A DNA stretch of 64,000 nucleotides, taken from contig JBFMGO010000009.1 in the NCBI GenBank assembly GCA_040752695.1, positions 9,789 through 73,788 on the forward strand, read 5' to 3'. This document shows positions 1 through 64,000 of this stretch, piece after piece; positions within the stretch are counted from its first letter, which is position 1, and each line of letters begins with the position of its first letter. Under the pieces are notes generated by a model. It was not told the DNA's origin and did no database searches. It was given only the letters and a program-made list of their open reading frames with translations. This DNA comes from a bacterium (GTDB lineage: Bacteria > SZUA-182 > DTGQ01). Both the position numbers and the translations under genes were made by a program.

Positions 1-173
1 GAACCCAATGTCATACTACATTTACTTGATATTGTTGAAAATGCCATTATAAGTCAGGTACACCAAATACCTGCGAAACTTTAGTTAATAGTATATTATA
101 TGTTATATTGATTGCGGTAGAACTGTTAGTTTTTTGTGTATTTCTGTCAATTTATTAGGGAAGGAGATGTACG

Positions 174-3100
174 ATGAGGAAACTTTGGGTGCAAGGGGTA
201 ATTGGGGGGTTATTTTTCCTGCTTCATTTCACAACTCTCAACTTCATGGGTTTTAGGTTCAGCTCCTATTGCTTTGCCGAGACTAATGTTGGCGGCCCCG
301 TAAGGGGGAATGTTACCTGGAGCCTGAATAAAAGCCCCTATATTGTGAAAAGCTCCATTTCGGTTGTGTCGGGTGCTACCTTGACTATAGAGCCAGGGGT
401 GGAAGTGCGGCTTCAGGAAGGCAAGGCCGTCCAGGTAGATGGAACTCTGATAGCCAGAGGGACAGTGGATGCGAAGATTGTCTTTACGACATATCAAAAA
501 AGTCCCTTGGTCAGATGGGGTTACATTCTATTTACGGATAGTAGTGTTGATGCTACAGTTGATGGGGAAAATTACACGGGAGGATCGATCCTGGAGCATT
601 GCCTTGTGGAATATGCCAATGGTGGGGATAGACAGGGTGCTGTAATATGCGAAAAAGCTTCGCCACTTTTCAACTATTGCGAGATCAGGAATAATACAAT
701 CTCAGGGATGAGGATAACTGATAGTTCTAATTTAGTAACCAATTGTAACATAAATAATAACATCTCAGCTTCCTCTGGAGCAGGAATTAATGCAAGTGGT
801 AATAGTACGCTGACTATCATCTCAAGTACAATTACTAACAATGCTTCGGGAGGAACATCGGGAGGAGGAGGAATCTGTTTTACATCACCTGGTATCCTGA
901 CCATCATTTCAAGTACAATTACGAATAACTCTGCAGCTCCAACGCCAGGCAGTGGAAACAATAATTTTTGGGGAGGGGGAATAGCTGCGAATAGTGGTGT
1001 AATTAATATATCTTCCAGCACAGTGGCGGGAAATACCGCGAAAAGGTTCGGAGGAGGAATTCGGGCAAGTGGTTCATCCATAACTGTTTCCAATTGCAAA
1101 ATAGTGAATAATTCTGCTGAAGGATCTGGCGGCGGAATTGCCATGTCGGTGCCTAACGTGACGATAACATCAAGTACTCTATCCAGTAATGTCAGTCATG
1201 GTGCTGGTGGTGGCATTTTTGGTGAATATTGCGGGTCAACGAATATTTCTTATTGCACCATTTACGATAACAAGGCCACCAGCAGGGGAGGAGGCATTGA
1301 TGTAAGAGGCGCTAGTAGTCATAATATTTCTCATAATTTGTTTATGGATAACTCTAGCACGAATCACGGTGCTTTTATTTCGGACGAAAATAGCGCCTCC
1401 TTAAAGCTTACCAATAACACTTTCTTTAGTAATAAGAGCGGACTCTCAGGTATATACCTTAAAGGGACTGCTTACACCATCAGTAACAACAATATCTACG
1501 ATAACCCAACCCAATACGATATTTACTGTGACAATCCCTCTGCATCCCCGGTGCTTAATGCCACCAATAACTACTGGGGCACAGAAGATGAATTCGAAAT
1601 CACCGAGCGTATCTATGACTGGTATGACGACAGCAGCAAAGGCAAGGTGGAATACTATCCCTTCCTGACTGCACCATCCCCTGATGCCCCTCTCCCTGCT
1701 TATTATTTAGACAATGACCAGGATGGCTATGGTGATTCCAGTAAGCCAATGCAAACCTTGACAGCTACCCAGGGCTATGTAGATAATCCCAATGATTGCA
1801 ATGATAATGATGCTACTATCAATCCCGCTGCTCAGGAAGTCTGTGATAACATGGATAATGACTGCGATGATAAGATAGATGAGGATCTTACCCAAACGTG
1901 TCCTGATGGCGAGGGGAAAGCCAGTTGCCAGAACGGTCAGTGGGTGGGTTGTTGTGTTCCAACGCCCGAAACCTGCGACAGCAAGGATAATGACTGTGAT
2001 AGCAAGATAGACGAAGACCTGACCCAGACCTGCTCCACTGCCTGCGGTCAAGGCATAGAAACCTGCCAGAACGGGAAATGGACGGGGTGTACTGCACCAC
2101 AGCCACAAACAGAGACTTGCGATGGGAAAGATAATGATTGCGACAATCAGATAGATGAGGAAGTAAAGAGTACCTATTATGCAGATAATGACAAAGATAC
2201 CTATGGCAATCCCTCTCAAAGCATTCAAGCGTGCTCTGCACCTTCCGGCTATGTTGTAGATAAAACTGATTGTAATGATACAGATAACCGCATTCACCCT
2301 GGAGCACCTGAAATCCCCTGCAATGACAAAGACGATGACTGTGTAGGAGGAGATGATTGCAGTCACATAGGAGAGTGTGTAGAAGATAATTCGGGGACAA
2401 TAGATATCGTAGGCACTCAAGAAAGGGTCGGAGGCGAAATTCAAATCCCTATAAGAATTCAATCTGCACCTGGTGAAGTTAATTCTATCGGTTTTGAAGT
2501 GGCGTATGATCCGAGCATTTTGGAATACACAGGCTTTGAGCAAAAGGATTTAGTCGCTTCTTTTGATATGCTTAATATCAACCCCTCTGGTTCTGGCAGG
2601 TTAAAAGTGGCCGGGTTTTCAGCCACAGGAGGTATTGTACAGGGAGCAAGTGGTGATTTGATCCACTTAAAATTCAAGGTAAAAAGCGGTCAAGAAAATG
2701 AATGCTATCCTTTGCAACTGGAGAATTTAAAAGATCACATAACCAATTTTTCTCATTCAAGTGGATGTTTTTGTATCCATAGCTGTAATGGAGATCTTAA
2801 TAATGATGGAGAAATTACTCCACTTGATGCCCTCATCGCCTTTAAATGCTACCTGGGCTTGTTGGACTCTTGCCCTGATTATGCTGATGTAAATCAGGAC
2901 GGCGAGATAACTCCGCTCGATGCTCTTTGTTTGTTTCAAGAATATCTGGGGCAACCATCCTGTTTAGATAAACAGATATGTACTGATCATGATGGAGATG
3001 GTTTTGCCGTTGAAGGTGGGAAATGTGGTCCAATAGATTGCAACGATAGTGATTCAGCTACTTACCCAGGAGCTAAGGAAACGTGTGTAGATGGACAAGA

Positions 3101-4037
3101 TCAGGATTGCGATGGATCAGATCTTGTATGTCCACCTGAAGGAGAACTATTATCACAACTTTCTTTAGGATCCTCTCCTTATGAGTGGAAGGATAAGAAG
3201 TCCGAGTGGAATAAATATCTTGATAACTTATGGAAGAACTACTTTGATAACTTACCTGATACAAAAAGTGAAAAATTTAAGAAGATGGAACTGGATGCTA
3301 TATGCAAACTAATCAAACGAATCCAAGGAGATCTTGATAGTATAGAAATGGCTGAAGATGTGTACGACGGCCTTCTTACCACTACACGTGAGGAAACTGA
3401 TAAAGATTATTTTTACCCTTTATGGATAGATGTAGTAGGCTGGGATTCTACTGAAAATTCTATTAAAAATTGGTATGATCTGATATATGGTGCGAATAGT
3501 TGGGATAGTTATTGTGCAACTTATTGTGCAAGTACCCCACAGTGTTGCGAGAAAGCCCGAGATTGGTTCGCACGAAATGTTGTTTATGAAAAATTCTGGC
3601 GGGATTATCTTGGTCTGTTTTCTGATGGTATATTGGCCGTCAGCTCTCTAAAAGACCTAATCGAAAGAGCATCAGAATCAGATCCAAAATTCAAAGAATG
3701 GTGTGGATTAAAAATGTGTCAATACCCAGAAGATTACTATATAATGGAATGCTCAGGAACATGTTCTGAAGCCAATAGTTGGGAGCAGTGTGGACCAATG
3801 GGCTGTAAATTGGAGTGGGGAGCAAGTTGTGCAAGGGTTTACTATAACTGTATAGACGAAGTTGTCAGGAAAGACGGTGATGGCGGAGTTGGAGGGATAG
3901 GCTCAAAGCCAAATTTAGATTCTGTCTGTGATAAATATATGAAAGGTGCTCTATCACGTCTTCTAGAAGCTAAAGGACTAGGACCCTGGGATGGGGGGCT
4001 TACGTATACTGGACCTCCAGTTTACCTTAGGGAGTAA
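174..4037 (+). CDS. Large secreted multidomain surface protein: N-terminal right-handed parallel beta-helix repeats, Cys/Asp-rich 'DNDCD' repeats (MopE-like), cohesin domain, two dockerin repeats, Cys-rich C-terminal domain
   Basis: 1287-aa ORF with RBS GGAAGGAG before the ATG and a hydrophobic N-terminus. Repeats 'NNxISxxxSGxGGGI' are typical of pectate-lyase/NosD-like beta-helices. Tandem 'CDxKDNDCDxxIDEDLTQTC' repeats. 'IQIPIRIQSAPGEVNSIGFEVAYDPSILEYTGFE' is cohesin-like. 'DLNNDGEITPLDAL' and 'DVNQDGEITPLDAL' form a canonical dockerin calcium-binding repeat pair. Confidence 0.6.
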   Translation: MRKLWVQGVIGGLFFLLHFTTLNFMGFRFSSYCFAETNVGGPVRGNVTWSLNKSPYIVKSSISVVSGATLTIEPGVEVRLQEGKAVQVDGTLIARGTVDAKIVFTTYQKSPLVRWGYILFTDSSVDATVDGENYTGGSILEHCLVEYANGGDRQGAVICEKASPLFNYCEIRNNTISGMRITDSSNLVTNCNINNNISASSGAGINASGNSTLTIISSTITNNASGGTSGGGGICFTSPGILTIISSTITNNSAAPTPGSGNNNFWGGGIAANSGVINISSSTVAGNTAKRFGGGIRASGSSITVSNCKIVNNSAEGSGGGIAMSVPNVTITSSTLSSNVSHGAGGGIFGEYCGSTNISYCTIYDNKATSRGGGIDVRGASSHNISHNLFMDNSSTNHGAFISDENSASLKLTNNTFFSNKSGLSGIYLKGTAYTISNNNIYDNPTQYDIYCDNPSASPVLNATNNYWGTEDEFEITERIYDWYDDSSKGKVEYYPFLTAPSPDAPLPAYYLDNDQDGYGDSSKPMQTLTATQGYVDNPNDCNDNDATINPAAQEVCDNMDNDCDDKIDEDLTQTCPDGEGKASCQNGQWVGCCVPTPETCDSKDNDCDSKIDEDLTQTCSTACGQGIETCQNGKWTGCTAPQPQTETCDGKDNDCDNQIDEEVKSTYYADNDKDTYGNPSQSIQACSAPSGYVVDKTDCNDTDNRIHPGAPEIPCNDKDDDCVGGDDCSHIGECVEDNSGTIDIVGTQERVGGEIQIPIRIQSAPGEVNSIGFEVAYDPSILEYTGFEQKDLVASFDMLNINPSGSGRLKVAGFSATGGIVQGASGDLIHLKFKVKSGQENECYPLQLENLKDHITNFSHSSGCFCIHSCNGDLNNDGEITPLDALIAFKCYLGLLDSCPDYADVNQDGEITPLDALCLFQEYLGQPSCLDKQICTDHDGDGFAVEGGKCGPIDCNDSDSATYPGAKETCVDGQDQDCDGSDLVCPPEGELLSQLSLGSSPYEWKDKKSEWNKYLDNLWKNYFDNLPDTKSEKFKKMELDAICKLIKRIQGDLDSIEMAEDVYDGLLTTTREETDKDYFYPLWIDVVGWDSTENSIKNWYDLIYGANSWDSYCATYCASTPQCCEKARDWFARNVVYEKFWRDYLGLFSDGILAVSSLKDLIERASESDPKFKEWCGLKMCQYPEDYYIMECSGTCSEANSWEQCGPMGCKLEWGASCARVYYNCIDEVVRKDGDGGVGGIGSKPNLDSVCDKYMKGALSRLLEAKGLGPWDGGLTYTGPPVYLRE

Positions 4038-4168
4038 AAATAAGGTGGGGAATATCTGATAAGGGATTCTTAAGAAGTTCGCACAGAAGCTGGCAGAAGG
4101 TTTTGATACCTTATTTTCTACTACCACGGGCTACGCTCAGTTAGATGAGAGAGGAGGCCAGGAAATAT

Positions 4169-4345
4169 TTAATGCACGGAACAGGAAAAGCACGGGTCAT
4201 AGGCACGGATGAGCTGTTCGCATTTCATACGCAGTGCCTCATCTTCGTCGCTTTGGGCATAGCTCTGAGCCAGTGAGCGAAGATCCTTTTCGATATTGGC
4301 AAAGTTATGGGAGGTGGGGGTGTAAAAATGCAACCGGTTTGAGAG
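4169..4345 (-). pseudogene. Possible remnant of a [NiFe]-hydrogenase large subunit C-terminus (ends ...LIRAYDPCFSCSVH*)
   Basis: Minus-strand translation ends 'HNFANIEKDLRSLAQSYAQSDEDEALRMKCEQLIRAYDPCFSCSVH' then stop. The C-terminal 'DPCxxCxxH' is the Ni-binding/maturation-cleavage motif of NiFe hydrogenase large subunits. Upstream residues are low-complexity and no start codon is evident, so I read this as a fragment. Confidence 0.3.
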
Positions 4346-4616
4346 AAGGAGATTGGGGAGCGAAACGGGAAATAAGAGGTTGATAGAACTAGAAAAATGA
4401 CGGGTTGATGACCTGTTTCAATGTGCGAAAAATTTTTCGCCATTTTCCTGCTTTGTTCGATCAGAGGAAAATAGCTCTATATTTATCATTGAATATAAAA
4501 AAGTAGGGTAATGAGAAATTGAAGGAGAAATTAATAAAGTAGGTGTCATAAAGGAAGGGTTAGAGAGAATATTATCAAATCAAGGCGTTGACCTTGATCA
4601 GGCGGGCAGGAAATGG

Positions 4617-4737
4617 AATCACACAAAGGCACAAAGACCACAAAGGGGGAAGACCGTTGTCGCCTGACAATTTTGTTCTTTGTAACCCTGATCCTCTATG
4701 CCTTTGTCCCTTTGTGGCCTTTGTGGTCTTGGTGTGA
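4617..4737. repeat. Imperfect long inverted repeat built from 'CACAAAG' units (hairpin-forming); candidate IS91-type terminal (ori/ter-like) structure
   Basis: 'cacaaaggcacaaagaccacaaaggggg' at 4622-4649 is largely complementary to 'cctttgtccctttgtggcctttgtggtcttggtgtg' at 4701-4736. It lies just beyond the 3' end of the IS91-like transposase gene. Confidence 0.45.
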
Positions 4738-4911
4738 GATGGCTTTTTTTTGTAGTTCGATGAACTTATCGCCCTTCGGGCGGACTTTTACTCTTGGTCT
4801 ACACACTCCATAGTATAATTATCACACCCTGGACATCCGATCTTTGGCATATATCCTTCATGGTACTCATTGTTGAATTTGGCCATCCCGATTCCAACAT
4901 CAATGATTGCC

Positions 4912-6051
4912 TCATTGACTAGAAGCTCCGTTCCACACACCGAACAGCGGTAATTGTACTCTTTTGGAGGAGGACCGAATGGCTCTTCCATCACCTTCAT
5001 CATTGAAGGGTTTTTGCTCCTTTGTCTCATATTTACCTTTCTTCATCTCCTCAAGCTCGTTATAGATAATACCATATTTGGGGTGCCATATTAGCCAGAT
5101 ACCCATCTCTTGCCCACAACGGGGACAAATGAACGGATCTTTCCCTGTGCTCTCCTGGTATCTTTCCCGATAGGTTTTAGGAGTGATAATCTGAATCGCA
5201 CCATGAACTGCTCTCTTTATTTTGGCCAGGGCTTCTCGAACAATTACCTTAATCTTCTCGAAAGTCTTGGTCGCTTGAACCCCGTAATACCTGATCCTTT
5301 TAAACCCTTTGGGAAGAACATGCTGGATCATTCTCCCGATAAAGGTATATACATCCACGATCTCTTTCTCTACCTTCTCCGTCTTGTGAGACCGGTAATG
5401 ATAGGTCACGCTCTGCCCATCATAGGCATCTATTCTTCTCACCGAAATCGGTGGACTCACCACATATTTAGCCAGGTATTTGGCTAAACTCTTATAGCGG
5501 GCTGGTACATCCCCTGTTTGCACATGGGCTACAAACCCTTTCGGATAGCGCTCGTAGCAATAATCTACCAACCTGTCTATCTCATCCGTATCCAACTGCT
5601 CTCTTAACATCTCCAGCAAATACCACTGCCACTTCCTATGCAGCACATGATACGGTAAATAATTCAAAGAGACCCACTTGCAACTCTCCTCATCCAATCC
5701 CCCGCTGGTTGCTATAATGTGAAGATGGGGATTATATTGACCATTTCTCCCATGAGTCTGGAGCACTACTATGTAGCCTCCCTTTAACCTCTTCCTACTC
5801 ACGCAGCTAAAAAAATCATCCAGACACTTGTTTACAAGTCTCATGAACGGCCCCAATAATTCTGGATGATTGTAGAAGGTCTGACGTAAAACTTCTGGTA
5901 CGGTCAGTATAATATGCCGGTAGATCACTCCCTCATGCAGCATCTTGCTTATCTGGCTAACCCAATCATCTACATACACCTTCCCGCATCGCAAGCACAG
6001 TGAACACTTGCAACTCATCGATACTATTCTTGTCCCCTGCCCGCAATGCAT
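4912..6051 (-). CDS. IS91-family transposase, main body (HUH motif 'NPHLHIIATSGGL', C-terminal CxxC zinc ribbon)
   Basis: 'GGYIVVLQTHGRNGQYNPHLHIIATSGGL' matches the IS91/IS801 HUH motif. 'SMSCKCSLCLRCGK' is the N-terminal zinc-binding domain. C-terminal 'CPRCGQEM'. Confidence 0.75.
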   Translation of the reverse strand: MHCGQGTRIVSMSCKCSLCLRCGKVYVDDWVSQISKMLHEGVIYRHIILTVPEVLRQTFYNHPELLGPFMRLVNKCLDDFFSCVSRKRLKGGYIVVLQTHGRNGQYNPHLHIIATSGGLDEESCKWVSLNYLPYHVLHRKWQWYLLEMLREQLDTDEIDRLVDYCYERYPKGFVAHVQTGDVPARYKSLAKYLAKYVVSPPISVRRIDAYDGQSVTYHYRSHKTEKVEKEIVDVYTFIGRMIQHVLPKGFKRIRYYGVQATKTFEKIKVIVREALAKIKRAVHGAIQIITPKTYRERYQESTGKDPFICPRCGQEMGIWLIWHPKYGIIYNELEEMKKGKYETKEQKPFNDEGDGRAIRSSSKRVQLPLFGVWNGASSQ

Positions 6052-6224
6052 AATCGGTACTCAATATAGCCCATCTTTTCCGGCGTGCCACAGGCCAACA
6101 TCCTCTCCACCAGGTTGTCATAATAGGGAGTATCGTACAATGGGTACAATCTCTTGAATTCTTCCCAATGATCGGCGAATATCTGTTTGAATACGCTCCA
6201 GCCTGGCTTCTGCTTCCCTCCCAT
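6024..6224 (-). pseudogene. N-terminal fragment of the same IS91 transposase, separated from the body by an apparent 1-nt frameshift near 6046
   Basis: 'FADHWEEFKRLYPLYDTPYYDNLVERMLACGTPEKMGYIEYRLC' resembles the IS91 TnpA N-terminus (ERMLAC...KMGY.EYRC). The frame is offset from the 379-aa ORF and overlaps it by 28 nt. Restoring one C in 'ttatgcattgcggg' would give 'YRLCHCGQG'. Confidence 0.5.
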
Positions 6225-6332
6225 AGCTGATCATTATAGACATCACCTTATCATATTGCAATCGTTACCTTTGTACTAAGACCACCCGCCAAGCCGCATA
6301 AAAAAAGTGAAAATTCCTATGCAGAGCAGCCG

Positions 6333-7253
6333 TTACATCCGGGTGACTTCTCGACGGGATTCAAGCACAAAATTCCAAAGGGCCTGAGCGACCGGCGAAA
6401 GGGTTTTCGAGCGAAGACGAACAAGATAGAAATTTCTGGTGAACCGTGCATTGCGCAAGGGGACAGCTTTCAAAAGGCTGGCTGCAAGTTCACATTTCAG
6501 TGCAGCTCCTGGGATGAGACAGACACCCATGCCTGCCACGGCAGCCCGCTTTACCGCTTCGATGCTGCCCATGTGCGCCACGACCTTGAGCTCTGATTGG
6601 GATATGTTTTTTTGGGAAAATACCCTTTCGATCAATCGCCTGGTCCCAGATCCTTCCTCTCTCATGATAAACGGGAACTCTCTGGCCTGGGCCAGAGTGA
6701 GATTTTCGGAAATCTCAGGGAAATGAATTGGAGAATAGGTGAGCAAAAGCTCATCGTCGCCCAGAATGCAGGAGGCGAATTGCTCTTCATCAGGCATGCT
6801 GCCCACTGCTCCAAGCTCCACTTTCTCCAGGCAGACATCCCGTAAGATACTGGCCGTGTTTCCCGTAATAAGGTGAACAGTGACCTTTGGGTGTACCTTT
6901 ATGAAACCGGATATGATATCCGGCAGGATATAGGCTGCCGGTGTCGTGCTTCCACCAAGCGAAACGCTCCCCTCGATTCTGTTTAAAAAGGTATTGACCG
7001 CAGCAATGGCCTCTGTGCGTGCGGTAATAACTTTTAACCCCATTCGATACAATACCTCACCGGCCGGCGTAAGATGAATCCGGTTCTTACGGCGGTCGAA
7101 TAGTGGTACGCCCAGTTCAGATTCAACGGTTCGAATATGAGTGCTGATTGTGGACTGCTTGATGCCAAGACACAGCGCGGCCTCGGAGAAGCTCCCCAAT
7201 TCTGCACAGGTACAAAAAACTTCCAGATGATGAATGTCTATATTCATCTTCAT
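6333..7253 (-). CDS. LysR-family transcriptional regulator
   Basis: N-terminal HTH 'IHHLEVFCTCAELGSFSEAALCLGIKQSTISTHIRTVESELGVPLFDR' followed by a LysR substrate-binding domain. First gene of the selenium-associated same-strand array. Confidence 0.85.
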   Translation of the reverse strand: MKMNIDIHHLEVFCTCAELGSFSEAALCLGIKQSTISTHIRTVESELGVPLFDRRKNRIHLTPAGEVLYRMGLKVITARTEAIAAVNTFLNRIEGSVSLGGSTTPAAYILPDIISGFIKVHPKVTVHLITGNTASILRDVCLEKVELGAVGSMPDEEQFASCILGDDELLLTYSPIHFPEISENLTLAQAREFPFIMREEGSGTRRLIERVFSQKNISQSELKVVAHMGSIEAVKRAAVAGMGVCLIPGAALKCELAASLLKAVPLRNARFTRNFYLVRLRSKTLSPVAQALWNFVLESRREVTRM

Positions 7254-7367
7254 TCATCTTCACCTCACCTCAATGAATCCCTTATGCCTGTTTCAACGAA
7301 TCCCTTGTCTCAATGAATCCCCTGATGTTTTACTGTATGTCTTACTGTAGTCTTGCCTCATCTTCGT

Positions 7368-8525
7368 CTATTCGCCTCTCGCATAGGATTTTAATGCATA
7401 TATGGCAATGTCAATCTCCTTCTCGGTATTAAAATAAGACAGGGAAAACCGGACCGTTCCATGCGGAAAAGTGCCCAGGGTTTGATGAGCCAGCGGTGCA
7501 CAGTGCAGCCCTGGTCTTGCGCATATTCTCCACTCGCGGTCAAGGTAATAGGAAATTTCTGAAGCCAATGCTCCCTTCATGTTAAATGAAACCACAGCTA
7601 CCCGCTCGGCTTCGGGTGCGTAAACTTCAATCTCATCAATTTCCCGGAGCTTTTGCAGCAGATACTGCGTTAATTGCTGTTCACGCTCGATGATCTTCTC
7701 TATTCCCTCATCCAGAATGAACTGAATACCTGCGCCTAGGCCAGCCAGTCCTGGCGTGTTTACTGTTCCTGCTTCGAATTTATCCGGTGGAAAATCGGGC
7801 TGAACTGCTTTTTCCGATAAACTGCCCGTCCCTCCGCACATAAAGGGTGCGAGAGCATCAGGATCTTTAACAATGAGAGCGCCGGTCCCCTGAGGCCCGA
7901 AAAGATGCTTATGGCCGGTTATGGCAAAAAGGTCAAACGGCGTCCTGGCTAAATCTATCTTCATTGCCCCTGCACCCTGCGCACCATCGACCAGGAGTTT
8001 CACCCCCTTTGCCCTGCACGTTTCATATATTCCAGCCAGATCAAGCTTCGTGCCGCACACATTGGAGGCTGAAGTAACGGCAGCAAGTCTGGTTTCATTG
8101 CCTATGGCTGCTTCGATCTTTTGAGGAGTGATCAGGCCGTTTCTGTCCCCCTGGACGATTTTAAGCTTGATCCGGCCTTTGTTTTTAAGATGATTGAGCG
8201 GTCTTTGCACTGAATTGTGTTCCATAGAGGTGGTTAAGACTTCCCCCCCCGATTCCGATTCCATGGTTCCGTAAAGGGCTATATTCAGTGCTTCCGTGGC
8301 GTTTTTAGTCAGGATGACTTTTTCCGTTTCGGGAAAATTGAAAAGCTCCCCTATTGCCTCACGGCAGTGATAGACAATCTCTGCCGCTTTGATTGACAAA
8401 AGATGTGAGGACCTGCCCGGATTGGCATTGGTATTTTTCAGGCAATCAATGATAGCCTCAGTCACTGAAAGGGGCTTGGTTCCCGAAGTGGCTGCATGGT
8501 CGAAATAAATTACTTTTTGCTCCAT
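7368..8525 (-). CDS. Class V aminotransferase: cysteine desulfurase / selenocysteine lyase-like enzyme
   Basis: PLP-lysine motif 'ITGHKHLFGPQGTGALIV' and the overall NifS/CsdA-like pattern, 385 aa. Confidence 0.75.
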   Translation of the reverse strand: MEQKVIYFDHAATSGTKPLSVTEAIIDCLKNTNANPGRSSHLLSIKAAEIVYHCREAIGELFNFPETEKVILTKNATEALNIALYGTMESESGGEVLTTSMEHNSVQRPLNHLKNKGRIKLKIVQGDRNGLITPQKIEAAIGNETRLAAVTSASNVCGTKLDLAGIYETCRAKGVKLLVDGAQGAGAMKIDLARTPFDLFAITGHKHLFGPQGTGALIVKDPDALAPFMCGGTGSLSEKAVQPDFPPDKFEAGTVNTPGLAGLGAGIQFILDEGIEKIIEREQQLTQYLLQKLREIDEIEVYAPEAERVAVVSFNMKGALASEISYYLDREWRICARPGLHCAPLAHQTLGTFPHGTVRFSLSYFNTEKEIDIAIYALKSYARGE

Positions 8526-8667
8526 TATTCTGCTTTGCTTTATCTTGCGGCGATTAGGTTTTCATGACGGCTATCAAATTAAATGATAGCTATCAAATTA
8601 AATGCTGGTAATTAAATTAAGTGCTGGCTTAAAGTAAATGGTAGTTATTATTATCAAACGATGGTTA

Positions 8668-9351
8668 TTAAATGGTAATCACCTTGGTTGATGTGAGCAT
8701 AGCTTCTGAAATATCATACATGTTGGAAATTTTGCCTGCGCCGAGCTCTCCGGTGAGATGAAAGTAATTCAGGCAGGTTCCGCAGACCAGAAGCTCAATT
8801 CCTTTTTCTTCGAGCTCCTGCAGATAAGCAAGGGTTCCGGCCCCCTTGATCGTCAATTTTACGCCGCTGTTCATGAAACAGATTGTTCTGGGTTGAACGG
8901 ACAGATCTTTAATGGTGGCTATGAAGGCATTGAGGAGGTTAATGCCCAATTCATCACCGCCCTGCCCAATGCGGTCCCTGGTAATGAAGATCGTTGTGCT
9001 TGTGCCTGCCTGGTAGGGGGAGGTACAGGAGTAGTCTTCCGGATTGAATCCAGCCATCGATTTCATTGATTCTTTTAATTTCATTGATCCTGATGGTTCT
9101 GTGGTTATCACCTGGCCCGACAAATCATTGGCAGGTCCAGCCTGAGTGTATATGTGAAATTCGCCCTTCTGCTCTTCCACACGGTCAATCTGTGCTCCGC
9201 TGCGCTTAAGAAACCTTACTACGTTATCCCTTGATGCTGCGCTGCTGACCATTACCAAAAGAGACTGTCCGCTCGCCTGCTCAAATGCTTCCTTTGTCTT
9301 TACCACAGGTTTGGGGCAATCCAACCCTCTGGCGTCTACGAGTATTGACAT
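8668..9351 (-). CDS. yedF: YedF-like selenium-metabolism protein (TusA-like N-domain with CPxP motif plus DsrE-like domain)
   Basis: N-terminal 'LDCPKPVVKTKEAF' is the TusA CPxP motif. The ~130-aa C-terminal half is DsrE/DsrF-like. Size and architecture match YedF. Confidence 0.65.
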   Translation of the reverse strand: MSILVDARGLDCPKPVVKTKEAFEQASGQSLLVMVSSAASRDNVVRFLKRSGAQIDRVEEQKGEFHIYTQAGPANDLSGQVITTEPSGSMKLKESMKSMAGFNPEDYSCTSPYQAGTSTTIFITRDRIGQGGDELGINLLNAFIATIKDLSVQPRTICFMNSGVKLTIKGAGTLAYLQELEEKGIELLVCGTCLNYFHLTGELGAGKISNMYDISEAMLTSTKVITI

Positions 9352-9522
9352 ATGAATCCTCCTTACTTCTTGTCTCTATTTCTTGTCTCTGGATGCTGGT
9401 TTCTGATTGCTGGTCTTCCGGATGCTGGATGCTGTTTTTTTGTATACCTGGGTGCCAGTGCTGCCCGCCAGAAAGTTAATCGCCGGTTTCTTCCCCTTGA
9501 GGCAGGATAGCCTGCCTATCCC

Positions 9523-10377
9523 TCACTCCCCGATCCTGTCCCTTCTTGAAGCATGCACAGCCGCACCAAGAGCACCCACCATCTGGGGATTTTCCGGTAC
9601 AATCAGCTTTCTCCCAAGCTTTTTCCCAAGGAGCATGGCCAGGCAGGGATTCAAGGCTCCACCCCCGGCAAAGAGGATCGGATGCCTCAGGCCGACCCGG
9701 TTGACCATGGGCTCTATTCTCTCCACAATAGACTGGTGAATTCCCAGTGCGATGGTGTGGGGATCTTCGCCCTTGGCCAGCAGTGAAATTACTTCCGACT
9801 CAGCGAAAACAGTACACATGCTGTTGATCTTTATGAAACTTTTGGCCATGAGCGCAAAGCTTCCAAATTCAGCGATTTCAATTTCAAAGGAATGAGCCAT
9901 GACCTCGAGAAACTTGCCGGTCCCTGCCGCGCAACGGTCGTTAATGGCAAAATCTTCGAATGAGCCGTTCCCTGCCAGGGCAATTACCTTGGTGTCTTGC
10001 CCTCCGATATCAATAACCATCCGCGCTTGTGGGTGCAGATAGTGTGCTCCAAGGGCAAAGGCCTTGATCTCGGTTATAGTCCGCCCGGCAAGATTCCCAT
10101 GGGCCATGCGGCGGCCATACCCTGTGGCCACAGTATGTTGACAGTCTTTCTCTGCCCGGTCCTTATTCGCCCCGTCTTTCTCTGCGTGGCCCTTCTCATC
10201 CGCCGCGCCTTCATTTGCGCCTTCATTGCCTTCTTTCTGTAAAGCGCGGCGAAGCTTCTTGAGGGGATTTACTCCGCCAGTCATAACCTTGAATTCCACA
10301 ATGCCATTATTCTGATCCAGGATGACATACTTGGCCGTTCGAGAGCCAAGGTCAATACCGATAAAAGCCATTTTCAC
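9523..10377 (-). CDS. BadF/BadG/BcrA/BcrD-type ATPase (HgdC-like activator of 2-hydroxyacyl-CoA dehydratase / double-cubane reductase) with a low-complexity insert
   Basis: N-terminal 'MAFIGIDLGSRTAKYVIL' is the ASKHA ATPase phosphate-1 motif. 'CAAGTGKFLE' and 'FAGGGALN' match HgdC-family motifs. Insert 'EGNEGANEGAADEKGHAEKDGANKDRAEKD' is encoded by a short tandem-duplicated DNA segment. Confidence 0.8.
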   Translation of the reverse strand: MKMAFIGIDLGSRTAKYVILDQNNGIVEFKVMTGGVNPLKKLRRALQKEGNEGANEGAADEKGHAEKDGANKDRAEKDCQHTVATGYGRRMAHGNLAGRTITEIKAFALGAHYLHPQARMVIDIGGQDTKVIALAGNGSFEDFAINDRCAAGTGKFLEVMAHSFEIEIAEFGSFALMAKSFIKINSMCTVFAESEVISLLAKGEDPHTIALGIHQSIVERIEPMVNRVGLRHPILFAGGGALNPCLAMLLGKKLGRKLIVPENPQMVGALGAAVHASRRDRIGE

Positions 10378-10476
10378 TCAGTCTCCTGAAAAACCTCATC
10401 CCTGGAAACCATGTCCCTGATAACTATATTCTTAAAAACCATGTCCTTAAAAGATCATGTCCCTGAAAACCATAAT

Positions 10477-11751
10477 TCACGATTTAATCCGCTCCAGAAA
10501 GGCTTCAATTCTTGTCTGGATCTGCCCCGCATCTTCGGCGGCATAATCCGTTTCAATCTTGAGCACAGGGATACTGGCCTCTTTCAGAGCCTGTTCAACC
10601 TTTGTGTACTCGACATTGTAGGTATGGCAGAACTGAAGGGTATTGTAAACTACACCGTCAACATGATATTCCCTGGCATAGTGTATGATCTGCTCGGTTC
10701 TCTCATGGTTAGGAGTAAAGCAGGAGCAGTTTATGGACAGGTACCTGCGGGCAAGAGCATCCAGTTGTCCGTTCAAATCGGCCGATGACTCATCGACCAG
10801 GGTCTCGAAGTAGCGCGTTCCCGTACATGCTTCCTCAACAACTACCGATGCCCCCGATGTTTCGATAATATGATGCAGCTTCCAGTTGGGTACGACACTT
10901 GGACAACCGGAAAGCATAACGCGGGGCGCATCTTCGGCAAATGGGCTGATGCCCTTTTCAATTCTATTGTTCAGTTCCGCTTTCAGTTTATTTACTGCTG
11001 CGGTAAATCGCGGGATATCGTCATAGAATGCGACCTGCGAAATTAAAAGGGCATCCTTCCCGCTGATTGGCGAGGGTTGATGCTTGCGGGTTTCGTATAA
11101 GCCGGCCAGTGCTCTCCTTTTATTGTTCATGACTGCTATGGCCTCTTTCACATTCTCGAAGCTGATCTTTGTCCTGCCTGCCTCTTCCAGTTTTTCCATC
11201 AGCCTTTCAATCTCCAGGCGGTATATGCTTTGCCCTGCTTCATTTTTCATATGGGGAACATGCATAACCTGGGTTGGAATGAAATTGTTCAGAACCTCCC
11301 AGGCTTTCTTTTTGCCATCGCAGGTGGTTTCTCCAATGAGAAAATCGGAGGACTCAAAATAAGGGCAAATCCGGGCCAGTTTAAATCCGACGGATGACTT
11401 TATCAATGGACAGATGTTTCGTGGCAGGAATTCTTCCGCTCTGGAAATGGTAAGATCCGCCCCGCCGCACAGTCCGATCGGCAAGCCCCCGGCAGCAAGG
11501 ACTAACTCGTCAGGCACAAAGAGACAAAAAGTGCCAGCTATGAATCCACCTTTGGCCTTATGCTCCAACAGTTCCTTGATGCGCAGGCCATGAACCTCAC
11601 CGATAACAAAATCGAAATATTCCATGGCTTCAGGCCGTTTATCCTGCCTAAGGTAGATGTCGGTATAGACTTGCCCCAGGACATCAAGAAGATTGCAGTG
11701 AGTTTCAAGGTCAATGTTTAAGCTCTTCCATATTTCATCATAAGTGCTCAT
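10477..11751 (-). CDS. 2-hydroxyacyl-CoA dehydratase / BcrC-BadD family protein, single subunit (double-cubane-cluster-protein-like)
   Basis: 424 aa with HgdB/HGD-D family cysteines ('CGGADL', 'ICPLIKSS', 'TTCDGKKK'). Immediately downstream of its ATPase activator. Only one dehydratase-like subunit is present. Confidence 0.7.
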   Translation of the reverse strand: MSTYDEIWKSLNIDLETHCNLLDVLGQVYTDIYLRQDKRPEAMEYFDFVIGEVHGLRIKELLEHKAKGGFIAGTFCLFVPDELVLAAGGLPIGLCGGADLTISRAEEFLPRNICPLIKSSVGFKLARICPYFESSDFLIGETTCDGKKKAWEVLNNFIPTQVMHVPHMKNEAGQSIYRLEIERLMEKLEEAGRTKISFENVKEAIAVMNNKRRALAGLYETRKHQPSPISGKDALLISQVAFYDDIPRFTAAVNKLKAELNNRIEKGISPFAEDAPRVMLSGCPSVVPNWKLHHIIETSGASVVVEEACTGTRYFETLVDESSADLNGQLDALARRYLSINCSCFTPNHERTEQIIHYAREYHVDGVVYNTLQFCHTYNVEYTKVEQALKEASIPVLKIETDYAAEDAGQIQTRIEAFLERIKS

Positions 11752-11815
11752 TTTTACTCCCTTACAACATACTATAAATATGTTAAGATGTATGGAATTT
11801 GGTTAGATGGAGGAA

Positions 11816-12142
11816 TTAAACGAATTTGAATTTCTTTTTCCTTTGCGCCTCGTCGTCCTTTTCCCAGCGGTAAATCTGATCGATCTCTACCCGGTTATCG
11901 GTAAGGATTTTTTCGATTTCTTCCTTTTCCTGCCAGGGGATCTTGCAGCAAAAGCCGCAGTTGGAGCTGAACTCCCTTGGTACCGGTATCATTTCGGGCT
12001 TTTTGCCGCACTTGTCAAGCACACTTTTAGCTTTGAGAGCAAAGTGGGTGGTTTGAAAGGTTATAACTGCATAGACCGCCATGCTGACTCCGTGATGGGT
12101 AAATATCCCAACAAGGGATTTGCCGTTACTCTTCTCTGACAA
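11816..12142 (-). CDS. DUF3343-like small protein (putative Se/S carrier protein family)
   Basis: 'YAVITFQTTHFALKAKSVLDKCGKKPEMIPVPREFSSNCGFCCKI' matches the pattern of DUF3343 proteins found in selenium-utilisation loci. The antisense 110-aa ORF has no recognisable features. Confidence 0.55.
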   Translation of the reverse strand: MSEKSNGKSLVGIFTHHGVSMAVYAVITFQTTHFALKAKSVLDKCGKKPEMIPVPREFSSNCGFCCKIPWQEKEEIEKILTDNRVEIDQIYRWEKDDEAQRKKKFKFV

Positions 12143-12240
12143 GCTCAGAGCTTTCTGACTATCAATAAATCTCTGGCTATTACTATCTATACTTTTATAT
12201 TTTTTTTAAATGCTTGAAATGCCGATAGTTTCACAATGAT

Positions 12241-12282
12241 CACTTTTTGTCATTCCCGCGAAGGCGGGAATGACAAAAAGTG
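12241..12282. repeat. Perfect 19-bp-stem hairpin (palindrome) 'CACTTTTTGTCATTCCCGC-gaag-GCGGGAATGACAAAAAGTG'
   Basis: Verified base by base. Lies in the 330-bp intergenic gap between DUF1573 and DUF3343 genes. Shares the 'GTCATTC' core with dispersed repeats at 17.26, 20.60 and 20.86 kb. No flanking U-tract, so probably not a simple terminator. Confidence 0.85.
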
Positions 12283-12360
12283 TAAAAGTATAGTTACTAT
12301 CTGACTACTAATAAATATATCTTCTGTGCTTACCAAGTCAAGAGAAATATTGAAAAAATC

Positions 12361-12416
12361 TATAGATGCTATAGATAACATAGATGGTATGGATAGCATA
12401 GATACTATAGATACAC
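12361..12416. repeat. Degenerate tandem hexamer repeat (ATAGAT)n, about 8 units
   Basis: 'tatagatgctatagataacatagatggtatggatagcatagatactatagataca'. Confidence 0.8.
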
Positions 12417-12473
12417 AAAGAATATAAACGCCCCCTGATTTGTGGCCGGGAGCCCCCTTATTTTTCACTGTTC

Positions 12474-13241
12474 TCAATTCGTTGTAGAAGCTTCAGCAGA
12501 GCTTAAAAATACAGGGATAATCACTTCCGGTGTGGTTTTACTGTCTGTCTTGATAATCACCTGACCATTCACTCTGGTACTGTCCTTTTGTGCTTTGGCT
12601 GAAACAATAATCGCCAGGGACTCATTCTGTTTCAAACCGAACGGTAACTTGCTGTCTTCCTTTGCTGCTTTTACCGAAATAGCGGAGGAAGGGGCCGTAT
12701 TTATGGATAGAATAGACATCGTGTCCTTGCCGGTATTTTTCAGCACTACCTCCTGAGTTGCCACCTCACCCGCCTTTACCTGCCTGAAATAGGCATTAGG
12801 AGGTGAAGCTTCCAGATCGACTCTGACCATAGCCTCAATGGTCAGTTGAGAGACCGGGTGGGCCTGATCATCGGAATGGACATAGATGACCTTCTTTTGT
12901 TTATCCTTACGATATGCAGAATTAAAGGTAATCTCAATCTGCCCGCTTTCACCCGGATTGATTGTCTTGCTGGAGAGAACTGCTGCGGTGCATCCGCAGG
13001 ATGTCTTCACTCCGTTGATGTTCAGTACCTGATCACCGATATTTTTGAAGCTAAAAATATGATTAACCTTTTTATTCTGGTATATCTCCCCAAAATCAAA
13101 CGAGGTCTCAGGAAAAGTAATCTGAGGGCCCGCTAGTGCGTATGCCGGATAGAGTATATATGATAGCGATAACACGGCCAAAATGAACAAACTCATCAAC
13201 AAGGCTGATAAGGAGGTCGCTGGGATTTGATTCTTTCTCAT
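12474..13241 (-). CDS. Secreted DUF1573-domain protein
   Basis: N-terminal signal/TM 'ATSLSALLMSLFILAVLSLSYIL' and the DUF1573 hallmark 'NINGVKTSCGCTAAVL'. Confidence 0.6.
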   Translation of the reverse strand: MRKNQIPATSLSALLMSLFILAVLSLSYILYPAYALAGPQITFPETSFDFGEIYQNKKVNHIFSFKNIGDQVLNINGVKTSCGCTAAVLSSKTINPGESGQIEITFNSAYRKDKQKKVIYVHSDDQAHPVSQLTIEAMVRVDLEASPPNAYFRQVKAGEVATQEVVLKNTGKDTMSILSINTAPSSAISVKAAKEDSKLPFGLKQNESLAIIVSAKAQKDSTRVNGQVIIKTDSKTTPEVIIPVFLSSAEASTTN

Positions 13242-13356
13242 GGTCTTACCTGTATCCTTTCATATATAATGTATATAATATTATATAATATTATATACAT
13301 TATATATAATAAAACATTGAGGGTCATATACATTGAAGATCATATGCGTTGAAGAT

Positions 13357-15666
13357 TTACCTTTTCGGGTCTCTCAGTGTCCGGATATCTCCGGTCCGGC
13401 TGGTGAATCCGATAGAGTCGAGGTAATCCAGAATCAAAACGGTGGTCCTTCGGCTCAGGTCAGCTATATTGCTGCGGAAATCTGCAATGGTAAGGCTTTT
13501 TTCCTTTTGTATATATGCTGTTATCATCTCCTTGAGTTTATTCAAAGGCTGACTATGGATGATGGTATCTGGCGTGATGCGGATTAAAACGCCCTGACTT
13601 ACGAGCATCTTCAATAACCTCTCCACCTCCTCTCTATGTTGGGTGTTGCATATGGTGTTATTTTTAATGCTGCTTTGATGGGTGTTGTTCCGGGTGCCGT
13701 TTTGAGAGTTATTATGGGTACTATTGACAATGTTCTGGTAAAGGTGACTTATCTTTAATGGCTGGTATCCGCTGGATAGAAACACTCTTTCCATCATAGT
13801 AATAATTTCCTTCTGCCAGGAATTTAATGACGGCCTATGATCGGCCAGCCTGACATGAGGACCTTCCAGCGCTATGGCCTGACGCGCTTCGAGGTCCCCG
13901 ATCAGGCAATGAAAGAGCCGGATATCCATCTCTCCTGATGTCCTTGCCCTGAGCATCTCTTTGCCCATACCCTTTTCAAGGGGATTTTGGCTATGAAATT
14001 TTTGCAGAGTGTCTGTTATTTTCCTTTTGATGCTCGCAGCTTGCTTGCTGGCAAAAAGAAATTCTTCTTTATTCTTATCAATATTCTTATCAATATTCTT
14101 ACCAATACCGTTACTATTACTATAACTGCTCCCGTTAGCATTACCGTTCTTCTTATCAATATCTTTATCAAGGCAATAGAGAACGCCTTTGTTTTTTAGC
14201 CGGGTCAGGATATCGTTAAGCTCGATATGAGTAAGCGCAGTCTTCCTGAGCAATTCGGTTTTCGTGCAAAGGGTGAAGGTATGTCGTGAGATTATCTCAC
14301 TGACGAAGCTCTCGAACCTTCCCTGCTCCAGGAGTTCAAGCCGGGCTATTCTGCCTGTACCCTTCGAAGTGACGCTTGTATCTTTCAGGACGCTGCCTGC
14401 GCCCTTCGAGATACTGCCTGCGCTCTCCGAGATACTGTAACGCCTGGGATGGGCATCAAGGATAACACCTCCGCCAATAGTATGCTGGGGGCTGAGAGAT
14501 CGGATAATGAATCTATCGAATACCAGAGGCGACGCCTTTTCCTCCAGCCTGAATTGGACAATAGCCTGCTCGCCGGGCTGCATCTTGTCTCTATCCATGA
14601 GAATTACTCTGGCTATGAGCTCGGTGGTGCCGGTATACAGGCGTACTCTGGTCCTGTTGACCAGGGGAGAGGCATTTGATTCCAGGTACCGGAGCCTGGC
14701 ATCCAGTATGCCGGTTGGAAGCAGCAGTGAATCCGGCGGTGCGATGGTATCACCTCTTTTAATCTGAGAAGTGCTGATACCGGCCAGGTTAAAGCCGACC
14801 CGCTGCCCTGTCCGGGCCTCTTCAACCCATTGGTTATGTACCTGAATACCACGGATCTTGACCTTGCAGCCCGCAGGATAAATCATTGCCGCAGATCCGG
14901 GCCTCACATTTCCATCCACAAGCGTGCCGGTAGCTATCGTGCCGTAGCCTGCCATGGTAAAAACCCGGTCTACCGGAAGCCGGAATTCACCCTTAAGTCT
15001 GGTTTTTTCGACTTTGCCGATGAGTTCCGTAAGAGCCGTGTTTACCTGGCCAATTCCCTCGCCGGTCCGGCATGAGCAATCGATTATCGACGTTTTCCGG
15101 AGAAAGGTCGGCTCAATGAGCTTGGCAACTTCCTCGTGAACCAGTTCCAGCCAGTCCCTGTCCACCAGATCGACCTTGTTTACCACGACAAGCCCGAATC
15201 TGATTCTCAGCAGTGAGAGAATATCGAGGTGTTCTCTGGTCTGAGGCATGGGACCATCATCGGCTGCTATGACCAGAATGACTATATCGACTCCTGATAT
15301 TCCCCGCAGCATGTTCTTGATAAATTTCTCATGCCCCGGACAATCGATAATACTTACCACGTGCCCGCTGGGGAGCCGATAGGGGGCAAATCCTGGTTCT
15401 ATCGATATGCCCCGAACCTTTTCCTCTTTCAGCCGGTCCGTATCCACGCTGGTAAGGGCTTTAGCCAGAGCGGTCTTGCCGTGGTCGATATGCCCGGCCA
15501 GGCCTATGGCAACATTCCGCACTACATCTCCAGCTACTTTTTGCGCCTGGCCGCTGGACCCATTTTGCCCCAGACCGCTGGATCCATTCCGCGCCAGGTA
15601 GCTATATCCACTCTGTCCCAAGTATCGAACTCCATTCTGTGTCAGGTCCGCAGTTCTATTCTTCAA
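13357..15666 (-). CDS. selB: Selenocysteine-specific translation elongation factor SelB (with N-terminal extension and an internal low-complexity insert)
   Basis: G-domain motifs 'AGHIDHGKT', 'DCPGHEKF', 'VVNKVDL'. Domain order EF-Tu-like then C-terminal winged-helix region. 769 aa versus about 620 typical. Insert '[30 protein letters not shown]' derives from tandem 'ttcttatcaata' repeats near 14080-14115. The true start may be downstream of 15666. Confidence 0.85.
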
Positions 15667-15718
15667 TGAAATGAAAAGTTACCCAACTTTTTCTTTCATC
15701 TCTTGCCACAAGGAAAGA

Positions 15719-15822
15719 GAGGTTCAAAAGAGAGGGTAAGGGGAATCGAACCTCCTACGGCCCTTGCACAGGCCGACCAGCGGATTTGAAGTCCGTGGGG
15801 CACACCAGTACCATTACCCTCG
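15719..15822 (-). tRNA. selC: tRNA-Sec (anticodon UCA), selC; ends approximate
   Basis: Minus-strand sequence contains 'GGACUUCAAAUCC' (anticodon arm core identical to E. coli selC), a long variable arm 'CGGCC-UGUGCAAG-GGCCG', the T-loop 'GGUUCGAUUCC' and an 8-bp acceptor stem 'GAGGGUAA/UUACCCUC'. Sits immediately upstream of selB. Not folded with software. Confidence 0.72.
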
Positions 15823-15959
15823 ATTATGTGAGTACAAATAATGCAACTTTATATGGTTAAGCGAGATGATATCTCGGTAACTTACCATGGCCAGGCAAAA
15901 TAAGGATATATCCTCGAAGTACATCGGAGAGCGAAAGATGACGGCAATCCCCGGATTGC

Positions 15960-16200
<241 letters not shown>

Positions 16201-16218
16201 GAATCGGTCATAGAGCGC

Positions 16219-16270
16219 TGGTTTGGATAGAGCTTGGTTGAATAGAGTTTTGTTGGATAGAGCTGGACTG
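16219..16270. repeat. Three imperfect direct repeats 'ttGGATAGAGCt' spaced about 16 nt apart
   Basis: 'ggtttggatagagcttggttgaatagagttttgttggatagagctgg'. Could be a regulator binding array; non-coding region. Confidence 0.5.
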
Positions 16271-17263
16271 AATTCAGAGATTAAATACAGTTGAGTTTCA
16301 GGGGTGTAATGTGGTTTTTGCTGCAAAGGCAGAAATTTAAGGAAAGACAGAAATGATAGAAATGAGGAAGGCATAGTGGTTCCTTACCATTGCCCCAGCC
16401 AACGGCCAGAGTTGACGTATTATAATCAATACTGCCCGATAAATCCGTGTAAATGAGTCTTTTTTATAGGATACATAATCATCCTTCTCCAAGAAGACAT
16501 ACCTGCCATCCAAAAGCAGAATTAATGGTAACAATGTAATTACCATAGCAGTCAAATATGGATTCTTTTTTATCACAAGCTGAATAATATGTCAATCATG
16601 AAATTTTCGCTCATTGGATATCGAGTTATCATTGAAAGTTGTGTATGAGAGGTTAGGTGGTTCGATATCCCGCACATCTTCAATGTGAGGCGGAAACTCG
16701 GATGATGATTCCCTGTTGTTTTTCTGATAATTCCCTGCTGTTCACCTTCAGCACCACGCATGTTCAGAATCTACACTCATTGTGCCAGGGGTATCCTCTT
16801 CATCACCATTCCCCCGTGAGCCCTTCCCCCCTGTGACCTTCTCCTCATAAACCCTCCCCTTTCCCTCAAGCTATTCTATCCACCCGTGTATTATTCCCCG
16901 TATGCCATTTCCTTATGTGCCATTCCTCCAGTGAACCATTTCCCTTCCCCGGTTTTCCCGCGAGCATGAAAATTGCTATCTCATCGTGTAAGCAACTAAG
17001 AGGCCATCCCAAAACCTCCGGCAGACGATAAACCAGTTACTCCAAATGAGGTTTTGGGAAAGGTTCTAAGTACAAGCCGCGTGAATTACACGACCAGTGT
17101 CATGAGTACTGTCATGAGTACCGCTGATACCAAATTATGTTGGGGGGGCTCTTTGCCCCACCTAATTCAGCGGAAAACCTCATCAAAGAGGCTTTGCATA
17201 CACAACCGAGTGCTCTTGTCAAGCCTCAATTGATGGGTAAAATAATGACCGCTGGGACCTCCC

Positions 17264-17292
17264 CACGTCATTCTGAGCGAAAGCTTAGAATC
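17264..17292. repeat. Copy of short palindromic dispersed repeat 'GTCATTCTGAGCGAAAGCTTAGAATC'
   Basis: Related copies at 20605-20640 and 20861-20892, and the perfect palindrome at 12241-12282. Confidence 0.6.
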
Positions 17293-17380
17293 CAGTTACC
17301 CATCAAGATTCGATTGACAGGACACGAGGAGAGGAGCAGGAAACCCATTATTAACCCACTCTTTTTGAAGGGGAGGAAGC

Positions 17381-19132
17381 ATGCTGCCAAGTTCCTTTGT
17401 TCAGTTTAGGTACAAGTCCATTTTCTTTTTCTGTATCCTGGCACTCCTGGGCAGTCTCTTTTGGCCTGTTCCCGTCCGGGCTCAGTGGTCTCCCAGGCTC
17501 TTTCAGGGGATATTCGGCAATGTGGGGCTTCCCTATTTCGCACTGCCATCTCCCTGGATGGCCTTTACGTCTCCCGCTCAACCGCAGCCTCAGCCGCAAG
17601 GAAAGAAACAGATAACCGGTGTGGATTATACATCGAGCTATGCGCTGATACCCTATGAGTTACAGGGGCTTGCAGCGCAGGGTGATTATATATACGCTAC
17701 CTATGCACGAAATGGATTCGACATCTGGGAAGATGCCCCCATTGCAGAAGCGGGACTGGCCGTTTTTACCTTATCCACGGAAGGGGAAGCACAGTTCATC
17801 GCCAGCGTCGAGCTTCCCTGGGATTGGCAAGAAGAGTGTGCGTTAACGGGGCCAGGGGCCTTGCCGGATAAAATTCTGATAACCGAGGAGGGCCTGGCCT
17901 TTATCACGCAACGGTATCCCGCAGTGCTGTGGGTTGTTGACCTGTCCGATCCTGCCGATCCGAAGCTGGTTACTTCCCTGACCATGGAAGAGGGCGTACT
18001 GCTGGATCTGGCGGTTGGAGAGGAGGATGTCTACCTGGCTCTGGACGATGGGAGCGGAGAAGAGAGCGTTATATATGCTCTGAACCTGAGTGAGGCGAAT
18101 GATCCTCACATAACTCCTTTCTTTTCCCTGGAGGGGAAAGTTGGACCTTTACTCCTGAGACAGGGATATTTGTATGTGTTTGGTCAAGGTCCGGAGAAAG
18201 GATATGTTTTTGATTTACAATCGGCCACACCCGCCTCACCGTGCGGATTTCTTGATATTTCAGGGGAAAGCGCTGCCTGGGCAGGAAACCTCCTCTACCT
18301 GGTCACGGGCCACACTGAAATCAAGTCCTGGCTGCATATCGTTGATTTGACCAATCCCGGACAACCAGCGTTGCAGGAATCAATCAATCTTGTGGGCAGA
18401 GAGTTGCAGGTTCTGTGCCAGAGTGAATATGCCCTGGTCTGGAAATCGTCGGTTTTTGATACCCGTCACTATCTGGACATTCTGAACGTGGCCAACCCCG
18501 GCGACTCTACCCATCCCCAGGATGTCGCTACTGTCGCTACGGTACGTTTGGCAGACCGCCCCAAGAGTCTGGCCCGTGGTGAGGCATGCTTCTATGTTCT
18601 TGACAACTCCGGCCTGCAGGTGCTGAATCTGTCTGCCCCGGATGATATATCCTGGGTTTGGGAAAAATCTATTGACTTGTCTTCCGTTTTGCTCTCAGCA
18701 AAACTGGAAAAAATCGATCATCCGATGCTTGATAACCCACCTTCCGATACAGAAAGTACAACCCCAGCATCCTATGATTTTTTTCAGGATGGATGGCTTT
18801 CCTGGGGTCCGTGGTCTTTATTTGACAACATGTTTTCTTTATTAAATTCATTGTACTCAGTGAACTCGAAAGGATACGGACCTGTGGCTGTGAACTCCAG
18901 TTTATATGGCTTTTCCGGTGCCCTTGGTCCCTGGCTTGGATCTGATTCCTTTTCTTACTCAGGGAGCGGTTCATGCGCTTATGCTCGCGGATCTGTGAAT
19001 TTGTTGGACGGCGGTGGCAGCTCTTCTTCCCGTGAATATGACATCCTGAATCTCCCGTTCTCCTTCTTCTCAAGTTACGATTGCCCTGTTCCATTTTACC
19101 CCTTTCCGTCACCTTCCGTATCCTTTTACTAA
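17381..19132 (+). CDS. Secreted LVIVD-repeat (beta-propeller-like) surface protein with Ser/Gly/Tyr/Phe-rich C-terminal tail
   Basis: Signal peptide 'FFFCILALLGSLFWPVPVRAQ'. Repeated motifs 'VLWVVDLSDPADP', 'IYALNLSEANDP', 'WLHIVDLTNPGQP', 'LQVLNLSAPDD' are typical of LVIVD repeats. RBS GGGGAGGAAG. Confidence 0.6.
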   Translation: MLPSSFVQFRYKSIFFFCILALLGSLFWPVPVRAQWSPRLFQGIFGNVGLPYFALPSPWMAFTSPAQPQPQPQGKKQITGVDYTSSYALIPYELQGLAAQGDYIYATYARNGFDIWEDAPIAEAGLAVFTLSTEGEAQFIASVELPWDWQEECALTGPGALPDKILITEEGLAFITQRYPAVLWVVDLSDPADPKLVTSLTMEEGVLLDLAVGEEDVYLALDDGSGEESVIYALNLSEANDPHITPFFSLEGKVGPLLLRQGYLYVFGQGPEKGYVFDLQSATPASPCGFLDISGESAAWAGNLLYLVTGHTEIKSWLHIVDLTNPGQPALQESINLVGRELQVLCQSEYALVWKSSVFDTRHYLDILNVANPGDSTHPQDVATVATVRLADRPKSLARGEACFYVLDNSGLQVLNLSAPDDISWVWEKSIDLSSVLLSAKLEKIDHPMLDNPPSDTESTTPASYDFFQDGWLSWGPWSLFDNMFSLLNSLYSVNSKGYGPVAVNSSLYGFSGALGPWLGSDSFSYSGSGSCAYARGSVNLLDGGGSSSSREYDILNLPFSFFSSYDCPVPFYPFPSPSVSFY

Positions 19133-19165
19133 GGCGAGGTATTAACCTCAGGGGGGGAGAAGTTA

Positions 19166-19207
19166 AGCACCATGCGGTGTTCGTTAAAAACGGCACCTGC
19201 ATGGTGC
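19166..19207. terminator. Candidate bidirectional terminator hairpin between convergent genes
   Basis: 'agcaccatgc' is complemented by 'gcatggtgct' with a 22-nt loop. Followed by 'ttggctctactaaaatttt'. Weak T-tract. Confidence 0.3.
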
Positions 19208-19341
19208 TTGGCTCTACTAAAATTTTCACTAAAATTTTCAGGCCATTCTCCTTCACAGGAACAATCATTTCCTAATGAGATGATATAAGTCCTGGTTGTG
19301 TGATTCTAATCCCCACATAAAAGTTATCTTGTTACAGATCC

Positions 19342-20499
19342 TTAGTAGCCACGTGTACTTCTATAATGGTAAGAGGATTGCCGCCGGAATACTTGATGTC
19401 CATAGGCTCCCATTTCGTATTGGTACTTGCCTTTTGTCCTTATACACGGAGAGCCAGGCTGCAGATGGTAGTCCCCTGCCTCAGGACTAACGAACAAAGG
19501 ATCAGCATTGATATTGCCTATACCAGGAAACCATCCCTGAATATCGGAAAAGGTGATCTGGATTCTCTTACCGGAAACCTGGTCCGGATAGTTATCCCAG
19601 AGAATACTGCTTGTGATAATCGGCGCTGAAAAGTATTTAAACGTTCCACCAGAGAGTAGAAATTCCTCAACAAAGTATACCCAAACATCAAGGTTGCTCA
19701 ATACCCCGCCGCCAGAAACAGAGGCTGTGTTTTCAACAATGGTACAATTAGTGATTTTGGGTCTTGGTAAGCCGCCGCCGACAGGTATCCCCATACCAAA
19801 GGAAAGAAAAACAGCACCCTGGCAAAAAATGCCACCGCCATTGCTTGTCGAGTTTCGGGCAATGATGCAATTAGTGATGTCCGGCGAAGAATCATAAGCA
19901 CAAAAAATCCCTCCACCGCTACCCCTCTTCTCCTCCGTGGAAGTTGAGATTTCCGTTGAATTTCCCATAATGATACAATTGGTGATACTTGGCGAGGAGG
20001 AAACGCAATAAATCCCTCCACCACACTGACCGGCTGAATTCCCGATGATCATGCAGTTGCTGATGGTCGGAGAGGAGTAGTAGCAATAAATCCCTCCGCC
20101 ATATTCAGCCTTACCATTTTGCACGGTGACACCACTGAGAAGAGCATTGATGCCCAGGCGACGAAAATCGCTTCCTTCTTCGGCCTCAAACTTAACCACA
20201 TGTCCTGCCTGATTACCATCAATAATCGTCGCTGCCACTATAGCCGGATCATTGGGATCAGTACTTTTTACCGTGATGGCTTTGCCCAGGAAATGAATAT
20301 TCTCGTAGTAAATCCCCTCGTAAACCACAATGACATCTCCGCTATTGGCTCCCGCAATCGCTGCCTGAATAGTAGAATAATCATCAGGAACATGAACCTC
20401 GGAAGCCAGAGCTAAAGGATAGGCATAAACTGCCAAAACAATCAACGCGACTACTGTTCCAAGAGCAATACGGAAGGTTGATTCAGGTATTTTTTTCAT
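19342..20499 (-). CDS. Secreted right-handed parallel beta-helix repeat protein (NosD/pectate-lyase-like fold)
   Basis: Start at 'MKKIPESTFRIALGTVVALIVLAVYAYPLALA' (RBS GAGGGAA). Repeats 'GGGIYCYYSSPTISNCMIIGNSAGQCGGGIYCVSSSPSITNCIIMGNS' resemble the repeats in the 174-4037 protein. Confidence 0.65.
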   Translation of the reverse strand: MKKIPESTFRIALGTVVALIVLAVYAYPLALASEVHVPDDYSTIQAAIAGANSGDVIVVYEGIYYENIHFLGKAITVKSTDPNDPAIVAATIIDGNQAGHVVKFEAEEGSDFRRLGINALLSGVTVQNGKAEYGGGIYCYYSSPTISNCMIIGNSAGQCGGGIYCVSSSPSITNCIIMGNSTEISTSTEEKRGSGGGIFCAYDSSPDITNCIIARNSTSNGGGIFCQGAVFLSFGMGIPVGGGLPRPKITNCTIVENTASVSGGGVLSNLDVWVYFVEEFLLSGGTFKYFSAPIITSSILWDNYPDQVSGKRIQITFSDIQGWFPGIGNINADPLFVSPEAGDYHLQPGSPCIRTKGKYQYEMGAYGHQVFRRQSSYHYRSTRGY

Positions 20500-20604
20500 T
20501 GTTCCCTCGTTTGGTTGGTTAATGATGGAGAAACGCAAATCAAAGATGAATAATTTCCTTCAAAGTATAGTAAATATATCGTCATATATCTACTATACTT
20601 TTGC

Positions 20605-20640
20605 ATTTTTCGTCATTCTGAGCGAAGCCTGTCCAGAGCA
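20605..20640. repeat. Copy of dispersed repeat 'TTTTCGTCATTCTGAGCGAAGCCTGTCCAGAGCAGGC'
   Basis: Shares the 'GTCATTCTGAGCGAAG' core with the other copies. Confidence 0.6.
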
Positions 20641-20860
20641 GGCATTAAGCGGGGAGCTATGACAACGAGGCTTTCCAATGGGGGGGCCTGCAATGATGCT
20701 TCATTCTATCTGGTTATCATAATCAACATCAATTTGGCTTACTTGAATGACTCCCTGCGAGAGTTTTGGACAATTTCTCGTTGTATTGCTCATGCTCTGT
20801 CAATCTCCAATTGACGGATGAGGCAATGACTCATAGGCTCAATTTGCTCACGCGCGTCAT

Positions 20861-20892
20861 TCTGAGCCAAAGCCAGAATCCATTTCCCACTC
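20861..20892. repeat. Copy of dispersed repeat 'CGTCATTCTGAGCCAAAGCCAGAATCC'
   Basis: Imperfect inverted repeat 'ATTCTGAGC...GCCAGAAT'. Same family as above. Confidence 0.6.
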
Positions 20893-21083
20893 AATATTCA
20901 ATTGACGAGGTAATAGGCATGAGTGTCTCAAAAAACCGATATAAATTTATCTGCTATCGGTCCCGATCCTATGGAAGTATAAAGGCCATAGACAGCGAAT
21001 TAAAAAGTACAGGAGCAATTATCGCGAGGCGCAGTATAACGATTAACGATTATCATAACGCTTATCATGAGGAAGAAAGAATC

Positions 21084-21986
21084 ATGTACGAGACCATGAT
21101 CATCGGGGCAGGCATTGCGGGATTGACCGCTGGCATTTACGCTGCCAGAAAGAAAATGGATTTCCTTTGTCTAGCGAAGCAGTTTGGGGGACAGGTTCTG
21201 GAAAGCGGGGAAATTCTGAATTATCCGGGTATTGTTGAAACCAATGGTTTCGAGTTCTATGAAACCCTGCGAAAGCAGGCTGAATTCAATAAAATCCCTA
21301 TTCATGAAGGGGAAGAGGCTACCCGGATCGGAAAGCGAAGAGGCGGATTTTTCGTGGTTACAAACCGTGGTGAATATCATGCCAAATCGATCATTCTGGC
21401 AACCGGAGCCCGCGCTAAGAAGCTGAATATCCCGGGGGAAAACCGCCTTGCGAATCGGGGGGTAACCTACTGCGCCATCTGCGACGGCCCGCTCTTTGCA
21501 GGCAGGGAAGTAGCAGTTATTGGCGGAGGTAACTCTGCCCTCGAAGCGGCAGATTACCTGATGCAGATTGCCAAAAGGATTTACCTGGTCAACATCGGCA
21601 GCCAATTCGATGCTCATGAATATCTGATTGAAACGATTACCAGCAATGAAAAGGTGAACGTTATCCCTGATGCGCATACTACTGCTATTTTAGGGGAAAA
21701 GACCGTAGAGGGCATCGAGTACGAACAATATGGGGAAAAAAAGAGCCTGAAGGTGCAGGGTGTCTTCGTAGAAATCGGCCGCAGCCCTAACACGGAATTC
21801 TTGCAGGGATTCGTTGATCTTGATATCCATAACCATGTCCTGATCGATTGCAATACCCGCACCTCGGTCGATGGGGTATTCGCTGCCGGGGATTGCTCAT
21901 CTATCCATGAATATCAATATACCATCGCCGCAGGGCAAGGGTGCACTGCCTTGTTGAAGGTGGCAAAATACCTGCATGAAGTTTAA
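21084..21986 (+). CDS. trxB: Thioredoxin-disulfide reductase-like FAD/NAD(P)-dependent oxidoreductase
   Basis: FAD motif 'MIIGAGIAGLTAGIYAAR', redox-active 'CAICDG' (CxxC), NAD(P) motif 'VAVIGGGNSALEAADYL'. RBS GAGGAAG before the ATG at 21084. The longer upstream ORF extension lacks a plausible start. Confidence 0.75.
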   Translation: MYETMIIGAGIAGLTAGIYAARKKMDFLCLAKQFGGQVLESGEILNYPGIVETNGFEFYETLRKQAEFNKIPIHEGEEATRIGKRRGGFFVVTNRGEYHAKSIILATGARAKKLNIPGENRLANRGVTYCAICDGPLFAGREVAVIGGGNSALEAADYLMQIAKRIYLVNIGSQFDAHEYLIETITSNEKVNVIPDAHTTAILGEKTVEGIEYEQYGEKKSLKVQGVFVEIGRSPNTEFLQGFVDLDIHNHVLIDCNTRTSVDGVFAAGDCSSIHEYQYTIAAGQGCTALLKVAKYLHEV

Positions 21987-22280
21987 TCCTTTCAAGCTTA
22001 CCCGTCTTGTCCTCCCGTTATCCTCTTCAGAGTTATCCGACTAAGGACGAATTTTTGCACTCCCCCTTCCGATATAATGGGCAGAAGCATAGAACAACAC
22101 CGTTTTTTTATTCACCTGCTTTCTTACATACATCAAAATACATGAATCCGTTGATACACTGATAATCTGATACGCTGAGGAGGTGTCTAACAGCCTCTGG
22201 TATCTGATGGTCTCATAGTCTCATACACTGATATACTGTTACATTAATTACATTTTCAGCTCTCCCAATTCGAGGTCAGT

Positions 22281-23054
22281 ATGATTGCACATGAAGAAGG
22301 AATTCTGGACATTTTGCTTCACCATATTGGAGATGCGCCTTTAGTTCGGCTGTCTGTCTGGGGAATCGATATGAGCATTACCAAGCACCTTGTGGCTATG
22401 TGGACGGTTTGCGGCCTGCTCCTGGTTATTCTGTCTGTTGCGGCCCGGCAATTCAGCACCCGTACCCTGGACAAACCTACCCGGCTTATGGTACTTGTGG
22501 AATTTTTTGTCAATTTTATCCGTGACGATATCGTCAAGCCGTTTGTGGGGAATAACTACCGCCCCTTTTTGCCCTTTTTCTGCACGCAATTTCTCTTTAT
22601 TCTCTTCTGCAATATGCTGGGGCTCTTTCCCTTCGGGAAAACCGCCACTGCCAATCTGGCCGTAACCATGGCTCTGGCCCTGGTGACCTTTATTTTCACG
22701 CAAGTGTATGGCATGAGCCGGCAGGGAGCTATCCGGTACTGGAAGCATCTTTTACCTGAGGGGGTACCGCTGGCCCTCTCACCGATTATTGTCATGAACG
22801 AATTTGTCGGCCTTTTCAGCAAGCCCTTTGCCCTGATGATTCGACTTTTCGCCAACATGCTGGGAGGGCATATTATCCTGATTGTTCTTTTGTACCTGAT
22901 CATTATGTTTCAAAATGCCACGATTGGGCTTGGCTCTGTTCCAATGGCAGTAGCCGTGGGCTTATTGGAAATTCTTGAATGCCTGCTTCAGGCATATATT
23001 TTTACTTTCCTTTCCGCCATTTACGTGGGGATGGCCGGAAGTGAAGGGCATTAA
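22281..23054 (+). CDS. atpB: F0F1 ATP synthase subunit a
   Basis: Multi-TM protein with conserved 'LMIRLFANMLGGHIIL' (essential Arg). First gene of the atp operon. Confidence 0.85.
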   Translation: MIAHEEGILDILLHHIGDAPLVRLSVWGIDMSITKHLVAMWTVCGLLLVILSVAARQFSTRTLDKPTRLMVLVEFFVNFIRDDIVKPFVGNNYRPFLPFFCTQFLFILFCNMLGLFPFGKTATANLAVTMALALVTFIFTQVYGMSRQGAIRYWKHLLPEGVPLALSPIIVMNEFVGLFSKPFALMIRLFANMLGGHIILIVLLYLIIMFQNATIGLGSVPMAVAVGLLEILECLLQAYIFTFLSAIYVGMAGSEGH

Positions 23055-23123
23055 GTAAGACAACCGTTGCTGATTATTTTTTAATCCTACAATCCACTAT
23101 CAAAAACCCATTGAAGGAGGTAA

Positions 23124-23354
<231 letters not shown>

Positions 23355-23453
23355 CCACATCGGATCTGCCGGGTAGCCACTAAAATAAGAATTAACCACC
23401 AAGAATAAGAGAAAAGGTACAAAGAGCGGGGAAACCCAAAGGAGATCTTCCCG

Positions 23454-23984
23454 ATGTTATCGATTCTGCAAGACGGGCTGTTGAAGGTGGATCCGGGATT
23501 GTTTATCTGGACCTTGCTGACCTTTTGCCTTCTCGTGGTTCTTCTCTGGAAGCTGGTGTGGGGAAAGGTGCTCGATGGGCTGGACGGCCGGGCAACCAAG
23601 ATTGCCGGTGACCTGGATTATGCCAAAAAGGAGAGGGAAAAAGTTGATCTTCTCCTGGCCAATCGGAAGGAAACCCTGCTGAAGGCCAAGGAGGAAGCCC
23701 TGGATATTATCAATAAAAGCAAAGCTTCGGCCATTGAAATCAAAAATAAGATTTTGACTGAAGCCAAGCTCCAGGCAGAGGCACTCTTGAAAAAGGCGGA
23801 AATGGATATCGAGCAAACCAGGGCACGGGCCCTGAACGAGTTCAAAAAAGAGATTATCGAAATCTCTTTCCATCTCACGTACCGCTATTTAAAAAGAGAC
23901 ATGGAAGGGCCTAAAGGATACGAGCTCCTGGAGCATTACCTCGGCGAGTATCAGAGAGACTTCTCCCAGCTCAATCAGCATTAG
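23454..23984 (+). CDS. atpF: F0F1 ATP synthase subunit b
   Basis: N-terminal TM then a long charged coiled coil (K/E/A-rich). Operon position. Confidence 0.75.
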   Translation: MLSILQDGLLKVDPGLFIWTLLTFCLLVVLLWKLVWGKVLDGLDGRATKIAGDLDYAKKEREKVDLLLANRKETLLKAKEEALDIINKSKASAIEIKNKILTEAKLQAEALLKKAEMDIEQTRARALNEFKKEIIEISFHLTYRYLKRDMEGPKGYELLEHYLGEYQRDFSQLNQH

Positions 23985-24193
23985 GTTCGCATGAGGCTTA
24001 AACCCGGTGGTTTTGTCCGTGAAACAGTTTTGCGTTCGGGAAACTGCCTCTTGGCCCGTGAAACTGCCTTGAGCTTCCAGGAAACTGCACCAGGTTAGCG
24101 TTCGCCTCATGGAATAGCCACATGGATGGATATTGATATAGATATTGATCCATATGGATGGATATTGATTTTATAGATGATGGATAAGGAATT

Positions 24194-24760
24194 TTGGGGA
24201 TGAGAAAACAAAAAGCGGTAGTGGCTTATGCCAAGGCCCTCTTTCAGTTTGCCAAAGCCCATGAAGTAGTGGCTGAAATCGGAAAACAATTTGACTGGCT
24301 TATGGAGGTGTGGAATAACTACCCGCTGCTGCAGCGTTTTTTCCTTTCTTATGCCGTGTTTCGGGAGGAAAAGGAGGCCAAACTGGAGAGCATTTTTCAA
24401 AAAGATATGCATCCGGCGTTCCGGTCTTTTTTCCGCTTTATGGTTCGGCGAAATCACGCAGGGATTTTACCCGCTGTTCATAAGAGCTTCAACCAGTTAC
24501 AGGATGATTATTTTAACAGGCGACGGGTAAAAATCATTTCGCCCTTCCCTTTGGATGATCAATATTATCAGCGGTTTCATACCTTGTTAACCGGTTTTTT
24601 TACCCAGGATGTCATCCTGACTCCAGTAGTCGATCCGGAAATAATCGGCGGATTTATCGTAAACAGCGACTCCTTTCATATTGACTGCTCGATCAGGCAT
24701 GAATTGGAGGCATTGCGAAAGTACTTTTGTGTTCTTTCGAATAAGGGGGTGAAAAATTAA
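24194..24760 (+). CDS. atpH: F0F1 ATP synthase subunit delta (OSCP)
   Basis: 188 aa, positioned between b and alpha. Confidence 0.7.
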
Positions 24761-26313
24761 TGAGGGTCAACATGACCGAATTATCCACGATCATCCAGAA
24801 AGAATTGGAATCGTATGAAAGCAAGCTCGAAGTGGATGAGGTGGGAGTTGTAATGGAAGTGGGGGATGGAATTGCCCGAATCAGCGGCCTTCGAAATGTC
24901 ATGGCCGGGGAAATGATCGAATTCGAGAACGGGATACAGGGGCTGGCCTTTAATCTGGAACCTGAAGCGGTAGGAGTGGTGGTTCTGGGTGATTATCTGA
25001 AAATCCGTGAAGGATGGCTGGTCAAGCGTCTCAAAAGGCTGTTATCGGTACCGGTCGGAGAGGGTTTGATCGGCCGGGTTATCGATCCTTTGGGGAATCC
25101 CCTGGATGGACGCGGCCCTATTCCTTTTAAGTACCGCAGGCTGGTCGAGAGGCCGGCACCGGGCATCACTGATCGCCAGCCCATCCGCATCCCCATGCAG
25201 ACCGGAATTAAAGCTATCGACAGCATGGTGCCTATCGGGCGGGGGCAAAGAGAGCTGATTATCGGCGACCGGAAAACCGGAAAGACAGCCATTGCCCTGG
25301 ACGCTATCCTCAACCAGAAGGAAACAGGGGTTATCTGCGTCTATGTGGCCATCGGCCAGAAGACTTCTACCATTGCCTCCTTTGTGGAGAAACTGAGAAA
25401 GCATGATGCCCTGGAGTACACGGTCATTGTCTCGGCCAGTGCCAGCACCTTCGCTCCGATGCAGTATATAGCGCCTTACGTGGGATGCACCATTGCCGAA
25501 GAATTCATGTACCAGCAGCATAAAGATACCCTGGTCATCTACGACGACCTGTCAAAACAGGCCGACGCCTATCGGCAGATTTCCCTGCTGCTGAACCGGC
25601 CGCCAGGCCGTGAGGCATATCCGGGCGACGTCTTCTACTGCCATTCCCGTCTGCTGGAGCGGGCAGGTAAATTGTCCGATAAACTCGGCGGGGGGTCCCT
25701 TACGGCCCTGCCCATTATCGAGACACAGGAAGGAGAGGTTTCGGCCTATATTCCCACCAATGTCATTTCCATTACCGACGGCCAGATCTACCTTCTGCCC
25801 AATCTCTTTGCTTCCGGCATTCGACCGGCCATAGACGTGGGAATTTCCGTGTCCCGCGTCGGTGGAAATGCTCAGACCAAAGCCATGAAAAAAGTAGCAG
25901 GTTCCCTGCGCCTCGAAATGGCTCAGTACCGTGAGCTGCTCACCTTTGCCCAGTTGGGCACGGATCTGGACAAAGCCACCCAGAAGCAGTTACAGCGGGG
26001 AGAGAAGCTGGTCGAGTTGCTGAAGCAGGTCCAATATGTGCCCATGTCCATGGAGGACCAAGTGCTGGCCCTTTTTGCCGCTACTCATGGAGGGCTGGAT
26101 ATGATTCCCAACAAGCTGATTCCGGTTTTTGAGAAGGAATTCCTGAACTACGTGCACAGCATTTACCCGGAGATTCCTGCCCTGATCAAAGATACCGGAA
26201 CCCTGGGTGATGAAGAGAAACTCGGTGAGATCCTTCAGGAATTTTGCACTAAATTTACCAGGGATCACAAAATTCAGACTCAAAGCGAAGATACGGCAGA
26301 GGGAGAGGGCTAA
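24760..26313 (+). CDS. atpA: F0F1 ATP synthase subunit alpha
   Basis: P-loop '[12 protein letters not shown]'. '[43 protein letters not shown]' is highly conserved in alpha subunits. Confidence 0.95.
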
Positions 26314-26318
26314 ACTCG

Positions 26319-28662
<2,344 letters not shown>

Positions 28663-28735
28663 TCCAGGAGGAAAAGATTGAGAAAACGTCCATAACAGGC
28701 AACATGAGCCCACGAGAAAGAGAGAGGGAACAACC

Positions 28736-29029
28736 ATGGCAATGGAAGGAGAGAGACAAAAGCCTTTACAGTTAAAAATCATTACCCCTGACAAAACCAT
28801 ATTTGACGACCAGGTGGATCATGTGGTCATGCCGACCACCGATGGAGAAATCGGTATTTATGCCCACCACGCTCCACTTATTACCAGAGTGAGAAAGGGG
28901 GTTGTCAGGATTCATCTCATGGACAGCCGTCTTTTCAATCTTTCTTTTGATCATGGTCTTGCCAGGACCAGGGATAATACACTTACGATTTTAATTCATG
29001 GGAATGTTAAACTGACCGAACATAATTAA
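28736..29029 (+). CDS. atpC: F0F1 ATP synthase subunit epsilon (short form)
   Basis: 'LQLKIITPDKTIFDDQVDHVVMPTTDGEIGIYAHHAPLITRVRKGVVRI' is the beta-sandwich domain. The C-terminal helices appear shortened. Confidence 0.8.
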   Translation: MAMEGERQKPLQLKIITPDKTIFDDQVDHVVMPTTDGEIGIYAHHAPLITRVRKGVVRIHLMDSRLFNLSFDHGLARTRDNTLTILIHGNVKLTEHN

Positions 29030-29361
29030 GCATTCCTCAAGGACGAAAAGCCAGAAGTCAAATGTCAGAAGCCATGTGCCAGCAGCCGGCACGCAGCATC
29101 CAAAGGGTCAGGATAAGCGCCTCTTCTTCTCTCATGTTCTGGATTCTGGCTTTTGACTTCTGAATTTGCCCCGGCCTCCTTTTCCAGCCGTCCCCAGCTT
29201 TGGAGGTTCGCTCTACACAGTCAGGCAGCCCTTATACAGACTTCCTCAACAGGTGTGTAATGTCTTTTTCCCTTTCCAGCCGAAAAAATGGATAAAGGGG
29301 ATTGGTATTTTCTGCTTTTATCTACAAACAAGTCACGCCAGCACAGATGAGGTGAGATCGT

Positions 29362-29700
29362 ATGAAAAAGCGATTCGAACGTATGCTGATCCTTTTATTG
29401 GCTTTTGCATTCCTAAGCTGTCCGGTTTTGGTCACCCGTGCCTTCGCCGAGGAGGAGAAATCTCCTCGTGAGGCAGCAGGAAAAAATAAGATCGCGAGGG
29501 TTGTTTTACAAGCTATGGGAAAATCCGAGGCTCTGCCTGATTTTCAGATAACCTTCCCGACGACGATTCAGGATCTGATCGACTCGATCCTGACTTCCGA
29601 CATGGTCTTGAGAATACAGGCAGCCCGCGATGAAAGAGTGCAAAAGAGGACGGAAAGAGTGGAAAAGTGGAAGGATTTGTTTGGGAGACAGGATTCATAA
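29362..29700 (+). CDS. Small secreted hypothetical protein
   Basis: Signal peptide 'MKKRFERMLILLLAFAFLSCPVLVTRAFA'. No recognisable domain. Confidence 0.35.
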   Translation: MKKRFERMLILLLAFAFLSCPVLVTRAFAEEEKSPREAAGKNKIARVVLQAMGKSEALPDFQITFPTTIQDLIDSILTSDMVLRIQAARDERVQKRTERVEKWKDLFGRQDS

Positions 29701-30340
29701 ATATCAGACCGGTGAAATGAATTCCTAAAGCCTTCTCCCTAACTTAGAAAGGCCGTGTTCTCGTAAAATGGCAGGAATGCGACCCGGTTTGCAGAAATGC
29801 CAAACCCCTTTTTTTACTTCCCTGCTCGAAGGACTTACCATGAAGGTTTTCCTTAAGGGCATTTCTCTTCTCCACAAGTATGCAAAAGAGTTTACAGCTT
29901 TTCGCCGGGTTGAGAATATAAGTTCTCACTCTCATACCAGGGAGTATAACGAAAATGGAGATAAGTGTAATGATTAAAATCAGTTATTCTTTTCTCCCGG
30001 AGGGGTACAGGTTTTGCAATATTTTCATTCTCTGAACACTTCAGACAGTACTCAATACACTGCGCATGAGGTACATCGCCAGTTGGAATCAGCAAGCAAC
30101 GGGCATGGTGGGCTCTTGACCCACCAAAATCAATGACATCGGGTTGGGCAAAAAAGCCCCGCCCTCAATATTCGACATCAGCGGCACAAAAGAAACTGGG
30201 GGATATTTCCTGCGGTCTGTACTCATAACCTATCCGAAAAATCCTGAAAGGTTGCATAACTCTCAGAGTCAGTTTCACCTTTCGGACAGGCTCTGAATGA
30301 GAAGGTTTTCATTGCCAACTCATGGGAGAAAATTAAATCT

Positions 30341-31264
30341 ATGTCTTACACGTTCGAACAAGTAGATGAGGCGTTAGTTCGCATTCAGAAAAACCACCCG
30401 GAGATCGAAGAAGTGATTGTATTCTACAGAGAGATACTGAAAAAGCAGTTGCAGATTAAAAGCAGCATCCATCTGCCCCCTTTCTCTCTTGCTGATGCAA
30501 AGGCAAAAGGAAAGTTTGAACATGGGATTCCGTTACTTGAGTTGAGTCTCGTCCCCGACTCCCTCAAGGTTTATGAACCCCTGGTGAAGGAGTTAACCAG
30601 GCTGTTGAAAAAAAGAGGACCGGCCGTCACGGCAGAGATAGAAAAAATTACCAAAGATATTCTGAGGGATTCTTATATCTTTATCAGTCTGGCCAATAAT
30701 TACCTGTTGCATAACTGGGCACCTATCCATGATCTGGCCAGGGCACATGAGCTCGATATCGCTCTTTTGTTTTTCTTTATCAAAAGCATTGTAAAACCCT
30801 TCGTTGAATCCCTGGCAGAGGGAATTACTACCAGTTACCAGCTTCCGCCCTGGTCGGAGTCATTGTGTCCTATCTGCGGTTCTCTCCCTGCACTGGCCTA
30901 TTTGAAGCTGGCCGATTCCAACAATAATGATAATGGACAGGAACACACCATTTGCCGGGTAAAAAAAAGATTTCTCGTCTGTTCCCTCTGCAATTACATC
31001 TGGCCTTTCCCACGGTTAAGGTGCCCTTTTTGCCAGACGGAAAGACGTGATGCCCTGCACTATTTTTGCGTAGATTCGGATGAAAAAGGATATAGGGTCG
31101 ATATATGCACGGATTGTAAAGGGTATATCAAGACCATTGATTATGAATACCAGCCACTCCCTGAAGGACTGCTCTTTCTGGAAGACCTCAACACTATCTA
31201 TCTGGATTTGATTGCTGAAAAGGAGGGCTACTGTAAAAAAGCCAAGGGGATCTTTTCCCTGTAA
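30341..31264 (+). CDS. fdhE: FdhE-like formate dehydrogenase accessory protein
   Basis: About 307 aa with four CxxC pairs in the typical FdhE arrangement ('CPICGSLP', 'CSLCNYIWPFPRLRCPFCQ', 'CTDCKGYIK'). Confidence 0.6.
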   Translation: MSYTFEQVDEALVRIQKNHPEIEEVIVFYREILKKQLQIKSSIHLPPFSLADAKAKGKFEHGIPLLELSLVPDSLKVYEPLVKELTRLLKKRGPAVTAEIEKITKDILRDSYIFISLANNYLLHNWAPIHDLARAHELDIALLFFFIKSIVKPFVESLAEGITTSYQLPPWSESLCPICGSLPALAYLKLADSNNNDNGQEHTICRVKKRFLVCSLCNYIWPFPRLRCPFCQTERRDALHYFCVDSDEKGYRVDICTDCKGYIKTIDYEYQPLPEGLLFLEDLNTIYLDLIAEKEGYCKKAKGIFSL

Positions 31265-31268
31265 GCTG

Positions 31269-31778
31269 TCAGGTGATACTGTCCATGTCCAGTTCCTGAG
31301 GCTGGTCCCTCTCTCTATCTACGATGCAGAAAAAACCGAATGGCTCTTTTCCTCTATTGATAAACTGATGCGGGGTTTTGGGCGAGATATAAACGATATC
31401 CAGGAAATTCATCTCGCGCATCTTCTCTCCCATACGCACCTGTCCTTGTCCCCGGATGCAAATAACGACATGCTCATGCTCGTGTTTTTCGAAACTGGAG
31501 AACCCGCCCTCTGCTATTTCGAAATACCGTAGGTCGAAGTGACAGGATTCACCCCTGATACCAATGATGACATTGCGTACGATGTCCGCAAAATTGCCCG
31601 GCTCCGGCTTGTAGCTTTCAGCCTGCACGCCTTCCCAGGTATAATCTGCGAAGGGGAAGAACGTGCTCCGGGTTCCTGAGGCTGGCTGATTTCCCGATGG
31701 CGCGCTGTTTTTCGGCTTCCACTCACAGGAAAAGCCTTCTTTTTCAGATTGCGGTTTCTGATCACTTTGTCGGGACAC
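31269..31778 (-). CDS. Cupin-domain protein
   Basis: 'FSSFEKHEHEHVVICIRGQGQVRMGEKMREMNFLDIVYISPKTPHQFINRGKEPFGFFCIV' is a cupin beta-barrel with a His cluster. Confidence 0.5.
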   Translation of the reverse strand: MSRQSDQKPQSEKEGFSCEWKPKNSAPSGNQPASGTRSTFFPFADYTWEGVQAESYKPEPGNFADIVRNVIIGIRGESCHFDLRYFEIAEGGFSSFEKHEHEHVVICIRGQGQVRMGEKMREMNFLDIVYISPKTPHQFINRGKEPFGFFCIVDRERDQPQELDMDSIT

Positions 31779-32044
31779 TTCTCTTTACCCCACCGTTTGT
31801 GCTTTTGATACGAAAAGACCTTTCTAAAGAGTTGTTATTTTCGCAAAAAGCGGCAGGAATTACAAGAAAAAAGGCCCCAATTCCTCTGTTTTTGCACCTT
31901 TTTGTCATTCCTTAACATTGTTTCATCCGATATATCTATTGAGCAGGAAAACCTGCTCGAGATTTCTCTCTTTAAGATCATGAAAGTGATCGAAGAGACC
32001 ATGATCAAAAAGGATCATGGAAGATTAAAAAGGAGGACAAGGCA

Positions 32045-32506
32045 ATGAAAGCACGAGACATTATGACCAGTAATCCTCGCTTTTGCCATCCACAAGATAA
32101 GCTATGCAGCGCTATTGATATCATGAAAGAAACCAATGTCGGCGGAGTGCCGGTAACGGACGGAACATCTGGTTCTCACCTCGTCGGAATTATTACGGAC
32201 CGGGATATCGCCCTCGGAATGGGAGCCGAAGAGAAAGCATGCTCTCAGATGATTGTTGAATCATGCATGAGCAAGGATATCTTTTTCGTCCATCCTGATG
32301 ATGACATCAGCAAGGTTGAACAAATCATGAAAGAGCATCAGGTCCGTCGTGTGCCGGTGGCCGATCAGGAGGGAAATTTGCAGGGAATCATTTCAACGGC
32401 CGATATAGCCAGAGAGGCCAGCAAGGAAAAAAAGACAGGACACGTTGAACTGCCCGAGACAGACGTAGCCGAGGTCCTTGAGCAGGTCTCCATGGAGCGT
32501 CACTAG
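32045..32506 (+). CDS. CBS-domain pair protein
   Basis: Two CBS repeats ('GGVPVTDGTSGSHLVGIITDRDI', 'VRRVPVADQEGNLQGIISTADI'). Confidence 0.7.
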   Translation: MKARDIMTSNPRFCHPQDKLCSAIDIMKETNVGGVPVTDGTSGSHLVGIITDRDIALGMGAEEKACSQMIVESCMSKDIFFVHPDDDISKVEQIMKEHQVRRVPVADQEGNLQGIISTADIAREASKEKKTGHVELPETDVAEVLEQVSMERH

Positions 32507-32621
32507 ATGAAAATATGATGATCTGAAGGGAAATAGGCTTTGACCTATGACCCATCATTCAATAGAGCCGGGCGGGGAACAGTGCGTGCTTTTGTCTCCG
32601 CCCGGTCTTTGTGCTCTTATT

Positions 32622-33521
32622 CTATGTTCCCTGGCGGTTCAGCCCCGATTCCCGGCCACTGCTGTCCATATGGAGGGAGCCAAACTGAATTGACCGCACT
32701 CTGTGCTTTTGCACAAGCGGAGTCAAGCAGGACAATTGCTTTCGCTTCAGATCCGCGTCCTGAATAATCCCCATGGCCAGGCAATCGTTCATATCATCAC
32801 AGAAGCCGACCAACAAGCCCTGCCAGTTCCGGGGATTTTGGATCTCCGGTATATGTCCATGAAGTCCCATGCCGCCAAAAGCGATTTCTATTATCCTTGA
32901 CTCATGGAAATATTTCTGAAACTGCTCCTGGCGATATTCCCAGCGCTGCTCGATGGACTTTGGCTGAATAGCCTCTGCTACGGGAAATCGACGAAGAGAA
33001 AGATACCTGCGATAAGAGAAATTTTTCAATAGCCCGTCCAGCTCTTTTCCCCTTGCCAGAGCGATAAGGTGCGAAGGGTTCACCAGATCGATTTTCTGAA
33101 ATTTGAACTCCAGGCCAATCCTGCCGGAAACAAAGCCGGAAGTGTCCAGGACGACTCCATCCACCTTTTGGCGGAAGGCCCTGTCAATCAGGGTTCGAAC
33201 CGCTACCAGGGTTTGCAGAAGATGCCCTACTGGTGAAGTCGATCCAACAAAGCGTAACTGTAAAGGCCCATTTATTCCATCTGGTGGAGAAACAATGCTC
33301 ATACCGACGCTGGCGGGAGGGCCAAGAATGGATTGTCCCAGATCCGAATCGATCCAGGCCACACGGCGACCGTGTTGGCACAGTTGTGAAACCAGGTATT
33401 GACATAACGTGGATTTCCCCGTATCGTTTTCTCCCAGAGCGAAAATAAGAAACCGGCGCTGGTAACTTTCGAGGTCTTTGACCAGTACCAGCCACTCTTC
33501 AGGTACTCTATCAACAGTCAT
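32622..33521 (-). CDS. P-loop NTPase resembling Clp1/Grc3-type polynucleotide 5'-kinases
   Basis: Walker A 'ALGENDTGKSTLCQYL', 'VAWIDSDLGQS', Walker B-like 'VVLDTSGF'. The order and spacing resemble the Clp1 P-loop domain. Tentative. Confidence 0.45.
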   Translation of the reverse strand: MTVDRVPEEWLVLVKDLESYQRRFLIFALGENDTGKSTLCQYLVSQLCQHGRRVAWIDSDLGQSILGPPASVGMSIVSPPDGINGPLQLRFVGSTSPVGHLLQTLVAVRTLIDRAFRQKVDGVVLDTSGFVSGRIGLEFKFQKIDLVNPSHLIALARGKELDGLLKNFSYRRYLSLRRFPVAEAIQPKSIEQRWEYRQEQFQKYFHESRIIEIAFGGMGLHGHIPEIQNPRNWQGLLVGFCDDMNDCLAMGIIQDADLKRKQLSCLTPLVQKHRVRSIQFGSLHMDSSGRESGLNRQGT

Positions 33522-33689
33522 TTCAACTTACCTCACTTTTTCAAAAAAGATCTTACCAATCGACCGTGATACCATACCGCATTTTAAAACTTTTCACAAC
33601 AGTAAACCTTCCGGCTACCATATTACGGACAGAGTTTCCGATTATGTATAAAATATGAAACGGTTATTCGAAATAGGGTATGGTAGCGT

Positions 33690-35627
33690 ATGGATAAACC
33701 CGATAGACTCAAAATAAAAGCTCCGGAATTCCCCTCCGGCCTTACCTGGTATAATACCCGCCATCCCATCTCATTGAAGGAACTGAAGGGAAAGGTCGTA
33801 CTGTTGGATTTCTGGACCTTCTGCTGCATCAACTGCATGCATGTAATTCCGGACTTGAGCCGGCTGGAAAAAAAATACCCGGATGAACTGGTCATTATCG
33901 GAGTCCATTCGGCAAAATTTATAGCTGAACAAAAAGGGGAAAACATCCGCCAGGCTATCCTGCGCTATGGAATCAGGCATCCGGTTGTAAATGACAAGGA
34001 TTTGATCATCTGGAGGCTGTATGATGCCCATGCATGGCCCAGCTTCGCCCTTATCGACCCGGTAGGAAACCTGATCGGCATCACTTCCGGCGAGGGGATC
34101 TATGATTCCTTCAGCACCATCATCGGCAGTATTATCGAAGACTATGACCGGGAGGAAAAGATGAACCGCGCTCCCTTGCGGTTCGATCTGGAAAAGCCGG
34201 AGAGGGAGGAATCACCCCTTGCTTTTCCCGGAAAAGTTCTGGCTGTCGAATCTGCAAACCGGCTCTTCGTTGCCGATACCAACCATAACCGGATCATCGT
34301 GGCCAGCCTTGACGATCTGACCGTTCAAACGATCGTCGGCAGCGGCCGGACTGGATGGCGGGATGGAAGTTTGCAGGTTGCTCAATTTAATCACCCTCAA
34401 GGCATGGCCTTTTTGGGTGATTTACTGTACGTGGCAGACACGGAAAATCATGCCATTCGTCAGGTGGATCTCAAAAACCATCAGGTATTAACTCTGGCCG
34501 GAAACGGACATCAGGCCAAACGGATCAGCTCCGGCTATGGCCTCACGATCTCCCTGAATTCTCCGTGGGATCTGGTATACCATCAGGGAATTTTGTATAT
34601 AGCCATGTCGGGATTCCATCAGATCTGGCAATTAAGACTCAGGGACGGTTTCGTTGAGCCCTACGCGGGCTCAAGCAGAGAGGGCCTTATGGACGGCCCG
34701 CTCAAAGGAGCTGTTCTGGCTCAGCCAAGTGGAATAACTACAGATGGCAAAAAGATCTTCGTTGCCGATAGTGAAAGCAGCTCCATACGCTCCGTCGATC
34801 TCCCCCCCCGGGACTCGGTAAAAACCATTGTCGGCAGAGACCTGTTCATATTTGGAGATCAGGACGGCAGGGGAGAGTCTGTGCGGCTCCAGCATCCTCT
34901 TGGCGTGGTTTTCGATCAGGGACACCTGTATATCGCTGATACCTATAATAATAAAATCAAACTGATCAACCCCACGGAAAGAAGTGCGAAGACCATCCTG
35001 GGTGCCGGGCCTGAAGGATTCAGGGATGGACCCGGACAAAAAGCCCTGTTCAATGAGCCTGGTGGATTGAGCATAGCCGGAGGGCACTTATATATCGCCG
35101 ATACGAACAATCAGGTGATTCGAAGGGCGGATCTGACGAACTATGAGGTAGAGACCATCACCTTGACCAACCTGGAAATTTTCCAGCAGCAAGGAGCGCC
35201 ATCCGAAGAGGAATTCACCGGCAAGATAACCCGGTACGACCTCCAGCTCATCCGGCCCGGAGAAGGAGGGCTCGCCATTGACCTGATCATCCCTGAAGGA
35301 TACCAATTGACGCCGTATGCTCCCCATACAATCTCCTGGCAGATGGAAAACGACCGGTTGCAGTTCAAAGCGAACTACCTGCAATTTGAAAGCGAAAACC
35401 TGCCGGTAGTTATTCCTTTCCAGGCTTTTGAAGGCAAATCACGGATGTTCGTCGATATCCTGATCTACTATTGCAGCAGCCGGACAGATGCCTATTCCCA
35501 ATGCTTCCTCGCTCAGGAGAGGCTGGACATACCGGTGGTCATTTCTCCGGAATCGGAATCCTCAGAAATCAAAATCAGCTATAAACTGGCAGATCAGATT
35601 TTCGGGCCTAAGCCCTTAACTCCTTAA
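33690..35627 (+). CDS. Thioredoxin-like (redoxin) domain fused to NHL-repeat beta-propeller (NHLRC2-like thiol-disulfide oxidoreductase)
   Basis: 'LLDFWTFCCINCMHVIPDL' is the redoxin CxxC. Repeated NHL motifs ('FNHPQGMAFLGDLLYVADTENHAIRQVD', 'LQHPLGVVFDQGHLYIADTYNNKIKLIN', 'FNEPGGLSIAGGHLYIADTNNQVIRRAD'). Confidence 0.75.
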   Translation: MDKPDRLKIKAPEFPSGLTWYNTRHPISLKELKGKVVLLDFWTFCCINCMHVIPDLSRLEKKYPDELVIIGVHSAKFIAEQKGENIRQAILRYGIRHPVVNDKDLIIWRLYDAHAWPSFALIDPVGNLIGITSGEGIYDSFSTIIGSIIEDYDREEKMNRAPLRFDLEKPEREESPLAFPGKVLAVESANRLFVADTNHNRIIVASLDDLTVQTIVGSGRTGWRDGSLQVAQFNHPQGMAFLGDLLYVADTENHAIRQVDLKNHQVLTLAGNGHQAKRISSGYGLTISLNSPWDLVYHQGILYIAMSGFHQIWQLRLRDGFVEPYAGSSREGLMDGPLKGAVLAQPSGITTDGKKIFVADSESSSIRSVDLPPRDSVKTIVGRDLFIFGDQDGRGESVRLQHPLGVVFDQGHLYIADTYNNKIKLINPTERSAKTILGAGPEGFRDGPGQKALFNEPGGLSIAGGHLYIADTNNQVIRRADLTNYEVETITLTNLEIFQQQGAPSEEEFTGKITRYDLQLIRPGEGGLAIDLIIPEGYQLTPYAPHTISWQMENDRLQFKANYLQFESENLPVVIPFQAFEGKSRMFVDILIYYCSSRTDAYSQCFLAQERLDIPVVISPESESSEIKISYKLADQIFGPKPLTP

Positions 35628-35738
35628 AGATTGGAATCGGAAAATGAGGGGAATTTCGATTAATAAATCCACTGGCATTTATCTATATCCGATGGTATAC
35701 TTGTTGCAAGAGGCTGCTATGAATACAATAACAATTAA

Positions 35739-35966
35739 CCTTTCCAACCCCTTATAGATGGTAATAAGCGTACCGGTCATGCACTTATGGAGATATTCCT
35801 TGTCTTGAATGGTTATGAGATCAAAGCCAGTGTAGATGAACAAGAAAGCGCAATTCTTCAGGTTGTATCGGGTAAGTTAAAACGTGACGATTTTACTGAT
35901 TGGCTTCGGGAACATATTATAAAAAAAGCAGATAGATGGACAAATAGGCAAAGGAGCTCTCGATAA
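35739..35966 (+). pseudogene. Remnant of a Doc/Fic-family toxin (C-terminal about 75 codons)
   Basis: Reading frame 'PFQPLIDGNKRTGHALMEIFLVLNGYEIKASVDEQESAILQVVSGKLKRDDFTDWLREHI' contains the Fic/Doc core '(I)DGNKRT' and the Doc C-terminal helix pattern. An in-frame stop lies at 35736-35738 just upstream and no full-length N-terminus is present. Confidence 0.45.
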
Positions 35967-36207
35967 GTATGCCGTGACTTCGCCACTTTTTCCTTTACCC
36001 ACTTGCTATCTTACGGCTAAAATGCACCATTCCCCCACCTGTCATCACTTCTTTATAAAATCAAAAAAGGAAAAACCACCTACAAAAATTTATCCTGCCT
36101 TTTTGCGCAAGATTTGGTTGACTTGCCTGTATACACTATATAGCATAGGAAATCCATACCGTCCCATTGATTCAACTGCGCGGGGAGCCTTGCCCAAAAG
36201 GTCTAAA

Positions 36208-36822
36208 ATGGTCGAAAAGGAAGTCTGTGAGTTGAAAGAGCAATCCGATGAAGAGCTGATGACCGGTTTCCAGGAGGGCAATAGTGTTGGCTTTGAGAAG
36301 CTGGTAGCCAGGTACAACACTCCTTTGTACCGGTTTATTTACCGCCTCCTGAAAGATGAGGGGGAATCGCAGGATCTTGTTCAGGAAACTTTCCTTCGGG
36401 TTTACCAAAACAAAAGCCAGTATAACCCCCACTACCCTTTCCGTACCTGGATCTATTCCATAGCCAGCCACCTGGCAATCAATGTTTTAAATTCAGCCAG
36501 AAGACGCCGGATTATCTCTTTTTTCTGGAACTCCTCCAGCCACGACGGCGGCCAAAAGGCCCCTTTGGAGGAAGAAGTCCAGGATTTAAGGAAAAACCCT
36601 GAAGAGGAATTCTCCCACCGGCAAGCTTGCGAGAATATGCAAAAAGCCATGAATAAGCTGAGTCCCAGGCAAAAAATCGCACTCACCCTGAACAAGATGG
36701 AGGGGGCAAGCTACAAGGAAATTGCCAGAATCATGGACATCAATCTCGCCGCTGTGGAGTCATTGATTTTTCGTGCCAAACAGAAAATTCATCGTGAGTT
36801 GAGGGAAAAGATCCAAAAATAA
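36208..36822 (+). CDS. ECF-subfamily RNA polymerase sigma-70 factor
   Basis: Region 2 'QDLVQETFLRVYQ' and region 4 'LSPRQKIALTLNKMEGASYKEIARIMDINLAAVESLIFRAKQKI'. Start chosen at ATG 36208 (about 205 aa). Confidence 0.8.
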   Translation: MVEKEVCELKEQSDEELMTGFQEGNSVGFEKLVARYNTPLYRFIYRLLKDEGESQDLVQETFLRVYQNKSQYNPHYPFRTWIYSIASHLAINVLNSARRRRIISFFWNSSSHDGGQKAPLEEEVQDLRKNPEEEFSHRQACENMQKAMNKLSPRQKIALTLNKMEGASYKEIARIMDINLAAVESLIFRAKQKIHRELREKIQK

Positions 36823-36891
36823 AAAATCGCAAAAAAAGTCTGCGCAAGTTTTTTTCCTATACCTTGTATAAGAGAGTAGAGGGTAGCAAAA

Positions 36892-37356
36892 ATGAGAACA
36901 AAACATATAAGAGACCGGAAAATATCGGCACTGATCGATGGGGAATTATCAATAGAGGAGAGTGAAGCCCTCTTTGGACACATCACTAAGTGCCAGAGAT
37001 GCAAGGGAAAACTCCTGCAATGGCAGCGAACAGAGCATTACCTCAAGCATGGTGAGCGGGAAATAGTCCCTCCCGCTTTCTTCGAGCAAAAAATCCTGTC
37101 TCATGTTCGGCAGGATGCGGCCAGCGGGGCAAAGGATGCTCATCAGCCTTCCATTTTTGGCCTGGCATTCCGCTTTGCAACAGCCGTCCTTATAGCCCTG
37201 GGAATCTTCCTGGGAACTGTCATGGGAGCTCAACTGACGGCCATTTGGATCAATGAGAAAGAGGGAGTAGATCTTATCGCTGTACTTTCTTCTCAGGATG
37301 GAGCCTCGCCAGCCATCAGCGAAGTGGGCCTTTATTTATCCGGAGAATCATCATGA
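36892..37356 (+). CDS. Putative zinc-finger anti-sigma factor (single TM)
   Basis: N-terminal 'HITKCQRCKGKL' (HxxxCxxC anti-sigma motif), central TM 'TAVLIALGIFLGTVMGA'. Immediately downstream of the ECF sigma gene. Confidence 0.55.
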   Translation: MRTKHIRDRKISALIDGELSIEESEALFGHITKCQRCKGKLLQWQRTEHYLKHGEREIVPPAFFEQKILSHVRQDAASGAKDAHQPSIFGLAFRFATAVLIALGIFLGTVMGAQLTAIWINEKEGVDLIAVLSSQDGASPAISEVGLYLSGESS

Positions 37357-37868
37357 AAAAAAGTGCCTTATACCTTTTACTCATTTTCTCTCTGGCCACA
37401 AACCTCGCTGTAGCCGGGTCCGTAGCCTATCATTACTGGTGTAAGGCGGAGCGAAGGAGCAATGCCGGCCTGACGTGCGGCCAAAAGCCCTTTGGGAGGT
37501 TCATGCGGGAGAATCTTCAACTTGAGGCTGACGAAATTTCCCGGTTTCAAACGCTTTTTTCCCAGAACAGGGAAGACCTTTTTCTCCTGAGAGATCAGGT
37601 TCAAAAGCAGCGAAAGGTGCTCTTCGATCTTTTGGCCCAACCTGAGGTCGATCTGGTCCAGGTTGATCAACAGATTGAAAAGGTGGCCGCTCTGCAGGCA
37701 AGGATGCAAAAGATTGTGGTCAATCAGATTATCAACATGAAATCCAGTCTTTCAGAAGAAAAGCAGCAAAAACTACTTGACGTCTTTCGTCAGCGATCGG
37801 GATACGGTCCCTTTGGCCGGGGACCTCTCAGCCCGGGGCGTGGGAAAAAAATGGGGAGGTGGTGGTAA
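37353..37868 (+). CDS. Periplasmic CpxP/Spy-like (LTxxQ-motif) protein
   Basis: Signal peptide, helical body with 'LSEEKQQKL' and Q-rich repeats. The start overlaps the anti-sigma stop by 4 nt, suggesting translational coupling. Confidence 0.55.
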   Translation: MKKSALYLLLIFSLATNLAVAGSVAYHYWCKAERRSNAGLTCGQKPFGRFMRENLQLEADEISRFQTLFSQNREDLFLLRDQVQKQRKVLFDLLAQPEVDLVQVDQQIEKVAALQARMQKIVVNQIINMKSSLSEEKQQKLLDVFRQRSGYGPFGRGPLSPGRGKKMGRWW

Positions 37869-37992
37869 CATATAGCATTTCGCTCTTTATTGGATGATGG
37901 ATGCTGATTCGTGAATACTGGATGCTGATTAGGTATGGCCAGGATTTGTTTATCTGTCAACTGAGAAGTATAGATCAAGAAAGGAAAAAATT

Positions 37993-38589
37993 ATGGATAA
38001 GAACAGGAAAGCTTTGGTGCTCAGTCTCCTCACTATTTTCGTTTTCATGCTGGTTTCTTTCCTCGCACCTTCGGCTGATGCACACGGTAGAGGCCGGGGG
38101 GGCGCTTGCGGCATGGGCGGCATGGCCTGCATGGGCGGGCCTGATGGACCTGAAGGTACTGGCCCGCACGGTGAAGGTCCCGGACTCAACTACGGAAAAT
38201 ACCTTGATTTATCAACCGAGCAGCGCCAGAAGATGCATGATGTCAAGTTTGGGTTTATGAAAAAAACCCTTGACTTAAGAAGCGAATTAGGGAAAAAGAG
38301 CCTCGAGCGAAAGGCGCTTTTGGAGAGTGAAGCGGTTGATTGGAAAAAGGTAGACCAGACAACCGATGAAATCGCCAGGATCAAAGCAAATCTGGAAAAG
38401 GAAAATATGCGGCAGAAGACTGAAATGAAAAAGATCCTCACGAAAGAACAGCTCGAAAAACTCAATAGTATGAATTGTCCCAAGGGCCAGGCAGGCGGAT
38501 TAGGGTGCGGGATCGGAAAAGGACCGGGAGCCGGCCTAGGTATGGGCAAAGGACTTGGATGCGGTGCAGGCAAGGGGCTGGGGTTGTAA
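37993..38589 (+). CDS. Periplasmic CpxP/Spy-like protein with Gly/Met/Cys/His-rich terminal segments
   Basis: Signal peptide, 'LSTEQRQKM' and 'LTKEQLEKL' LTxxQ motifs. Flanks 'HGRGRGGACGMGGMACMGGPDGPEG' and 'GLGCGIGKGPGAGLGMGKGLGCGAGKGLGL' look like soft-metal-binding low-complexity regions. Confidence 0.55.
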   Translation: MDKNRKALVLSLLTIFVFMLVSFLAPSADAHGRGRGGACGMGGMACMGGPDGPEGTGPHGEGPGLNYGKYLDLSTEQRQKMHDVKFGFMKKTLDLRSELGKKSLERKALLESEAVDWKKVDQTTDEIARIKANLEKENMRQKTEMKKILTKEQLEKLNSMNCPKGQAGGLGCGIGKGPGAGLGMGKGLGCGAGKGLGL

Positions 38590-38781
38590 CCTGGCTTCCT
38601 TACACAGAGGGAATACCAGACCCATGGTGCATAAGGGGCTGTATGATTGCAGTCATACCCCCTCATGCACCATGGGTCTTTTTGTTAACTCAATGAGCAG
38701 TCTTGAGGAGAATTATCGAACCACCGGCACAAGACCGGCACAAGCTCAGCATCCATCCACCGGCATCCGGCACAACCGGCA

Positions 38782-40512
38782 TCACAGATTCCACGTGCCC
38801 TTCAGTTCAGCCCGGAGCTTATTTTGCAGCCGGATCAACCGCCTCCTTTTCAGGAAGGTAGTCCATCGATCGTAACCGTTTTTAAGAGCGGGGCGGGGTA
38901 ATCGCAGGACAAAATAAAAAAGCATGCCTATCTTCCTGAAGAAGAGAATCAGCATTTCCTGCATTCCCTTGAAACTTCCACGGCCAGTCAGTGGTGTTTT
39001 CTCCCTCTCCAGCGATTTTTCCATTTCTTCCCCTCGACGGCTCAGGCTGTCCTTGGTCGATACGAACCAGGCGTCTTTTAAAAGCGTCTGTCTGATGATG
39101 ATAAAATGATCGATTTCCCGTTTAATTTTTTTCTGAATATCCTTCGACGGCTTACGGTTCAAGAGGTTCGTGAGGTACTTAACCACAAATTGGACCCGCT
39201 GAAAAACTTCAGACTTCATCCGTAGAGGGAAATCCTGATGCTGGCTTTTTTCCAGCTTTTTTCTGTACTCTATGATCAGGTCCAGCTCAAATGGATTGAA
39301 GCGATTAAACCTCTCTCCCAGTATTGAAGGAAGGGGAATAAAGGTATCCACCACCTCCTGGATCTGGTAAACTTGAGCTAAAGCCGTCAGGATCTCAACC
39401 TGGCGCAGCACCTGGCTCCGGGTGGGGGTAAGCCTGCTTTTGCGCAACGCGTCCAGAGTCTCCCCCGGGTCCGGAAGTATCAGCGAGGTTTTATCCAGGC
39501 CGTAGGCATCCCAGAAAGCAGGCATTTCCCTTACCTTATCTTCCGATTCTCCCTGCTCCCATGCCTTTCGGTCAGGATACAATTTCAATATTTGATCTAC
39601 ATTCATTCCGCAAATCAGGATCACATGCAGCTTGATCTCGCCGAGAGTCTCCCTGAGGTTTTTGGGGATAGGTCCAAGCCCGTCAGTGATGACCAGGATC
39701 TCTGCCTTCACCATGCAGGGATCTTGGCGGATGTCCTCAACTGCTTTCAGAATAGCCTTCCCGACTTCGGTTTGATGGCAATCCACCGTATGAAGATGGG
39801 CTACATGACGGATAATCTTTTTTATATCCTTGGTCTTCTCTCCCCGGATCAGCGGACTGACCTTATCGGTAAATGAGCGAAAATAAATCTGCGGATTTTC
39901 CGGCTGAACCTGCCGCAGGTACTCTAAGGCAATCGCCTTGGAGGCGTAAAGCTTATTCATTTTTTCTCCGCTCATTGACGAAGAATTATCGAACAGTACA
40001 TACACCTTTTGCGCTCTATTGACTTCCTGATCCTGCCCGTATACCAGATCGGATACTGAAAGGATCTTGTCTTCCGGAGCCTCGAAATCACGCCGGTTCA
40101 ATTCCCGATTAATCAGCTTCTTAAAGAATATGATATCTTTGTCATAGATAAGGAGTTCTCGCGGCAAGATAGTGGCGATCTGGCTGATTGCTTCGATGAC
40201 GCCAATCTTCATGTGGTCGGATAACGGTTGTTTGTGCTGGGGAGACACAGATTGATCTTTTGCTTCTTTTTCTAAAAGTGACGGCGATCTTTTCCGGCTC
40301 AGGAGAGAAACCAATAGACTTTTGGTTGGATATAAGCTTTGACTGGAAAAGAGGCTGCGGGCAATGTAGAAGATCTCCAGAATTTCCTTCGAGAGACATT
40401 CCTTGCCCAGCATGGCCAAGTACCAGTCCGGCTCAAAAAACGCCCAATGGTCTATCAATTCGTTCATAGTCTCTATTCCCTTTACCAAAAAAGGAGTTAT
40501 AAAAAAAGCCAT
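38782..40512 (-). CDS. von Willebrand factor A (VWA) domain protein, about 560 aa
   Basis: MIDAS motif 'VYVLFDNSSSMSGEKM'. The rest is unassigned. The true start may be the internal 'MNELIDHW'. Confidence 0.5.
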   Translation of the reverse strand: MAFFITPFLVKGIETMNELIDHWAFFEPDWYLAMLGKECLSKEILEIFYIARSLFSSQSLYPTKSLLVSLLSRKRSPSLLEKEAKDQSVSPQHKQPLSDHMKIGVIEAISQIATILPRELLIYDKDIIFFKKLINRELNRRDFEAPEDKILSVSDLVYGQDQEVNRAQKVYVLFDNSSSMSGEKMNKLYASKAIALEYLRQVQPENPQIYFRSFTDKVSPLIRGEKTKDIKKIIRHVAHLHTVDCHQTEVGKAILKAVEDIRQDPCMVKAEILVITDGLGPIPKNLRETLGEIKLHVILICGMNVDQILKLYPDRKAWEQGESEDKVREMPAFWDAYGLDKTSLILPDPGETLDALRKSRLTPTRSQVLRQVEILTALAQVYQIQEVVDTFIPLPSILGERFNRFNPFELDLIIEYRKKLEKSQHQDFPLRMKSEVFQRVQFVVKYLTNLLNRKPSKDIQKKIKREIDHFIIIRQTLLKDAWFVSTKDSLSRRGEEMEKSLEREKTPLTGRGSFKGMQEMLILFFRKIGMLFYFVLRLPRPALKNGYDRWTTFLKRRRLIRLQNKLRAELKGTWNL

Positions 40513-40619
40513 CTGCCTCCCGTGTGGAGGTTTACAGATGGCTTTCTATCAATGTCGGATATTTATCCTCTTATTAAGGATAGAGAATCCTCTGAGGAAA
40601 TGTCAAATTTTTTTCGCTC

Positions 40620-41087
40620 CTAGTGCCACATATAGCCCATCATATCGATAAACCGGTTATTCATCTGTTTGAGCAATTCACTGATCTCGCAGATGATCAC
40701 TTTGGATATCTTAAACCCTGCAAGCGGAGCTGCCTCGATAAACCGGTCAAAATCAATTTTGCTGATGACCATGAGCTGGGTATCCTCGACGGCCTCGGCC
40801 GTAGCCGAGTGAACTTTCTGTGTCAGGAGGGAGAGCTCACCGAAGAAACTCCCTTTCTTCAGGGTGGTAAAGGTCATCTTCTCCCCGGTCGAGACCAGCT
40901 TGCTGATCCGTACCGACCCGTCGACAACTACGTAGAGCTCCTTGCCGATCTCGTTCTCCCTGATAATCGTCTCTCCTACCTTAAACTTTTGCGGACGTGC
41001 AATTTCGGCGATCCGTTCTAACTCTGAAATACTCAGGTCTTTAAACAGCTTGATTTCCTTTAATTGTTCAATATCAAACATTGTCAA
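40620..41087 (-). CDS. Cyclic-nucleotide-binding (cNMP) domain protein
   Basis: 'FGELSLLTQKVHSATAEAVEDTQLMVI' matches the cNMP-binding beta-roll signature. 155 aa with no DNA-binding domain. Confidence 0.7.
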   Translation of the reverse strand: MTMFDIEQLKEIKLFKDLSISELERIAEIARPQKFKVGETIIRENEIGKELYVVVDGSVRISKLVSTGEKMTFTTLKKGSFFGELSLLTQKVHSATAEAVEDTQLMVISKIDFDRFIEAAPLAGFKISKVIICEISELLKQMNNRFIDMMGYMWH

Positions 41088-41126
41088 AAACCCCCTAAAA
41101 ATTTGACTGCAATCAAAGATGATTGG

Positions 41127-43823
41127 TCAATCTCCCTTGGCTAATCTTTCTATCCTTACTGCACATACTTTCAGTTCCGGAATCTTGGCCACCGGATCGA
41201 TCGCTGTATTGGTTAAGGTATTAGCTGGGGACTCGCGAAAATGGAAGGGAAGGAATACCACTCCTTGAGAGAGTCTGTCAGTAATCAGGGCCTTCACCCT
41301 GATCTCTCCCCTTCTGGACTTTACTAAAATTTCCTCCTCGGAGAGGATATTGATGGATTTGGCATCCTGCTCACTGATTTCCAGATACCCTTCAGGGCAA
41401 ATTTCATCCAAGGGAGCCACCCGCCGGGTCATCGATCCCGTGTGGTAATGAAACAGCCTTCTTCCCGTAGTCAGAGTAAAGGGATATTCCGTATCGGCTA
41501 TTTCAGCCGGAGAGGAGTATTCAACAGGTGTAAACTTGCCCAGTCCCCGGGAGAATCGGCGATGATGCAGGTACTTTGTCCCCTGGTGCTGAGGAGTAGG
41601 ACAGGGCCACTGCAACCCTCCCTCTTCCTCTATTCTCTTGTAGGTTATCCCTCCATAGATAGGAGTCAATTCGGCAATCTCCTGCAAGATCTCCAAAGGG
41701 GAGGAATAGTGCATGGGATAGCCCATTGCGGTGGCGAGATCACAGATGATCTGCCAGTCACTCCTAGCCTCTTCAACCGGAACAAGGGCTTGATTCATCT
41801 TCTGGACCCTTCGTTCCGTATTGGTAACCGTACCTTCCTTTTCGGCGAAACTCACTGCCGGCAAAACAACATCCGCCAATTGAGCGGTCTCTGTTAAAAA
41901 TATATCCTGAACAACGAGAAAGTCAAGAGATTCGAGCTCTTTTTTTACTTTATTCAGATCGGGATCGCTCAGCATCGGATTTTCACCCATGATATAGAGT
42001 CCCTTGATCTCGCCGGTCAGTGCTCGATGAAACATCTCGGTGACTGTCAAACCCGGTTTATTCGATAAAGAGACACCCCATTTATCCTCAAACCTGAGCA
42101 AAATCTGAGGATCAGCAACGCTCTGATAGCCTGGAAAGACATTGGGCAGGCATCCCATGTCACACGCGCCCTGGACATTATTTTGCCCCCTGAGCGGATT
42201 GACGCCGGAATTTTCCTTGCCCACATTACCGGTCAGCATGGCCAGATTCGCTACAGCCAAAACGTGATTGGTGCCGGAGCTGTGCTGAGTAATACCCATG
42301 GCATAAAGGATGGTGGCTGTTTCTGCCCGTGCATAAGCCCGGGCAGCCTCCTGGATCAATGACCCAGGAACGCCTGTTATCTGCGATACCTTCTTGAGGT
42401 CGTATTGGTCAATGACCGCCTTGAAGGCTTCGTACCCTTCGGTACGCTCCTCAATGAAGCGCTGATCTGCAAGCCCCTCGTCTATGATCACTTTCATCAT
42501 GCCATTCAAGAGGGCCACATTGGTTCCTGGCCGCAGTTGCAGCCAGATATCGGCTATGCGGGTCAGTGCGATCGGCCTCGGATCGGCTACGATCAGGGTG
42601 CTTCCGTTTTTCCTGACTGCCTTCTTAACCTGAAGGCCGACAATGGGATGAGCTTCGGTTGTATTGGAACCGATAACCAGAATTGCCTGAGCCTGGCCAA
42701 TTTCGGCGATTGAGTTGGTCATGGCTCCACTGCCAAACGCTGTGGCTAGACCAGCCACGGTAGAGCTGTGTCAAAGCCTGGCGCAGTGATCGACATTGTT
42801 TGTGCCTAAAACCCCCCTCACAAATTTCTGAAAGAGGTAATTTTCCTCATTGGTACACCGGGCCGAACTAAGACCAGCCAGGCTGTTATTTCCGTGCTGG
42901 TTCTTGATCTGCTGGAATTTTTTGGCCACAAGGTTTAAGGCATCATCCCACGAAGCTCTGACATGTTGGCCATTCTTTTTGATAAGAGGATATTTCAAGC
43001 GGTCAGGATGCTGAACAAACCCATAGCCAAATCTTCCCTTGCTGCACAGATAGCCTTCATTTAAAGAAGCGCTATCCGAATGAAGATTGACGATCTTGTT
43101 CTCCCTGATATGAAGTGTCAGATTACAGCCGCATCCGCAGTAAGGGCAGACCGTCTTAACCCATTTCGACTGCCATTTCCTGCCCTGCTGTTTGGAAGGC
43201 TTGGCAGTCAAAGCCCCTACGGGACAGGAAGCAAGGCACTGGCCGCAAAACTCGCAGTTGAGCTTTCGATCGTAAGGGGTGCCGATTCTGGTTTGAAATC
43301 CCCTGCCAATAAACCCGATAGCTGCAACGCCCTGCACTTCATCGCAGACACGCACGCATCGGCCGCACAAAATACACTTGCTGTTGTCCCGCTCGATAAA
43401 AGGATTGGTATCATCGATACTATCGGTCCTCTTCTCACCCGCAAGCCTGGTATCTTTTAATCCGTATTGGTAGGCCAGGTCCTGAAGCAGACAATCACCG
43501 GCTTTTTCACAAAACATGCAGTCTTGAGCATGATCGGAAAGAAGCAGCTCAACAATCAGCTTCCGGTAGGTATCGATCCTCTCCGACTCGGTCCGGATTT
43601 TCATACCCGCAGCGATAAAGGTAGAGCAGGCGGGAACGAGTTTGGGGAGCCCCGCAACCTCCACCAGGCACAGACGGCAGGCACCAAAAGGGCTCAAATC
43701 CCGGCAGTCGCACAGGGTGGGAATCAAGACCGTATTTCCCCTGGCAACCTCCAGAATGGTCTTTCCGGGACTGGCGGCGATTTCTTTTCCATTCATGGAT
43801 ATGTATATTTTTTTTTCTTCCAT
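41127..43823 (-). CDS. fdhA: Formate dehydrogenase catalytic subunit, selenocysteine-containing (NuoG-like N-terminal 2Fe-2S/4Fe-4S domains plus Mo-bisPGD domain); read through the in-frame TGA at 42771-42773
   Basis: Two ORFs in the same frame are separated only by TGA. The context '[25 protein letters not shown]' is the canonical FdhF/FdhA selenocysteine site. N-terminus has 2Fe-2S ('[16 protein letters not shown]') and 4Fe-4S ('[13 protein letters not shown]', '[12 protein letters not shown]') clusters. Confidence 0.85.
42742..42758 (-). promoter_or_regulatory. Bacterial SECIS-like hairpin (GUGGCU-GGUCU-AGCCAC) 13 nt downstream of the Sec UGA
   Basis: Perfect 6-bp stem with an apical loop containing GGUC, as in the E. 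coli fdhF SECIS apex (UGCA-GGUC-UGCA). Spacing from UGA is typical. Confidence 0.6.
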
Positions 43824-43835
43824 GTGCGATTTCCT

Positions 43836-45683
43836 TTATATAATTGCCTGGGCCGGGCAATTCTCGATACAGGTTCTGCATCGGATACATCGGTCCTTGT
43901 CAATCGCAGCCACCGTCTTGGGTTTCCATTCAACTGCACCTGCCGGACACGCCTTTTGGCAAAGACCGCATTTTTTGCACAGTTCCTGAGCTACCTCAAA
44001 CTTTACCAGGGCGCTGCAAACGTGGGCCGGGCATCTTTTCTCCAGAATATGGGCCCGATATTCGTCCATAAAATACCGGATAGTGCTCAAGACCGGATTC
44101 GGGGCTGTCTGACCAAGGCCGCACAATGCTGTGGATCTTATCCCTTCCGCCAGCTCTTTGAGTAGTTCCAGATCGGACTCTTTTCCGTTTCCTTCGGTGA
44201 TTCGAGTAACAATCTCGAGCATCCTTTTGGTTCCGATACGGCAGGGGACACACTTTCCACAGGATTCATTTTGAATGAATTCCAGGAAAAACCGGGCTAC
44301 ATCGACCATGCAGTTGGCCGCATCCATGACCACCATCCCGCCGGATCCCATAATGGCTCCCAGGCTGATCAGAGAGTCATAATCTATGGGAGTATCGAGG
44401 TATTCCTCCGAAATACAGCCACCGGAAGGGCCTCCCAGTTGCACCGCCTTGAATTTCCTTCCCCTCGGAGGCCCTCCGCCAATACCGAAAACGACCTCCC
44501 GCAGGGTTATCCCCATCGGAACTTCCACCAGCCCGGTATTATTGACCTTGCCAGCCAGGGCGAATATCTTTGTCCCTTTACTTTTCTCCGTGCCGATTCC
44601 TGCATACCACTGAGCGCCTCTGGAGATAACAAAAGGTATATTAGCAAAGGTTTCAACGTTGTTAATATTTGAAGGCTTACCCCATAAGCCCTTGTGAGCA
44701 GGGAACGGAGGCCGCGGACGGGGCATACCTCTTTTGCCCTCTATTGAAGCCATGAGAGCGGTTTCTTCTCCGCAGACAAATGCTCCTGCTCCTTCTTTTA
44801 TGTGCAAATCAAAAGAAAAATCTTTTCCCAGGATGTTCTGGCCTAAAATTCCGAGCTCCTGTACTTGGGATATGGCTATTTTGAGGTTGGATATAGCTAA
44901 AGGATATTCAGCTCTGGCATACACGTACCCTTGGCTGCATCCTATGGCATACCCCGCTATAAGCATCCCTTCCAGCACCTGATGGGGATTGCCTTCCAGA
45001 AGGCTCCGGTCCATAAAGGCTCCGGGATCCCCTTCATCCGCATTGCAGATCAAATACTTAGGCTCTCCTTTGGCCTTTGCGCAAAACTCCCACTTGAGAC
45101 CTGTTAAAAATCCCGCACCACCCCGGCCACGGAGGCCCGACTTTTTCACCTCCTCAATGACCTGCTCTGGGGTCATTTCAAAAATTACTTTGAGAAAAGC
45201 ATCATATCCTCCAACACTGATGTAATCCTCTACATTCGTGGGATCAATGAGGCCATTGTAGTGAAATACCACCCGCTTTTGATTTTTATAAAAGGGAACA
45301 TCATAAGTGTATACATACTTCTGTTTTGTCTTTGGGTCTTTGTATAACAGCTTTTCGATAAACTCGCCCTTCTCAATGGTCCGCTCAATGATATCAGGCA
45401 CATCATCTACCGATACCTGATGGTAAAAGATATCATCCGGCAATATAACCACAATCGGGCCTTTTTCGCAAAAACCATGGCACCCAGTCTTTTTAATGCT
45501 TACCGTGTTTGATAGTCCTCTTTTTTCTATTTCTTCTTGAAAAGTCTGGATGAGTTTTCCGCTGCCAAAGGCAACACATCCTGTACCTTTACAAACACTG
45601 ATAATCTTTTTATTCTGATCCTTTTGTCCTCTTAAGGCTTCCCTTAAACTGACAAAATCCTCTCTTGAGTTAATCCTTCTCAT
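43836..45683 (-). CDS. NuoF-like NAD(P)H-binding flavoprotein subunit (FMN, thioredoxin-like 2Fe-2S N-domain, C-terminal 2x[4Fe-4S] ferredoxin); FDH beta / HndC-like
   Basis: 'GRGGAGFLTGLKW', 'ICNADEGDPGAFMDR', 'ESCGKCVPCRIG', and C-terminal 'CKKCGLCQKACP...CIRCRTCIENCP'. Confidence 0.85.
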   Translation of the reverse strand: MRRINSREDFVSLREALRGQKDQNKKIISVCKGTGCVAFGSGKLIQTFQEEIEKRGLSNTVSIKKTGCHGFCEKGPIVVILPDDIFYHQVSVDDVPDIIERTIEKGEFIEKLLYKDPKTKQKYVYTYDVPFYKNQKRVVFHYNGLIDPTNVEDYISVGGYDAFLKVIFEMTPEQVIEEVKKSGLRGRGGAGFLTGLKWEFCAKAKGEPKYLICNADEGDPGAFMDRSLLEGNPHQVLEGMLIAGYAIGCSQGYVYARAEYPLAISNLKIAISQVQELGILGQNILGKDFSFDLHIKEGAGAFVCGEETALMASIEGKRGMPRPRPPFPAHKGLWGKPSNINNVETFANIPFVISRGAQWYAGIGTEKSKGTKIFALAGKVNNTGLVEVPMGITLREVVFGIGGGPPRGRKFKAVQLGGPSGGCISEEYLDTPIDYDSLISLGAIMGSGGMVVMDAANCMVDVARFFLEFIQNESCGKCVPCRIGTKRMLEIVTRITEGNGKESDLELLKELAEGIRSTALCGLGQTAPNPVLSTIRYFMDEYRAHILEKRCPAHVCSALVKFEVAQELCKKCGLCQKACPAGAVEWKPKTVAAIDKDRCIRCRTCIENCPAQAII

Positions 45684-45811
45684 AACCCACCCGCTCTCCT
45701 GTTGTCATTGCGATACCCTGATACCTCACAGGCAAAATAACTCGCGGATGCCTCTCTGCCAGAAAGACATGATGCCCGCCAGCAGTGCTTAATGACTTTT
45801 TGGAAATAACG

Positions 45812-46288
45812 TTATTCGTCATGGTGCGATAAACAAGCCAAGATATTATCTATCTTTTGTGGCGTTACCTTATCATAATAAATGTCATCAACCACCATCA
45901 CCGGAGCTAAAGCACACGCACCCAGACAGCCTACCGTCTCTAAAGTAAACGTACGGTCTAAAGTTGTTTCTCCTTCATCTATCTGCAATTTCTCTTTCAG
46001 CACGTCTAAAACGGTCTTACTCCCTTTTACATGACAGGCTGTCCCCCGGCAGACCTTTAGTACGTGTTTTCCTCTCGGCTGAGTATAAAACTGAGCATAA
46101 AAAGTGATAACCCCATAGATTTCACTCGACGGAATGTTTAACCTTTCGACAATCAGGTCAACAGCAACTTCCGGAATATAGGTATAATGTTCCTGTATTT
46201 TTTGAAGGACGGGGATGAGCGCACCTTTCTTATTCTGATAGTCCTTCAATAATTCCCTTGTATAGGTTAGATTTATGTTTTCATCCAT
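45812..46288 (-). CDS. NuoE-like 2Fe-2S thioredoxin-fold subunit (HndA-like)
   Basis: 'VCRGTACHVKGS...CLGACALAPVMVVDD' is the NuoE cluster-binding pattern. Confidence 0.8.
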   Translation of the reverse strand: MDENINLTYTRELLKDYQNKKGALIPVLQKIQEHYTYIPEVAVDLIVERLNIPSSEIYGVITFYAQFYTQPRGKHVLKVCRGTACHVKGSKTVLDVLKEKLQIDEGETTLDRTFTLETVGCLGACALAPVMVVDDIYYDKVTPQKIDNILACLSHHDE

Positions 46289-46912
46289 GCTGATACCCTC
46301 AATTTAGCCAACCACTACGACCTTCAAGGTCGGCGATTCTATCATAAAACGCTGTTATTTTCTTATTTTCGGTAACTATTAAAAAAACAATAGATTACTC
46401 AGCGCATCTTTTCTGCAAGATAAGCTTTTTGGTAAAATAGAACTCTATTCTATCAAAAAAAGATCGAATGTAAAGAAAAAAATCAACAGGTAGCAATATT
46501 ACTGAATTTTAAAAGCCTTACCATATCTTATTAAGGTTATGACTATCCCTTCTTACATGGTATTTTTTTCTCTGCTCCGGCTGTAGTCCTGATTCTTCCA
46601 AAATGCCTGTGGACTAGCTGAGAGGGGACTTTTCCTTCTTTTATACACAAGAATGACCGAAACTTAAGATTTTCTCATACCGATAATTTTCGCGGAAGCC
46701 ACGCTGAATTTCTACACCCTGTACACGAGATATACCCTTTAAAAAATAAATATTTCCCTTCTTTTTTTCGATAAATACTATCCGAAGAAATGCCGATACA
46801 TCTTTAGCAAAATCACTACTGGAGTCTGGTTTTTTTAAGGCTTTGCGCTGTCTCATGATTCTCGCGGGTATGAGATAAATTCTGGAACTTTAAAGCTCAA
46901 AGGTCCCTATAA

Positions 46913-47512
46913 GTGATGATAAACGATAATATTAATTTTCAGCTCAGAAACTTACAGCTTTTTCGAAATGGCTCTGAACTTGCCTCCCTTCGCCTGGAAT
47001 ATTACAAAGTTTACGGTCTGCTTTTCGAATCACCCTCTGAAAAATTAAAAGACCTTCTCTCCATCGAGGAAAACATGGAGATATTACATGAAGAATATCT
47101 GAATTTATTTATCCGCCCCAATACGAAATATGTATTCCCCTGTGGCTCAGCCTATAAAAAACAGAGGAGGAAAAAGAGGAACATCGTCCTTTTTCTTGCA
47201 GGCAATGGCGTGGACAGACAACGGCCTGATGATCATGTCCTGGTTGGTTTGAACTACATGCGGTTTTTGATCGAAAGGGAAAAGCGTCAGTGGCTAAGAA
47301 AAAACTCTCTGGAAGCCCTGGATCTTCTGCATCAACAACAGGATTATCTTCTTGGCCACCTTTACTGGTTGCCGGATTTATGTGCCGAAATACTGAAGAA
47401 AACGACTTCCCGGTTCTATCGTAATGCAGCCTTGAATCTCGAGAGTTTTTTTCAGCTCGAAAAACTTCTTTTGGAAATCATCCTCCTGAAAAGGGCAAGC
47501 ATGATGAATTGA
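46913..47512 (+). CDS. Possible TorD/DmsD-family redox-enzyme maturation chaperone
   Basis: 'YLNLFIRP...PDDHVLVGLNYMRFLIE' resembles the TorD-family core ('PDDHIGVELEFM'). Divergent from the FDH operon across a 620-bp AT-rich intergenic region. Confidence 0.4.
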   Translation: MMINDNINFQLRNLQLFRNGSELASLRLEYYKVYGLLFESPSEKLKDLLSIEENMEILHEEYLNLFIRPNTKYVFPCGSAYKKQRRKKRNIVLFLAGNGVDRQRPDDHVLVGLNYMRFLIEREKRQWLRKNSLEALDLLHQQQDYLLGHLYWLPDLCAEILKKTTSRFYRNAALNLESFFQLEKLLLEIILLKRASMMN

Positions 47513-47608
47513 TCGAACTATTTGATGAATTGATCGGAGGAAAAAAGGAAAGGGAAAGGAAATTGGTGCTTTTCCTTTGTGGTTCAAAGGACCCGTTGCA
47601 GCATACTG

Positions 47609-48955
47609 CTAATGCATGCCCCGCGCTTCAGCCTGGCCTGCCTCGCCTGCCTTGATAACGGCATATTTTGTGGAAACCGGCCCGATAACTTCAGTAAATA
47701 TGGTCGTAAAGAGCAGGATATTAATGACCCAGGTGCTCATTTCCGCTCCAATGGCGAATTTCTGAAAGTCTCTCTGGATAATCATTGCCAGACCGACTGC
47801 CACCCCGATCTGTGACAAAAGGCCAAACCCCAGATATTTTTGTACTACCTCAGGAGCATGGGAAATGCGGGCGCCAAAGGAAGCTCCCAAAATTTTACCG
47901 GCTATGCGCATCACAAGGTAGGTAAGCCCCAATAATCCGATCACCCGGACCAGCCCGATTCTCAGGTGCGCGCCTGCCAGGACAAAAAACATACAATAGA
48001 TTGGCGGGGCAATAGTGTCCGTCATTTGAAAAACCTTCCGGCTGGCGTGCGGAAGAGCATTGCTCAGGACGATTCCAAGTGCCATGCAGGAGAGCAATTC
48101 ATCGAGGCCAAGAAGCAGGGCAATTCCTGTAGCGGACAAAAGAATTCCCACGGCAGCAATCAGTAAATCCGTCCTGTCCTGAATCCGGATAACGGCAAAG
48201 CTTAAAATCGCGCCCGCAGCAGCGCCGATCAGGATTGCCAGAGTGATGTCCTTTAATGGGATAAAGATCATCGATTTGAGAATACCGGTCCAAAACCGGT
48301 CCGGTGCTGCCCCACCAGCTTGCTGCATCGAAAGGAAGGCTTTGGCCATGGCTGATGAAAACCCGTAAAGGATCAGAGCAATGGCATCATCGATAGCGAC
48401 CACGGCGATCAGGGTTTTGGTTAAGTCCCCTCTGGCCCTAGTTTCATTCAAAACCATAAGCGTTGCGGCCGGTGCCGTGGCCGAAGCTACAGCCGCAAGG
48501 ACCAGAGCAATCGAGATATATTGATATGAATTACCCTCTTTCATAACCCAGGGGAGAATAAGATATGAGGAGATTCCAACCAGGATGAACGCTCCTGAGG
48601 CTTCGCAGATACTGATCACGGTGATCGCTTTCCCCAGCCTCTTCAAGGAATCAGCCTGAAGTTGCGCCCCTACTGAAAAAGCGATAAAGCTGAGAGCCAG
48701 AGGAGTGAGAACTTCTCCACTCAACATGTTAAACCGGGGGCCTTGAAAAACCCCAAAAATCGACTCCCCAAGTACAAACCCAACCAGCACATATCCGGCA
48801 ACTGCAGGAACCTTGACCCTGTTCATCAAAAGCCCCACGGTCACGCCTGCGATCGCTGCCAGCCCCAGAGAAAAGAATCCGTTCATGTGAGAAAAAAAAC
48901 TTCCCCAATGTTGAAGCGCTAAAATTGCTCCGACCTCCTTACTATCTGCTTTCAC
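47609..48955 (-). CDS. Monovalent cation:proton antiporter (CPA1/CPA2, Na+/H+ exchanger family)
   Basis: About 12 predicted TM helices, 'VAGYVLVGFVLGESIFG' N-terminal pattern typical of KefB/NhaP-type exchangers. Confidence 0.75.
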   Translation of the reverse strand: MKADSKEVGAILALQHWGSFFSHMNGFFSLGLAAIAGVTVGLLMNRVKVPAVAGYVLVGFVLGESIFGVFQGPRFNMLSGEVLTPLALSFIAFSVGAQLQADSLKRLGKAITVISICEASGAFILVGISSYLILPWVMKEGNSYQYISIALVLAAVASATAPAATLMVLNETRARGDLTKTLIAVVAIDDAIALILYGFSSAMAKAFLSMQQAGGAAPDRFWTGILKSMIFIPLKDITLAILIGAAAGAILSFAVIRIQDRTDLLIAAVGILLSATGIALLLGLDELLSCMALGIVLSNALPHASRKVFQMTDTIAPPIYCMFFVLAGAHLRIGLVRVIGLLGLTYLVMRIAGKILGASFGARISHAPEVVQKYLGFGLLSQIGVAVGLAMIIQRDFQKFAIGAEMSTWVINILLFTTIFTEVIGPVSTKYAVIKAGEAGQAEARGMH

Positions 48956-49164
48956 ATTTTAAAGACTGAGATTATAGCAGGATATTTCAAGATCGGCAAG
49001 GATTAATCCAAAATTAATGTAACCCTTCATCTCCTGTAAGGAACCTCTTGGGATTATTCATGAAATATGATATACATGAGGACGGTGTCCGAAGAGGGTT
49101 CTTTCCTTTGGATACTGAATTACGACGGCCGATAGAAGAGCTGCAAAGATGAGGAGGTACTTAT

Positions 49165-49686
49165 TTGAGAAACAATAAACTCACGCACTTCGACGAGCAT
49201 GGGCAGGCCCGCATGGTGGATGTCAGTTCTAAAAGCGCAACAGCCCGCGAAGCCAGAGCCCGGGGCACCGTCTTCATGCTGCCCGAGACCCTCGATGCCA
49301 TCATGCACGACGGGATAAAAAAGGGGAACGCCTTAGAGGTGGCCAAAATCGCCGGTATCATGGCCGCCAAACGCACTGCATCTCTTATCCCGCTCTGTCA
49401 TCCGATTCCTTTAACTGCCATCGATCTTTCTTTCTCTCTCGATGATACCCAAAGCTCAATCACCATAGAGTCCATGGTCAAAACCACGGGACAGACCGGA
49501 GTCGAAATGGAGGCCCTGGTCGCGGTTTCCGTTGCAGCACTCACCCTCTATGACATGTGCAAGGCCGTGGACCGGGCCATGAGCATTTCCAATATCCTTC
49601 TGACGAAAAAAAGCGGAGGTAAAAGCGGAACCTTTATCCGCGAGGAAAACGGAACGTGTAGCCAAAAGGAAGGAGCAGAGCCTTGA
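49165..49686 (+). CDS. moaC: Cyclic pyranopterin monophosphate synthase accessory protein MoaC
   Basis: 'ASLIPLCHPIPL' and 'TGVEMEALVAVSVAALTLYDMCKAVD' are MoaC signatures. Confidence 0.85.
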   Translation: MRNNKLTHFDEHGQARMVDVSSKSATAREARARGTVFMLPETLDAIMHDGIKKGNALEVAKIAGIMAAKRTASLIPLCHPIPLTAIDLSFSLDDTQSSITIESMVKTTGQTGVEMEALVAVSVAALTLYDMCKAVDRAMSISNILLTKKSGGKSGTFIREENGTCSQKEGAEP

Positions 49687-50480
49687 GCGATATCCCCCTT
49701 ATCGACTCACACGCGCACATGGATATGAAGCAGTTTGATGAGGACCTTGATACGGTCATCCAATCTGCCAGGAAGGCCGGAGTGCAAAAGATACTCACGG
49801 TAGCGCTCAGCATTCCCGGAGCACAAAAAACCCTGCACATCTGCCGCCAGTATCCGGATCTTTTCCTGGCCGCACTTGGCATCCACCCGCATGACGCTCA
49901 AAAAATCACCGACAAGACCCTCGATCAGATAGCATCGACTCTTAGCTCCCAGCCTTTTTTTGTTGCCCTGGGAGAGATAGGTCTTGATTATTATCGAGAC
50001 CTATCGCCTAGAGAAGATCAAAAGCGCCTGTTCCGCGCTCAGATCCGCCTGGCCAGAGAATTAAACCTTCCGGTGTTGATTCATTGCCGCGACGCTCATG
50101 CCGATACCCTTTCTATCATGACCGAAGAAGGTGTATCCCGCATCGGTGGAGTCATGCATTGCTTTTCCGGCGATAAAGCCTTTGCCCGTAATTGCCTGAA
50201 GCTCAACCTTATCATTTCCTTTGCCGGGCCGCTGACCTATAAGAATTCGACCACTCTAAAGCACGTTTGCCACGAAACCCCGCTCGACCGGATACTGACC
50301 GAAACGGATTGCCCTTACCTGGCGCCCGTGCCCCATAGAGGGGAAAGAAACGAACCTGCCTTTGTGGCTGCCGTGACGCATACAATCGCCGAAATCAAAA
50401 AAATCTCCTCCCAGGAGGCGGCCTCACAGATCGCCGCTAATTTCAATCAACTATTTAAGCAAAAATCATCCGTCAAATAG
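49683..50480 (+). CDS. tatD: TatD-family metal-dependent hydrolase
   Basis: 'LIDSHAHMDM', 'GEIGLDYY', 'LPVLIHCRDA' motifs. Overlaps moaC by 4 nt. Confidence 0.8.
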   Translation: MSDIPLIDSHAHMDMKQFDEDLDTVIQSARKAGVQKILTVALSIPGAQKTLHICRQYPDLFLAALGIHPHDAQKITDKTLDQIASTLSSQPFFVALGEIGLDYYRDLSPREDQKRLFRAQIRLARELNLPVLIHCRDAHADTLSIMTEEGVSRIGGVMHCFSGDKAFARNCLKLNLIISFAGPLTYKNSTTLKHVCHETPLDRILTETDCPYLAPVPHRGERNEPAFVAAVTHTIAEIKKISSQEAASQIAANFNQLFKQKSSVK

Positions 50481-50541
50481 CCCGACCGCCCTTCCTTTGA
50501 CAGCCCGGCAGAAATCGCCCCCCTCCCCTGGAACAGCCTTC

Positions 50542-51204
50542 CTAAAATTCAACCATGAACCCGATGGAAAGAAGTAATCCCTTAGGATCGAGATACCCGG
50601 TCCCCTCCTCACCCTCGGGCAATTCCTCATCAGCATAGTCCGCATTGAAAAGCTTCAGATATCTGGCCTCAAATACCAGATAGCTGTTATTGACTCCATA
50701 TTTTTGATCGAAGTTGAAAGCATCGTCAGCAGCCAGAGCATCAAGCAAAAGGCGAATCCCTGCCACTGCATGATACCCGGCCTCGTTCAGATAGGTGGGC
50801 TGAATGTCTTCAGCCAGTTCTAATCTGCCTGTTCTCCCGTAGACATAGTCAATTCCTCCGCCCAGATAGGGAACGAAAAACTGGTCCTGACTATAACGCA
50901 TGGCATAGGTCATGCTCAGCCCCACGGGGATCAGATAGACGGACCATTCACTGGCCGTAACATGTACATAATCCGCACTGATTCCAAGCTCAATATTTTT
51001 CATAACTTCCTTATTCAGCCTCAATCCTCCAAAGGCGGAATAGCCCTTACCGAAGGCCGTACTCCACTTATCGTTATCCGAAGGCCGGTAAAACCCGCCT
51101 CTTAGTTCCAAGGAGGTTCCCTTCCTGATGGATTCAGCCCTGGCCACTGTCGGTGCACTGAAAAGGAGAATGAATGCCACGAAAGCCACTACCTTCTTAC
51201 TCAT
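50542..51204 (-). CDS. Outer-membrane beta-barrel-like protein (OmpW/OmpA-like small barrel) with its own RBS and signal peptide; in frame with the upstream giant ORF
   Basis: Perfect SD 'AAGGAG' 6 nt before ATG 51204. 'MSKKVVAFVAFILLFSAPTVARA' is a signal peptide. Alternating amphipathic strands, C-terminal '...SIGFMVEF' (terminal Phe beta-signal). Confidence 0.5.
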   Translation of the reverse strand: MSKKVVAFVAFILLFSAPTVARAESIRKGTSLELRGGFYRPSDNDKWSTAFGKGYSAFGGLRLNKEVMKNIELGISADYVHVTASEWSVYLIPVGLSMTYAMRYSQDQFFVPYLGGGIDYVYGRTGRLELAEDIQPTYLNEAGYHAVAGIRLLLDALAADDAFNFDQKYGVNNSYLVFEARYLKLFNADYADEELPEGEEGTGYLDPKGLLLSIGFMVEF

Positions 51205-54200
51205 AGATATCTCCTTAATATTCAAAGGAAATGCAATTTCAATACCCAATAGGCTCAAGAAGCCGATGCCGACAGCCCAGATAATCCACCCAGGAAAAGT
51301 ACTCCGGTGGCTCACAAGCATATGCTGGTCGAAAAGAGGCTTGCCAAGGCTGCTGACAAAACAATCCTTACTGCCGGGAAATGCAAACCGGTTTTCCGGA
51401 TTGAATGGCGACTTCTCAGATTCACCGCTTGCGCCATCGCCATAACCATAGCGAGTTAACCCCTGCGGAGTGGCAAACCAGATGTCATTTTTCATATTTC
51501 CATCGCTGCCCTTCTCACCAAGACTTTGTATCGCTATGGCCTGAATAGTATTATCAGCCAGGCCATCGGTTGTAGTGAACAATTTCCAGGAACTCCCATC
51601 GTAACGGCTGGCACCTCCACCGGTAATTCTTACAGGCTTAGCGGTTATTGGGTCCATCTCCACTTTGGGCCTTGTCCCAATCCAGACATTCGAACCATCG
51701 CCGGCTAGAGCACTTACGTTCATGCTGCCCAATTTTACGGCTGAATCAGCCGGACTGAAGTGTCCGATCCATTTTTTATCCTGAAGATCAAACCGGTAAA
51801 GCCCTCCCTCACTCCCTGCCGTATCTGCCGGATTGGTAGAGAATCCCAAAACCCAAAGAAATCCGGGATCACTCCCCCAGATTTTTACGATCAAATCTGT
51901 CTTTAGTTTATTGCTTTCATCGCCTTCATTGTTGGAAGCGGTAGTGTAGTATGTCCATTCCTTTGGCTCAACCTTAAACTGGGCCACTCCCGTGTAGGCC
52001 GGTATCCTATCCTGCCCTGTGCCGATAAAAGAATAAGTAGAAACCCACAAATCTCCATTGCTGTCCACACCCATTGCAAGGAAGAACTCACCCGGCAGTC
52101 CTCCACCATCATGAGAAGAGGTGTATTCCTTGTCAAAGACCGTCCACGTATTCTTTGAAAGATCGTATTGAATAAGATCTACACTGCTGGTGGCGTTAGG
52201 ATCGACCTCAGATCCTGCCTGGCTGCCAGGGAGTTGGCTCTGGCTTCCCTGACTGGCATGTTGGCGGATGATCCACAAGAGCCGGTGTACTTCATCAAAG
52301 GCCATGTCCAAGATATTATCATTACTAAGGATCCCCTTAGTCGAATCTGTATCATACTTTTGCCAGCTACTGCCATTATACTTACTCAACCCCTGCGGTG
52401 TTCCTACATATAGGTTCTTATATTTAGCATCAACGGCCAGGGCTGTGATGGAAACATTGGGATCCTTGACAGATTTAATGACTGACCACTTGGATTGAGC
52501 ATTATCGAATTTACTCAATCCCAAAGAAGTCCCTATCCAGAGAATATTATCCTGAACTGCAAGGGAAGTAATATTATTGCTGGCCAACTTGTATTTGGGT
52601 GTCTTGTAGGTTGTCCAGACAGGTGTAGAAATATCAGAAGGAGTATTAGGATCTGAAGTATTAGGGTCTGAACTACCACCTTCGCTGCTGACCGTAAAGG
52701 TACTGTCCATGGTCGGAGCTCCGACAGCATCGCCTCCGATCGGGTGTTCAAACACAAACCGGTAGCGATAAGTACCTTCCTGCTCTCCTTTGAAGCTGTA
52801 GGAATAGATTTTCCCATCCGCACAGTTCGTATCTAATGGATCTTCCTCGTCCATGGCTTTCTTCTCGGTGGATTGATAATATCCATCCTGATTAGCATCG
52901 ATCCAGACCTGGAAAACGTTCGGCTCCGGATCTTGCACGCCGTCTGTGTCCGCAGGGTTATACTTATAGAGAATCCGGAATTCAAAAAATGTGTCTACCT
53001 TACCCTTTGTGGGATAAACACCTGCAGTTTTATAGTTCGTTTCTCCTGTAAAGATCAACTGAGGAGGCACCGGATCTGAACCGCCGCTCCCGCTGCTGAC
53101 CATAATCGCGTTATCCATGGTCGGGGCTCCGGCAGCCACCCCTCCGACTGGGTGTTCAAACACAAACCGGTAGCGGTGAGTGCCTTCTTGCTCTCCTGTA
53201 AAACTGAAGAAATAGATTTTCCCATCCGCATAGTTTGTATCCTCGCTGTCTGCCTCCTCCAGATTCTTTTTCTCATCAGCCTGATATTGCCCATCGTCGT
53301 TCAAATCAATCCACATCTGAGCAGTCTTGGGCGGTACGTCAGTTGTTGTCGTATCAGGAGGGCGATACATATAAAGAACCCGGAATTCAAAAGTCCTGCC
53401 TACCTTACCGGTTGCGGGATAAACCGTTGCACTTTGATAGTTGGTTTCTCCTGTATAGAAGAGCTGTGGAGGATTTATCTGCAGGATATTTGACAGATTG
53501 GCGCTCCCGGCAGCAAGAGAAGAATCTGCATCCTTAAAAGAGAAGCGGTAATGGATCAGGCCATTCACCTGTCCCTCCGGGATGGTCAATGATATGCTTT
53601 TAGTATACATTTTCCCGTCCGCGGTATTAGGATCACTGCTGTCCGGGTCCATGTCGTATTTTTCCTGCTCGCTATATACCCCATCCCCATTTATATCAAC
53701 CCATACCTGGCAGTCTGCCGGGTTCTGGCCGCCCAGGTCAAGATAATTAATCTTAAAGGTGTAGGTTTTTCCATTCCCTCCAACCCCTGGATTGACACCA
53801 TAAAAGAAACCGCTATCTTCTACCCAGTTCAGGGAAGACGTAAGAGGAATACCATAAATATCAAAATCATAGGTCACAGCGTATGGATAGGAACGATAAT
53901 CCATCCAGACCACCTGCCTGAAGTTTGCATTCCCTGCAATTGCCGCCGCATCCTGCACTCCCTGAGCGGTACAGATTTCCCATCCCGGGTTGTCGGCATT
54001 CCTGCCGATCAGTTTCCCATCTGCACTCACGCGCGCCCACCGGATGTCGGTGTCATAGCCGACCGTAGATTCTCCCTTGATACTCCTGGTGAAAGACTGC
54101 GAAGTCCAGACCACCAGGTAGCTGTTACTGGTTGTGTCCCACATAATCCGGGGATTGAACTGGTTCCCTTTGGCCCTGCAGATGGGAAATGGCTGTCCGG

Positions 54201-57200
54201 CCATTGCACCATTGGCTCCTACCAGAACCCCGTAGATGTCTTTTCCAAAAGGAGTGGCACCGGGACCTTTACGCTCCCAGACAACCAAAAACTTACTCCC
54301 GTCCGAGGCTATGGCCGGGTTCTCCTGGGCATAATTGGGATCTATCCAGATTGGGAGGCCGCTGGCAATATTTTGAAGTTTCGGGAATGATATCGTACTA
54401 TACTCTTCACTGCCCATGACATGCCCATTCAGATCCACAGGATTACCATACAGGTGAGAAACCACATCCCCATCTGTTTCCGGACGATAATCCTGCCAGA
54501 CAACCAGGTAACTCTGCCCTCCAAAGGCCACTGCCGGATTGATCTGATCTTTTCCATAATTCTCGTCATAGATTATAAAATTCTCATTCGAACCGGGACT
54601 TTCACTGACTGTTGCACCGCTGGAAGAATTGTAGGTAACAATGGTCCCATGGATATTCTTTCCCGTAACATCAAGAGCTATACCATCCTCCCAGACCACA
54701 AAGAAAGTGTTGTCTGGCCCTGCGGCGACAGCCGGATGGTTCTGATTGCTGGTTGCAGAGCCGGATATCGAGGATTTATAGGTAGCAATTGGTATATCCT
54801 GCATGCTGGAATCACCGGTTTTCACAATCTGGCCATAAATATCGGTGTTCTGATAACCGGGGCTGTCGGCTGTTGCATTTACCTCTCCATTTCGCAGATC
54901 CTCCCAGACCACCAGATAGATGTTATCTTGCCGGCTGGCGGCTACCTTCGGTTTACATTGAGATTGCCCGTTTTTTCCTATCTGGACTTCTGTGCCTGTT
55001 TTCTTCCCGTTCTCATCCAGAAAGCGCCCGTATATGGTAGAGCCCTGATAGAGCTCCGGAACCTTCTGATCTACGGCCTCAGCATCGCGCAGATCTTCCC
55101 ACACCACGAGCCCCCCTTGAGAGGTAGAAGCAAGATCAGGGTACCATTGACGTTTTGGGCCCGTGTAGATACAGGTTTCCGAGATATTCGTAATTGCCAG
55201 GTAATAAACCACATTCGGTCCACCCTGTGCCGCGTTGTAGCCATCATCAAAATAAAACCGGTAGGCAATCAACCCTATCCGATTTACCTGGATCTTCTTT
55301 TTAAACCGGTAGACGGCTCCATCGCTAAAACTTTCGCTTCCGTCCTTCACCATATCGAATTTTTCACTGTCTGAAAAGACCGCATCACCATTTATGTCTA
55401 TCCATACCTGGTACTTTTTGGGAGCTTCGTTGCCTGCATCCTGATACTTGACCTTGAAGGTGAACTCCGTCTCGTCCTTGCTGCTGTCAGGATCGACCCC
55501 GCCATGAAGATAGTTTCCTTCCCCCAGGAAGGAAAGCACAGGCACTTCACCATGCGGGAGTATTTTTACCGGATGATCCCTGGTGGGTTCCCCTTCGGCC
55601 GTGTTATATTCGTCCCGGAAATAAAAGCGGTAATTGAGTATACAACTATTGGGATCATCTGGATCACCATCAAACAAAATCTTGATCTTCTTTTGGTAAG
55701 TAGTACTACCTGTTTTTTCCGGGCTGAAGATTTCGTTTCCTTCATTGACTCCATTGTGGTTAAGGTCAACCACCAAGCGCCCGTCGATCGGTTCATCTCC
55801 TCCACCTTCTCCCTTGACATAATTCACCTGAAAGGTAAATTCAGAGCCACCTTCTCCCTGATTCGGACTGACTCCTTCGGTTTTTCCACTCGGCCATTCC
55901 AGGCGAGGCGAGGCGGGCAAAGTATAGACAACTCCGGCAATGTCAATATCCTGACTCTGGGCTGACTCTTTCCCCATCCAGGTAATTAAAGTGTTCCTGC
56001 CCGATTCATTGCCGCTAAGAGAGGCCATCTGAGCATACTTGCCTGGATCGCTTAAGGTCAGGGGCTTTGGCACTCCACTCTGAAGATCCAGATCCAAAAG
56101 ATCCCCTTCCAGAGAGATCCTGGCCCCATACACCGTACCTCGATAATCCCAGACTGCGAGGTAGTTGTTTTTAATGGAAGCCACAGCCGGCATCGTACTC
56201 TGCACCATTCCCTCATACGGAATGAGCCTGGTGATAGGAATTTCTGTAAGTCCATAGGGAGTTAACAATACCCGGCCATCAGAGGAAATGCGGGCACCAC
56301 AAAGGAAATTACCGATTTGAGCTCCTGTGCTGTCTTGTGTATCCTTATACCTTCCATCCTGCCAGACAATGAAAAAGCCTTGCTGACCAGTCGTAACATC
56401 CGGATATTCCTGAGCCTTCTCCGCCCTGCAGACGGGAAAGCTCTCCTCGATGGAAGCCGTACCGTCGGTCCTCTGTTTGATCAGGGCAGCATAGATATCT
56501 TTCCCTGAAGATGAGTCCCTCTCATCGACCCAGGCCACCAGCCACCCTCTTTCTGTCGAGCCTCCGTCCCCTGTCCTTGAGTAGCCCGTAACCACCGGAT
56601 CTTTCTGGGATGAGGCAGCCGTGCAGATGGCAAGAGCATTGGGATCTAAGATATTGCCATTCGAACCGATTCGAACCCCGTATATGTCTGCACTCGGAAG
56701 ATCAGGCGTAGCCTCGCCGTTATAGTCATACCAGACGATCAGAAACTGCTCGCCGTTCCAGGCAGCCTTGGGGTAGGTCGGTTTTTCCTTGGCCTTTTTA
56801 ATGCCCGATAGAGGAGATGATGTTATTCCCCCTCCTCCGGAAAGTGACACGAGAGAGGCATAAATGGCTGATGTATTATCCGTGTCTTGATCATGCCAGG
56901 TGACCAGATACTGGTTTTTATCCGGATTAAGGGCCACCCTGGGTTTACACTGGATACTTCCCTGGGTGGAGGCAATTTTAGATGAGCTTCCCTTGGGGAC
57001 TCCGTTGGGATCGAGGCGAACGCCGTAAATACCCTGATCCGGACTCTGAGTGCTATACCAGACAGCCAGATACTCGGACTTATTCTGATTCCATGCTGAG
57101 GCCGGGTAAAACTGCAAACCACTCTCGGTGCAGATATTCAGATAACCTGCTGCCTTAATCTTTGGACAAAAAGTAAAAACCAGAAGGAAAACAGAGACAA

Positions 57201-57237
57201 GAATCAGAAAAAGACAGGTATTTTTTCGCCTACTCAT
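51205..57237 (-). CDS. Giant (about 2000 aa) repeat-rich surface protein: N-terminal about 50-aa 'YGxRxxxxG...VVWxD' repeats, repeated 'WIDxNxDG' calcium-binding-like modules, C-terminal two-component-regulator-propeller (Reg_prop) repeats and a hydrophobic segment. The reading frame continues without a stop into the 50542-51204 ORF
   Basis: Start at 'MSRRKNTCLFLILVSVFLLVFTFCPKIKAAG' (ATG 57237). Four copies of 'VWIDxNGDGxYSxxEK(Y/F)DM'. Propeller repeats 'ILWIGTSLGLSKFD', 'NLYVGTPQGLSKYN'. Then TM-like 'GWIIWAVGIGFLSLLGIEIAF'. Confidence 0.6.
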
Positions 57238-57542
57238 ACAGTTGGCCCCTCTCGTTATCCAAAATGATGAAAGATTAATAACAAAAACGAGGCCAAGCCC
57301 GCTTATAAAAAGAAGACTCAAACCTCGCTCTTTGTCTCATGTTCATATTTACAGCAGGTTATAACCGCGGATCCGTAATCTTAGAGCCCACAGTCACTGA
57401 AACGATTGCCTCGTCTCACGGAATTGATCTTGTACAACAACTGCTCAGCGATAAACCCCTTTCCTTTCCTCGGAGCGTCCTGAAACTACTCGATTATGGT
57501 CCCAAAGTCCGCAATGCACTGAGAATAAAAATGTTTTACATA

Positions 57543-59462
57543 TTAAAATACAGATTTAATGATCCGCCAGAGCCAGGATCTGGCCTGGGTTCCCGATGCA
57601 TTAATAAAACAGCCGCTGCCGCTCAAGTCAACACCACTCCCTGCTACTGATTGACTGTTACTGGTAGAAAAATAAACCTTATATTCTTCTGAAAGTGGAT
57701 TACCTGCAAGGTCCACAGCCGAAGTCTTCATTGATATAATATAGGTCTGGTTTGTTTTCACAGCACTTTGTATGGGCGTAAATTCCATGGTTCTTTTATC
57801 GCTGGACCAGGAAAACGTTCCTTCTATCGTGTTCTGATTATTATCCTTCAGGGTAAAGGCGCTTCTGGTTTTCTCAATCTTCATAGGTTCACTAAAGGTG
57901 ATCCTGATCTTCACGGAAGTGTCCACCCTGGCATGATTGGCGGGATAGCACTCCTGCGCCACCACGTAAGGACTGACCTCATCGCGCATTACCAGACCGT
58001 CGTCCGTACCGATCCAGACTTCCCCCCGGGAATTTATCGCCACGGCTTTGATTCTTTGTGTCGATAACGTATTCGTATCTTCAGCTGCGAAATTTTTCCA
58101 TGTATTTTTTTCCACGTCAAATCGCCCTAACCCGTCCGTAGTGCCTGTCCAGACAATGCCGCTGTCTTGACTGACAGCCAGAGCAGTCACAAAGTTCCCC
58201 GGTATGGAGTTGGGATCCATGGGAGCCGTATCGTCATCATGCGCATAGTGTGTCCATGTACCAGACAACCCGACTCCCGGTTCCAGCTTAAGAAGCCCAT
58301 TGCTCGTACCAATCCATAATCTTCCGTCCGAATCAGCGCTCATATCCATGATATTATAGTTAACATTTCCCAAAGACCTGTTCCGGGCCAAGGGAATTGC
58401 GTAGGAATATTCTTTCCAGGTATTCGCGCCACTGGCCATCTGGTAAACTCCAAAAAAGGTTGTCCCAACCCAGACATTATCTTCATGGTCGACTGTCAGC
58501 GAGGTAATACTATCTGCCGGGAGATCCTGGATCGGAGGATAATTGACGACCTGGTCGCCGCAAAACTCGAAAACAAAACCATCGTTGGTAGCAATCCAGA
58601 TATCGTTCTGGGAATCTGCGGCTATTTTGATGATAGCACTATTCGATCCAAGGTCGAGTGCTTGGGCGGTAATCGTCTGCCAGGCATCATTTTCCCATTT
58701 GGCTAATCTGGGAATGTCTGGCTCGCTCGGTTCGTTCATATCGAGCCCTACCCATACCCGGTCCTGGGAGTCGATCGTTATACAGGGGAAGTCACTGATC
58801 TGATAGGGAAGCATGGGAGTTTTATCCTCGAAAGTGCTGCCATCAAAGCAATAGATACTACTGACATCCTTGGTCACTATCCACAACCGGTCCCGGCTGT
58901 CAACGGCCAGACAGCTCACTTTACCCAAAAGATCACCCTGACTTTGGCTATAGATACTACTCCAATGTTTTCCCTCGGGAGGAGGGGTATTTTGGCCCTC
59001 GGTCGTAAACCTTATCTTCCAGTCGTCGTCACCCGCTTCCCCGCCGGTGCCGTCCATGTCTCCGTCCAGATGGTGCCCGTCCTCGTCCATAGCTGTTGAT
59101 TTAATCTTGATCCAATAGGTCGTTCCGAGCTGCAGATCGAAGGAGGGATCAAAAACCAGGATGTTATTATTGATGTCCATGTTTTCCTCTTCCTTGAGAT
59201 TGTCAAGCTCCGGGTCGGTTCCCTCGGCATAAAAATAGAACGCATCGGTAGTGGAATTAGGATCCATGGGTGCCGTAAAGGTAATGGTAATGACCTTTGA
59301 TACCGGTATATCGGTTTGATTCTTATTGGGATCGGATAAATACACAAAAGGATCGATCCCTAAGGGAGCGGCTCCTTGCGCCAAACCCATCGACCCGGCC
59401 AATTGAACGAGGAATACAACAGCACAACAAACCCAAACGATATATAGAGGTTTATCTTTCAT
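57543..59462 (-). CDS. Secreted protein with Ig-like (Big/SbsA-type) domains flanking two-component-regulator-propeller repeats
   Basis: Start at 'MKDKPLYIVWVCCAVVFLVQLAGSMGLAQG' (RBS GGAGAG). Propeller repeats 'RLWIVTKDVSSIYCFDG', 'DIWIATNDGFVFEF', 'NVWVGTTFFGVYQM', 'RLWIGTSNGLLKLE', 'IVWTGTTDGLGRFD', 'EVWIGTDDGLVMRD'. N- and C-terminal 'ITITFTAPMDPNS' and 'IRITFSEPM' Ig-like strands. Confidence 0.65.
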   Translation of the reverse strand: MKDKPLYIVWVCCAVVFLVQLAGSMGLAQGAAPLGIDPFVYLSDPNKNQTDIPVSKVITITFTAPMDPNSTTDAFYFYAEGTDPELDNLKEEENMDINNNILVFDPSFDLQLGTTYWIKIKSTAMDEDGHHLDGDMDGTGGEAGDDDWKIRFTTEGQNTPPPEGKHWSSIYSQSQGDLLGKVSCLAVDSRDRLWIVTKDVSSIYCFDGSTFEDKTPMLPYQISDFPCITIDSQDRVWVGLDMNEPSEPDIPRLAKWENDAWQTITAQALDLGSNSAIIKIAADSQNDIWIATNDGFVFEFCGDQVVNYPPIQDLPADSITSLTVDHEDNVWVGTTFFGVYQMASGANTWKEYSYAIPLARNRSLGNVNYNIMDMSADSDGRLWIGTSNGLLKLEPGVGLSGTWTHYAHDDDTAPMDPNSIPGNFVTALAVSQDSGIVWTGTTDGLGRFDVEKNTWKNFAAEDTNTLSTQRIKAVAINSRGEVWIGTDDGLVMRDEVSPYVVAQECYPANHARVDTSVKIRITFSEPMKIEKTRSAFTLKDNNQNTIEGTFSWSSDKRTMEFTPIQSAVKTNQTYIISMKTSAVDLAGNPLSEEYKVYFSTSNSQSVAGSGVDLSGSGCFINASGTQARSWLWRIIKSVF

Positions 59463-59898
59463 CCCTACTCTCCTCAAGTTGATTATCATTGATTAATGAT
59501 AATGAAAGATATTCAAAGATATGTAACCTTAGTATTTATTGCATGCGAATTTCCGCGATAAAATACACTCGCCGGGCCATCCGGCTTTCTTTAATTTCAA
59601 ACAATACTTTTCCCTGAATACTCCTAAGTATACATTTAGGCCAAATTTACGCAAGAGCAAGGAACAATAGAAGAGGATTACGAATCATTATAATAGTATA
59701 ATACCTTTGCATTTATAAAGCCAATAAAATAAACCTAAGGAGCAGATGATTTGCCGGGTAACTCATTGAGGGAGGGATCAATCATATAGCATGATAAACC
59801 GTTGCAGGCGACTTCTCCTGACAGTCAATTAATGCCCTTTAAAGCCAACACAGTAGTCCTACGCCGAAATGTACTCCTTTTGGCCTTTTTCCTTTCAT

Positions 59899-60270
59899 TC
59901 ATGCCGAAAAAGCATCTATGATATGGGCAACCCTTTCGATTTTATTCTTTTTCATGATAATAGAGATGACATCGAACCGACACATTCTATCTTCTAACTG
60001 CTCCTTCTGAAGATAGAAAAGGGCCACCTGGGAGAGTTTTTTCTGTTTGGAATAGTCGACCGCTTCTTCCGGCAAACCGTAATTCGCATTGCTTCGGGTT
60101 TTTACCTCTACAAAAACAATCACACCCTTATCTTCGGCAATAATATCGATTTCTCCAAAGGAGCAGCGAAAATTGAGTTCACGGATAGACAGTTGCAACG
60201 ATTTCAGGAGTCGAACCGCTATCCGCTCACCTTTCCTCCCAAGTTGGAATGTACGAACCGGCACCTTCAA
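59899..60270 (-). CDS. yraN: YraN-family (UPF0102) putative endonuclease
   Basis: 'GEIDIIAEDKGVIVFVEVKTRSN' is the PD-(D/E)xK-like YraN core. Confidence 0.7.
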   Translation of the reverse strand: MKVPVRTFQLGRKGERIAVRLLKSLQLSIRELNFRCSFGEIDIIAEDKGVIVFVEVKTRSNANYGLPEEAVDYSKQKKLSQVALFYLQKEQLEDRMCRFDVISIIMKKNKIERVAHIIDAFSA

Positions 60271-60289
60271 ACCATCAATTACCTTTTGA

Positions 60290-60640
60290 CTACCTCGTAT
60301 TTTTTTCTTTGATTCTGGCTCTCTTGCCAGCCAGTTGCCTCATGTAATACAATTTTGCCCGGCGGACCTTGCCCCTTCGGGTTACTTCAATTTTATGAAT
60401 AATGGGAGAATGCAGCGGCAAGGTTCTTTCTACTCCCACTCCGTAAGAGGTTTTTCTTACGGTAAATGTAGAGCGGATACTGCCCCGTCGAATGCGGATA
60501 ACCGCTCCCTCGAAGACCTGAATTCTTTCCCGATCACCCTCGATGAGTTTAATATACACCTTCACCGTATCGCCAGGCCCAAAACCGGGGATATCTTTTC
60601 TTACCTTTTCTTGTTCCAATGTATCCAAAATATTATTCAT
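60290..60640 (-). CDS. rplS: 50S ribosomal protein L19
   Basis: '[57 protein letters not shown]' is highly conserved in L19. Confidence 0.9.
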
Positions 60641-60654
60641 GTCGCTTCTACCTT

Positions 60655-61239
60655 TTACCTGTTTTCGTTGATTAATCTATCCAGAATTATAGCCACCGCA
60701 GCTCTTACGGAGAGGTGATTGTAATTTCCCTCCCCCCCGTAACCATAGATTGGTTCTATGGTAAAATCCATGGCCTCAATCAGGCTTTTTTCAATTCCCC
60801 AGCCTGTTCCGAAGATAATGAGATATACCTGACAATCCCTTTCTATTTTCACACGCAGATCACGATACGAAATAGTATTTTTATGCGATCGGGCGCACGT
60901 TACAATGGTAACAGGATTTTTTTGGTATTTTTCTTTCAGATCTTGAAGGCATTCTCCAAGGCTGTTCACGAGCGAAACATTCGAAAGAGCATCCCGGCGG
61001 GTTGGATTGTATTGGGCTCCATAACCCACCTGCCAATGCATGACCAGTCGTTCCATCAACTGCTGATGGGCCACTATCGGGGTTATGATGTAAAAATTCT
61101 CGACTCCAAACGTTCTGGCCGTTCTCGAAATATCATGAAGGCTGGAAGTGGTTATTGAGCTGGTAACAACCTCCCTGTTTTTGTTATATACAGGGTAGTG
61201 AAGAAGCCCGATAGAAATACATGACCCATCTCGCATCAA
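60655..61239 (-). CDS. Putative SPOUT-class RNA methyltransferase (DUF2168-like) inserted between trmD and rplS
   Basis: SPOUT-like motifs '[17 protein letters not shown]' and '[16 protein letters not shown]'. Overlaps the trmD stop by 4 nt. Confidence 0.4.
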
Positions 61240-61955
61240 GAATCCCTCAGGAGATCTTTATCCTCAGCGGTTAAGGCTATCTGCCTGAATAAGTCCGGTC
61301 TTCTCCTCAAAGTATGCAAAAGGGATTGCCTGCGCCTCCACTTTCGGATCTCTTCGTGATGTCCGGAAAGCAGGATCTGTGGTACTTCCATACCTTCAAA
61401 AACCCTTGGTCGTGTATATTGAGGGTAATCCAGCATATGATCCGAGAAAGATTCGATCTCTAAAGATTCCTCAGATCCCAGTGCTCCGGGAATTAACCTG
61501 ACCACAGCGTCCAGCAAAACGAGGGCGGGAAGTTCTCCTCCGGTCAGGACATAATCACCGATAGAAATTTCATCATCAATCAAAGTGTCCCGAACCCTTT
61601 GATCAATACCCTCGTAATGGCCGCATACCAGTACCAGATGACTTTCCCGGGCCAGATCCCTGGCCATTTCTTGATTGAAAATTTTGCCATCCGGTGTCAG
61701 GTATATTCTCCGTGCCGTCGAATTTTCCTGAGTTATGGCCTTCACGGCCCGATGCAAGGGTCCGGCCTTGAGCACCATACCGGGTCCGCCCCCAAAGGGA
61801 ACATCATCAACCTTATGATGCTTATCCTCAGAGAAATCCCGCAGATTACGAACCCTTATACTCACCAGTCCCTTATCCTGGGCTCTTCTGACAATACTCT
61901 TTTGTATGACCCCATGAATCATTTCCGGGAATATCGTAATAATATCAAAGAGCAT
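61236..61955 (-). CDS. trmD: tRNA (guanine37-N1)-methyltransferase TrmD
   Basis: 'MLFDIITIFPEM', 'DDVPFGGGPGMVLK', 'LVCGHYEGIDQRV', 'SIGDYVLTGGELPA' are canonical TrmD motifs. Confidence 0.9.
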   Translation of the reverse strand: MLFDIITIFPEMIHGVIQKSIVRRAQDKGLVSIRVRNLRDFSEDKHHKVDDVPFGGGPGMVLKAGPLHRAVKAITQENSTARRIYLTPDGKIFNQEMARDLARESHLVLVCGHYEGIDQRVRDTLIDDEISIGDYVLTGGELPALVLLDAVVRLIPGALGSEESLEIESFSDHMLDYPQYTRPRVFEGMEVPQILLSGHHEEIRKWRRRQSLLHTLRRRPDLFRQIALTAEDKDLLRDS

Positions 61956-62460
61956 CAGAGAGGTTCAATAATCCTTTCAACGGATGGATGGTAATCCTTC
62001 TTCTTTCCAGATTTATTTCTTTAACAACGTCTTTAACGGCCGGGATAAGATATTCCTTCTGATCATCCTTTACCACATAAACATCATTGCTGCCCGTTGG
62101 GAAGATATCTTTCACCAGTCCTAAATAGACTCCCTCCTCCGTATAAACGTCAATGCCTATGAGCTGGAAATAGTAGTATTCATCCTCCCCCAGGGGGTAT
62201 ACCTGCTCTTGTGGGATACCGATTAAGCACCCTTTTAGCTCTTGCGCCTCACTCATGGTGTTGTATCCCTCAAGTTTCATGATGACGAACGTCTTATGAA
62301 ACCGCACCTTCTCGACACCAAGGCTTTTTTGGGGAGTCAAAAGAATAATTTCCTTCAGCGAGAGAAACCTTTCCGGAAAATCAGTCAAAGGATAAACCTT
62401 AACCTCCCCCTTACATCCGTGGGTGCCGACAATCTTGCCAATCTGGATAAAGTCCGTCAT
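61945..62460 (-). CDS. rimM: Ribosome maturation factor RimM
   Basis: 'IGKIVGTHGCKGEVKVYPLTDFPERF' N-terminal pattern plus a PRC barrel. Gene order. Confidence 0.8.
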   Translation of the reverse strand: MTDFIQIGKIVGTHGCKGEVKVYPLTDFPERFLSLKEIILLTPQKSLGVEKVRFHKTFVIMKLEGYNTMSEAQELKGCLIGIPQEQVYPLGEDEYYYFQLIGIDVYTEEGVYLGLVKDIFPTGSNDVYVVKDDQKEYLIPAVKDVVKEINLERRRITIHPLKGLLNLSDAL

Positions 62461-62489
62461 CTTCCCATGGGTGAGACTCTCTTGAAAAC

Positions 62490-62726
62490 CTATTCGAGAA
62501 TCTCCAAAACCGCCCTCTTTCCAATTTTGGTAGCCGCAGCACTCAGAACCGTTCGCATGGCCCGAGCGGTCTGGCCCTGCTTCCCGATCACCTTTCCCAG
62601 ATCAGTTTTGGCAACTCTTAACTCCAGCACGGTAGTCCGTTCACCATCGACCTCAGTCACACTAACTTCCTCAGGATAATCAACCAGTGCTCTAGCGATA
62701 TCTTCAATTAATTCCTTCATGCCCAT
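62490..62726 (-). CDS. KH-domain RNA-binding protein (YlqC/UPF0109 family)
   Basis: '[18 protein letters not shown]' is the KH GxxG loop. Conserved position between rpsP and rimM. Confidence 0.75.
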
Positions 62727-62782
62727 TTTCCTACCTCCGTAAATTAATAACTCCCCATTTGAATTTGGAGATTACAATGCAA

Positions 62783-63025
62783 CTAGATTACTCCTCGTTT
62801 GTTAAATATCTGCATTACCGTGTCAGATGGTATTGCCCCTTTATGCATCCAAGAGACAGCTTTTTCCGTATCGATTCTGATCTCCGCCGGATCTTTCAAA
62901 GGGTCATAGTTTCCTATCAGATCCAGGTATTCGCCACTGCGGCACCTTCTGGAATCTATAACCACGATTCTGTAGAATGGCCGTTTTTTCGCTCCCAGTC
63001 GAGCCAGCCGTATCCGAAGCGCCAA
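62783..63025 (-). CDS. rpsP: 30S ribosomal protein S16 (probable TTG start)
   Basis: '(M)ALRIRLARLGAKKRPFYRIVVIDSR' matches the S16 N-terminus. GAGGAG lies 9 nt upstream of the TTG. The ORF-track GTG start at 63034 abuts the SD directly. Confidence 0.8.
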   Translation of the reverse strand: MALRIRLARLGAKKRPFYRIVVIDSRRCRSGEYLDLIGNYDPLKDPAEIRIDTEKAVSWMHKGAIPSDTVMQIFNKRGVI

Positions 63026-63030
63026 ACAAT

Positions 63031-64000
63031 TCACCTCCTCTTTTTTTTAAATGGATTTCCGCCAAAGCCAGGGATCATTCCCATTTTCTTCATCTGCCTC
63101 AATGCTCTTTGCATCTGGGTAAACTGCGATAATACCTGGTTGACGTCCTGTACCGAAGTACCACTTCCCCGAGCAATCCTTTTTTTTCTGTTTCCGTTAA
63201 TCAATTCCGAATTGTTCCGCTCTTCCATCGTCATGGAATTGATGATTGCTTCAATTTGAATCAATTTTTTTTCATCTGCCTTAAGATCCGTCTTTTTAGC
63301 AATTTTCTTCGCACCGGGAATCATGCCAATAACCTGCTCCAGGGGTCCCAACTTTCTGATCTGCTTGAGCTGATCACGAAAGTCTTCGAGCGTGAATGCA
63401 TCTCTGGCAATTTTCTTCCGCAGATCTTTGGCCTTTTCCTCAGTATAGGCAGCCTGCGCTTTCTCAATTAAGGAGAGGACATCTCCCATTCCCAGGATCC
63501 GCGAGGCCATTCGATCCGGATGAAACGGCTCGAGTGCTTCGATCTTTTCACCTGTCCCGACATACCGGATCGGCTTTCCGGTGACAGCCCGAATCGACAG
63601 CGCAGCTCCGCCCCGGGCATCACCGTCAATCTTGGTCAGAATGACACTGTCAATCCCAATCTGCTGATCGAAGGATTTGGCAATATTAACCGCATCCTGG
63701 CCAGTCATGGCATCCGCCACAAGAATCGCTTCCTGCGGTGCTACGGTTCTTTTGATCTCCCTGAGCTCCTGCATAAGATCCTCATCGATGTGCAGCCTTC
63801 CCGCCGTGTCCAGAATCATAAAATTATATCCGCCGGAACGGGCGACCTGATGAGCATCCTGGCAAATTTTTACTGCATCCTTCGTCTCCTTGTCGGTATA
63901 TACCGCAATTCCCAGTTGTTGACCGAGGACCGACAATTGCTCTATAGCCGCAGGCCGGTAAGGATCGGCGGCCACAAGAAGAACCCTGCGCTTTTCCTTG
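63031..64000 (-). CDS. ffh: Signal recognition particle protein Ffh (SRP54), C-terminal about 320 codons; 5' end lies beyond the window
   Basis: '[20 protein letters not shown]', '[20 protein letters not shown]', '[14 protein letters not shown]' (G-domain), then an M-domain rich in Met/Arg/Lys. The frame stays open to position 64000. Confidence 0.9.

What the first reader, a model, noticed from the sequence alone, without database searches (positions are those of the whole stretch)
174..4037. Single protein combining cohesin and dockerin modules with beta-helix and MopE-like Cys/Asp repeats
Cohesin and tandem dockerin repeats in one 1287-aa secreted protein resemble cellulosomal adaptor scaffoldins. 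The rest of the window points to a sulfate-reducer or syntroph-like anaerobe, not a cellulolytic organism. A second beta-helix protein (19342-20499) and LVIVD/propeller surface proteins are nearby. This suggests a cohesin-dockerin-mediated cell-surface assembly with a non-cellulosomal function.
Basis: partly seen in the sequence, partly recalled or inferred. Interest (0 to 1): 0.5.

Follow-up and report, generated by a model that had tools for sequence, protein, structure and literature searches.

The report
Non-cellulosomal cohesin-dockerin surface protein
A large secreted protein of an uncultured anaerobic bacterium really does carry a cohesin "socket" fused to a dockerin "plug". It is one more member of the already described non-cellulosomal cohesin-dockerin systems, made a little unusual by a gene fusion and a 303-residue end domain with no relatives in any database searched.

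Summary
ORF 174..4037 (+, 1287 aa) passes Pfam gathering thresholds for Beta_helix, five MopE-type Cys/Asp motifs, Cohesin (res 742-843, 40 bits) and Dockerin_1 (res 873-920, 39 bits). A structure model of res 733-939 matches type I cohesins.

The cohesin and dockerin form one linker-less, Cys-rich didomain (res 733-932). That didomain defines a family:
- Two further didomain proteins appear to come from the same MAG.
- A related MAG has at least 7 carriers.
- Desulfococcaceae/Desulfobacteraceae and KSB1 genomes hold same-strand gene arrays of them.

The carriers are peptidases, Kazal inhibitors, VWA, cadherin, FG-GAP and beta-helix proteins. None is a carbohydrate-active enzyme.

Relatives encode the window protein as two adjacent genes, beta-helix-MopE-Doc and Coh'-Coh-Doc. 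The window version is their fusion and lacks exactly the first dockerin and the divergent cohesin.

Res 985-1287 is an orphan domain, with only a self-hit among 1.84 billion representatives.

Most likely this is a secreted adhesin-like beta-helix protein that plugs into a non-cellulosomal cohesin-dockerin extracellular network. Such systems are already described for ANME archaea, syntrophic sulfate reducers and Cloacimonadota. No binding was tested, no partners lie in the window, and the host is not shown to be a sulfate reducer. Verdict: a new member of a known kind, of modest interest.

The parts
161..166 (+). Shine-Dalgarno AAGGAG, 7 nt upstream of the ATG at 174
   Evidence: Read from the sequence.
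174..4037 (+). Whole gene, 1287 aa plus stop. NCBI protein MEW5801121.1, 'MAG: MopE-related protein [bacterium]'.
   Evidence: It is a singleton cluster at 90% identity.
174..278 (+). Probable Sec signal peptide, res 1-35 (MRK, hydrophobic core, then C-F-A | E-T)
   Evidence: Inference from the sequence. The N-terminus is conserved in the relative P0002. No signal-peptide predictor was available.
279..1688 (+). Right-handed parallel beta-helix region with PMP-like 'GGGI' repeats, res 36-505. It includes the conserved cap 'NYWG...YYPFL'.
   Evidence: Pfam Beta_helix E 1.1e-18. 47% identity to gene A of L048 and L002 over res 1-593. Hundreds of beta-helix homologues. No catalytic family matched.
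1689..2369 (+). MopE-type Cys/Asp-rich repeats (PF11617 motif), res 506-732, with 20 Cys
   Evidence: Pfam E 4.1e-30, 5 stretches for the whole protein. Motif positions. Res 594-715 are 65% identical to L048 gene B res 199-320.
2370..2783 (+). Cohesin module, res 733-870
   Evidence: Pfam Cohesin 40.2 bits, above the gathering score of 24.1. PDB cohesin hits. Foldseek top hits are type I cohesins. The family HMM covers res 738-874. The last ~30 residues (841-869) are modelled at pLDDT below 50.
2784..2969 (+). Dockerin module, res 871-932. It has two F-hand segments (D874-D885 and D905-D916), directly abuts the cohesin, and has 5 Cys.
   Evidence: Pfam Dockerin_1 38.7 bits, above 22.9. The dockerin is modelled at pLDDT 80-88. 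Family conservation of the calcium ligands and of C871, C900, C919 and C930.
2970..3125 (+). Sixth MopE-type motif, res 933-984. It continues the reading frame beyond the point ('...PSCLD') where about half of the didomain carriers end.
   Evidence: Pfam Cu-binding_MopE E 1e-8 on the sub-fragment. Family C-termini.
3126..4034 (+). Orphan C-terminal domain, res 985-1287. It has 15 Cys and 13 Trp and is predicted mostly helical.
   Evidence: Only a self-hit among 1.84e9 representative proteins. No Pfam, PHROG or PDB match. The frame was open in 0 of 20000 shuffles, and the other two forward frames have 17 and 33 stops. AlphaFold single-sequence pLDDT is 39.

Best explanation
The gene encodes a secreted, non-catalytic, adhesin-like protein. 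It is a component of a non-cellulosomal cohesin-dockerin network on the cell surface or in the extracellular matrix of an uncultured anaerobe.

The N-terminal beta-helix and the calcium- or metal-binding, disulfide-rich MopE-type repeats form the exposed 'business end' and stalk. The linker-less, Cys-rich Coh-Doc didomain (res 733-932) acts as a combined socket and plug. Its dockerin inserts, calcium-dependently, into a cohesin on another protein. Its own cohesin accepts a dockerin from a further protein. Candidate partners are the two paralogous Coh-Doc proteins that appear to come from the same MAG, an unidentified anchor, or another copy of the protein itself. In this way diverse secreted proteins would be chained or meshed together.

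The window protein arose by fusing what relatives keep as two adjacent, presumably interacting genes: beta-helix-MopE-Doc, and Coh'-Coh-Doc.

**Shown:** domain identities, the existence and multiplicity of the family, the non-CAZyme cargo, and the fusion relationship.

**Inferred:** secretion, calcium-dependent binding, who binds whom, and the adhesive or matrix role.

The function of the orphan C-terminal domain is unknown. My guess is a disulfide-rich extracellular ligand-binding or anchoring domain.
For: **Domains.**

**Didomain family.** There are 8 proteins at 42-65% identity over at least 90% of the didomain, plus weaker hits. Calcium ligands and several cysteine columns are conserved across 38 didomains.

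**Probable same MAG.** P0121 (MEW5804742, 290 aa, 65% identity) and P0124 (MEW5800776, Coh-Doc-DUF6970) have accessions in the same range as the window protein MEW5801121. Same-genome origin is inferred from the accession numbers and names.

**Multiplicity and clustering in relatives.**
- HOT.CON.50 has at least 7 Coh-Doc carriers plus dockerin-only and cohesin-only genes.
- Desulfococcaceae and Desulfobacteraceae MAGs have 3-5 consecutive same-strand Coh/Doc genes (L007, L010, L011, L014, L035).
- KSB1 has three consecutive Coh-Doc-Coh genes (L020).

**Cargo.** Peptidases, inhibitors and adhesion domains, not CAZymes.

**Fusion.**
- Window res 1-593 match gene A (47%). Res 594-715 match gene B's MopE segment (65%). 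Res 734-932 match gene B's Coh-Doc (55%).
- Genes A and B lie 17-29 nt apart.
- The modules missing from the fusion are gene A's dockerin and gene B's signal peptide plus N-terminal domain. That domain's only Pfam hit is Cohesin (E 8.8e-4, 19.9 bits, below the gathering score).
- Another locus again places a beta-helix-HYR-Doc gene beside a Coh-...-Coh gene (L021).

**Literature.** The same class is described as putative adhesins or assembly systems in ANME (PMC9012536), syntrophic SRB (PMC10553843) and Cloacimonadota (PMC8542988).
Against: - No binding experiment or complex prediction was possible.
- No partner lies in the window. The sequence upstream of position 1 is not available, and the gene was not found in the metagenome collection.
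- No cell-anchoring module (SLH, sortase signal, T9SS CTD, PEP-CTERM) was detected in this protein.
- The C-terminal third of the cohesin is not matched by the Pfam model (positions 109-139) and is modelled at low confidence. From what I recall of cohesin structures, this part contributes to the dockerin-binding sheet.
- A family cysteine present in 55% of members is Tyr903 here.
- The architecture is a singleton. The gene has atypical GC3 (0.37 against 0.49-0.63) and lies next to an IS91 transposase and a gene relic. A recent, possibly non-functional, rearrangement therefore cannot be excluded.
Confidence: 0.6

Rival explanations
1. The Coh-Doc didomain is a self-contained, intramolecularly locked unit. 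The dockerin packs on its own cohesin, fixed by disulfides. It serves as a rigid structural or ligand-binding stalk, not as a protein-protein connector.
For: The cohesin and dockerin abut with 0-4 residues between them throughout the family. There are many conserved cysteines at the junction and at both ends of the dockerin (C871, C900 and C930 in 87-89% of members). Intramolecular clasps that stabilise dockerins are known (PMC3821032, title and abstract).
Against: Genomes with the didomain also encode dockerin-only and cohesin-only proteins of the same family, often in the same gene array. That makes sense only for binding in trans. The family consensus is undefined at dockerin positions 2, 4, 7, 11, 18 and 19, which include some positions I recall as specificity-determining in cellulosomal dockerins. 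That fits diversified partner choice. The AlphaFold interdomain confidence is low (pTM 0.46), so no cis packing is predicted with confidence.
Confidence: 0.15
2. It is part of a cellulosome-like polysaccharide-degrading complex, with the beta-helix acting as a pectate-lyase-type or other glycan-cleaving enzyme.
For: Right-handed beta-helices include polysaccharide lyases and glycosidases. Beta_helix and a weak DUF5123 match are present. Cloacimonadota MAGs are proposed to build cellulosome-like complexes carrying both glycosidases and peptidases (PMC8542988).
Against: No CAZyme catalytic family and no CBM were matched in this protein. None was matched in 19 carrier or neighbour proteins from related loci; one carrier (L006) has only the accessory CHB_HEX_C_1 and Fn3_assoc domains. 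None was matched in the 39 window ORFs scanned. The repeats are of the PMP or adhesin type ('GGGI').
Confidence: 0.1
3. It is a polymorphic toxin or effector: a beta-helix delivery stalk with a unique, strain-specific C-terminal toxin domain (res 985-1287).
For: The C-terminal domain is unique in 1.84e9 representatives. It sits at the end of a large secreted repeat protein. GC3 falls to 0.30 there. About half of the didomain carriers end at the didomain, so the tail is an add-on.
Against: No toxin or pre-toxin family was matched. There is no plausible immunity gene: the only + strand ORFs of at least 30 aa in 4038-4912 are 33-66 aa, and none of them has a family match. The domain is Cys- and Trp-rich (15 Cys), which suggests an extracellular disulfide-bonded fold rather than a cytoplasm-acting toxin.
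Confidence: 0.07
4. The present architecture is a recent rearrangement product or assembly chimera with no selected function of its own: a decaying or accidental fusion beside a mobile element.
For: It is a singleton architecture. GC3 is 0.37 against 0.49-0.63 for the other window genes examined. An IS91/Y2 transposase lies at 4912-6051 (-), and a stranded 3' fragment resembling a [NiFe] hydrogenase large subunit lies at 4169-4333 (-) immediately downstream. One family cysteine is lost. The source is a MAG.
Against: The ORF is intact for 1287 codons with a strong ribosome-binding site. Every recognisable module is complete and scores above threshold. The tail starts with an in-frame MopE motif. 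It stays open where the other two forward frames have 17 and 33 stops.
Confidence: 0.08

Closest known systems
Non-cellulosomal cohesin/dockerin proteins of ANME archaea and their syntrophic sulfate-reducing partners (Chadwick et al. 2022, PMC9012536; Murali et al. 2023, PMC10553843)
   Same: Both involve secreted proteins with cohesin and/or dockerin in non-cellulolytic anaerobes. The attached domains vary. The proteins are proposed as adhesins or matrix organisers. Modules show signs of transfer between clades. Didomain relatives occur in Desulfococcaceae and Desulfobacteraceae MAGs.
   Different: The host here is an unclassified 'bacterium' MAG, not shown to be a syntroph or sulfate reducer. 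No archaeal relative of this didomain was recovered. The papers do not describe this linker-less Cys-rich didomain, the fusion or the orphan tail.
Monovalent cellulosomal adaptor scaffoldins (one cohesin plus one dockerin, e.g. Ruminococcus flavefaciens ScaC; from my own knowledge) and adaptor scaffoldins in general (PMC4959524)
   Same: One polypeptide carries both a cohesin and a dockerin, so it can bridge two other components. The cohesin is closest to type I cohesins by sequence and fold.
   Different: There are no CAZyme clients, no CBM, no anchoring scaffoldin and no cellulolytic host. The cohesin and dockerin are fused without a linker and are cysteine-rich. The didomain is appended to functional 'cargo' proteins rather than forming a dedicated scaffold.
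Archaeoglobus fulgidus cohesin/dockerin protein (Bayer 1999; Haimovitz 2008, as cited in PMC9012536); PDB 2xdh, a chain named only COHESIN, which I recall as this cohesin
   Same: It is non-cellulosomal. From my own knowledge, cohesin and dockerin lie in the same protein of a non-cellulolytic sulfate-reducing anaerobe. Binding of the archaeal modules has been verified experimentally (as stated in PMC9012536). 2xdh_A is a direct sequence hit (E 0.0019).
   Different: Similarity is distant. The architecture differs, and there is no beta-helix, MopE repeats or Cys pattern.
Cellulosome-like complexes proposed in Cloacimonadota (Ca. Stygibacter; PMC8542988)
   Same: Dockerins sit on Peptidase_C25 and S8 peptidases in a non-clostridial anaerobe, matching the cargo seen on this didomain family.
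   Different: That system has a 3755-aa multi-cohesin scaffoldin with CBMs and a T9SS CTD, and its clients include glycosidases. No scaffoldin with CBMs was found here: L013 of HOT.CON.50, on a 2.7-kb contig, carries several cohesins, but was not scanned for CBMs.
Clostridium perfringens toxin and glycosidase cohesin-dockerin complexes (PDB 2jh2, 2vo8, 2w1n; biology from my own knowledge)
   Same: Cohesin-dockerin pairing links secreted non-cellulosomal proteins to each other without a scaffoldin. These cohesins are among the fold matches.
   Different: The cargo there is glycoside hydrolases. The dockerins are of a different type, and there is no fused didomain.
MopE of Methylococcus capsulatus (source of the NCBI name 'MopE-related protein')
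   Same: It shares only the short PF11617 Cys/Asp 'putative metal-binding motif'. PDB 2vov, 'surface-associated protein', is a marginal hit at E 0.053.
   Different: There is no similarity to the copper-binding MopE domain proper. The name describes a repeat, not the function.

Membership tests
Cohesin (Pfam PF00963) | Profile score at or above the curated gathering threshold | tested here: met
   40.2 bits against 24.1, E 5e-10, res 742-843. 42.6 bits on the sub-fragment.
Cohesin (Pfam PF00963) | Nine-stranded beta-sandwich (jelly-roll) fold | tested here: inconclusive
   The AlphaFold model has pLDDT 80-92 over res ~753-837. The top 40+ Foldseek PDB hits are all cohesins (probability 1.00; TM 0.53-0.64 normalised to target). 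The last ~30 residues (strands 8 and 9) are below pLDDT 50. The Pfam match stops at model position 108 of 139.
Cohesin (Pfam PF00963) | Binds a cognate dockerin | not testable with these tools
   No complex prediction or experiment was available.
Dockerin type I (Pfam PF00404) | Profile score at or above the curated gathering threshold | tested here: met
   38.7 bits against 22.9, E 1.1e-9, res 873-920.
Dockerin type I (Pfam PF00404) | Two duplicated ~22-residue segments, each with an EF-hand-like calcium loop (Asp/Asn at positions 1, 3, 5 and 12) followed by a helix | tested here: met
   Segment 1 is D874-L-N876-N-D878-G-E-I-T-P-L-D885-A-L. Segment 2 is D905-V-N907-Q-D909-G-E-I-T-P-L-D916-A-L. 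These ligands are conserved in at least 90% of 38 family members. Helices are modelled after each loop at pLDDT 80-88.
Dockerin type I (Pfam PF00404) | Calcium-dependent binding to a cohesin | not testable with these tools
   Needs a binding assay with and without EDTA.
Cellulosomal adaptor scaffoldin | Non-catalytic polypeptide with at least one cohesin plus a dockerin | tested here: met
   One cohesin, one dockerin and no catalytic family.
Cellulosomal adaptor scaffoldin | The cohesin recruits dockerin-bearing carbohydrate-active enzymes, and the system includes CBMs | tested here: not met
   No CAZyme catalytic domain or CBM was found on this protein, on 19 carrier or neighbour proteins from related loci, or on the 39 window ORFs scanned. 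Dockerin-bearing relatives carry peptidase, Kazal, VWA, cadherin, FG-GAP, HYR and beta-helix domains.
Cellulosomal adaptor scaffoldin | The dockerin binds an anchoring scaffoldin attached to the cell (SLH or sortase) | not tested
   No anchoring protein was identified in the window. The rest of the MAG could not be searched.
Non-cellulosomal cohesin-dockerin systems of anaerobic consortia (ANME/SRB type) | Secreted cohesin and/or dockerin proteins with non-CAZyme partners in a non-cellulolytic anaerobe, with several such genes per genome | tested here: met
   Three Coh-Doc proteins have accessions in one range and are attributed to this MAG. Relatives have at least 12 Coh/Doc genes in HOT.CON.50 and 3-5-gene arrays in Desulfococcaceae and Desulfobacteraceae MAGs. 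The window encodes an anaerobe-type gene set.
Non-cellulosomal cohesin-dockerin systems of anaerobic consortia (ANME/SRB type) | The host is a syntrophic partner and the genes are expressed in consortia | not testable with these tools
   The organism is named only 'bacterium'. No dsr, apr or sat family was matched by the ORFs scanned. No expression data are available.
MopE copper-binding protein | Homology to the MopE copper-binding domain, not only the PF11617 repeat | tested here: not met
   Only the 30-residue PF11617 motif matches. The PDB MopE chain 2vov_A is marginal (E 0.053) and confined to that motif.
Polymorphic toxin | A recognisable C-terminal toxin domain with an adjacent downstream immunity gene | tested here: not met
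   No family matches res 985-1287. Downstream + strand ORFs are 33-66 aa, and none has a family match.

The most novel reading that the evidence does not exclude
The linker-less, cysteine-clasped Coh-Doc didomain may be a self-complementary 'socket-plus-plug' tag. Several uncultured anaerobic lineages (an unclassified phylum-level group, Desulfococcaceae and Desulfobacteraceae, and KSB1) would append it to otherwise unrelated secreted proteins: gingipain-like, papain-like and subtilisin peptidases, Kazal inhibitors, VWA, cadherin and beta-helix adhesins. These proteins would then daisy-chain head-to-tail into a scaffoldin-free extracellular protein mesh. The window protein would be a natural 'Rosetta stone' fusion that identifies one cognate pair, the gene-A dockerin with the divergent Coh' of gene B. 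That would be a distinct assembly logic from the hub-and-spoke cellulosome.
Probability: 0.25. Interest if true: 0.55.

Novelty: new member of a known kind. Interest (0 to 1): 0.3.

Why it matters
Cohesin-dockerin pairs are among the strongest known protein-protein connectors. Outside cellulosomes their biological role is still largely inferred.

This locus adds three things:
- A compact, conserved Coh-Doc didomain family with a clear sequence signature.
- A list of non-CAZyme cargo proteins attached to it.
- A natural fusion that predicts which dockerin binds which cohesin.

These give concrete pairs for binding assays. If the didomain proves self-complementary, it could also be a small disulfide-stabilised tag for protein-assembly engineering.

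For understanding this organism, the gain is modest. The protein is probably one adhesin or matrix component among several.

Tried and rejected
- **Partners in the window.** Family-specific cohesin and dockerin HMMs run on all six frames found only the target itself. Pfam scans of the nearby PMP-repeat, LVIVD, GEVED/propeller and Big_5 proteins showed no cohesin or dockerin.
- **Identity of the C-terminal 303 residues.** Every search came back empty:
  - Pfam at E up to 10.
  - NCBIfam on the whole protein.
  - PHROGs.
  - PDB sequences (one chance hit at E 0.51).
  - Word-index search of 5.8e9 proteins (nothing was returned, not even the parent protein, which is odd).
  - Exhaustive phmmer over 1.84e9 representatives (self only).
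  - tblastn against all 48 fetched loci.
  - The single-sequence AlphaFold model was unusable (pLDDT 39), so I ran no fold search on it.
- **Recovering the contig beyond the window edge or other genes of the MAG.**
  - Exact-protein look-ups failed for the target, P0121 and P0124.
  - An exact 50-mer search of metagenome contigs found nothing.
  - The window's own genome was not among the GTDB representative genomes hit; the best match was 62% identity.
- **Phage carriage of the didomain.** No relatives were found on IMG/VR viral contigs. However, the L002/L048 gene pair lies beside Mu-like phage genes.
- **Interdomain geometry (cis or trans binding).** The didomain model has pTM 0.46 and a low-confidence junction. 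No coordinates or PAE are returned, so no conclusion was drawn.
- **Promoter and terminator scan of 1-5000.** Counts were at shuffle expectation and uninformative.
- **Literature.** Peer et al. 2009 (PMC3035643) is not held. The search for the HSG8/HSG9 isolates gave nothing relevant.
- **Ideas considered and rejected.**
  - MopE-like copper protein: only the short repeat matches.
  - Lipoprotein: there is no lipobox before C33.
  - Two dockerins: it is one dockerin with its two standard segments.

Full report
**1. The observation**

ORF 174..4037 on the + strand is open for 1287 codons. An AAGGAG ribosome-binding site lies 7 nt before the ATG. Pfam gives four families above their curated thresholds:

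| Family | E-value | Location or detail |
|---|---|---|
| Cu-binding_MopE | 4.1e-30 | five stretches |
| Beta_helix | 1.1e-18 | res 273-441 |
| Cohesin | 5e-10 | 40.2 bits against 24.1, res 742-843 |
| Dockerin_1 | 1.1e-9 | 38.7 bits against 22.9, res 873-920 |

NCBIfam has no model for the protein.

- A search of PDB sequences with res 723-984 hits cohesins: 4ums_A at E 2.3e-6, and 2xdh_A at E 0.0019. 2xdh_A is a chain named only COHESIN, which I recall as the Archaeoglobus fulgidus module. The same search hits several dockerins at E about 0.01, and these are marginal.
- An AlphaFold model of res 733-939, built on a 10-sequence alignment, has mean pLDDT 74. The cohesin core and the dockerin are at 80-92.
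- The best Foldseek matches of that model in the PDB are all cohesins, with type I first (5nrk_A, E 3e-6).
- Read directly, the dockerin has the two canonical duplicated segments with calcium ligands in place. Segment 1 is D874-x-N876-x-D878...D885. Segment 2 is D905-x-N907-x-D909...D916. Both share the identical stretch DGEITPLDAL.

'Tandem dockerin repeats' means one dockerin, not two.

**2. Anatomy of the protein**

| Residues | Module | Basis |
|---|---|---|
| 1-35 | Probable Sec signal peptide | My reading; the N-terminus is conserved in the relative P0002 |
| 36-505 | Right-handed beta-helix with PMP-type GGGI repeats; no catalytic family | |
| 506-732 | MopE-type Cys/Asp repeats, 20 Cys | |
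| 733-870 | Cohesin | |
| 871-932 | Dockerin, abutting the cohesin with no linker | |
| 933-984 | One more MopE motif, E 1e-8 | |
| 985-1287 | Domain with no recognisable relative | See below |

For the last domain I found only a self-hit among 1.84 billion representative proteins. Nothing turned up in Pfam, PHROGs or PDB. The single-sequence model is unusable, at pLDDT 39.

The domain is nevertheless coding sequence. The frame was open in 0 of 20000 shuffles of that DNA, and the other two forward frames hold 17 and 33 stops. Its 15 Cys and 13 Trp fit a disulfide-bonded extracellular domain.

**3. The cohesin and dockerin form one conserved didomain that defines a family**

A search with res 733-939 returned 11 proteins. 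Eight cover at least 90% of the query at 42-65% identity.

- In the alignment the two modules are always contiguous.
- The calcium ligands are nearly invariant.
- Several cysteine columns are conserved. C871, C900 and C930 are present in 87-89% of 38 didomains, C919 in 74% and C735 in 63%.
- One family cysteine, present in 55% of members, is Tyr903 in the window protein.

Two of the hits have accessions in the same range as the window protein (MEW5801121) and carry the same name, 'MAG: ... [bacterium]':
- P0121 is MEW5804742, 290 aa, 65% identical.
- P0124 is MEW5800776, 356 aa, Coh-Doc-DUF6970.

I take them to come from the same MAG. They are the most concrete candidate partners.

**4. The family in other genomes**

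A scan of one genome per GTDB species gave 47 loci.

- About half of the carriers I examined end with the didomain ('...PSCLD' then stop), on proteins of 278 to about 2000 aa.
- Scanned carriers hold Peptidase_C25, Peptidase_C1, VWA, Kazal inhibitors, FG-GAP, PD40/HYR and Beta_helix.
- Neighbouring cohesin or dockerin genes hold cadherin and HYR arrays.
- A KSB1 carrier looked to me like a subtilisin; this is my reading of its sequence.
- No glycoside hydrolase catalytic domain or CBM was seen. One carrier (L006) has the accessory CHB_HEX_C_1 and Fn3_assoc domains.

Family HMMs run on all loci show that the genes are multi-copy and often clustered:
- The MAG 'bacterium HOT.CON.50' has at least 7 Coh-Doc carriers, plus dockerin-only and cohesin-only genes.
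- Desulfococcaceae and Desulfobacteraceae MAGs have 3-5 consecutive same-strand Coh/Doc genes (L007, L010, L011, L014, L035).
- KSB1 has three consecutive Coh-Doc-Coh genes (L020). In the two carriers of this type that I read, the protein appeared to end in a T9SS-type sorting domain; this is my reading of the sequences.

Dockerin-only and cohesin-only proteins coexist with didomain proteins. This argues that the modules work in trans.

**5. The window protein is a fusion of two neighbouring genes**

In L048 (a JGI metagenome) and L002 (HOT.CON.50), two genes lie 17-29 nt apart on the same strand. The two loci are the same locus at 94-96% DNA identity.
- Gene A is beta-helix-MopE-Doc.
- Gene B is signal peptide-Coh'-(MopE-Coh')-Coh-Doc.

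The window protein aligns as follows:

| Window residues | Matches | Identity |
|---|---|---|
| 1-593 | Gene A res 1-636 | 47% |
| 594-715 | MopE segment of L048 gene B | 65% |
| 734-932 | C-terminal Coh-Doc of gene B | 55% |

Absent from the fusion are gene A's dockerin and gene B's signal peptide plus Coh'. That dockerin is a different subtype, lacking the ITPxDAL and Cys signature. Coh' is a domain whose only Pfam hit is Cohesin, at E 8.8e-4 and 19.9 bits, which is below threshold.

The two modules that would hold A and B together non-covalently are thus both replaced by a peptide bond. This is a Rosetta-stone type argument that A-Doc binds B-Coh'. It is an inference that rests on one independent locus. 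A second, looser example supports it: L021 has a beta-helix-HYR-Doc gene beside a Coh-...-Coh-HYR gene.

**6. Context in the window**

No other cohesin or dockerin exists in the 64 kb. The PMP-repeat protein (19342..20538, -) and the LVIVD protein (17381..19132, +) lie about 13-15 kb away. Between them and the target are LysR, a class V aminotransferase, a TusA-DsrE protein, a BcrAD-type activase, a double-cubane reductase, SelB and tRNA-Sec. Nothing links them to the target gene.

The target gene is compositionally atypical:
- Its GC3 is 0.37 overall, 0.335 in the Coh-Doc part and 0.30 in the tail. The other window genes examined have 0.44-0.63, all but one at 0.49 or above.
- It is followed by a 54-aa ORF resembling the extreme C-terminus of a [NiFe] hydrogenase large subunit.
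- Next comes an IS91/Y2 transposase.

Horizontal acquisition or local rearrangement is therefore plausible. This agrees with the inter-clade transfer of cohesin/dockerin modules proposed for syntrophic SRB (PMC10553843).

The gene starts 173 nt from the window edge, so its upstream neighbours are unknown. I could not recover them.

The organism is named only 'bacterium'. The window indicates an anaerobe: a Sec-containing formate dehydrogenase with the motif HCARL-U-HSSTV, SelB and tRNA-Sec, and a double-cubane reductase. No marker of sulfate reduction was matched by the ORFs I scanned.

**7. Most likely mechanism (confidence about 0.6)**

The protein is a secreted adhesin-like beta-helix carried on a disulfide- and calcium-stabilised stalk. 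Its Coh-Doc didomain links it into a non-cellulosomal cohesin-dockerin network. The dockerin plugs into a cohesin of another protein, and the cohesin receives another dockerin.

The identical DGEITPLDAL segments suggest the dual binding mode known for symmetric type I dockerins. That is established knowledge of the family and was not tested here.

- **Shown:** the modules, the family, its multiplicity, its non-CAZyme cargo and the fusion.
- **Inferred:** secretion, binding, the identity of partners and the biological role.

Rival explanations, with evidence for and against each, are in the Rival explanations section:
- A cis-locked structural didomain (0.15).
- A polysaccharide-degrading, cellulosome-like complex (0.10).
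- A polymorphic toxin with an orphan toxin tail (0.07).
- A recent rearrangement product with no selected function of its own (0.08).

**8. Comparison with what is known**

Non-cellulosomal cohesins and dockerins are long known. Peer et al. 2009 and the A. fulgidus work are cited in PMC9012536. Such modules have been described in several settings:
- In ANME archaea (PMC9012536).
- In syntrophic sulfate reducers, as putative adhesins, including 'adjacent cohesin/dockerin domains' and inter-clade transfer (PMC10553843).
- In Cloacimonadota, with dockerins on C25 and S8 peptidases (PMC8542988).

The window protein works like a monovalent adaptor scaffoldin. It fails the functional membership criteria of cellulosomal adaptors: CAZyme clients, CBMs and an anchoring scaffoldin.

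I therefore file it as a new member of the known non-cellulosomal cohesin-dockerin kind. Three features appear undescribed in the papers I could read:
- The linker-less, Cys-rich didomain used as a portable C-terminal tag.
- The natural fusion that predicts a cognate pair.
- The orphan tail.

**9. Verdict**

The novelty is modest and I score interest at 0.3.

The most novel reading still open has probability about 0.25. In it, the didomain is a self-complementary tag that daisy-chains diverse secreted proteins into a scaffoldin-free extracellular mesh.

Noticed in passing
window 41127-43823 (-), TGA at 42771-42773: A NuoG-like/molybdopterin formate dehydrogenase alpha subunit is split into two listed ORFs by an in-frame TGA within '[15 protein letters not shown]'. 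From my own knowledge this looks like the classic selenocysteine site, so it is one Sec-containing protein of about 900 aa. A NuoF-like subunit (43836-45683) lies next to it, and an FdhE-like gene lies at 30341-31264.
   Followed up: partly
window 13357-15821 (-): The selenocysteine elongation factor SelB (13357-15666) lies immediately downstream of the tRNA-Sec gene (15730-15821). ARAGORN and Rfam agree on the tRNA (58.9 bits).
   Followed up: yes
window 4169-4333 (-): A 54-aa ORF ends '...AYDPCFSCSVH'. Its only Pfam hit is NiFeSe_Hases positions 490-508 of 508 (E 0.0087, below threshold). It is probably a stranded 3' relic of a [NiFe] hydrogenase large-subunit gene, lying between the target gene and a transposase.
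   Followed up: partly
window 4912-6051 (-): An IS91-family Y2 transposase (Y2_Tnp E 2.7e-35) lies here. Its zinc-binding domain matches only from model position 43, so it may be N-terminally truncated. An overlapping 80-aa Cys-rich ORF lies at 4788-5030 (-).
   Followed up: no
window 174-4037 against the rest of the window: The target gene has GC3 of 0.37 (0.30 in the orphan tail). The other genes examined have 0.44-0.63, all but one at 0.49 or above. This suggests foreign origin or relaxed codon adaptation.
   Followed up: partly
L002 (1-7100) and L048 (1-8655): In the relatives, the beta-helix-Doc / Coh'-Coh-Doc gene pair lies directly beside Mu-like phage genes: terminase, portal, Gp36-like and tail tube. 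L002 and L048 are the same locus at 94-96% DNA identity. No didomain relatives were found on IMG/VR viral contigs.
   Followed up: partly
L048 12177-14189 against L002 9386-10597: L048 gene B contains a near-exact internal duplication of the Coh' module with an inserted MopE segment (res 62-190 and 329-457). The otherwise nearly identical L002 gene B lacks it. This is either very recent domain duplication or an assembly artefact.
   Followed up: no
L013 (HOT.CON.50, 2.7-kb contig): Two overlapping frames together carry about three to four cohesins plus a dockerin (Coh-Coh-Coh, then Coh-Doc with a frame change near 1815-1966). This may be a small scaffoldin-like gene with a frameshift or sequencing error.
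   Followed up: no
window 50542-57321 (-) and 57543-59489 (-): A 2259-aa protein has GEVED and Reg_prop repeats and a sub-threshold C-terminal OMP beta-barrel match. It sits next to a 648-aa Reg_prop/Big_5 protein. This is a second set of large surface proteins, unrelated to the cohesin-dockerin family.
   Followed up: no
window 32622-33521 (-) and 33690-35627 (+): A bacterial CLP1_P P-loop protein (E 2.3e-36) lies beside a thioredoxin-like/NHL-repeat protein. The latter could be an exported thiol-disulfide oxidoreductase, possibly relevant to the many cysteine-rich secreted domains, but this is untested.
   Followed up: no
(tool behaviour): The word-index homologue search with res 985-1287 returned no hit at all, not even the parent protein P0001, which the exhaustive search later found at E 4e-211. 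Negative results from that tool for this query should not be over-read.
   Followed up: yes

Follow-up and report, generated by a model that had tools for sequence, protein, structure and literature searches.

A double-cubane cluster protein pair in a selenium-handling gene block: a further member of a known arrangement, with a proposed role in selenium reduction

The window analysed here, a 64-kb stretch of bacterial DNA, contains a six-gene selenium-handling block encoding a DUF3343 protein, a double-cubane cluster protein (DCCP), its ATPase (DCCP-R), YedF, a TIGR01977 desulfurase/Sec-lyase-like enzyme and a LysR_Se regulator. We propose, with a probability of roughly 0.4, that the DCCP pair supplies SelD with selenide by reducing a selenium species at the expense of ATP. 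The sequence-only reading had supposed the linkage of DCCP to selenium to be undescribed, but a section of the Haft 2022 preprint entitled "Double-cubane proteins and selenium" (10.1101/2022.07.06.499078) already reports it phyletically, with 955 of 970 DCCPs in SelD-containing genomes and most SelD-containing genomes lacking a DCCP (4.7% vs 38%). In Table 1 of Lin et al. 2015 (PMC5322559), moreover, the activase and the "2-hydroxyglutaryl-CoA dehydratase subunit" are among the top STRING partners of YedE, YedF, DUF3343 and LysR in Slackia. The association is not new, and the window is a further member of a known arrangement, with a testable hypothesis attached.

All nine elements first noticed in this region, from a tRNA to the LysR gene, were confirmed on the minus strand at the positions originally assigned to them. 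They had been read as one unit; however, a 391-bp gap (12083..12473, minus strand) between the DUF1573 and DUF3343 genes contains a promoter-like site (TTGACT-16-TATATT at 12341-12314), which makes two units likelier than one, and we consider this gap to be a likely boundary between two transcription units. The gap also contains a perfect hairpin with a 19-bp stem (12241-12282), whose motif had a single occurrence among 84 loci (inside L050), and which is therefore probably no conserved regulatory element.

The 424-aa protein encoded at 10477..11751 (minus strand) scored 488.6 against the DCCP model NF040772 (cut-off 350; PF06050 E 7e-121) and aligned over its full length, N-terminal extension included, to PDB 6ENO and 7YYL (E 1e-137). 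The conserved cysteines that had been suggested as a check of this protein were all found: the 7-Cys motif is complete (Cys 76, 95, 114, 144, 309, 342 and 375), with six cluster cysteines and a seventh, non-ligand Cys95. By sequence, then, the protein is a class I DCCP as defined in PMC7317905, the predicted catalytic [8Fe-9S] component, and has the class I small-molecule architecture in its alignment to 6ENO and 7YYL. The gene at 9523..10377 (minus strand) encodes a predicted archerase-type, ATP-dependent electron-activating ATPase, DCCP-R (TIGR00241 234 vs cut-off 125), which matched PDB 4EHT (E 1.5e-52) and 7YYL_E (E 3.5e-45), has the [4Fe-4S]-bridging Cys149 and Cys188 and ATP motifs, and carries a low-complexity insertion at about residues 40-75. 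As relatives of the crystallised Carboxydothermus system, the two proteins are of orthologous grade. There, the archerase hydrolyses ATP to drive an electron of very low potential into an [8Fe-9S] double cubane that is accessible via narrow channels only, and acetylene, azide and hydrazine are substrates of the enzyme that has been studied.

An ordinary 2-hydroxyacyl-CoA dehydratase or benzoyl-CoA-reductase-type enzyme, its partner subunit encoded elsewhere, would share both the Pfam family PF06050 and the activase type with this pair, and many database names do say dehydratase. However, the HadC, BzdN and BcrC models gave 82-134 bits against cut-offs of 421-700, and the protein has the channel-closing N-terminal extension in addition to the 7-Cys motif. 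The 64-kb window holds one HGD-D gene and one BcrAD gene, with no second HGD-D gene, and no acyl-CoA or CoA-transferase genes were found near the pair. An acyl-CoA dehydratase identity, which we consider extremely improbable, is effectively refuted by the model scores, the 7-Cys motif, the 6ENO alignment and the single HGD-D gene. The sequence-only reading was borne out on each of these points, having proposed a DCCP rather than a dehydratase subunit, a single HGD-D-type subunit with a single HgdC-type ATPase, and no accompanying acyl-CoA-handling genes.

The real gene for the DUF3343 (Se_S_carrier) protein is probably 11816..12082 (minus strand, within ORF 11816-12142; PF11823 E 6e-22), with a product of 88 aa that matches gene calls in relatives, an invariant Cys-Gly (Cys42) in the motif P-x-P-R-x-x-S-x-x-C-G, and a modelled ferredoxin-like fold (beta-alpha-beta-beta-alpha-beta). 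The YedF protein (8668..9351, minus strand; TIGR03527 189 vs 110; PF01206 and PF02635) is of the long form, joining a TusA-like N-domain (Cys12 in CPKP) to a DsrE-like C-domain (CGTC at 190-193). The class V PLP cysteine desulfurase/selenocysteine-lyase-like enzyme (7368..8525, minus strand; TIGR01977 422 vs 377) keeps the PLP Lys206 and active-site Cys342, and fell under the cut-off of the SclA model NF040779 (320 against 525). The match of the LysR-family regulator (6333..7253, minus strand) to the LysR_Se model NF040786 (248.6 vs 250) exceeds that to the next family by 98 bits; its L087 ortholog scored 268, and the model was matched by 16/16 aligned LysR sequences, comprising that of the window, 13 of the 14 adjoining a DCCP in genome loci, and those of L081 and L082. 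Profile searches matched all the families originally called (YedF, DUF3343, BcrAD, HGD-D, DUF1573 and SelB), and neither YedF nor DUF3343 was reassigned to an unrelated family.

We compared the window with the 80 species-level DCCP loci most similar to its DCCP, which are phylogenetically non-independent. Unbiased ORF clustering of these loci yielded as recurrent neighbours, in order, the activase, DUF3343, YedF, an ABC-transporter ATPase (a generic family that is not selenium-specific, near the DCCP in 16 loci), SelD, LysR and the desulfurase. Conservative HMM counts were 51 for the activase, 40 for DUF3343 (34 of these 40 genes at most 500 bp from the DCCP), 15 each for SelD and YedF, 14 for LysR_Se, 11 for a TIGR01977 desulfurase adjoining the DCCP, 6 for SelB and 4 for YedE. 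At least one strict selenium marker (SelD, SelB, YedF or YedE) was at most 10 kb away in 24 of the 80 loci (binomial 9e-18 vs an assumed background rate of 3%), and, among the 42 loci with 15 kb of flank or more, in 15; 24/80 loci had neither a selenium nor a sulfur-carrier neighbour. The five-gene set of the window also occurs in WOR-3, Halobacteroidaceae, Thermoleophilia and Spirochaetales, and in the DCCP tree the selenium contexts are scattered over bacteria and archaea rather than confined to one clade. DCCPs in at least seven phyla adjoin DUF3343, YedF (or split TusA and DsrE), SelD, desulfurase, LysR_Se, SelB and YedE far more often than expected by chance, and the placement of the pair among selenium-associated genes is recurrent.

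DUF3343, YedF and the desulfurase have sulfur-type folds, and the selenium role that we infer for them comes from their neighbourhoods. It is conceivable that the module serves sulfur instead: the DCCP would reduce persulfide, polysulfide or another carried sulfur species, cysteine desulfurase would load the TusA/DsrE-type and DUF3343 carriers, and selenium genes would adjoin because both chalcogens use common trafficking proteins. The TusA and DsrE domains of YedF, the possession of both activities by the desulfurase family, and a Clostridia-clade DCCP-DUF3343-activase triad usually without strict selenium markers are compatible with this, as are the lack of a selenium-specific DUF3343 clade and the presence of DUF3343 in SelD-lacking organisms (Lin et al., PMC5322559). 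We nevertheless find this reading decidedly improbable, as the recurrent neighbours are SelD, SelB, seleno-YedE TIGR04112, TIGR03527 YedF and LysR_Se, not sulfur-oxidation or assimilation genes, so low a potential is not needed for sulfur reduction, and DCCPs are nearly limited to SelD-positive genomes (Haft, 10.1101/2022.07.06.499078).

The link to selenium could also be indirect, the DCCP reducing an unrelated refractory small molecule or organometallic in a selenoprotein-needing pathway, or the genes being co-located solely through a shared anaerobic lifestyle and co-regulation. We regard this as unlikely: in the window, the pair is enclosed by two selenium-carrier genes belonging to a single block, the commonest partners serve selenium activation and carriage rather than encoding selenoproteins or a catabolic route, and the association spans bacteria and archaea. 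It does have a precedent in Haft's SAO model, in which every SAO-system genome has a DCCP that adjoins the SAO locus in 21 of 52 species (10.1101/2022.07.06.499078). Bare DCCP pairs also turn up beside genes of unrelated function, for example those for glycine cleavage or an aldehyde oxidoreductase; in C. islandicus, the 97%-identical relative of the studied enzyme is a bare pair beside glycine-cleavage genes and a glycine riboswitch. DCCPs are not known from biochemical work to act on any selenium compound.

The tRNA (15731..15821, minus strand; Rfam RF01852 58.9 bits), called tRNA-SeC with anticodon UCA by ARAGORN, and the SelB homolog had been taken as selC and selB, but they are probably selC* and selB*. 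The tRNA has an 8-bp acceptor stem and a 4-bp T stem (8/4) with a bulged A, and its discriminator is U73, not G; relatives L081, L085 and L087 also have U73, in contrast to the genuine tRNA-Sec of L063 with its G73 and CCA. These features match the published definition of selC* tRNA-Cys(UCA) (PMC5389517, PMC7609411) and argue against a genuine tRNA-Sec. The SelB-family elongation factor (ORF 13357-15666, likely gene 13357..15524, minus strand; TIGR00475 325 vs cut-off 242) likely starts at a GTG at 15522, behind GGAG, and has GTPase, domain 2, beta-barrel and two winged-helix domains (TIGR00475, Pfam SelB domains) with Asn/Ser-rich low-complexity insertions. Sequence does not separate SelB from SelB*; since the tRNA is of selC* type, the homolog occupies the SelB* position, as in Syntrophobacterales and Desulfobacterales, and is a candidate SelB*. 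Published work suggests that such pairs read UGA as Cys, and this unit, probably separate from the six-gene block, would on that basis fit a common selenium-scarcity response with it, although this is speculation. A canonical Sec codon is present in the organism's FdhA.

The DUF1573/OS_HP2-family protein (12474..13241, minus strand; PF07610 E 2.8e-30; NF041425 100.4 vs 100) is the Cys form (motif S-C-G-C-T, with TGC codons for Cys82 and Cys84), and its N-terminal hydrophobic leader looks by eye like a signal peptide. The SelB-DUF1573 pair recurs in L081, L085 and L087 and was found in none of the 80 genome DCCP loci; DUF1573 beside a DCCP, and its link to the SelB homolog, belong to the window's own lineage only. 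In L063 and Carboxydothermus islandicus (L083), the gene immediately upstream of the DCCP is a tRNA-Sec or selC*-type tRNA. The DCCP and ATPase pair stands between DUF3343 and YedF in the window and in L081, L082 and L087, whereas L085 is the same locus without it; the pair is thus an optional two-gene cassette, and is not essential.

Selenium might, alternatively, reside in the DCCP cofactor, with selenide replacing the bridging mu2-sulfide of the double cubane in vivo, and with the lyase, DUF3343, YedF and SelD acting as DCCP maturation factors in a further SelD-dependent selenium trait. In nitrogenase, selenium exchanges into the belt-sulfide positions of FeMo-co as the enzyme turns over, SelD is immediately downstream of the DCCP in L069 and Bathyarchaeia (in the order DsrE-TusA-DCCP-SelD), and half of the loci have DUF3343 right beside the DCCP, where an assembly chaperone could be expected. 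The idea was put forward by Haft as a formal possibility (10.1101/2022.07.06.499078), and tight SelD co-occurrence is equally compatible with it. However, recombinant DCCP from E. coli is active with an [8Fe-9S] cluster bearing a sulfide bridge, many DCCP loci have no nearby selenium-delivery genes, SelB and tRNA genes in the same loci suggest general Sec supply, and L085 retains the delivery genes without a DCCP, so that these genes must have another client. We hold both the selenide bridge and the maturation role to be quite unlikely.

In the selenium reduction that we propose for the DCCP pair, the lyase would make Se(0)-level selenium as a Cys-bound perselenide, or poorly reducible selenium would be taken up; the single-Cys carriers DUF3343 and YedF would pass it along and hand it to the DCCP, perhaps via Cys95, the conserved non-ligand residue where the cluster channel opens. 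The DCCP would then reduce it to selenide (HSe-) with ATP-energised electrons, SelD would turn selenide into selenophosphate for Sec synthesis, and LysR_Se would activate the block in response to selenium status. At pH 7 the Se(0)/HSe- couple has a potential of about -0.7 V, lower than that of ferredoxin, and ATP coupling is therefore thermodynamically sensible. NifS-like lyases supply SelD with selenium in vitro only when reductant is added. Thiols readily reduce perselenides, which may make ATP input superfluous if the substrate is a perselenide, and the narrow channels of class I DCCPs argue against a protein-bound substrate. Many strict anaerobes lack glutathione, and the DCCP pair would give strict anaerobes the reducing step that thiol chemistry gives elsewhere. 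The recurrence of this arrangement in many anaerobes points to selenium as the long-sought substrate of the DCCP pair.

The nine elements that the sequence-only reading had assigned to this locus were all recovered on the minus strand by ORF listing, ARAGORN, Pfam and NCBIfam. They are a tRNA-Sec-like gene (15731-15821; ARAGORN, Rfam), a SelB-family factor (ORF 13357-15666, with a likely GTG start at 15522; TIGR00475), a DUF1573/OS_HP2 protein (12474-13241; NF041425), a DUF3343/Se_S_carrier protein (11816-12082; PF11823), an HGD-D protein identified as a double-cubane cluster protein (DCCP; 10477-11751; NF040772), a BcrAD_BadFG ATPase identified as its activase, DCCP-R (9523-10377; TIGR00241), a long-form YedF (8668-9351; TIGR03527), a class V desulfurase of subfamily TIGR01977 (7368-8525) and a LysR regulator (6333-7253; best model NF040786). 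The flanking genes encode a large beta-helix/cohesin/dockerin-domain protein, an IS91-family transposase (4912-6051, after the LysR gene) and repeat proteins, and no genes of acyl-CoA metabolism were found among them. SelD, SelA and YedE were not found in the 64-kb window.

On NF040772, an NCBIfam equivalog with a cut-off of 350, the 424-aa DCCP scored 488.6 bits; HadC came second with 133.5 against its cut-off of 700, and BzdN and BcrC gave 104.7 (cut-off 454) and 81.7 (cut-off 421). Its alignment to the crystallised DCCP of Carboxydothermus hydrogenoformans (6ENO, 7YYL; 421 aa) began at residue 6 of both proteins and ran to the end (E 1e-137) with one single-residue gap, late in the alignment; the N-terminal half, with four of the seven cysteines, aligned without gaps. 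The search for DCCP cysteine ligands in 10477-11751 returned the full seven-Cys motif (C76, C95, C114, C144, C309, C342 and C375), in register with 6ENO and invariant in 14 homologs. According to the structural literature, six of the seven ligate the [8Fe-9S] cluster and the seventh, Cys94 of the C. hydrogenoformans enzyme (C95 in the window), lies at the opening above it; the same literature treats the physiological function as unknown and is silent on selenium. The alignment also showed that the N-terminal extension that closes the CoA funnel, by which class I is told apart from the YjiM-like class II (PMC7317905), is retained, which places the protein in class I, the 'small-molecule' class. 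This family assignment, made from the sequence, is secure.

The adjoining ATPase (TIGR00241, 234 bits) matched archerase structures, DCCP-R among them, and keeps the cluster cysteines Cys149 and Cys188 together with the ATP motifs DLGS, DIGGQD and GGGA. The whole 64 kb held one HGD-D gene and one BcrAD gene, in agreement with the DCCP/DCCP-R architecture first proposed from a single dehydratase-like subunit plus one ATPase; no second HGD-D-type subunit (alpha/beta or B/C) was found in the 64 kb, and equivalog cut-offs for such a system were not reached. The locus encodes a single catalytic subunit, predicted to carry the [8Fe-9S] cluster and to reduce small molecules with ATP, and an archerase ATPase beside it. 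Both the superfamily fold and ATP-driven archerase electron injection are shared with the 2-hydroxyacyl-CoA dehydratases (HadBC/HgdAB with activator) and the class I benzoyl-CoA reductases; those enzymes are heteromeric, with one [4Fe-4S] cluster per subunit and a wide CoA funnel, whereas the DCCP is a single subunit with a seven-Cys motif and an occluded channel. Profile scores, Cys motif, single subunit and gene context together led us to reject an acyl-CoA dehydratase or benzoyl-CoA reductase, and we regard an ordinary dehydratase as extremely improbable. Nitrogenase Fe/MoFe protein is a functional analogue only, with unrelated folds and cofactors.

The C. hydrogenoformans pair (CHY_0487/CHY_0488; 6ENO, 7YYL) resembles the window's in its full-length alignment, seven-Cys spacing and class I extension, and in having one catalytic gene followed by one archerase ATPase. 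It differs in that the window's ATPase carries a Glu/Lys/Gly/Ala-rich low-complexity insertion (about residues 40-75) that is not in the C. hydrogenoformans counterpart. Asn/Ser/Gly-rich low-complexity stretches occur in the SelB homolog (13357-15524), and neither these nor the ATPase insertion are present in structural homologs. In Carboxydothermus islandicus, whose DCCP (start 321 of locus L083) is 97% identical to the crystallised enzyme, the pair is bare and lies beside glycine-cleavage genes, whereas the window's pair sits in a selenium block. DUF3343, YedF and the desulfurase were not found in the sequence downstream of the C. islandicus pair, and the contig ends 320 bp upstream of the DCCP. 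A glycine riboswitch (2418-2598) lies between that pair and the glycine-cleavage operon.

The accessory proteins were assigned with varying margins. YedF scored 189.3 against TIGR03527 (cut-off 110; PF01206 and PF02635) and fuses a TusA-like domain, with Cys12 in a CPKP motif, to a DsrE-like domain, with CGTC at 190-193. The 88-aa DUF3343 protein scored 77.3 against PF11823 (gathering score 25), and its Cys-Gly was invariant in 20 aligned neighbour sequences; across the full set of 42 its conservation was at least 90%. No DUF3343 fusions were seen among the 23 homologs returned, a sequence comparison with the PDB gave nothing significant, and fold comparison gave only generic ferredoxin-like matches, which would suit a small carrier or chaperone but are not diagnostic. 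The desulfurase scored 422.3 against TIGR01977 (cut-off 377); the selenocysteine lyase SclA (NF040779) was rejected at 320.5 against an exception-level cut-off of 525. The LysR regulator fell 1.4 bits below the NF040786 cut-off (248.6 versus 250), with the next family 98 bits lower, and its ortholog in the close relative L087 scored 268.2. The DUF1573/OS_HP2 protein barely reached its cut-off (NF041425, 100.4 versus 100) and carries Cys rather than Sec, the cysteines of its S-C-G-C-T motif being encoded by TGC.

The first two elements had been read as selC, encoding tRNA-Sec, and selB; a tRNA-Sec-like gene followed by a SelB-family gene is indeed present, but the tRNA is probably of another type. 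It has a UCA anticodon and a long variable arm and passes the Rfam tRNA-Sec covariance model above threshold. A genuine tRNA-Sec has, besides these two features, an 8/5 acceptor/T structure and the G73 needed by SerRS. In the window's tRNA the acceptor stem has 8 bp (G1:C72), the T stem has 4 bp and a bulged A, and the discriminator is U, no G standing at any position after the stem; these features argue against a genuine tRNA-Sec. The same U discriminator and 8/4 structure with bulged A were found in the tRNAs of the close relatives L081, L085 and L087 and of the surveyed locus L069. Mukai et al. 2017 (PMC5389517) defined selC* tRNA-Cys by U73, an 8/4 structure with the bulge A51a and a UCA or GCA anticodon, and described a second SelB copy, SelB*, that comes after selC* in Syntrophobacterales and Desulfobacterales. 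The window's tRNA fits this description in all its sequence features and is a putative Cys acceptor, and the SelB homolog (TIGR00475, 325 versus a cut-off of 242) lies directly downstream, beginning after 206 bp. The arrangement differs from that of Mukai et al. 2017 (PMC5389517) in its G1:C72 first pair and in that cysS* is not next. An identity matrix of the SelBs from the loci did not separate tRNA-Sec-linked from selC*-linked copies. Within the window, to which our data are confined, the homolog is a candidate SelB*, a paralog status that presupposes another, canonical selB in that genome.

Similar tRNAs occurred at other DCCP loci. In C. islandicus the DCCP is preceded, at a distance of 25-30 nt, by a tRNA-Sec-like gene (201-295; Rfam tRNA-Sec, 56 bits) that has U73, an encoded CCA and the Cys anticodon GCA, and in L019 a similar GCA tRNA directly precedes a SelB homolog. 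The placement of selC*-type tRNAs beside DCCPs (window lineage, L019, L069 and C. islandicus) is absent from the main text of Mukai et al. 2017 (PMC5389517). In the Spirochaetales locus L063, the tRNA (341-437) has G73-CCA and a regular T stem and is a true tRNA-Sec; it lies directly upstream of the DCCP-ATPase pair, which is followed by SelA, SelB, YedF, desulfurase, DUF3343 and SelD, so that the whole Sec machinery surrounds the reductase. A fluoride riboswitch was seen in L081 (221-292), upstream of the selC*/SelB unit. Elsewhere in the window, an FdhA-type gene (41127-43823, minus strand) encodes a formate-dehydrogenase-type molybdopterin subunit with a NuoG-like N-terminus. It contains an in-frame TGA (42771-42773) in the canonical HCARL-U-HSS motif, and its product is probably a selenoprotein; with a selC*-type tRNA nearby, a reading of this codon as Cys is also conceivable. 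A NuoF-like gene (43836-45683) and an FdhE-like gene (30341-31264) are also present.

The sequence-only reading treated the nine elements as one unit, and all do share the minus strand. However, DUF1573 and DUF3343 lie 391 bp apart, with a promoter-like site in the gap, and the tRNA-SelB-DUF1573 unit is missing from the close relative L082, so that the locus is better read as two units. With these two corrections, of tRNA type and of unit number, the selenium-associated locus observed earlier is real. Within the gap upstream of DUF3343 lies a perfect hairpin with a 19-bp stem (CACTTTTTGTCATTCCCGC CTTC GCGGGAATGACAAAAAGTG; 12241-12282, minus strand), present once in the window. It was rejected as a conserved regulatory element, the motif recurring in 1 of 84 loci, inside L050 and not at the equivalent position.

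The proposed gene-neighbourhood check was carried out by a profile scan with one genome per species, which gave 594 DCCP relatives, and the best 80 of these by similarity to the window's DCCP were analysed with up to 10 kb of flank per side. ORFs around the 80 loci were clustered without prior labels, and counts were then made by local HMMs at conservative thresholds. The activase was the most recurrent neighbour, followed in order by DUF3343 (a family of 86 aa), YedF, an ABC ATPase of a generic family not specific to selenium, SelD (a family of 327 aa), LysR and the desulfurase. The names DUF3343 and SelD come from Pfam and NCBIfam, by which a smaller cluster was also recognised as YedE, a selenium transporter. 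The activase was present in 51 of the 80 loci and DUF3343 in 40, within 500 bp of the DCCP in 34 of those 40. SelD and long YedF each occurred in 15 loci, LysR in 14, the TIGR01977 desulfurase in 11, SelB in 6 and YedE in 4; the 13 LysR copies aligned, together with the window's and those of two relatives, all match NF040786. A split DsrE (8/80) and TusA (7/80) occurred in Bathyarchaeia, in the order DsrE-TusA-DCCP-SelD.

DCCPs recur with selenium genes, at least one strict marker (SelD, SelB, YedF or YedE) being found at 24 of the 80 loci and at 15 of the 42 with at least 15 kb of flank. On an assumed background of at most about 3% per random gene, the binomial probability for 24/80 is 9e-18, in a sample that is biased to DCCPs like the window's and in which species are not independent. 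Selenium contexts are spread over the DCCP tree in at least seven phyla, and within this window-like sample the association is statistically and phylogenetically robust. A reductase whose substrate is sulfur rather than selenium, set beside this recurrence of strict selenium markers, is improbable. At a further 24 of the 80 loci, many on short contigs, no selenium or sulfur-carrier neighbour was seen.

Several features of individual loci were also recorded. In Bathyarchaeia (L026, L037, L044, L047, L056, L064 and L074) the order is Rieske, LysR_Se-like (opposite strand; LysR_Se being the type of NF040786), DsrE, TusA, DCCP, SelD, with YedF split into its two domains and an adjacent ATPase only in L056. 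A second DCCP paralog stands in tandem at 11 of the 80 loci (L001, L003, L015, L019, L031, L036, L038, L051, L062, L068 and L077), the copies apparently sharing one ATPase. The one in L001 is full length, a longer ORF (about 485-500 aa) is seen in L031 and for one of two extra L003 copies, and most others have about 360-400 aa and match the DCCP profile from near position 40, suggesting that they lack the N-terminal extension and are class II-like. No Sec-interrupted DCCP genes were found in the 80 loci, multiple hits being tandem paralogs. In Thermincola potens (L084), a weak 2-thiouracil-desulfurase-family (DUF523-like) gene (9213-9761) lies divergently beside a bare DCCP-ATPase pair.

Close relatives of the window's locus showed how the pair behaves within this block. 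L081 and L087 have SelB-DUF1573-DUF3343-DCCP-ATPase-YedF-desulfurase, then a Pst-like ABC transporter and LysR_Se, and L082 lacks the SelB unit and runs DUF3343-DCCP-ATPase-YedF-desulfurase-LysR. Close DUF3343 homologs, followed up in four look-ups, led to the sister locus L085, which is complete except that the DCCP and ATPase are absent and DUF3343 directly precedes YedF; in two further loci, L086 and L088, SelD adjoins DUF3343 without a DCCP. As judged from these gene orders, DCCP and ATPase form a two-gene unit that is gained and lost together inside a conserved selenium block, which supports co-function and also shows that the pair is dispensable. We consider it unlikely that the link between DCCP and selenium is only indirect. 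The Pst-like transporter between desulfurase and LysR_Se (L081 8273-11576, L085 12364-15821, L087 14377-17680; PstS-family 206.4 versus 206.6, PstC 204.5 versus 196, PstB below cut-off) is a candidate importer of an oxyanion, perhaps selenite, and is missing at the window's locus.

The sequence-only reading had held that such a linkage was not described. This claim fails: the preprint of Haft 2022 (10.1101/2022.07.06.499078) gives the phyletic link, and Table 1 of Lin et al. 2015 (PMC5322559) lists the gene pair. Haft, who built NF040772, the same family found here, tied DCCPs to SelD-containing genomes, with 955 of 970 strong DCCP hits in such assemblies. Haft worked from phylogenetic profiles and from DCCPs adjacent to an SAO transporter/MerB-like locus, with no mention of YedF or DUF3343; in the window, SAO-type genes are absent and the neighbours are selenium-activation and carrier genes. 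The neighbourhood of Lin et al. 2015 (YedE, YedF, DUF3343, LysR_Se and a Sec-lyase family) has the same families as the window's, which lacks YedE and SelD in its 64 kb. Their Table 1 gives 'CoA-substrate-specific enzyme activase' and '2-hydroxyglutaryl-CoA dehydratase subunit' as top STRING partners of YedE, YedF, LysR and DUF3343 in Slackia, with consecutive tags in S. heliotrinireducens for the activase (Shel_25420), DUF3343 (25430), the Sec lyase family (25440), YedF (25450), DUF3343 again (Shel_25460) and the 'dehydratase subunit' (25470). The paper predates DCCP recognition and leaves these two genes undiscussed. The selenium association is already published at the phyletic level, credit for first noticing it belongs to earlier comparative genomics, and the window is a further instance of a recurrent, partly described locus type. 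We did not find described, in the literature searched, how often DUF3343 is the closest partner of a DCCP, that the DCCP-ATPase pair behaves as a cassette, or that selC*-type tRNAs lie beside DCCPs, including the one in C. islandicus.

We propose that DCCP and DCCP-R carry out an ATP-driven reduction of selenium species to selenide for SelD, a reading to which we give a probability of about 0.4; its parts and their co-location are observed. Selenium from the lyase or from uptake would pass to the single-Cys carriers DUF3343 and YedF, which would hand it to the DCCP, and the DCCP would reduce it with ATP-energised electrons to give selenide for SelD. The Se(0)/HSe- couple lies far below ferredoxin, and this low potential provides a thermodynamic argument for ATP-driven reduction. 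A cofactor in which selenium itself forms the bridge, which Haft (10.1101/2022.07.06.499078) discusses alongside selenium compounds as substrate, is in our view rather improbable. A fuller version of the proposed selenide synthesis, which we offer tentatively, is that class I DCCP, ATPase and DUF3343 may form a three-part ATP-driven selenium reductase that converts Se(0)-level selenium (perselenide, elemental or polysulfide-bound) to selenide for SelD in strict anaerobes, a missing enzymatic step, with selenium transiently in the bridge of the double cubane. The reductase might then, in this lineage, be part of a LysR_Se-controlled selenium-scarcity response, with the selC*/SelB* pair reading UGA as Cys.

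The question of what DCCPs reduce in the cell, which dates from the cofactor's description, and that of where strict anaerobes get the selenide used by SelD meet in one operon-sized block at this locus and its many relatives, which also name the candidate parts: DCCP, DCCP-R, DUF3343, YedF, the TIGR01977 lyase and SelD. The window's value lies in making DCCP function accessible to a concrete experiment, of which either outcome matters. If the reductase makes selenide, selenium assimilation would gain a new enzymatic step and the [8Fe-9S] cluster its first known natural reaction; if selenium is instead built into the cofactor, that would make a new selenium-dependent trait.

Follow-up and report, generated by a model that had tools for sequence, protein, structure and literature searches.

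The window, as we call the whole 64,000-nucleotide stretch analyzed here, carries on its minus strand a tRNA-Sec-like gene at positions 15731 to 15821 (91 nt counting the discriminator), directly followed on the same strand by a gene of the selB family. ARAGORN reported a tRNA-SeC(tca) at 15730 to 15821 on the minus strand, and the Rfam model RF01852 matched 15732 to 15821 with 58.9 bits (gathering score 47, E = 2e-9). The sequence-only reading had placed a selC gene at 15719 to 15822, to be given up if predictors made no tRNA-Sec call. Both programs made that call, and the gene is present, although its actual span is somewhat smaller. Calls of this kind cannot tell selC from selC*, the tRNA-Cys gene of the selC*/selB* system (Mukai et al. 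2017, NAR 45:2776, PMC5389517; defined also in PMC7609411), the tRNAs of which are false positives of tRNA-Sec searches (PMC5389517). No other tRNA was found in the 64-kb window.

Several features that had been read directly from the letters were confirmed: the UCA anticodon (in a CUUCAAA loop), the long extra arm, with a stem of 6 bp, an 8-bp acceptor stem, fully paired (GAGGGUAA/UUACCCUC), and a U discriminator, U73, at 15731. The first acceptor pair is G1:C72, the D-stem has 5 bp (GGUAC/GUGCC) with a 4-nt D-loop, UGGU, and the 3′ CCA is encoded neither here nor elsewhere in the window clade. What had been described as an A-C mismatch in the T-stem is indeed an unpaired A, but it is bulged out of a 4-bp T-stem, GG(A)GG/CCCC, in an 8/4 acceptor/T arrangement, making a helix of 12 bp. 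ViennaRNA folded the tRNA into a cloverleaf of -39.3 kcal/mol (z = -2.8; 0/200 shuffles equally good). As thermodynamic folding could not tell the 8/4 form from a 7/5 form with a bulge, the choice was made by covariation. Pair 8:84 formed in 40/40 sequences, with two-sided changes (n = 5), whereas the 7/5 alternatives had an A.C mismatch in 40/40 or were unpaired in 5/40. This ruled out the 7/5 drawing with an A.C mismatch returned by ARAGORN. In the family alignment the cloverleaf is retained: 97% of the cells are paired, and compensatory changes occur in 8/8 acceptor pairs. Neither the anticodon loop CUUCAAA nor the T-loop varies in that alignment, in which the T-arm sequence was set by the search pattern, skewing the sample toward the T-arm of the window tRNA.

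The selB gene corresponds to an open reading frame at 13357 to 15666 of the minus strand, which scored 325 bits against TIGR00475 (cutoff 242) and contains PF00009, PF03144, PF25461, PF09106 and PF09107, the full SelB architecture of EF-Tu-like domains 1 to 3 and winged helices, together with three low-complexity insertions. These matches bear out the earlier claim of a selB-family gene directly downstream of the tRNA on the same strand. With the neighbor-joining (NJ) tree presented below, they led us to annotate it as selB*, an additional, tRNA-linked gene for the Sec elongation factor. Its start is ambiguous. The candidates are TTG 15666, TTG 15621, which is the NCBI start (754 aa, MEW5801131.1), and GTG 15522 (721 aa), which has a GGAG Shine-Dalgarno sequence ahead of it at 15528 to 15531; the SelB profile matches the open reading frame from residue 52 onward. 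The proposed distance of about 50 nt between tRNA and selB thus agrees only with the earliest start, TTG 15666, 64 nt from the discriminator, and not with GTG 15522, 208 nt from the tRNA. The interval from 15523 to 15730 (minus strand), which we examined by alignment with the loci L082 and L083, tandem-repeat analysis (TRF) and a terminator scan, is a spacer between the tRNA and selB or, perhaps, the first part of selB. The alignment is based on the beginning of selB in L082 and L083, TTG-AAA-AAT...GGC-YTG-GCC-GGG-CAT. In the window, the ancestral start context, TTG AAG AAT at 15666, is followed by an in-frame insertion of approximately 144 nt, in which a 24-nt tandem repeat occupies 15539 to 15597. 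Because no terminator-like site was predicted on the minus strand between the two genes, their co-transcription, put forward by the sequence-only reading, is plausible; the number of sites predicted by the promoter and terminator scan did not exceed that in shuffled sequence.

Downstream of selB* lies a cassette of minus-strand genes that is conserved among the loci of the window clade. It begins with a gene for a DUF1573/OS_HP2-family (seleno)protein in its Cys form (12474 to 13241; NF041425, 100.4 bits, and PF07610), which also comes right after selB* in L081, L082 and L110 (L083 ends too soon). The gene for a putative Se/S carrier protein (11816 to 12142; PF11823) is kept in the same three loci. 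A double-cubane-cluster anaerobic reductase of the HGD-D family (10477 to 11751; NF040772, 488.6 bits) is followed by an acyl-CoA dehydratase-type ATPase activase, assigned as its partner from TIGR00241 (234 bits) and co-occurrence (9523 to 10377). Such a reductase gene neighbors selC*-selB* in 13/49 full-length loci, versus 1/79 canonical selB loci. Next come YedF, a sulfurtransferase-like selenium-metabolism protein (8668 to 9351; TIGR03527, 189 bits), and a class V aminotransferase resembling cysteine desulfurases and selenocysteine lyases (7368 to 8525; TIGR01977, 422 bits), which reached 320 bits with the SclA model, under its cutoff. The distal end is formed by a selenium-metabolism-associated LysR regulator (6333 to 7253; NF040786, 248.6 bits, slightly under the cutoff of 250), and its orthologs end the cassette in L081 and L082 too. 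A transposase-like open reading frame, read by eye from the translation as IS91/Y2 family, borders the cassette (4912 to 6051, minus strand). The cassette is missing at the syntenic site of GCA_040755755.1, a genome of the same genus.

Outside the cassette, the window encodes the alpha subunit of a Sec-containing formate dehydrogenase (fdhA, 41127 to 43835, minus strand), with an in-frame UGA at 42771 to 42773. The hairpin GUGGCUG-GUC-UAGCCAC begins 13 nt past this UGA, the right distance for a SECIS element, with which it is compatible; its energy z-score of -0.8 is not significant alone. The fdhA mRNA is a candidate client of SelB and/or SelB*. Neither other sel genes nor a CysRS-like gene were found in the 64-kb window.

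To place the tRNA in a family, we scanned metagenomes with the pattern CTTCAAA-N27-47-GGAGGTTCGAWTCCCC, which leaves the acceptor stem and the discriminator unconstrained and demands the UCA anticodon, so that members with GCA lie outside the sample. The scan yielded at least 113 tRNAs with at least 7/8 acceptor pairs, and U73 was present in 105 of 113 among the matches listed, as well as in 5/5 tRNAs of the window clade. Canonical control tRNA-Sec genes adjoining selB in other genomes have G73 in 26/26 cases, mostly with the tRNA gene downstream of selB. Where the sequence extended far enough downstream, 63 of 83 U73 loci had a same-strand selB homolog no more than 600 nt away. An open reading frame with a CysRS domain abuts selB* at 12/21 loci with an A1:U72 pair but at 0/20 with G1:C72, reproducing the published rule that cysS* occurs only alongside A1:U72 tRNAs with a UCA anticodon and that G1:C72 tRNAs have none (PMC5389517). 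Copies truncated at the 3′ end were seen at L091, L109 and L177. The tRNA sequence is almost the same in the window, L081, L082, L083 and L110 despite linked SelB proteins of only 61 to 64% identity (BLASTP); this near-invariance over five loci suggests purifying selection on the tRNA.

In an NJ tree, 49 tRNA-linked SelB proteins split from 79 canonical ones with a bootstrap of 192/200, and the window clade joined the former, SelB*, with 196/200, a placement that could reflect long-branch attraction. The window protein shares with SelB* the signature residues R73, found in 0% of canonical SelB sequences, D89, G243 and L701. By pairwise identity it is nearer to canonical SelB (38 to 40%) than to SelB* (26 to 38%). 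We rejected this as a rate artifact, and dropped the placement based on it, since the bootstrap values, the signature residues and the presence of two paralogs in one genome all pointed the other way. The residues of the amino acid-binding pocket differ within the SelB* group. In the derived clade the pocket has been replaced, with Q181 in 30/44 and I or V at position 45 in 41/44 proteins. In contrast, SelB* of the window clade retains the canonical Sec-pocket residues F45, D180, R181, R236 and R30, and R181 and F45 are unreplaced in two early SelB* branches, the window's among them. The window clade thus looks like an early-branching, less derived form of SelB*. As its SelB* has canonical Sec-pocket residues, the assignment of cysteine is less secure for this clade than for the derived one.

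Related genomes indicated that the SelB of the window is a second copy. A genome scan with this protein gave matches that were all at most 40% identical and all at canonical selB loci, which served as controls; there was no ortholog among them. Canonical paralogs in relatives were reached with another query, P0075 of the relative GCA_016934595.1 (AtpD 81% identical). The sister genome GCA_023512255.1 has the same tRNA-selB locus (L081) plus a canonical selA-selB operon (L210), and its two SelB proteins, P0004 and P0253, are 40% identical. In GCA_040755755.1, canonical selA-selB genes lie on one contig with the atp operon, and AtpD is 96% identical to that of the window; for the sister genomes the figure is 94 to 96%. 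Sister and same-genus genomes thus carry canonical selA-selB as an operon of its own, which marks the window SelB as SelB*, a paralog of the selA-linked protein. A canonical G73 tRNA-Sec gene was not located in the sister genomes, nor is there one less than 10 kb from selAB.

The selC* tRNAs have been defined by a long variable arm, an acceptor stem of more than 7 bp, U73 and a GCA or UCA anticodon; an 8/4 helix with a bulged A51a characterizes the delta-proteobacterial type, and a selB copy lies directly downstream (PMC5389517). Their genomes also carry the full canonical selA/B/C/D set (PMC5389517). On the grounds of U73, a discriminator of the cysteine type, the bulged A in an 8/4 fold and the adjoining selB, the tRNA at 15731 to 15821 belongs to the selC* family, and the locus is selC*/selB*. 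The first two of these diagnostic features are the points that the sequence-only reading had picked out for software folding. With a probability of roughly 0.65, this tRNA works with SelB* to put cysteine in at UGA-SECIS sites, as a back-up under selenium scarcity. We infer the amino acid carried, the dependence on SECIS and the regulatory logic; charging with cysteine by CysRS has been published only for the tRNAs of D. tiedjei and D. biacutus (PMC5389517).

By this mechanism, the tRNA would be transcribed together with selB* or just before it, processed and given its CCA by the CCA-adding enzyme. The housekeeping CysRS would charge it with cysteine, as in the published class of G1:C72 tRNAs that have no dedicated cysS*. 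Its 8-bp acceptor stem would exclude EF-Tu, leaving uptake to SelB*, which would bring it to a UGA followed by a SECIS hairpin and thereby place cysteine at a Sec site, for instance that of the Sec-type fdhA in the window. The proximity of the tRNA-selB* pair to genes for LysR, YedF, the Se/S carrier, the desulfurase/Sec-lyase-like enzyme and the double-cubane reductase suggests that the cassette may be a selenium-status module acting as a back-up at low selenium.

A more speculative proposal, which we put forward only tentatively, is that the clade represents a living intermediate toward Cys-for-Sec recoding, a portable scarcity module the pair of which may handle both Cys- and Sec-tRNA. A tRNA-Sec/SelB pair would have been duplicated, and the tRNA would already have changed from G73 to U73 and from Ser/Sec to Cys identity. 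SelB* would still have the ancestral selenolate-binding pocket with R181 and F45, for which later branches would have substituted Q181 and I/V45. If so, cysteine at UGA-SECIS sites would keep selenoenzymes such as the Sec-formate dehydrogenase of the window translatable.

The canonical pocket also leaves some room, though we consider it rather unlikely, for a second true Sec pathway or a tRNA with dual Ser/Cys identity, charged by SerRS, converted by SelA and delivered by the SelB paralog, perhaps to some selenoprotein mRNAs only or under particular selenium conditions. Besides the complete set F45, D180, R181, R236 and R30, unlike in derived SelB*, the acceptance of the tRNA by tRNA-Sec models, its UGGU D-loop of the tRNA-Sec type and the abundance of selenium-handling genes in the cassette are in keeping with such a pathway, and SerRS reportedly tolerates U73 in allo-tRNAs (PMC5389517), where it can accept U73 combined with a long variable arm. 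However, the discriminator separates the family, U73 in 5/5 of the clade and 105/113 of the listed members, from the uniformly G73 canonical tRNA-Sec genes (26/26). Moreover, the acceptor/T helix has 12 bp as against 13 in bacterial tRNA-Sec and the D-stem 5 bp as against 6, sister genomes already possess canonical selA-selB, and one branch of the tRNA family has gained a dedicated CysRS. The pocket itself is compatible with cysteine, since A. aeolicus SelB holds L-cysteine there in a crystal (PMC4605307). The original proposal, taken to mean a single canonical selC co-transcribed with a single canonical selB, was right in that tRNA-Sec models accept the tRNA, that selB adjoins it and that this SelB exceeds the equivalog cutoff; a Sec-type fdhA in a window with no other sel genes fits it as well. 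It fails on U73, the 8/4 fold, the SelB tree and the genomes of relatives: GCA_023512255.1 has the same locus plus a selA-linked SelB just 40% identical, and GCA_040755755.1 has its selA-selB linked to the atp operon and no cassette at the syntenic site. For the clade that proposal is already largely refuted, and we give it hardly any credence here.

It is very unlikely that the RNA has no role in translation and is instead a tRNA-like leader, a regulatory RNA or a decaying pseudogene heading the selB* operon. Its location at the 5′ end of the operon, the unencoded CCA in the window clade and the truncated copies at L091, L109 and L177 could be taken that way. However, CCA is absent from many bacterial tRNA genes, and the complete cloverleaf (97% of cells paired, changes compensated in all 8/8 acceptor pairs), the invariant CUUCAAA and T-loops and the near-identity of the tRNA where SelB has diverged to 61 to 64% argue for a working tRNA. 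Regulatory roles have been raised for some allo-tRNAs, yet D. biacutus selC* suppresses UGA in E. coli (PMC5389517). The same assays, in which suppression took place without native SelB*, together with the UCA anticodon, might point to a general opal suppressor delivered by EF-Tu independently of SECIS, making UGA a cysteine codon genome-wide. This is highly improbable, as a SelB paralog is genetically linked in 63/83 loci, readthrough of UGA across the genome would be costly, and an 8-bp acceptor stem is an EF-Tu anti-determinant in the account that PMC7609411 gives of Baron and Bock (1991). An allo-tRNA identity was ruled out by the linked SelB paralog, the selenium-gene context, the bulged A51a and the UCA anticodon.

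Standard tools and the NCBI pipeline name such a pair tRNA-Sec and SelB, so that selC*/SelB* are silently pooled with true Sec machinery. They can be separated by the discriminator (U73 versus G73) and by SelB residues R73, D89 and G243, and the family is abundant in metagenomes, with at least 100 loci. Two Sec-pocket residues that are otherwise invariant were kept by two early branches and lost in derived SelB*, so that binding can be studied with variants provided by nature. The system is accompanied by genes for selenium handling and for a Sec-associated LysR regulator, which hints that UGA may be switched between Sec and Cys according to selenium.

Judged from its sequence, the window locus, which comes from an unclassified lineage, appears to be an early-branching member of a known system, with a canonical-type SelB pocket. 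Going by published descriptions (PMC5389517), it is closest in type to selC* of Desulfomonile tiedjei, with which it shares a tRNA-Sec-like cloverleaf, U73, UCA, an 8-bp acceptor and a 4-bp T-stem with bulged A51a, a same-strand selB paralog directly downstream, G1:C72, the lack of cysS* and canonical selA-selB elsewhere, here seen in sister genomes. It differs in that its SelB* is basal in the SelB* clade and retains R181 and F45, its D-loop has 4 nt (UGGU) rather than 3, its variable arm is longer by 2 nt, the gene does not encode CCA, and the spacer to selB* measures 64 to 208 nt where 16 to 100 nt is typical. The hosts differ too: published ones are Firmicutes, Thermodesulfobacteria, Nitrospirae and delta-Proteobacteria (PMC5389517), whereas the nearest named AtpD relatives of the window's unclassified lineage are Spirochaetota metagenome-assembled genomes, at no more than 77% identity. 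If this placement is true, natural machinery for recoding UGA to Cys occurs in a wider range of hosts than previously known. [quoted passage not shown]

Canonical selC and SelB have in common with the window pair the UCA anticodon, 8-bp acceptor, long variable arm, UGGU D-loop and RF01852 match, and likewise the full SelB domain set and Sec-pocket residues. In contrast, canonical selC has G73, a 13-bp 8/5 helix and a 6-bp D-stem with a 4-nt loop, as opposed to U73, a 12-bp 8/4 helix and a 5-bp D-stem, and the SelB linked to the window tRNA is a paralog, the selA-linked canonical protein being encoded elsewhere in sister genomes. The minor tRNA-Sec type with an 8/4 fold and bulged A51a (PMC5389517; L120 and L142) has the same GGAGG/CCCC T-arm, 8-bp acceptor and 4-nt D-loop, but it carries G73 and lies downstream of selB, whereas the window tRNA carries U73 and lies upstream of its SelB* paralog. 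Allo-tRNAs, with 8/4 or 9/3 folds, resemble the window tRNA in their 12-bp acceptor/T helix, long variable arm and, in some cases, U73; they have diverse anticodons, no bulged A51a, a predicted Ser acceptor identity and linkage to toxin-antitoxin genes rather than to SelB (PMC5389517).

The window holds a single tRNA gene, at 15731-15821 on the minus strand, which ARAGORN called as tRNA-SeC with anticodon UCA and which scored 58.9 bits against the Rfam tRNA-Sec model RF01852 (gathering score 47), bearing out the tRNA-Sec-like gene proposed by the sequence-only reading. Its sequence, GAGGGUAAUGGUACUGGUGUGCCCCACGGACUUCAAAUCCGCUGGUCGGCCUGUGCAAGGGCCGUAGGAGGUUCGAUUCCCCUUACCCUC-U, is 91 nt long, carries U73 as discriminator base, lies upstream of selB and does not encode CCA; ViennaRNA folds it into a cloverleaf (-39.3 kcal/mol, z = -2.8). 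[quoted passage not shown] So do the U discriminator and the unpairable A in the T-stem, and these two previously flagged anomalies are those that matter. The canonical selC-selB assignment, in contrast, was not borne out: U73, the SelB tree and the second SelB copy in relatives identify the locus as a selC*/SelB* cassette, i.e., a tRNA-Sec-like putative tRNA-Cys with a linked second SelB. We regard membership of the tRNA in the selC* family and of the SelB in SelB* as well supported (probability about 0.9).

Three folds were compared on an alignment of 40 tRNA sequences. In the 8/4 fold with a bulged A, 97.2% of cells were paired and all eight acceptor pairs showed covariation; pair 8:84 was A-U in 35 sequences and G-C in 5, with both sides changed. 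The 7/5 fold returned by ARAGORN places an A.C mismatch in 40/40 sequences, and the 7/5-with-bulge fold of ViennaRNA leaves 67:84 unpaired in 5/40; both are less supported. These pairing and covariation results favour the 8/4 structure with a bulged A over the other two predicted folds, in agreement with what experiments on D. biacutus selC* showed. The T-arm is invariant in the sampled tRNAs because the search pattern fixed it.

That pattern, CTTCAAA-N(27-47)-GGAGGTTCGAWTCCCC, prescribes nothing beyond the anticodon loop and the bulged-A T-arm, so that acceptor stem and discriminator could vary; at least 120 metagenomic loci matched. Among the matches listed, 118 loci were evaluable and 113 had at least 7/8 acceptor pairs, with discriminators U (105), G (3), C (3) and A (2). 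The 105 U73 tRNAs among these matches comprised 53 with A1:U72, 50 with G1:C72 and two with unpaired 1:72, and a selB homolog lay on the same strand within 600 nt in 63 of the 83 listed U73 loci having at least 700 nt downstream. Some tRNAs with a non-U discriminator are nevertheless followed by selB*: L166 and L187 (A73, also with a G8:C pair), L193 (G73, A1:U72), and L133, L145 and L176 (C73). Two soil-metagenome tRNAs, L120 and L142, share the bulged-A T-arm and an 8-bp acceptor stem; among the matches listed they are the only two G73 tRNAs with a different acceptor stem, and in both selB lies upstream. They appear to represent the "minor (8/4) tRNA-Sec" class (PMC5389517), which is likely the ancestor type of selC*.

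The published A1:U72 subgroup also carries cysS*, a CysRS minus its anticodon-binding domain (PMC5389517). This rule was reproduced in the surveyed loci: an ORF of 428-446 aa with a CysRS catalytic domain (PF01406, E = 1e-113) abuts selB* in 12/21 A1:U72 loci, compared with 0/20 G1:C72 loci. With its G1:C72 pair and no CysRS-like ORF in 64 kb, the window fits the G1:C72 class without cysS*.

The ORF downstream of the tRNA (13357-15666, minus strand) is a SelB (TIGR00475, 325 bits; cutoff 242), with EF-Tu-like domains and SelB winged helices. Its start is ambiguous among three candidates: TTG 15666, homologous to the start in the close relatives L082 and L083 (TTG-AAA-AAT...GGC-YTG-GCC-GGG-CAT); TTG 15621, annotated by NCBI (754 aa); and GTG 15522, preceded by a GGAG Shine-Dalgarno. 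In the window, TTG 15666 is followed by an in-frame insertion of ~144 nt with a 24-nt tandem repeat (15539-15597), and the SelB profile match starts only at ORF residue 52. The tRNA-selB gap, put earlier at about 50 nt, is therefore one of three defensible values, 64, 109 or 208 nt according to the start codon. No minus-strand terminator-like site was found in this gap; since the promoter/terminator scan was no better than chance, the suggested co-transcription is only plausible. Three low-complexity, N/S/G-rich in-frame insertions (15523-15657, and residues ~453-485 and ~600-630 in the 13357-15522 frame) are absent from relatives 61-64% identical. Just upstream of the tRNA, 15970-16264 is dense in short tandem repeats, (AG)17 and units of 9, 15, 18 and 45 nt; a 186-aa "ORF" at 15814-16374, devoid of family hits, is an artefact of this tract.

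Sequence identity to the window SelB is 38-40% for canonical SelBs and 26-38% for most tRNA-linked ones, and placing the window SelB by these values alone is misleading. A bootstrapped neighbor-joining tree of 135 full-length SelBs (loci L001-L205, 633 columns) gave a clearer picture. The 49 tRNA-linked SelBs separated from the 79 canonical SelBs in 192/200 replicates; the window clade (the window with L081, L082, L083 and L110) was monophyletic in 200/200 and joined the tRNA-linked SelBs in 196/200, in a basal or near-basal position within the group. The tree is matched by class-specific residues: R73, part of the NML-R-G motif of the switch-II helix, occurs in 100% of tRNA-linked and 0% of canonical SelBs, D89, G243 and L701 show a similar pattern, and the window has all four.

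We then took the Sec-pocket residues from the structural definition of Itoh et al. 2015 (PMC4605307), numbering R181 as in E. coli and F45 as in A. aeolicus (window residues 45, 186 and 73 are counted from GTG 15522). R181 and F45 are each invariant in canonical SelB (79/79); derived SelB* proteins mostly have Q181 (30/44) and I45 or V45 (41/44). Both canonical residues are kept in the window clade and in a second early branch (L102, L199), and these two branches also keep a tRNA-Sec-like 4-nt UGGU D-loop, which is 3 nt long in most other selC* family members. D180 and R236 are invariant in both SelB classes. No description of the pocket replacements or of R73 was found in the literature examined. 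The window system is thus an early-branching, less-derived selC*/SelB* variant.

Proteins 94-96% identical to the window AtpD occur in unclassified "[bacterium]" MAGs and were tied to assemblies through accession numbers. GCA_023512255.1 encodes the same U73 tRNA and SelB cassette on contig JAILZY010000011 (L081, SelB MCL6582693) and a canonical selA-selB-radical SAM operon on JAILZY010000013 (L210, SelB MCL6582816), the two SelBs being 40% identical. In GCA_040755755.1, whose AtpD is 96% identical to that of the window, a single 145-kb contig carries both canonical selA-selB (L212) and the atp operon (L213), which excludes a binning artefact. A seven-protein alignment resolved two clean SelB paralog families in the lineage. 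These paralogs in sister genomes therefore make the tRNA-linked SelB a SelB* in the published sense, the evidence for a second copy being indirect. A canonical G73 selC was not located in the relatives, with none within 10 kb of selAB.

L081, L082 and L110 share the gene order of the cassette: tRNA, selB*, DUF1573/OS_HP2 (seleno)protein in its Cys form, Se/S carrier, (double-cubane reductase and activase), YedF, desulfurase/Sec-lyase-like enzyme, (ABC transporter) and Sec-associated LysR. The flanks differ in each genome. A transposase-like ORF (4912-6051, minus strand) borders the cassette in the window, and the cassette is absent from the syntenic site beside the atp operon in the same-genus GCA_040755755.1. 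As synteny with that genome starts only at ~17.6 kb and the cassette region spans 6.3-16.4 kb, the cassette resembles an accessory insertion.

The first gene after selB* (12474-13241, minus strand) encodes a DUF1573 protein of the NCBI "OS_HP2 (seleno)protein" family, with Cys in an SCGC motif, and directly follows selB* in all window-clade loci whose sequence extends past that gene. L081 and L082 carry four ABC-transporter genes between the desulfurase and LysR genes; the window does not. In L082, a fluoride riboswitch (221-292, minus strand; RF01734, 47.6 bits) lies ~600 nt upstream of selC*. Across the family, the reductase/activase pair, YedF, LysR and a YedE-like transporter (Sulf_transp protein in L122 and L157) recur around selC*-selB*, and the reductase (HGD-D) was found at 13/49 full selC*-selB* loci versus 1/79 canonical selB loci. 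The double-cubane-cluster reductase (NF040772) and its activase, together at 9523-11751 in the window, neighbour selC*-selB* on numerous metagenome contigs that are unrelated (L090, L097, L107, L116, L121, L124, L150, L156, L178, L186, L202 and others), the reductase often being the gene right after selB* and almost never beside canonical selB. In L091 (1690-1790), L109 (~6050-6150, minus strand) and L177 (~350-450, minus strand), 3'-truncated selC* remnants without selB* lie directly upstream of the reductase start codon; they retain everything from the 5' acceptor strand to the T-arm, with unrelated sequence in place of the 3' acceptor strand, and look like decayed cassettes.

A Sec-type formate dehydrogenase alpha subunit gene, fdhA (41127-43835, minus strand), is interrupted at the classic Sec site by a single in-frame TGA (42771-42773), with a hairpin, GUGGCUG-GUC-UAGCCAC, 13 nt after the UGA. 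NuoF-like and NuoE-like genes (43836-45704 and 45812-46303) lie upstream of it, and an FdhE-like gene is at 30260-31264. These features indicate that the organism uses UGA as Sec. The window also contains a very large ORF of 2264 aa without a stop (50542-57336, minus strand).

By homology with the published selC* system, CysRS would charge the window tRNA with cysteine, and SelB* would deliver Cys-tRNA to UGA-SECIS sites, the Sec-type fdhA being present in the window. We consider this Cys-delivery model probable for the window clade. Because its SelB* retains the Sec pocket and its tRNA a D-loop of tRNA-Sec type, there is genuine scope for another role, in which the pair would carry Sec as a second Sec pathway or have a dual identity. 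[quoted passage not shown] Cys delivery is our preferred reading.

As canonical controls we used 80 genomic loci with SelB relatives, 26 of them with tRNA-Sec. The window tRNA differs from canonical tRNA-Sec on each count: the controls have G73 (26/26) instead of U73, are 95-99 rather than 91 nt long, encode CCA (25) and lie downstream of selB in most cases. In contrast, the description of selC* tRNA-Cys by Mukai et al. 2017 (PMC5389517) fits the window tRNA class exactly. Those tRNA-Sec-like species, which surfaced as false positives when tRNA-Sec was searched for, carry the chief CysRS identity element, U73, and a GCA or UCA anticodon; those of delta-proteobacteria have a "modified 8/4" helix with bulged A51a; selB* comes after selC*, and all selC* genomes examined in that study also have complete selABCD (PMC5389517). 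As systems of this kind have been known since 2017, the locus is not a categorically new one. The abundance of selC*/selB* in metagenomes, its linkage to selenium genes and the pocket gradient across SelB* offer new and useful ways into this recoding system. The nearest named AtpD relatives of the host are Spirochaetota MAGs at no more than 77% identity, a placement that, with a single marker, is only indicative; on that placement the host lies outside the phyla listed by Mukai et al. 2017 (PMC5389517) and is an unexpected one for selC*/SelB*.

Follow-up and report, generated by a model that had tools for sequence, protein, structure and literature searches.

Two open reading frames joined by an in-frame UGA and a SECIS-type hairpin form one predicted selenocysteine formate dehydrogenase gene within a three-subunit operon

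On the minus strand of the window (the whole 64-kb stretch of DNA that was analysed), the ORF listing contains a 350-aa frame with an ATG start (42771..43823) followed by a 543-aa frame with a GTG start (41127..42758), and the genes for a NuoF-like and a NuoE-like protein lie directly upstream. Read from 43823..42771 into 42758..41127 through the TGA at 42773..42771, the two frames make up a single gene of 898 codons, fdhA (41127..43823, minus strand), encoding a formate dehydrogenase (FDH) catalytic subunit of the BfuA/FdsA type. An AGGA Shine-Dalgarno sequence is located 7 nt ahead of the fdhA ATG at 43823, and the terminator of the gene is a second TGA (41129..41127). The Pfam domains Fer2_4, NADH-G_4Fe-4S_3, Fer4_Nqo3, Molybdop_Fe4S4, Molybdopterin and Molydop_binding are all found in the single 898-aa polypeptide, giving the order N-terminal [2Fe-2S], His-ligated [4Fe-4S], 2x[4Fe-4S] and Mo/W-bisPGD. 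An earlier note on this DNA had proposed that the two ORFs are one gene joined by the in-frame TGA, and the proposal is borne out by the joined protein: its TIGR01591 score is 893 bits (cutoff 666), and it can be aligned over its whole length (residues 5-891, 744 bits) with Rhodobacter capsulatus FdsA (6tg9_A). FdhA thus reads as a full-length FdsA-type FDH alpha subunit that extends across the UGA. A search of 185,579 species-representative genomes, which yielded 597 confirmed relatives, found no alpha subunit with more than about 60% identity to FdhA. A check for a Cys-codon paralogue had also been suggested; within the 64-kb window there is no FDH paralogue of any kind, the sole match being fdhA itself.

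The NuoF-like gene (43836..45683, minus strand) encodes a 615-aa flavoprotein subunit, identified as BfuB by Pfam, PDB matches and a cysteine alignment, and the NuoE-like gene (45812..46288, minus strand) encodes a 158-aa [2Fe-2S] subunit, identified as BfuC by PF01257 (178 bits) and PDB matches. BfuB carries an N-terminal thioredoxin-like [2Fe-2S] domain (2Fe-2S_thioredx, residues 21-101), an FMN/NAD(P)H site (Complex1_51K), an N3-type [4Fe-4S] cluster site (NADH_4Fe-4S) and a C-terminal 2x[4Fe-4S] ferredoxin domain (2x Fer4, residues 566-614). When aligned with HydB of a bifurcating NiFe-hydrogenase (7t2r_B), BfuB is 61% identical over 587 aa with 22 of the 24 cysteines conserved, including C551 and C556, and all of the cluster-binding Cys motifs of the bifurcating HydB are retained. 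The best PDB matches of BfuC, 7t2r_C and 8a6t_C, are likewise HydC subunits of bifurcating hydrogenases. Many of 80 orthologous loci, in different phyla, share the gene order nuoE-nuoF-fdhA. Neighbouring genes considered as further parts of the system were set aside, as the cNMP-binding gene is present in 1 of the 80 orthologous loci and the VWA, TorD-like and FdhE-like genes in none of them, and the 620 nt ahead of the operon, searched for a Moco or other riboswitch, yielded no match above chance level.

This architecture corresponds to Type 1 Fdh-Bfu as defined by Schut et al. (2022), who report that non-bifurcating homologues do not have the B2-B5 clusters (PMC9304861). The extra clusters in BfuB, BfuC alongside it and the pterin domain fused into BfuA are all found here; since BfuB has both the extra N-terminal [2Fe-2S] domain and the C-terminal 2x[4Fe-4S] domain, the complex is most likely a Type 1 Fdh-Bfu, which would couple formate/CO2 to NAD(P)+ and ferredoxin simultaneously. 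The Carboxydothermus hydrogenoformans example of this class has the same three-gene arrangement, in which BfuC stands with an extra-domain BfuB and the pterin domain follows A1-A5-type Fe-S domains in BfuA (PMC9304861). Among solved structures, the closest to both partner subunits is Acetomicrobium mobile NiFe-HydABCSL (7t2r), with 871 bits for BfuB and 165 bits for BfuC and all cluster-ligand Cys motifs in common; however, the third substrate of that enzyme is H2, used via added NiFe hydrogenase subunits, and its BfuA has no pterin domain. HydB of this A. mobile NiFe-Bfu is the best match of the BfuB in the window, and it shares BfuB clade 49 with the Type 1 Fdh-Bfu example (PMC9304861). Gottschalkia acidurici HylCBA-FdhF2, for which electron bifurcation has been shown experimentally, is also a selenoprotein FDH built on a BfuBC core, containing W and Se and coupling formate oxidation to NAD+ and ferredoxin (PMC9304861); it differs in being a Type 3 enzyme in which the pterin- and Sec-containing FdhF2 is separate from the NuoG-like HylA, whereas the two are fused in the 898-aa protein studied here. 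Thermococcus onnurineus Fdh3 was dropped as a characterised analogue because it is built differently, its NADP subunit being NfnI-like, and has Cys in place of Sec.

A selenocysteine-containing FDH of this kind could instead be a plain NAD(P)+-dependent enzyme similar to FdsABG, without bifurcation and without any use of ferredoxin. The NAD+-dependent R. capsulatus FdsGBA (6tg9) and Cupriavidus necator FdsABG have the same alpha-subunit architecture and NuoE/NuoF-like partners, and their Cys386, His387 and Arg587 correspond to U351, H352 and R545 of FdhA; indeed, it is with the non-bifurcating R. capsulatus FdsA that FdhA aligns from end to end. In addition, among the HydABC-like enzymes of syntrophs there are some that do not bifurcate (PMC7311640), and Type 1 Fdh-Bfu is a predicted class of which no member is reported as assayed or biochemically characterised, according to the defining paper (PMC9304861) and a text search for the term, for which reason it is the domain architecture that carries the assignment of bifurcation. 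The Fds enzymes differ, however, in having Cys rather than Sec and in being oxygen-tolerant, non-bifurcating Mo enzymes, and known non-bifurcating beta subunits do not have the extra Fe-S domains (PMC9304861, PMC7311640), all of which are present in BfuB together with the cysteines of the structurally characterised bifurcating HydB. The matches to the Fds beta subunits cover only residues 37-542 (6vw7_B) or 126-542 (6tg9_B) of BfuB, and because they end at residue 542 the Fds beta subunits are without the C-terminal ferredoxin domain. BfuB reaches 871, 812 and 760 bits with the HydB subunits of three bifurcating hydrogenases compared to 370-412 bits with non-bifurcating FdsB, which places the scores against bifurcating HydB/NfnB at roughly twice those against FdsB. 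A non-bifurcating enzyme is a distinct possibility that we would hold only tentatively. The suggestion of the earlier note that the NuoF- and NuoE-like partners make this an NAD(P)H-linked, possibly bifurcating enzyme gains backing from the architecture and from the BfuB-type scores, and the nucleotide specificity, ferredoxin coupling and physiological direction given here for the complex are to be read as predictions of the same kind.

The TGA that joins the two halves of fdhA is codon 351 and stands in the sequence GAT CAC TGC GCC AGG CTT TGA CAC AGC TCT ACC GTG GCT GGT CTA GCC ACA. In alignments with PDB entries, U351 is matched with the Sec (recorded as 'X') of 9t1s_L, the solved F420-dependent formate dehydrogenase, and with the Mo-ligand Cys386 of R. 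capsulatus FdsA; the active-site residues H352 and R545 (the equivalent of R587) are conserved. These alignments agree with the proposal that the TGA falls within the universal Sec site, and codon 351 reads as the Sec/Cys metal-ligand position of an FDH. At 79 orthologous sites collected from other genomes, the codon is TGA in 58 and a Cys codon (TGY) in 21, and the base after the TGA is C in fdhA (a UGAC context) as well as in all 58 of the TGA orthologues. Insertion of selenium into FdhA is predicted from this evidence, and so is a metal that may be either Mo or W.

A perfect 17-nt hairpin, GUGGCU-GGUCU-AGCCAC (42742..42758, minus strand), follows the codon immediately within the coding sequence. 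The 5' arm GUGGCU occupies 42758..42753, the loop GGUCU 42752..42748 and the 3' arm AGCCAC 42747..42742, with 12 nt between the UGA and the first stem base (so that the hairpin begins at the 13th nt) and 18 nt between the UGA and the GGUC. The stem consists of 6 Watson-Crick pairs and an optional G-U closing pair, which ViennaRNA adds to give 7 bp and a GUC triloop. A 21-nt hairpin folds with -9.7 kcal/mol (z = -2.82; 3 of 200 shuffles fold equally well); however, the stability of a 62-nt stretch that includes a lower stem is not above that of its shuffles (z = -0.89), and the folding energy of the single sequence is thus modest evidence. The possible lower stem (42766..42760 with 42730..42724), predicted by both ViennaRNA and Rfam, is weakly supported because 61.8% of it is paired across the Sec orthologues, and on that figure it was dropped from the functional element.

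The register of the hairpin is that of the E. coli fdhF gene, whose product FdhH (Sec140) has the same type of active-site motif (CARV-U-HGPSVAGL) and in which 18 nt also separate the UGA from a GGUCU loop, the loop also derives from Gly-Leu codons and the hairpin is also immediately 3' in the coding sequence. The fdhF SECIS stem has a bulged U. Its arms are GGUUGCA and UGCACC, compared to the perfect GUGGCU and AGCCAC in the fdhA of the window. FdhH is unlike FdhA in being a 715-aa stand-alone subunit without NuoG-like N-terminal domains that works in the formate-hydrogen lyase complex. In the consensus model of bacterial SECIS elements, the upper stem has 4-16 bp and carries an apical loop of 3-9 nt, the first two loop positions have a G with G or U next, the apical loop lies 16-37 nt from the UGA and the minimum free energy is at most -7.5 kcal/mol (PMC13188914). 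The fdhA hairpin agrees with the model on all four points, with its 5-nt loop on 6 bp (or 3-nt loop on 7 bp), its GGUCU, its distance of 18 nt and its -9.7 kcal/mol.

A search of the Rfam/Infernal models for a SECIS, a check suggested in the earlier note, gave a match to SECIS_3 (RF01989) over the extended region 42718..42776; 501 nt were searched, and the match has 46.6 bits (E = 1.3e-9), short of the gathering score of 63. The match surfaces under an E-value threshold and not under the gathering threshold, and a scan of the whole window at gathering thresholds returned the tRNA-Sec alone and no SECIS. The match nevertheless spans the full model (positions 1-59 of 59), and the SECIS_3 consensus, in a translation made in this analysis, reads V-U-H-G-P-T-V-A-S-L, which is the FDH Sec site. 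Differences from the model are found in the loop, which is AGUCU in the consensus and GGUCU here, and in the lower helices, which have non-canonical positions here. The element resembles a member of RF01989 SECIS_3, yet it is below Rfam's own gathering criterion.

The decisive evidence for a SECIS is comparative and comes from setting Sec orthologues against Cys orthologues. The hairpin overlaps the codons of a conserved V-A-G-L-A stretch, and its conservation is accordingly in part that of the protein; the Cys orthologues serve as a control for this component, and the orthologues are not phylogenetically independent of one another. A perfect 6-bp stem is present at 55 of the 58 TGA sites and at 1 of the 21 Cys sites (Fisher p = 1.3e-14, uncorrected for shared ancestry), and the GGTCT loop at 52 of 58 and 4 of 21, respectively (Fisher p = 5e-9, likewise uncorrected). 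In the Sec orthologues, 99.1% of the cells of the apical helix are paired, compensatory double changes occur in 4 of the 6 pairs, and the covariation score is reached by 0 of 500 shuffles, whereas 62.7% of the helix is paired in the Cys-codon control set. Because stem and loop are kept with the TGA and lost with Cys, the hairpin travels with the UGA, and the protein motif alone is insufficient to account for it. Taken together, these data indicate that the fdhA hairpin, for which the earlier note had given this position and an fdhF-type GGUC loop, is in all likelihood a bacterial SECIS; the coordinates, the fdhF register and the covariation all favor that claim, and absence of the hairpin from orthologues, named beforehand as an outcome that would count against it, is not what was observed.

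The same comparison bears on two readings in which no selenocysteine is inserted. If the TGA were a genuine stop, the locus would produce two polypeptides, namely an Fe-S protein of 350 aa and, initiated at GTG 42758, a pterin-domain protein of 543 aa. A mechanical ORF call does yield two ORFs, the GTG lies 12 nt after the stop, and UGA is a normal stop in this DNA. However, the division would fall inside the active-site motif and leave both halves without a metal ligand, and all 21 of the Cys orthologues are continuous through the UGA position while 55 of the 58 Sec orthologues have the hairpin together with their TGA. Furthermore, there is no Shine-Dalgarno sequence ahead of GTG 42758, which had been named as a feature that would speak for separate translation, and the GTG is buried within the hairpin stem; selB and selC are also present. 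Translation as two polypeptides is thus very improbable. Alternatively, fdhA could be a pseudogene derived from a Cys-type FDH that lost its function when a nonsense mutation replaced TGY by TGA; a single base change suffices to turn TGC or TGT into TGA, and Cys-type orthologues do exist (21 of 79). The remainder of the 898-codon frame is nonetheless intact and strongly conserved, the hairpin and GGUCU are perfect here although the Cys forms are mostly without them, the C that follows the codon is that of the TGA orthologues, and the Sec machinery is encoded nearby. We regard a pseudogene as highly unlikely, to the same degree as a genuine stop, and the reading of fdhA as one recoded selenoprotein gene is retained.

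The machinery for such recoding is located 27 kb from fdhA. The tRNA-Sec gene selC (15732..15821, minus strand; anticodon UCA) was identified by RF01852 (58.9 bits, gathering 47) and by ARAGORN, and selB (13357..15522, minus strand) encodes the Sec-specific elongation factor, a protein of 721 aa when read from GTG 15522, with the Pfam domains GTP_EFTU, SelB beta-barrel, SelB-wing_2 and SelB-wing_3 and a TIGR00475 score of 325 bits (cutoff 242). A GGAG is positioned 6 nt upstream of this GTG, and the start of the listed 769-aa selB ORF, a TTG at 15666, is probably too far upstream. Neither SelA nor SelD is encoded in the 64-kb window, so that the evidence for a Sec pathway in this genome covers its selB and selC part. 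Screens of the window for other selenoprotein genes, which covered ORFs joined by a TGA and, for every supported gene, extensions through a TGA at either end, gave no candidate, and fdhA accordingly remains, as had been proposed, the in-window client of selB/selC, no other gene there being interrupted by TGA. A genome-wide reassignment in which UGA would be read as Trp or Gly (code 4 or 25) has nothing specific in its favor and is in effect refuted by the stop codons used in the window, as UGA is an ordinary stop in 11 of 37 domain-supported genes, fdhA included, no other long gene is interrupted by TGA, and ARAGORN gave, beside the tRNA-Sec, no sign in the window of a UGA suppressor tRNA for another amino acid.

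Altogether, we hold with high confidence that a single gene, 43823..41127 on the minus strand, encodes the catalytic subunit of a soluble, cytoplasmic Sec-FDH, expressed by hairpin-directed recoding and most likely part of a Type 1 Fdh-Bfu. In the mechanism proposed, SelB loaded with Sec-tRNA-Sec would bind the mRNA hairpin at 42758..42742, whose GGUC loop lies 18 nt past the UGA, and would deliver selenocysteine to the ribosome at codon 351 instead of termination. Sec351 would then be the sixth ligand of a Mo or W bis-pyranopterin cofactor, beside His352 and Arg545. Electrons from formate (or towards CO2) would move along five Fe-S clusters in the NuoG-like N-terminal portion of FdhA and would then reach the BfuB/BfuC module with its FMN and NAD(P)(H) site, which is encoded in the same operon. 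That this fused, three-subunit Sec Fdh-Bfu truly bifurcates or confurcates, linking formate/CO2 to NAD(P) and ferredoxin in a lineage without a close sequenced relative, is a stronger claim, to which we give an even chance.

FdhA is the most widespread bacterial selenoprotein family (PMC13188914), and the fdhA described here, a textbook kind of gene whose three-subunit form is predicted to split electrons between NAD and ferredoxin, adds one example to the FdhA selenoproteins and to the predicted Type 1 Fdh-Bfu class. It also corrects an annotation, as ORF calling that treats UGA as a stop breaks fdhA up into an Fe-S protein of 350 aa and a molybdopterin oxidoreductase of 543 aa; the complete FDH is thereby hidden, and both the formate/CO2 metabolism and the selenium dependence of the organism are understated. 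The observation that, in the 79 orthologues, the stem and GGUCU are nearly always kept with UGA and decayed with Cys offers a criterion, applicable to sequence alone, by which FDH genes of the Sec type can be distinguished from those of the Cys type in metagenomes. Should the complex truly bifurcate, it would be a candidate through which Type 1 Fdh-Bfu enzymes could be characterised for the first time, both biochemically and structurally.

The earlier note had read two minus-strand ORFs, an upstream ORF of 350 aa with an ATG start (43823..42771) and a downstream ORF of 543 aa with a GTG start (42758..41127), as one gene interrupted at a selenocysteine (Sec) codon, and its coordinates, Sec-site motif and hairpin all proved correct in the sequence. 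The junction of the ORFs reads GAT CAC TGC GCC AGG CTT TGA CAC AGC TCT ACC GTG GCT GGT CTA GCC ACA GCG, and its translation passes through the motif at the TGA (42773..42771), codon 351. Reading through this codon bears out the single gene, fdhA (43823..41127), and yields an 898-aa product with the full domain order of a formate dehydrogenase (FDH) alpha subunit: Fer2_4 [2Fe-2S], NuoG His-ligated [4Fe-4S], Nqo3-type 2x[4Fe-4S], Molybdop_Fe4S4, Molybdopterin and Molydop_binding, from N to C terminus. The product scored 893 bits against NCBIfam TIGR01591, 'formate dehydrogenase subunit alpha' (cutoff 666); residues 5-891 align with Rhodobacter capsulatus FdsA (6tg9_A, 744 bits), and the catalytic part aligns with the F420-dependent FDH 9t1s_L (748 bits). 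Opposite codon 351, 9t1s_L carries an 'X' within CARL-X-HSATVVGL, which was read as the selenocysteine of that enzyme. In 6tg9_A, codon 351 is aligned to Cys386, followed by His387, and R545 to Arg587; Cys386, His387 and Arg587 are the active-site residues of FdsA as reported by Radon et al. 2020. PMC8965080 cites the corresponding Cys-His-Arg triad. The start at 43823 has AGGA 7 nt upstream; GTG 42758 sits within the hairpin stem with no Shine-Dalgarno sequence before it, and no separate start context for a second polypeptide was seen there. The gene's own stop is also a TGA (41129..41127), and a cNMP-binding ORF (41087..40620) lies in frame 13 codons on with no stop between; no SECIS-like hairpin follows this TGA, which is spanned by an imperfect stem, and the shared frame was taken as coincidence.

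The tRNA-Sec gene selC (anticodon UCA) is located at 15821..15732 on the minus strand, and selB (TIGR00475, 325 bits, cutoff 242) lies directly downstream on the same strand, encoding GTP_EFTU, SelB beta-barrel, wing_2 and wing_3 domains; neither selA nor selD occurs in the window. SelB most plausibly starts at GTG 15522, 6 nt after a GGAG, giving 721 aa, and a mechanical ORF from TTG 15666 (13357-15666, minus) would give 769 aa. From the probable start the protein is unusually long for a SelB. That of E. coli has 614 aa, and relative to it ~60 additional residues separate domain III from the first winged-helix region matched, with ~30 more preceding the last. As the earlier note had proposed, fdhA is the in-window client of selB and selC, and the only user identified within the window: a check for a Cys paralogue found no second FDH there, and in no further window gene does a TGA break the frame or offer a plausible extension. 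Genome-wide reassignment of UGA is excluded by stop-codon usage, because TGA ends 11 of 37 domain-supported window genes, fdhA among them.

A selenium-associated cluster of three minus-strand genes (6333-9351) lies 4 kb from selB and encodes YedF (9351..8668; TIGR03527, 189 bits, cutoff 110), a TIGR01977-family cysteine desulfurase (8525..7368; 422 bits) that also matches the selenocysteine lyase SclA at 320 bits, under that model's cutoff, and a LysR regulator (7253..6333) whose score for 'selenium metabolism-associated LysR', 248.6 bits, narrowly misses the cutoff of 250. Between YedF and SelB, on the minus strand, 11751..10477 encodes a protein like the D component of 2-hydroxyglutaryl-CoA dehydratase, and 10377..9523 encodes a BcrAD/BadFG-type ATPase. 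An IS91-family (Y2) transposase gene (4912-6051, minus) adjoins the cluster.

The hairpin GUGGCU-GGUCU-AGCCAC (42758..42742) starts 12 nt past the TGA. Its 21-nt fold has a free energy of -9.7 kcal/mol (z = -2.82; 3 of 200 shuffles as stable), and a 62-nt segment that takes in a possible lower stem does not exceed shuffled sequence in stability (z = -0.89); single-sequence thermodynamics therefore lends only modest support. The Rfam search suggested previously was partly successful: at permissive thresholds SECIS_3 matched 42776..42718 over the full model (46.6 bits, E = 1.3e-9, 501 nt searched), but no SECIS was reported at Rfam gathering thresholds, the gathering score of SECIS_3 being 63. 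By our own reading, the SECIS_3 consensus translates as V-U-H-G-P-T-V-A-S-L, the FDH Sec site. The bSECIS model (PMC13188914) describes a loop of 3-9 nt, opening with G and then G or U, on a stem of 4-16 bp, with 16-37 nt from UGA to loop and a minimum free energy no higher than -7.5 kcal/mol; with its GGUCU loop 18 nt from the UGA, the hairpin falls within all four constraints. In the annotated E. coli genome, fdhF (TGA CAC GGC CCA TCG GTT GCA GGT CTG...) likewise has 18 nt before GGTCT, a register identical to that in the window.

When 185,579 species-representative genomes were scanned, 80 loci with fdhA relatives (47-60% identical) emerged, in which the homologous codon is TGA at 58 sites (window included) and TGC or TGT at 21. 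All six stem pairs were intact at 55/58 TGA sites, so that the hairpin is not missing from orthologues, but at only 1/21 Cys sites (Fisher p = 1.3e-14); the GGTCT loop was present at 52/58 and 4/21, respectively (p = 5e-9; neither value is corrected for shared ancestry), and the mean 23-nt MFE was -11.3 versus -4.4 kcal/mol. The apical helix is 99.1% paired in the 58-sequence TGA alignment, with both-sided changes in four of six pairs, one of which occurs as GC, CG, UA and AU; its covariation score was reached by none of 500 shuffles, and sliding the partner columns lowered pairing to 30-57%. In the 21 Cys sequences this helix is 62.7% paired. The lower stem, for which pairing was 61.8% at TGA sites and 44.2% at Cys sites, was not relied upon. 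The protein motif alone does not explain the difference in the stem, because both sets encode essentially T-V-A-G-L-A. These data indicate that the predicted structure is kept only where UGA must be recoded, and this comparison is the decisive evidence for a SECIS. At four TGA sites the loop is GGGCU in place of GGUCU, with an intact stem in each, and one Desulfobacterales MAG contig (L065) carries two Sec-type fdhA genes ~2.8 kb apart (L065:2425-2486 and L065:5230-5291), each with its own SECIS.

The rest of fdhA is intact and conserved, and the gene carries exactly the hairpin lost in Cys forms, which contradicts inactivation by a nonsense mutation. A genuine stop separating two polypeptides is likewise contradicted, since the split falls at the active site, the downstream ORF has no start context, every Cys orthologue is continuous and the hairpin is linked to the UGA. 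Taken together, the curated-model match, the bSECIS fit and the comparative test identify the hairpin as a predicted SECIS.

The earlier note had also assigned NuoF- and NuoE-like subunits to the Sec-FDH, and both genes do precede fdhA on the minus strand: a NuoE-like gene (46288..45812; 158 aa) is followed by a NuoF-like gene (45683..43836; 615 aa) ending 12 nt upstream of fdhA, and the order nuoE-nuoF-fdhA is seen again at many of the 80 orthologous loci, across several phyla. The NuoF-like protein has an N-terminal thioredoxin-like [2Fe-2S] domain and a C-terminal 2x[4Fe-4S] ferredoxin domain, extras typical of bifurcating enzymes. Among PDB chains, it matched bifurcating B subunits, namely Acetomicrobium mobile NiFe-HydB (7t2r_B, 871 bits), HydB (7q4v_B, 812 bits; 8a6t_B, 760 bits), NfnB (9n5u_B, 734 bits) and T. 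maritima HydB (7p5h_B, 719 bits), about twice as strongly as the non-bifurcating FdsB chains 6vw7_B (412 bits) and 6tg9_B (371 bits), whose alignments end at residue 542. Identity to 7t2r_B is 61% over 587 aligned residues, and 22 of 24 cysteines are kept, including every cluster motif; the best match of the NuoE-like protein is a bifurcating HydC. Schut et al. 2022 (PMC9304861) defined the Bfu family, the BfuBC core of which bears these clusters, and stated that B2-B5 are missing from homologues that do not bifurcate, namely R. capsulatus Fdh, Nqo and S. wolfei hydrogenase. The operon fits their 'Type 1 Fdh-Bfu', in which the pterin site is in BfuA and of which Carboxydothermus hydrogenoformans is an example. 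On this architecture, the predicted complex would most likely couple formate/CO2 to NAD(P) and ferredoxin jointly, bifurcation itself being somewhat favoured. The only live rival is a non-bifurcating, NAD(P)-only complex; some HydABC-like enzymes are non-bifurcating (PMC7311640), and no characterised Type 1 Fdh-Bfu turned up in our literature search.

The cNMP-binding gene (41087..40620, minus) and a gene for a 576-aa VWA-domain protein (within 38782-41087, minus) follow fdhA and are not conserved beside it elsewhere (1/80 and 0/80 loci, respectively). Upstream of the operon is a 620-nt, AT-rich intergenic region (46289-46912) with a promoter-like site, TTTACA-16-TAGAAT with extended TG (46474..46447); no Rfam family matched this region above chance, so no Moco riboswitch was called. 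A TorD/NarJ-family chaperone gene (46913-47512, +) is divergent from the operon, and moaC (49165-49686, +) lies 2.9 kb upstream of its first gene (46288). An FdhE-like protein with four CxxC motifs (30341-31264, +) matched TIGR01562 weakly (58.9 bits, cutoff 188), and no FdhD was found in the window; chaperone and FdhE-like protein were each found in none of the 80 orthologous loci. A thioredoxin-reductase-like flavoprotein (20766-21986, +) scored 292 bits for TIGR01292, under its cutoff (343). Its alignment resembles that of AhpF's C-terminal half, it is extended by ~100 aa at the N terminus, and no in-frame TGA extension of it was found. The window (47.4% GC) also encodes very large surface-type proteins of 1287 aa (174-4037, +; beta-helix, MopE metal-binding, cohesin and dockerin domains), 2259 aa (50542-57321, minus; GEVED, Reg_prop and a C-terminal OMP beta-barrel) and 648 aa (57543-59489, minus; Reg_prop and Big_5).

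Bacterial Sec decoding has its founding example in the FDH selenocysteine and its SECIS. PMC13188914 describes FdhA as the bacterial selenoprotein with the widest distribution, and the subunit architecture is that of a published, predicted class (PMC9304861); the finding of a Sec-FDH with a predicted SECIS is accordingly correct and has good support, but it is an ordinary one. The best fdhA relatives are 58-60% identical and come from unrelated phyla (Aerophobetes, Actinomycetota 'Solincola' and unclassified bacteria), which suggests either that the lineage is poorly sampled or that the operon was transferred horizontally. The practical value of the finding is that it corrects a split gene call; its scientific value is modest, in that it provides a candidate for characterising a fused Type 1 Fdh-Bfu and illustrates the decay of the SECIS once Cys replaces Sec.
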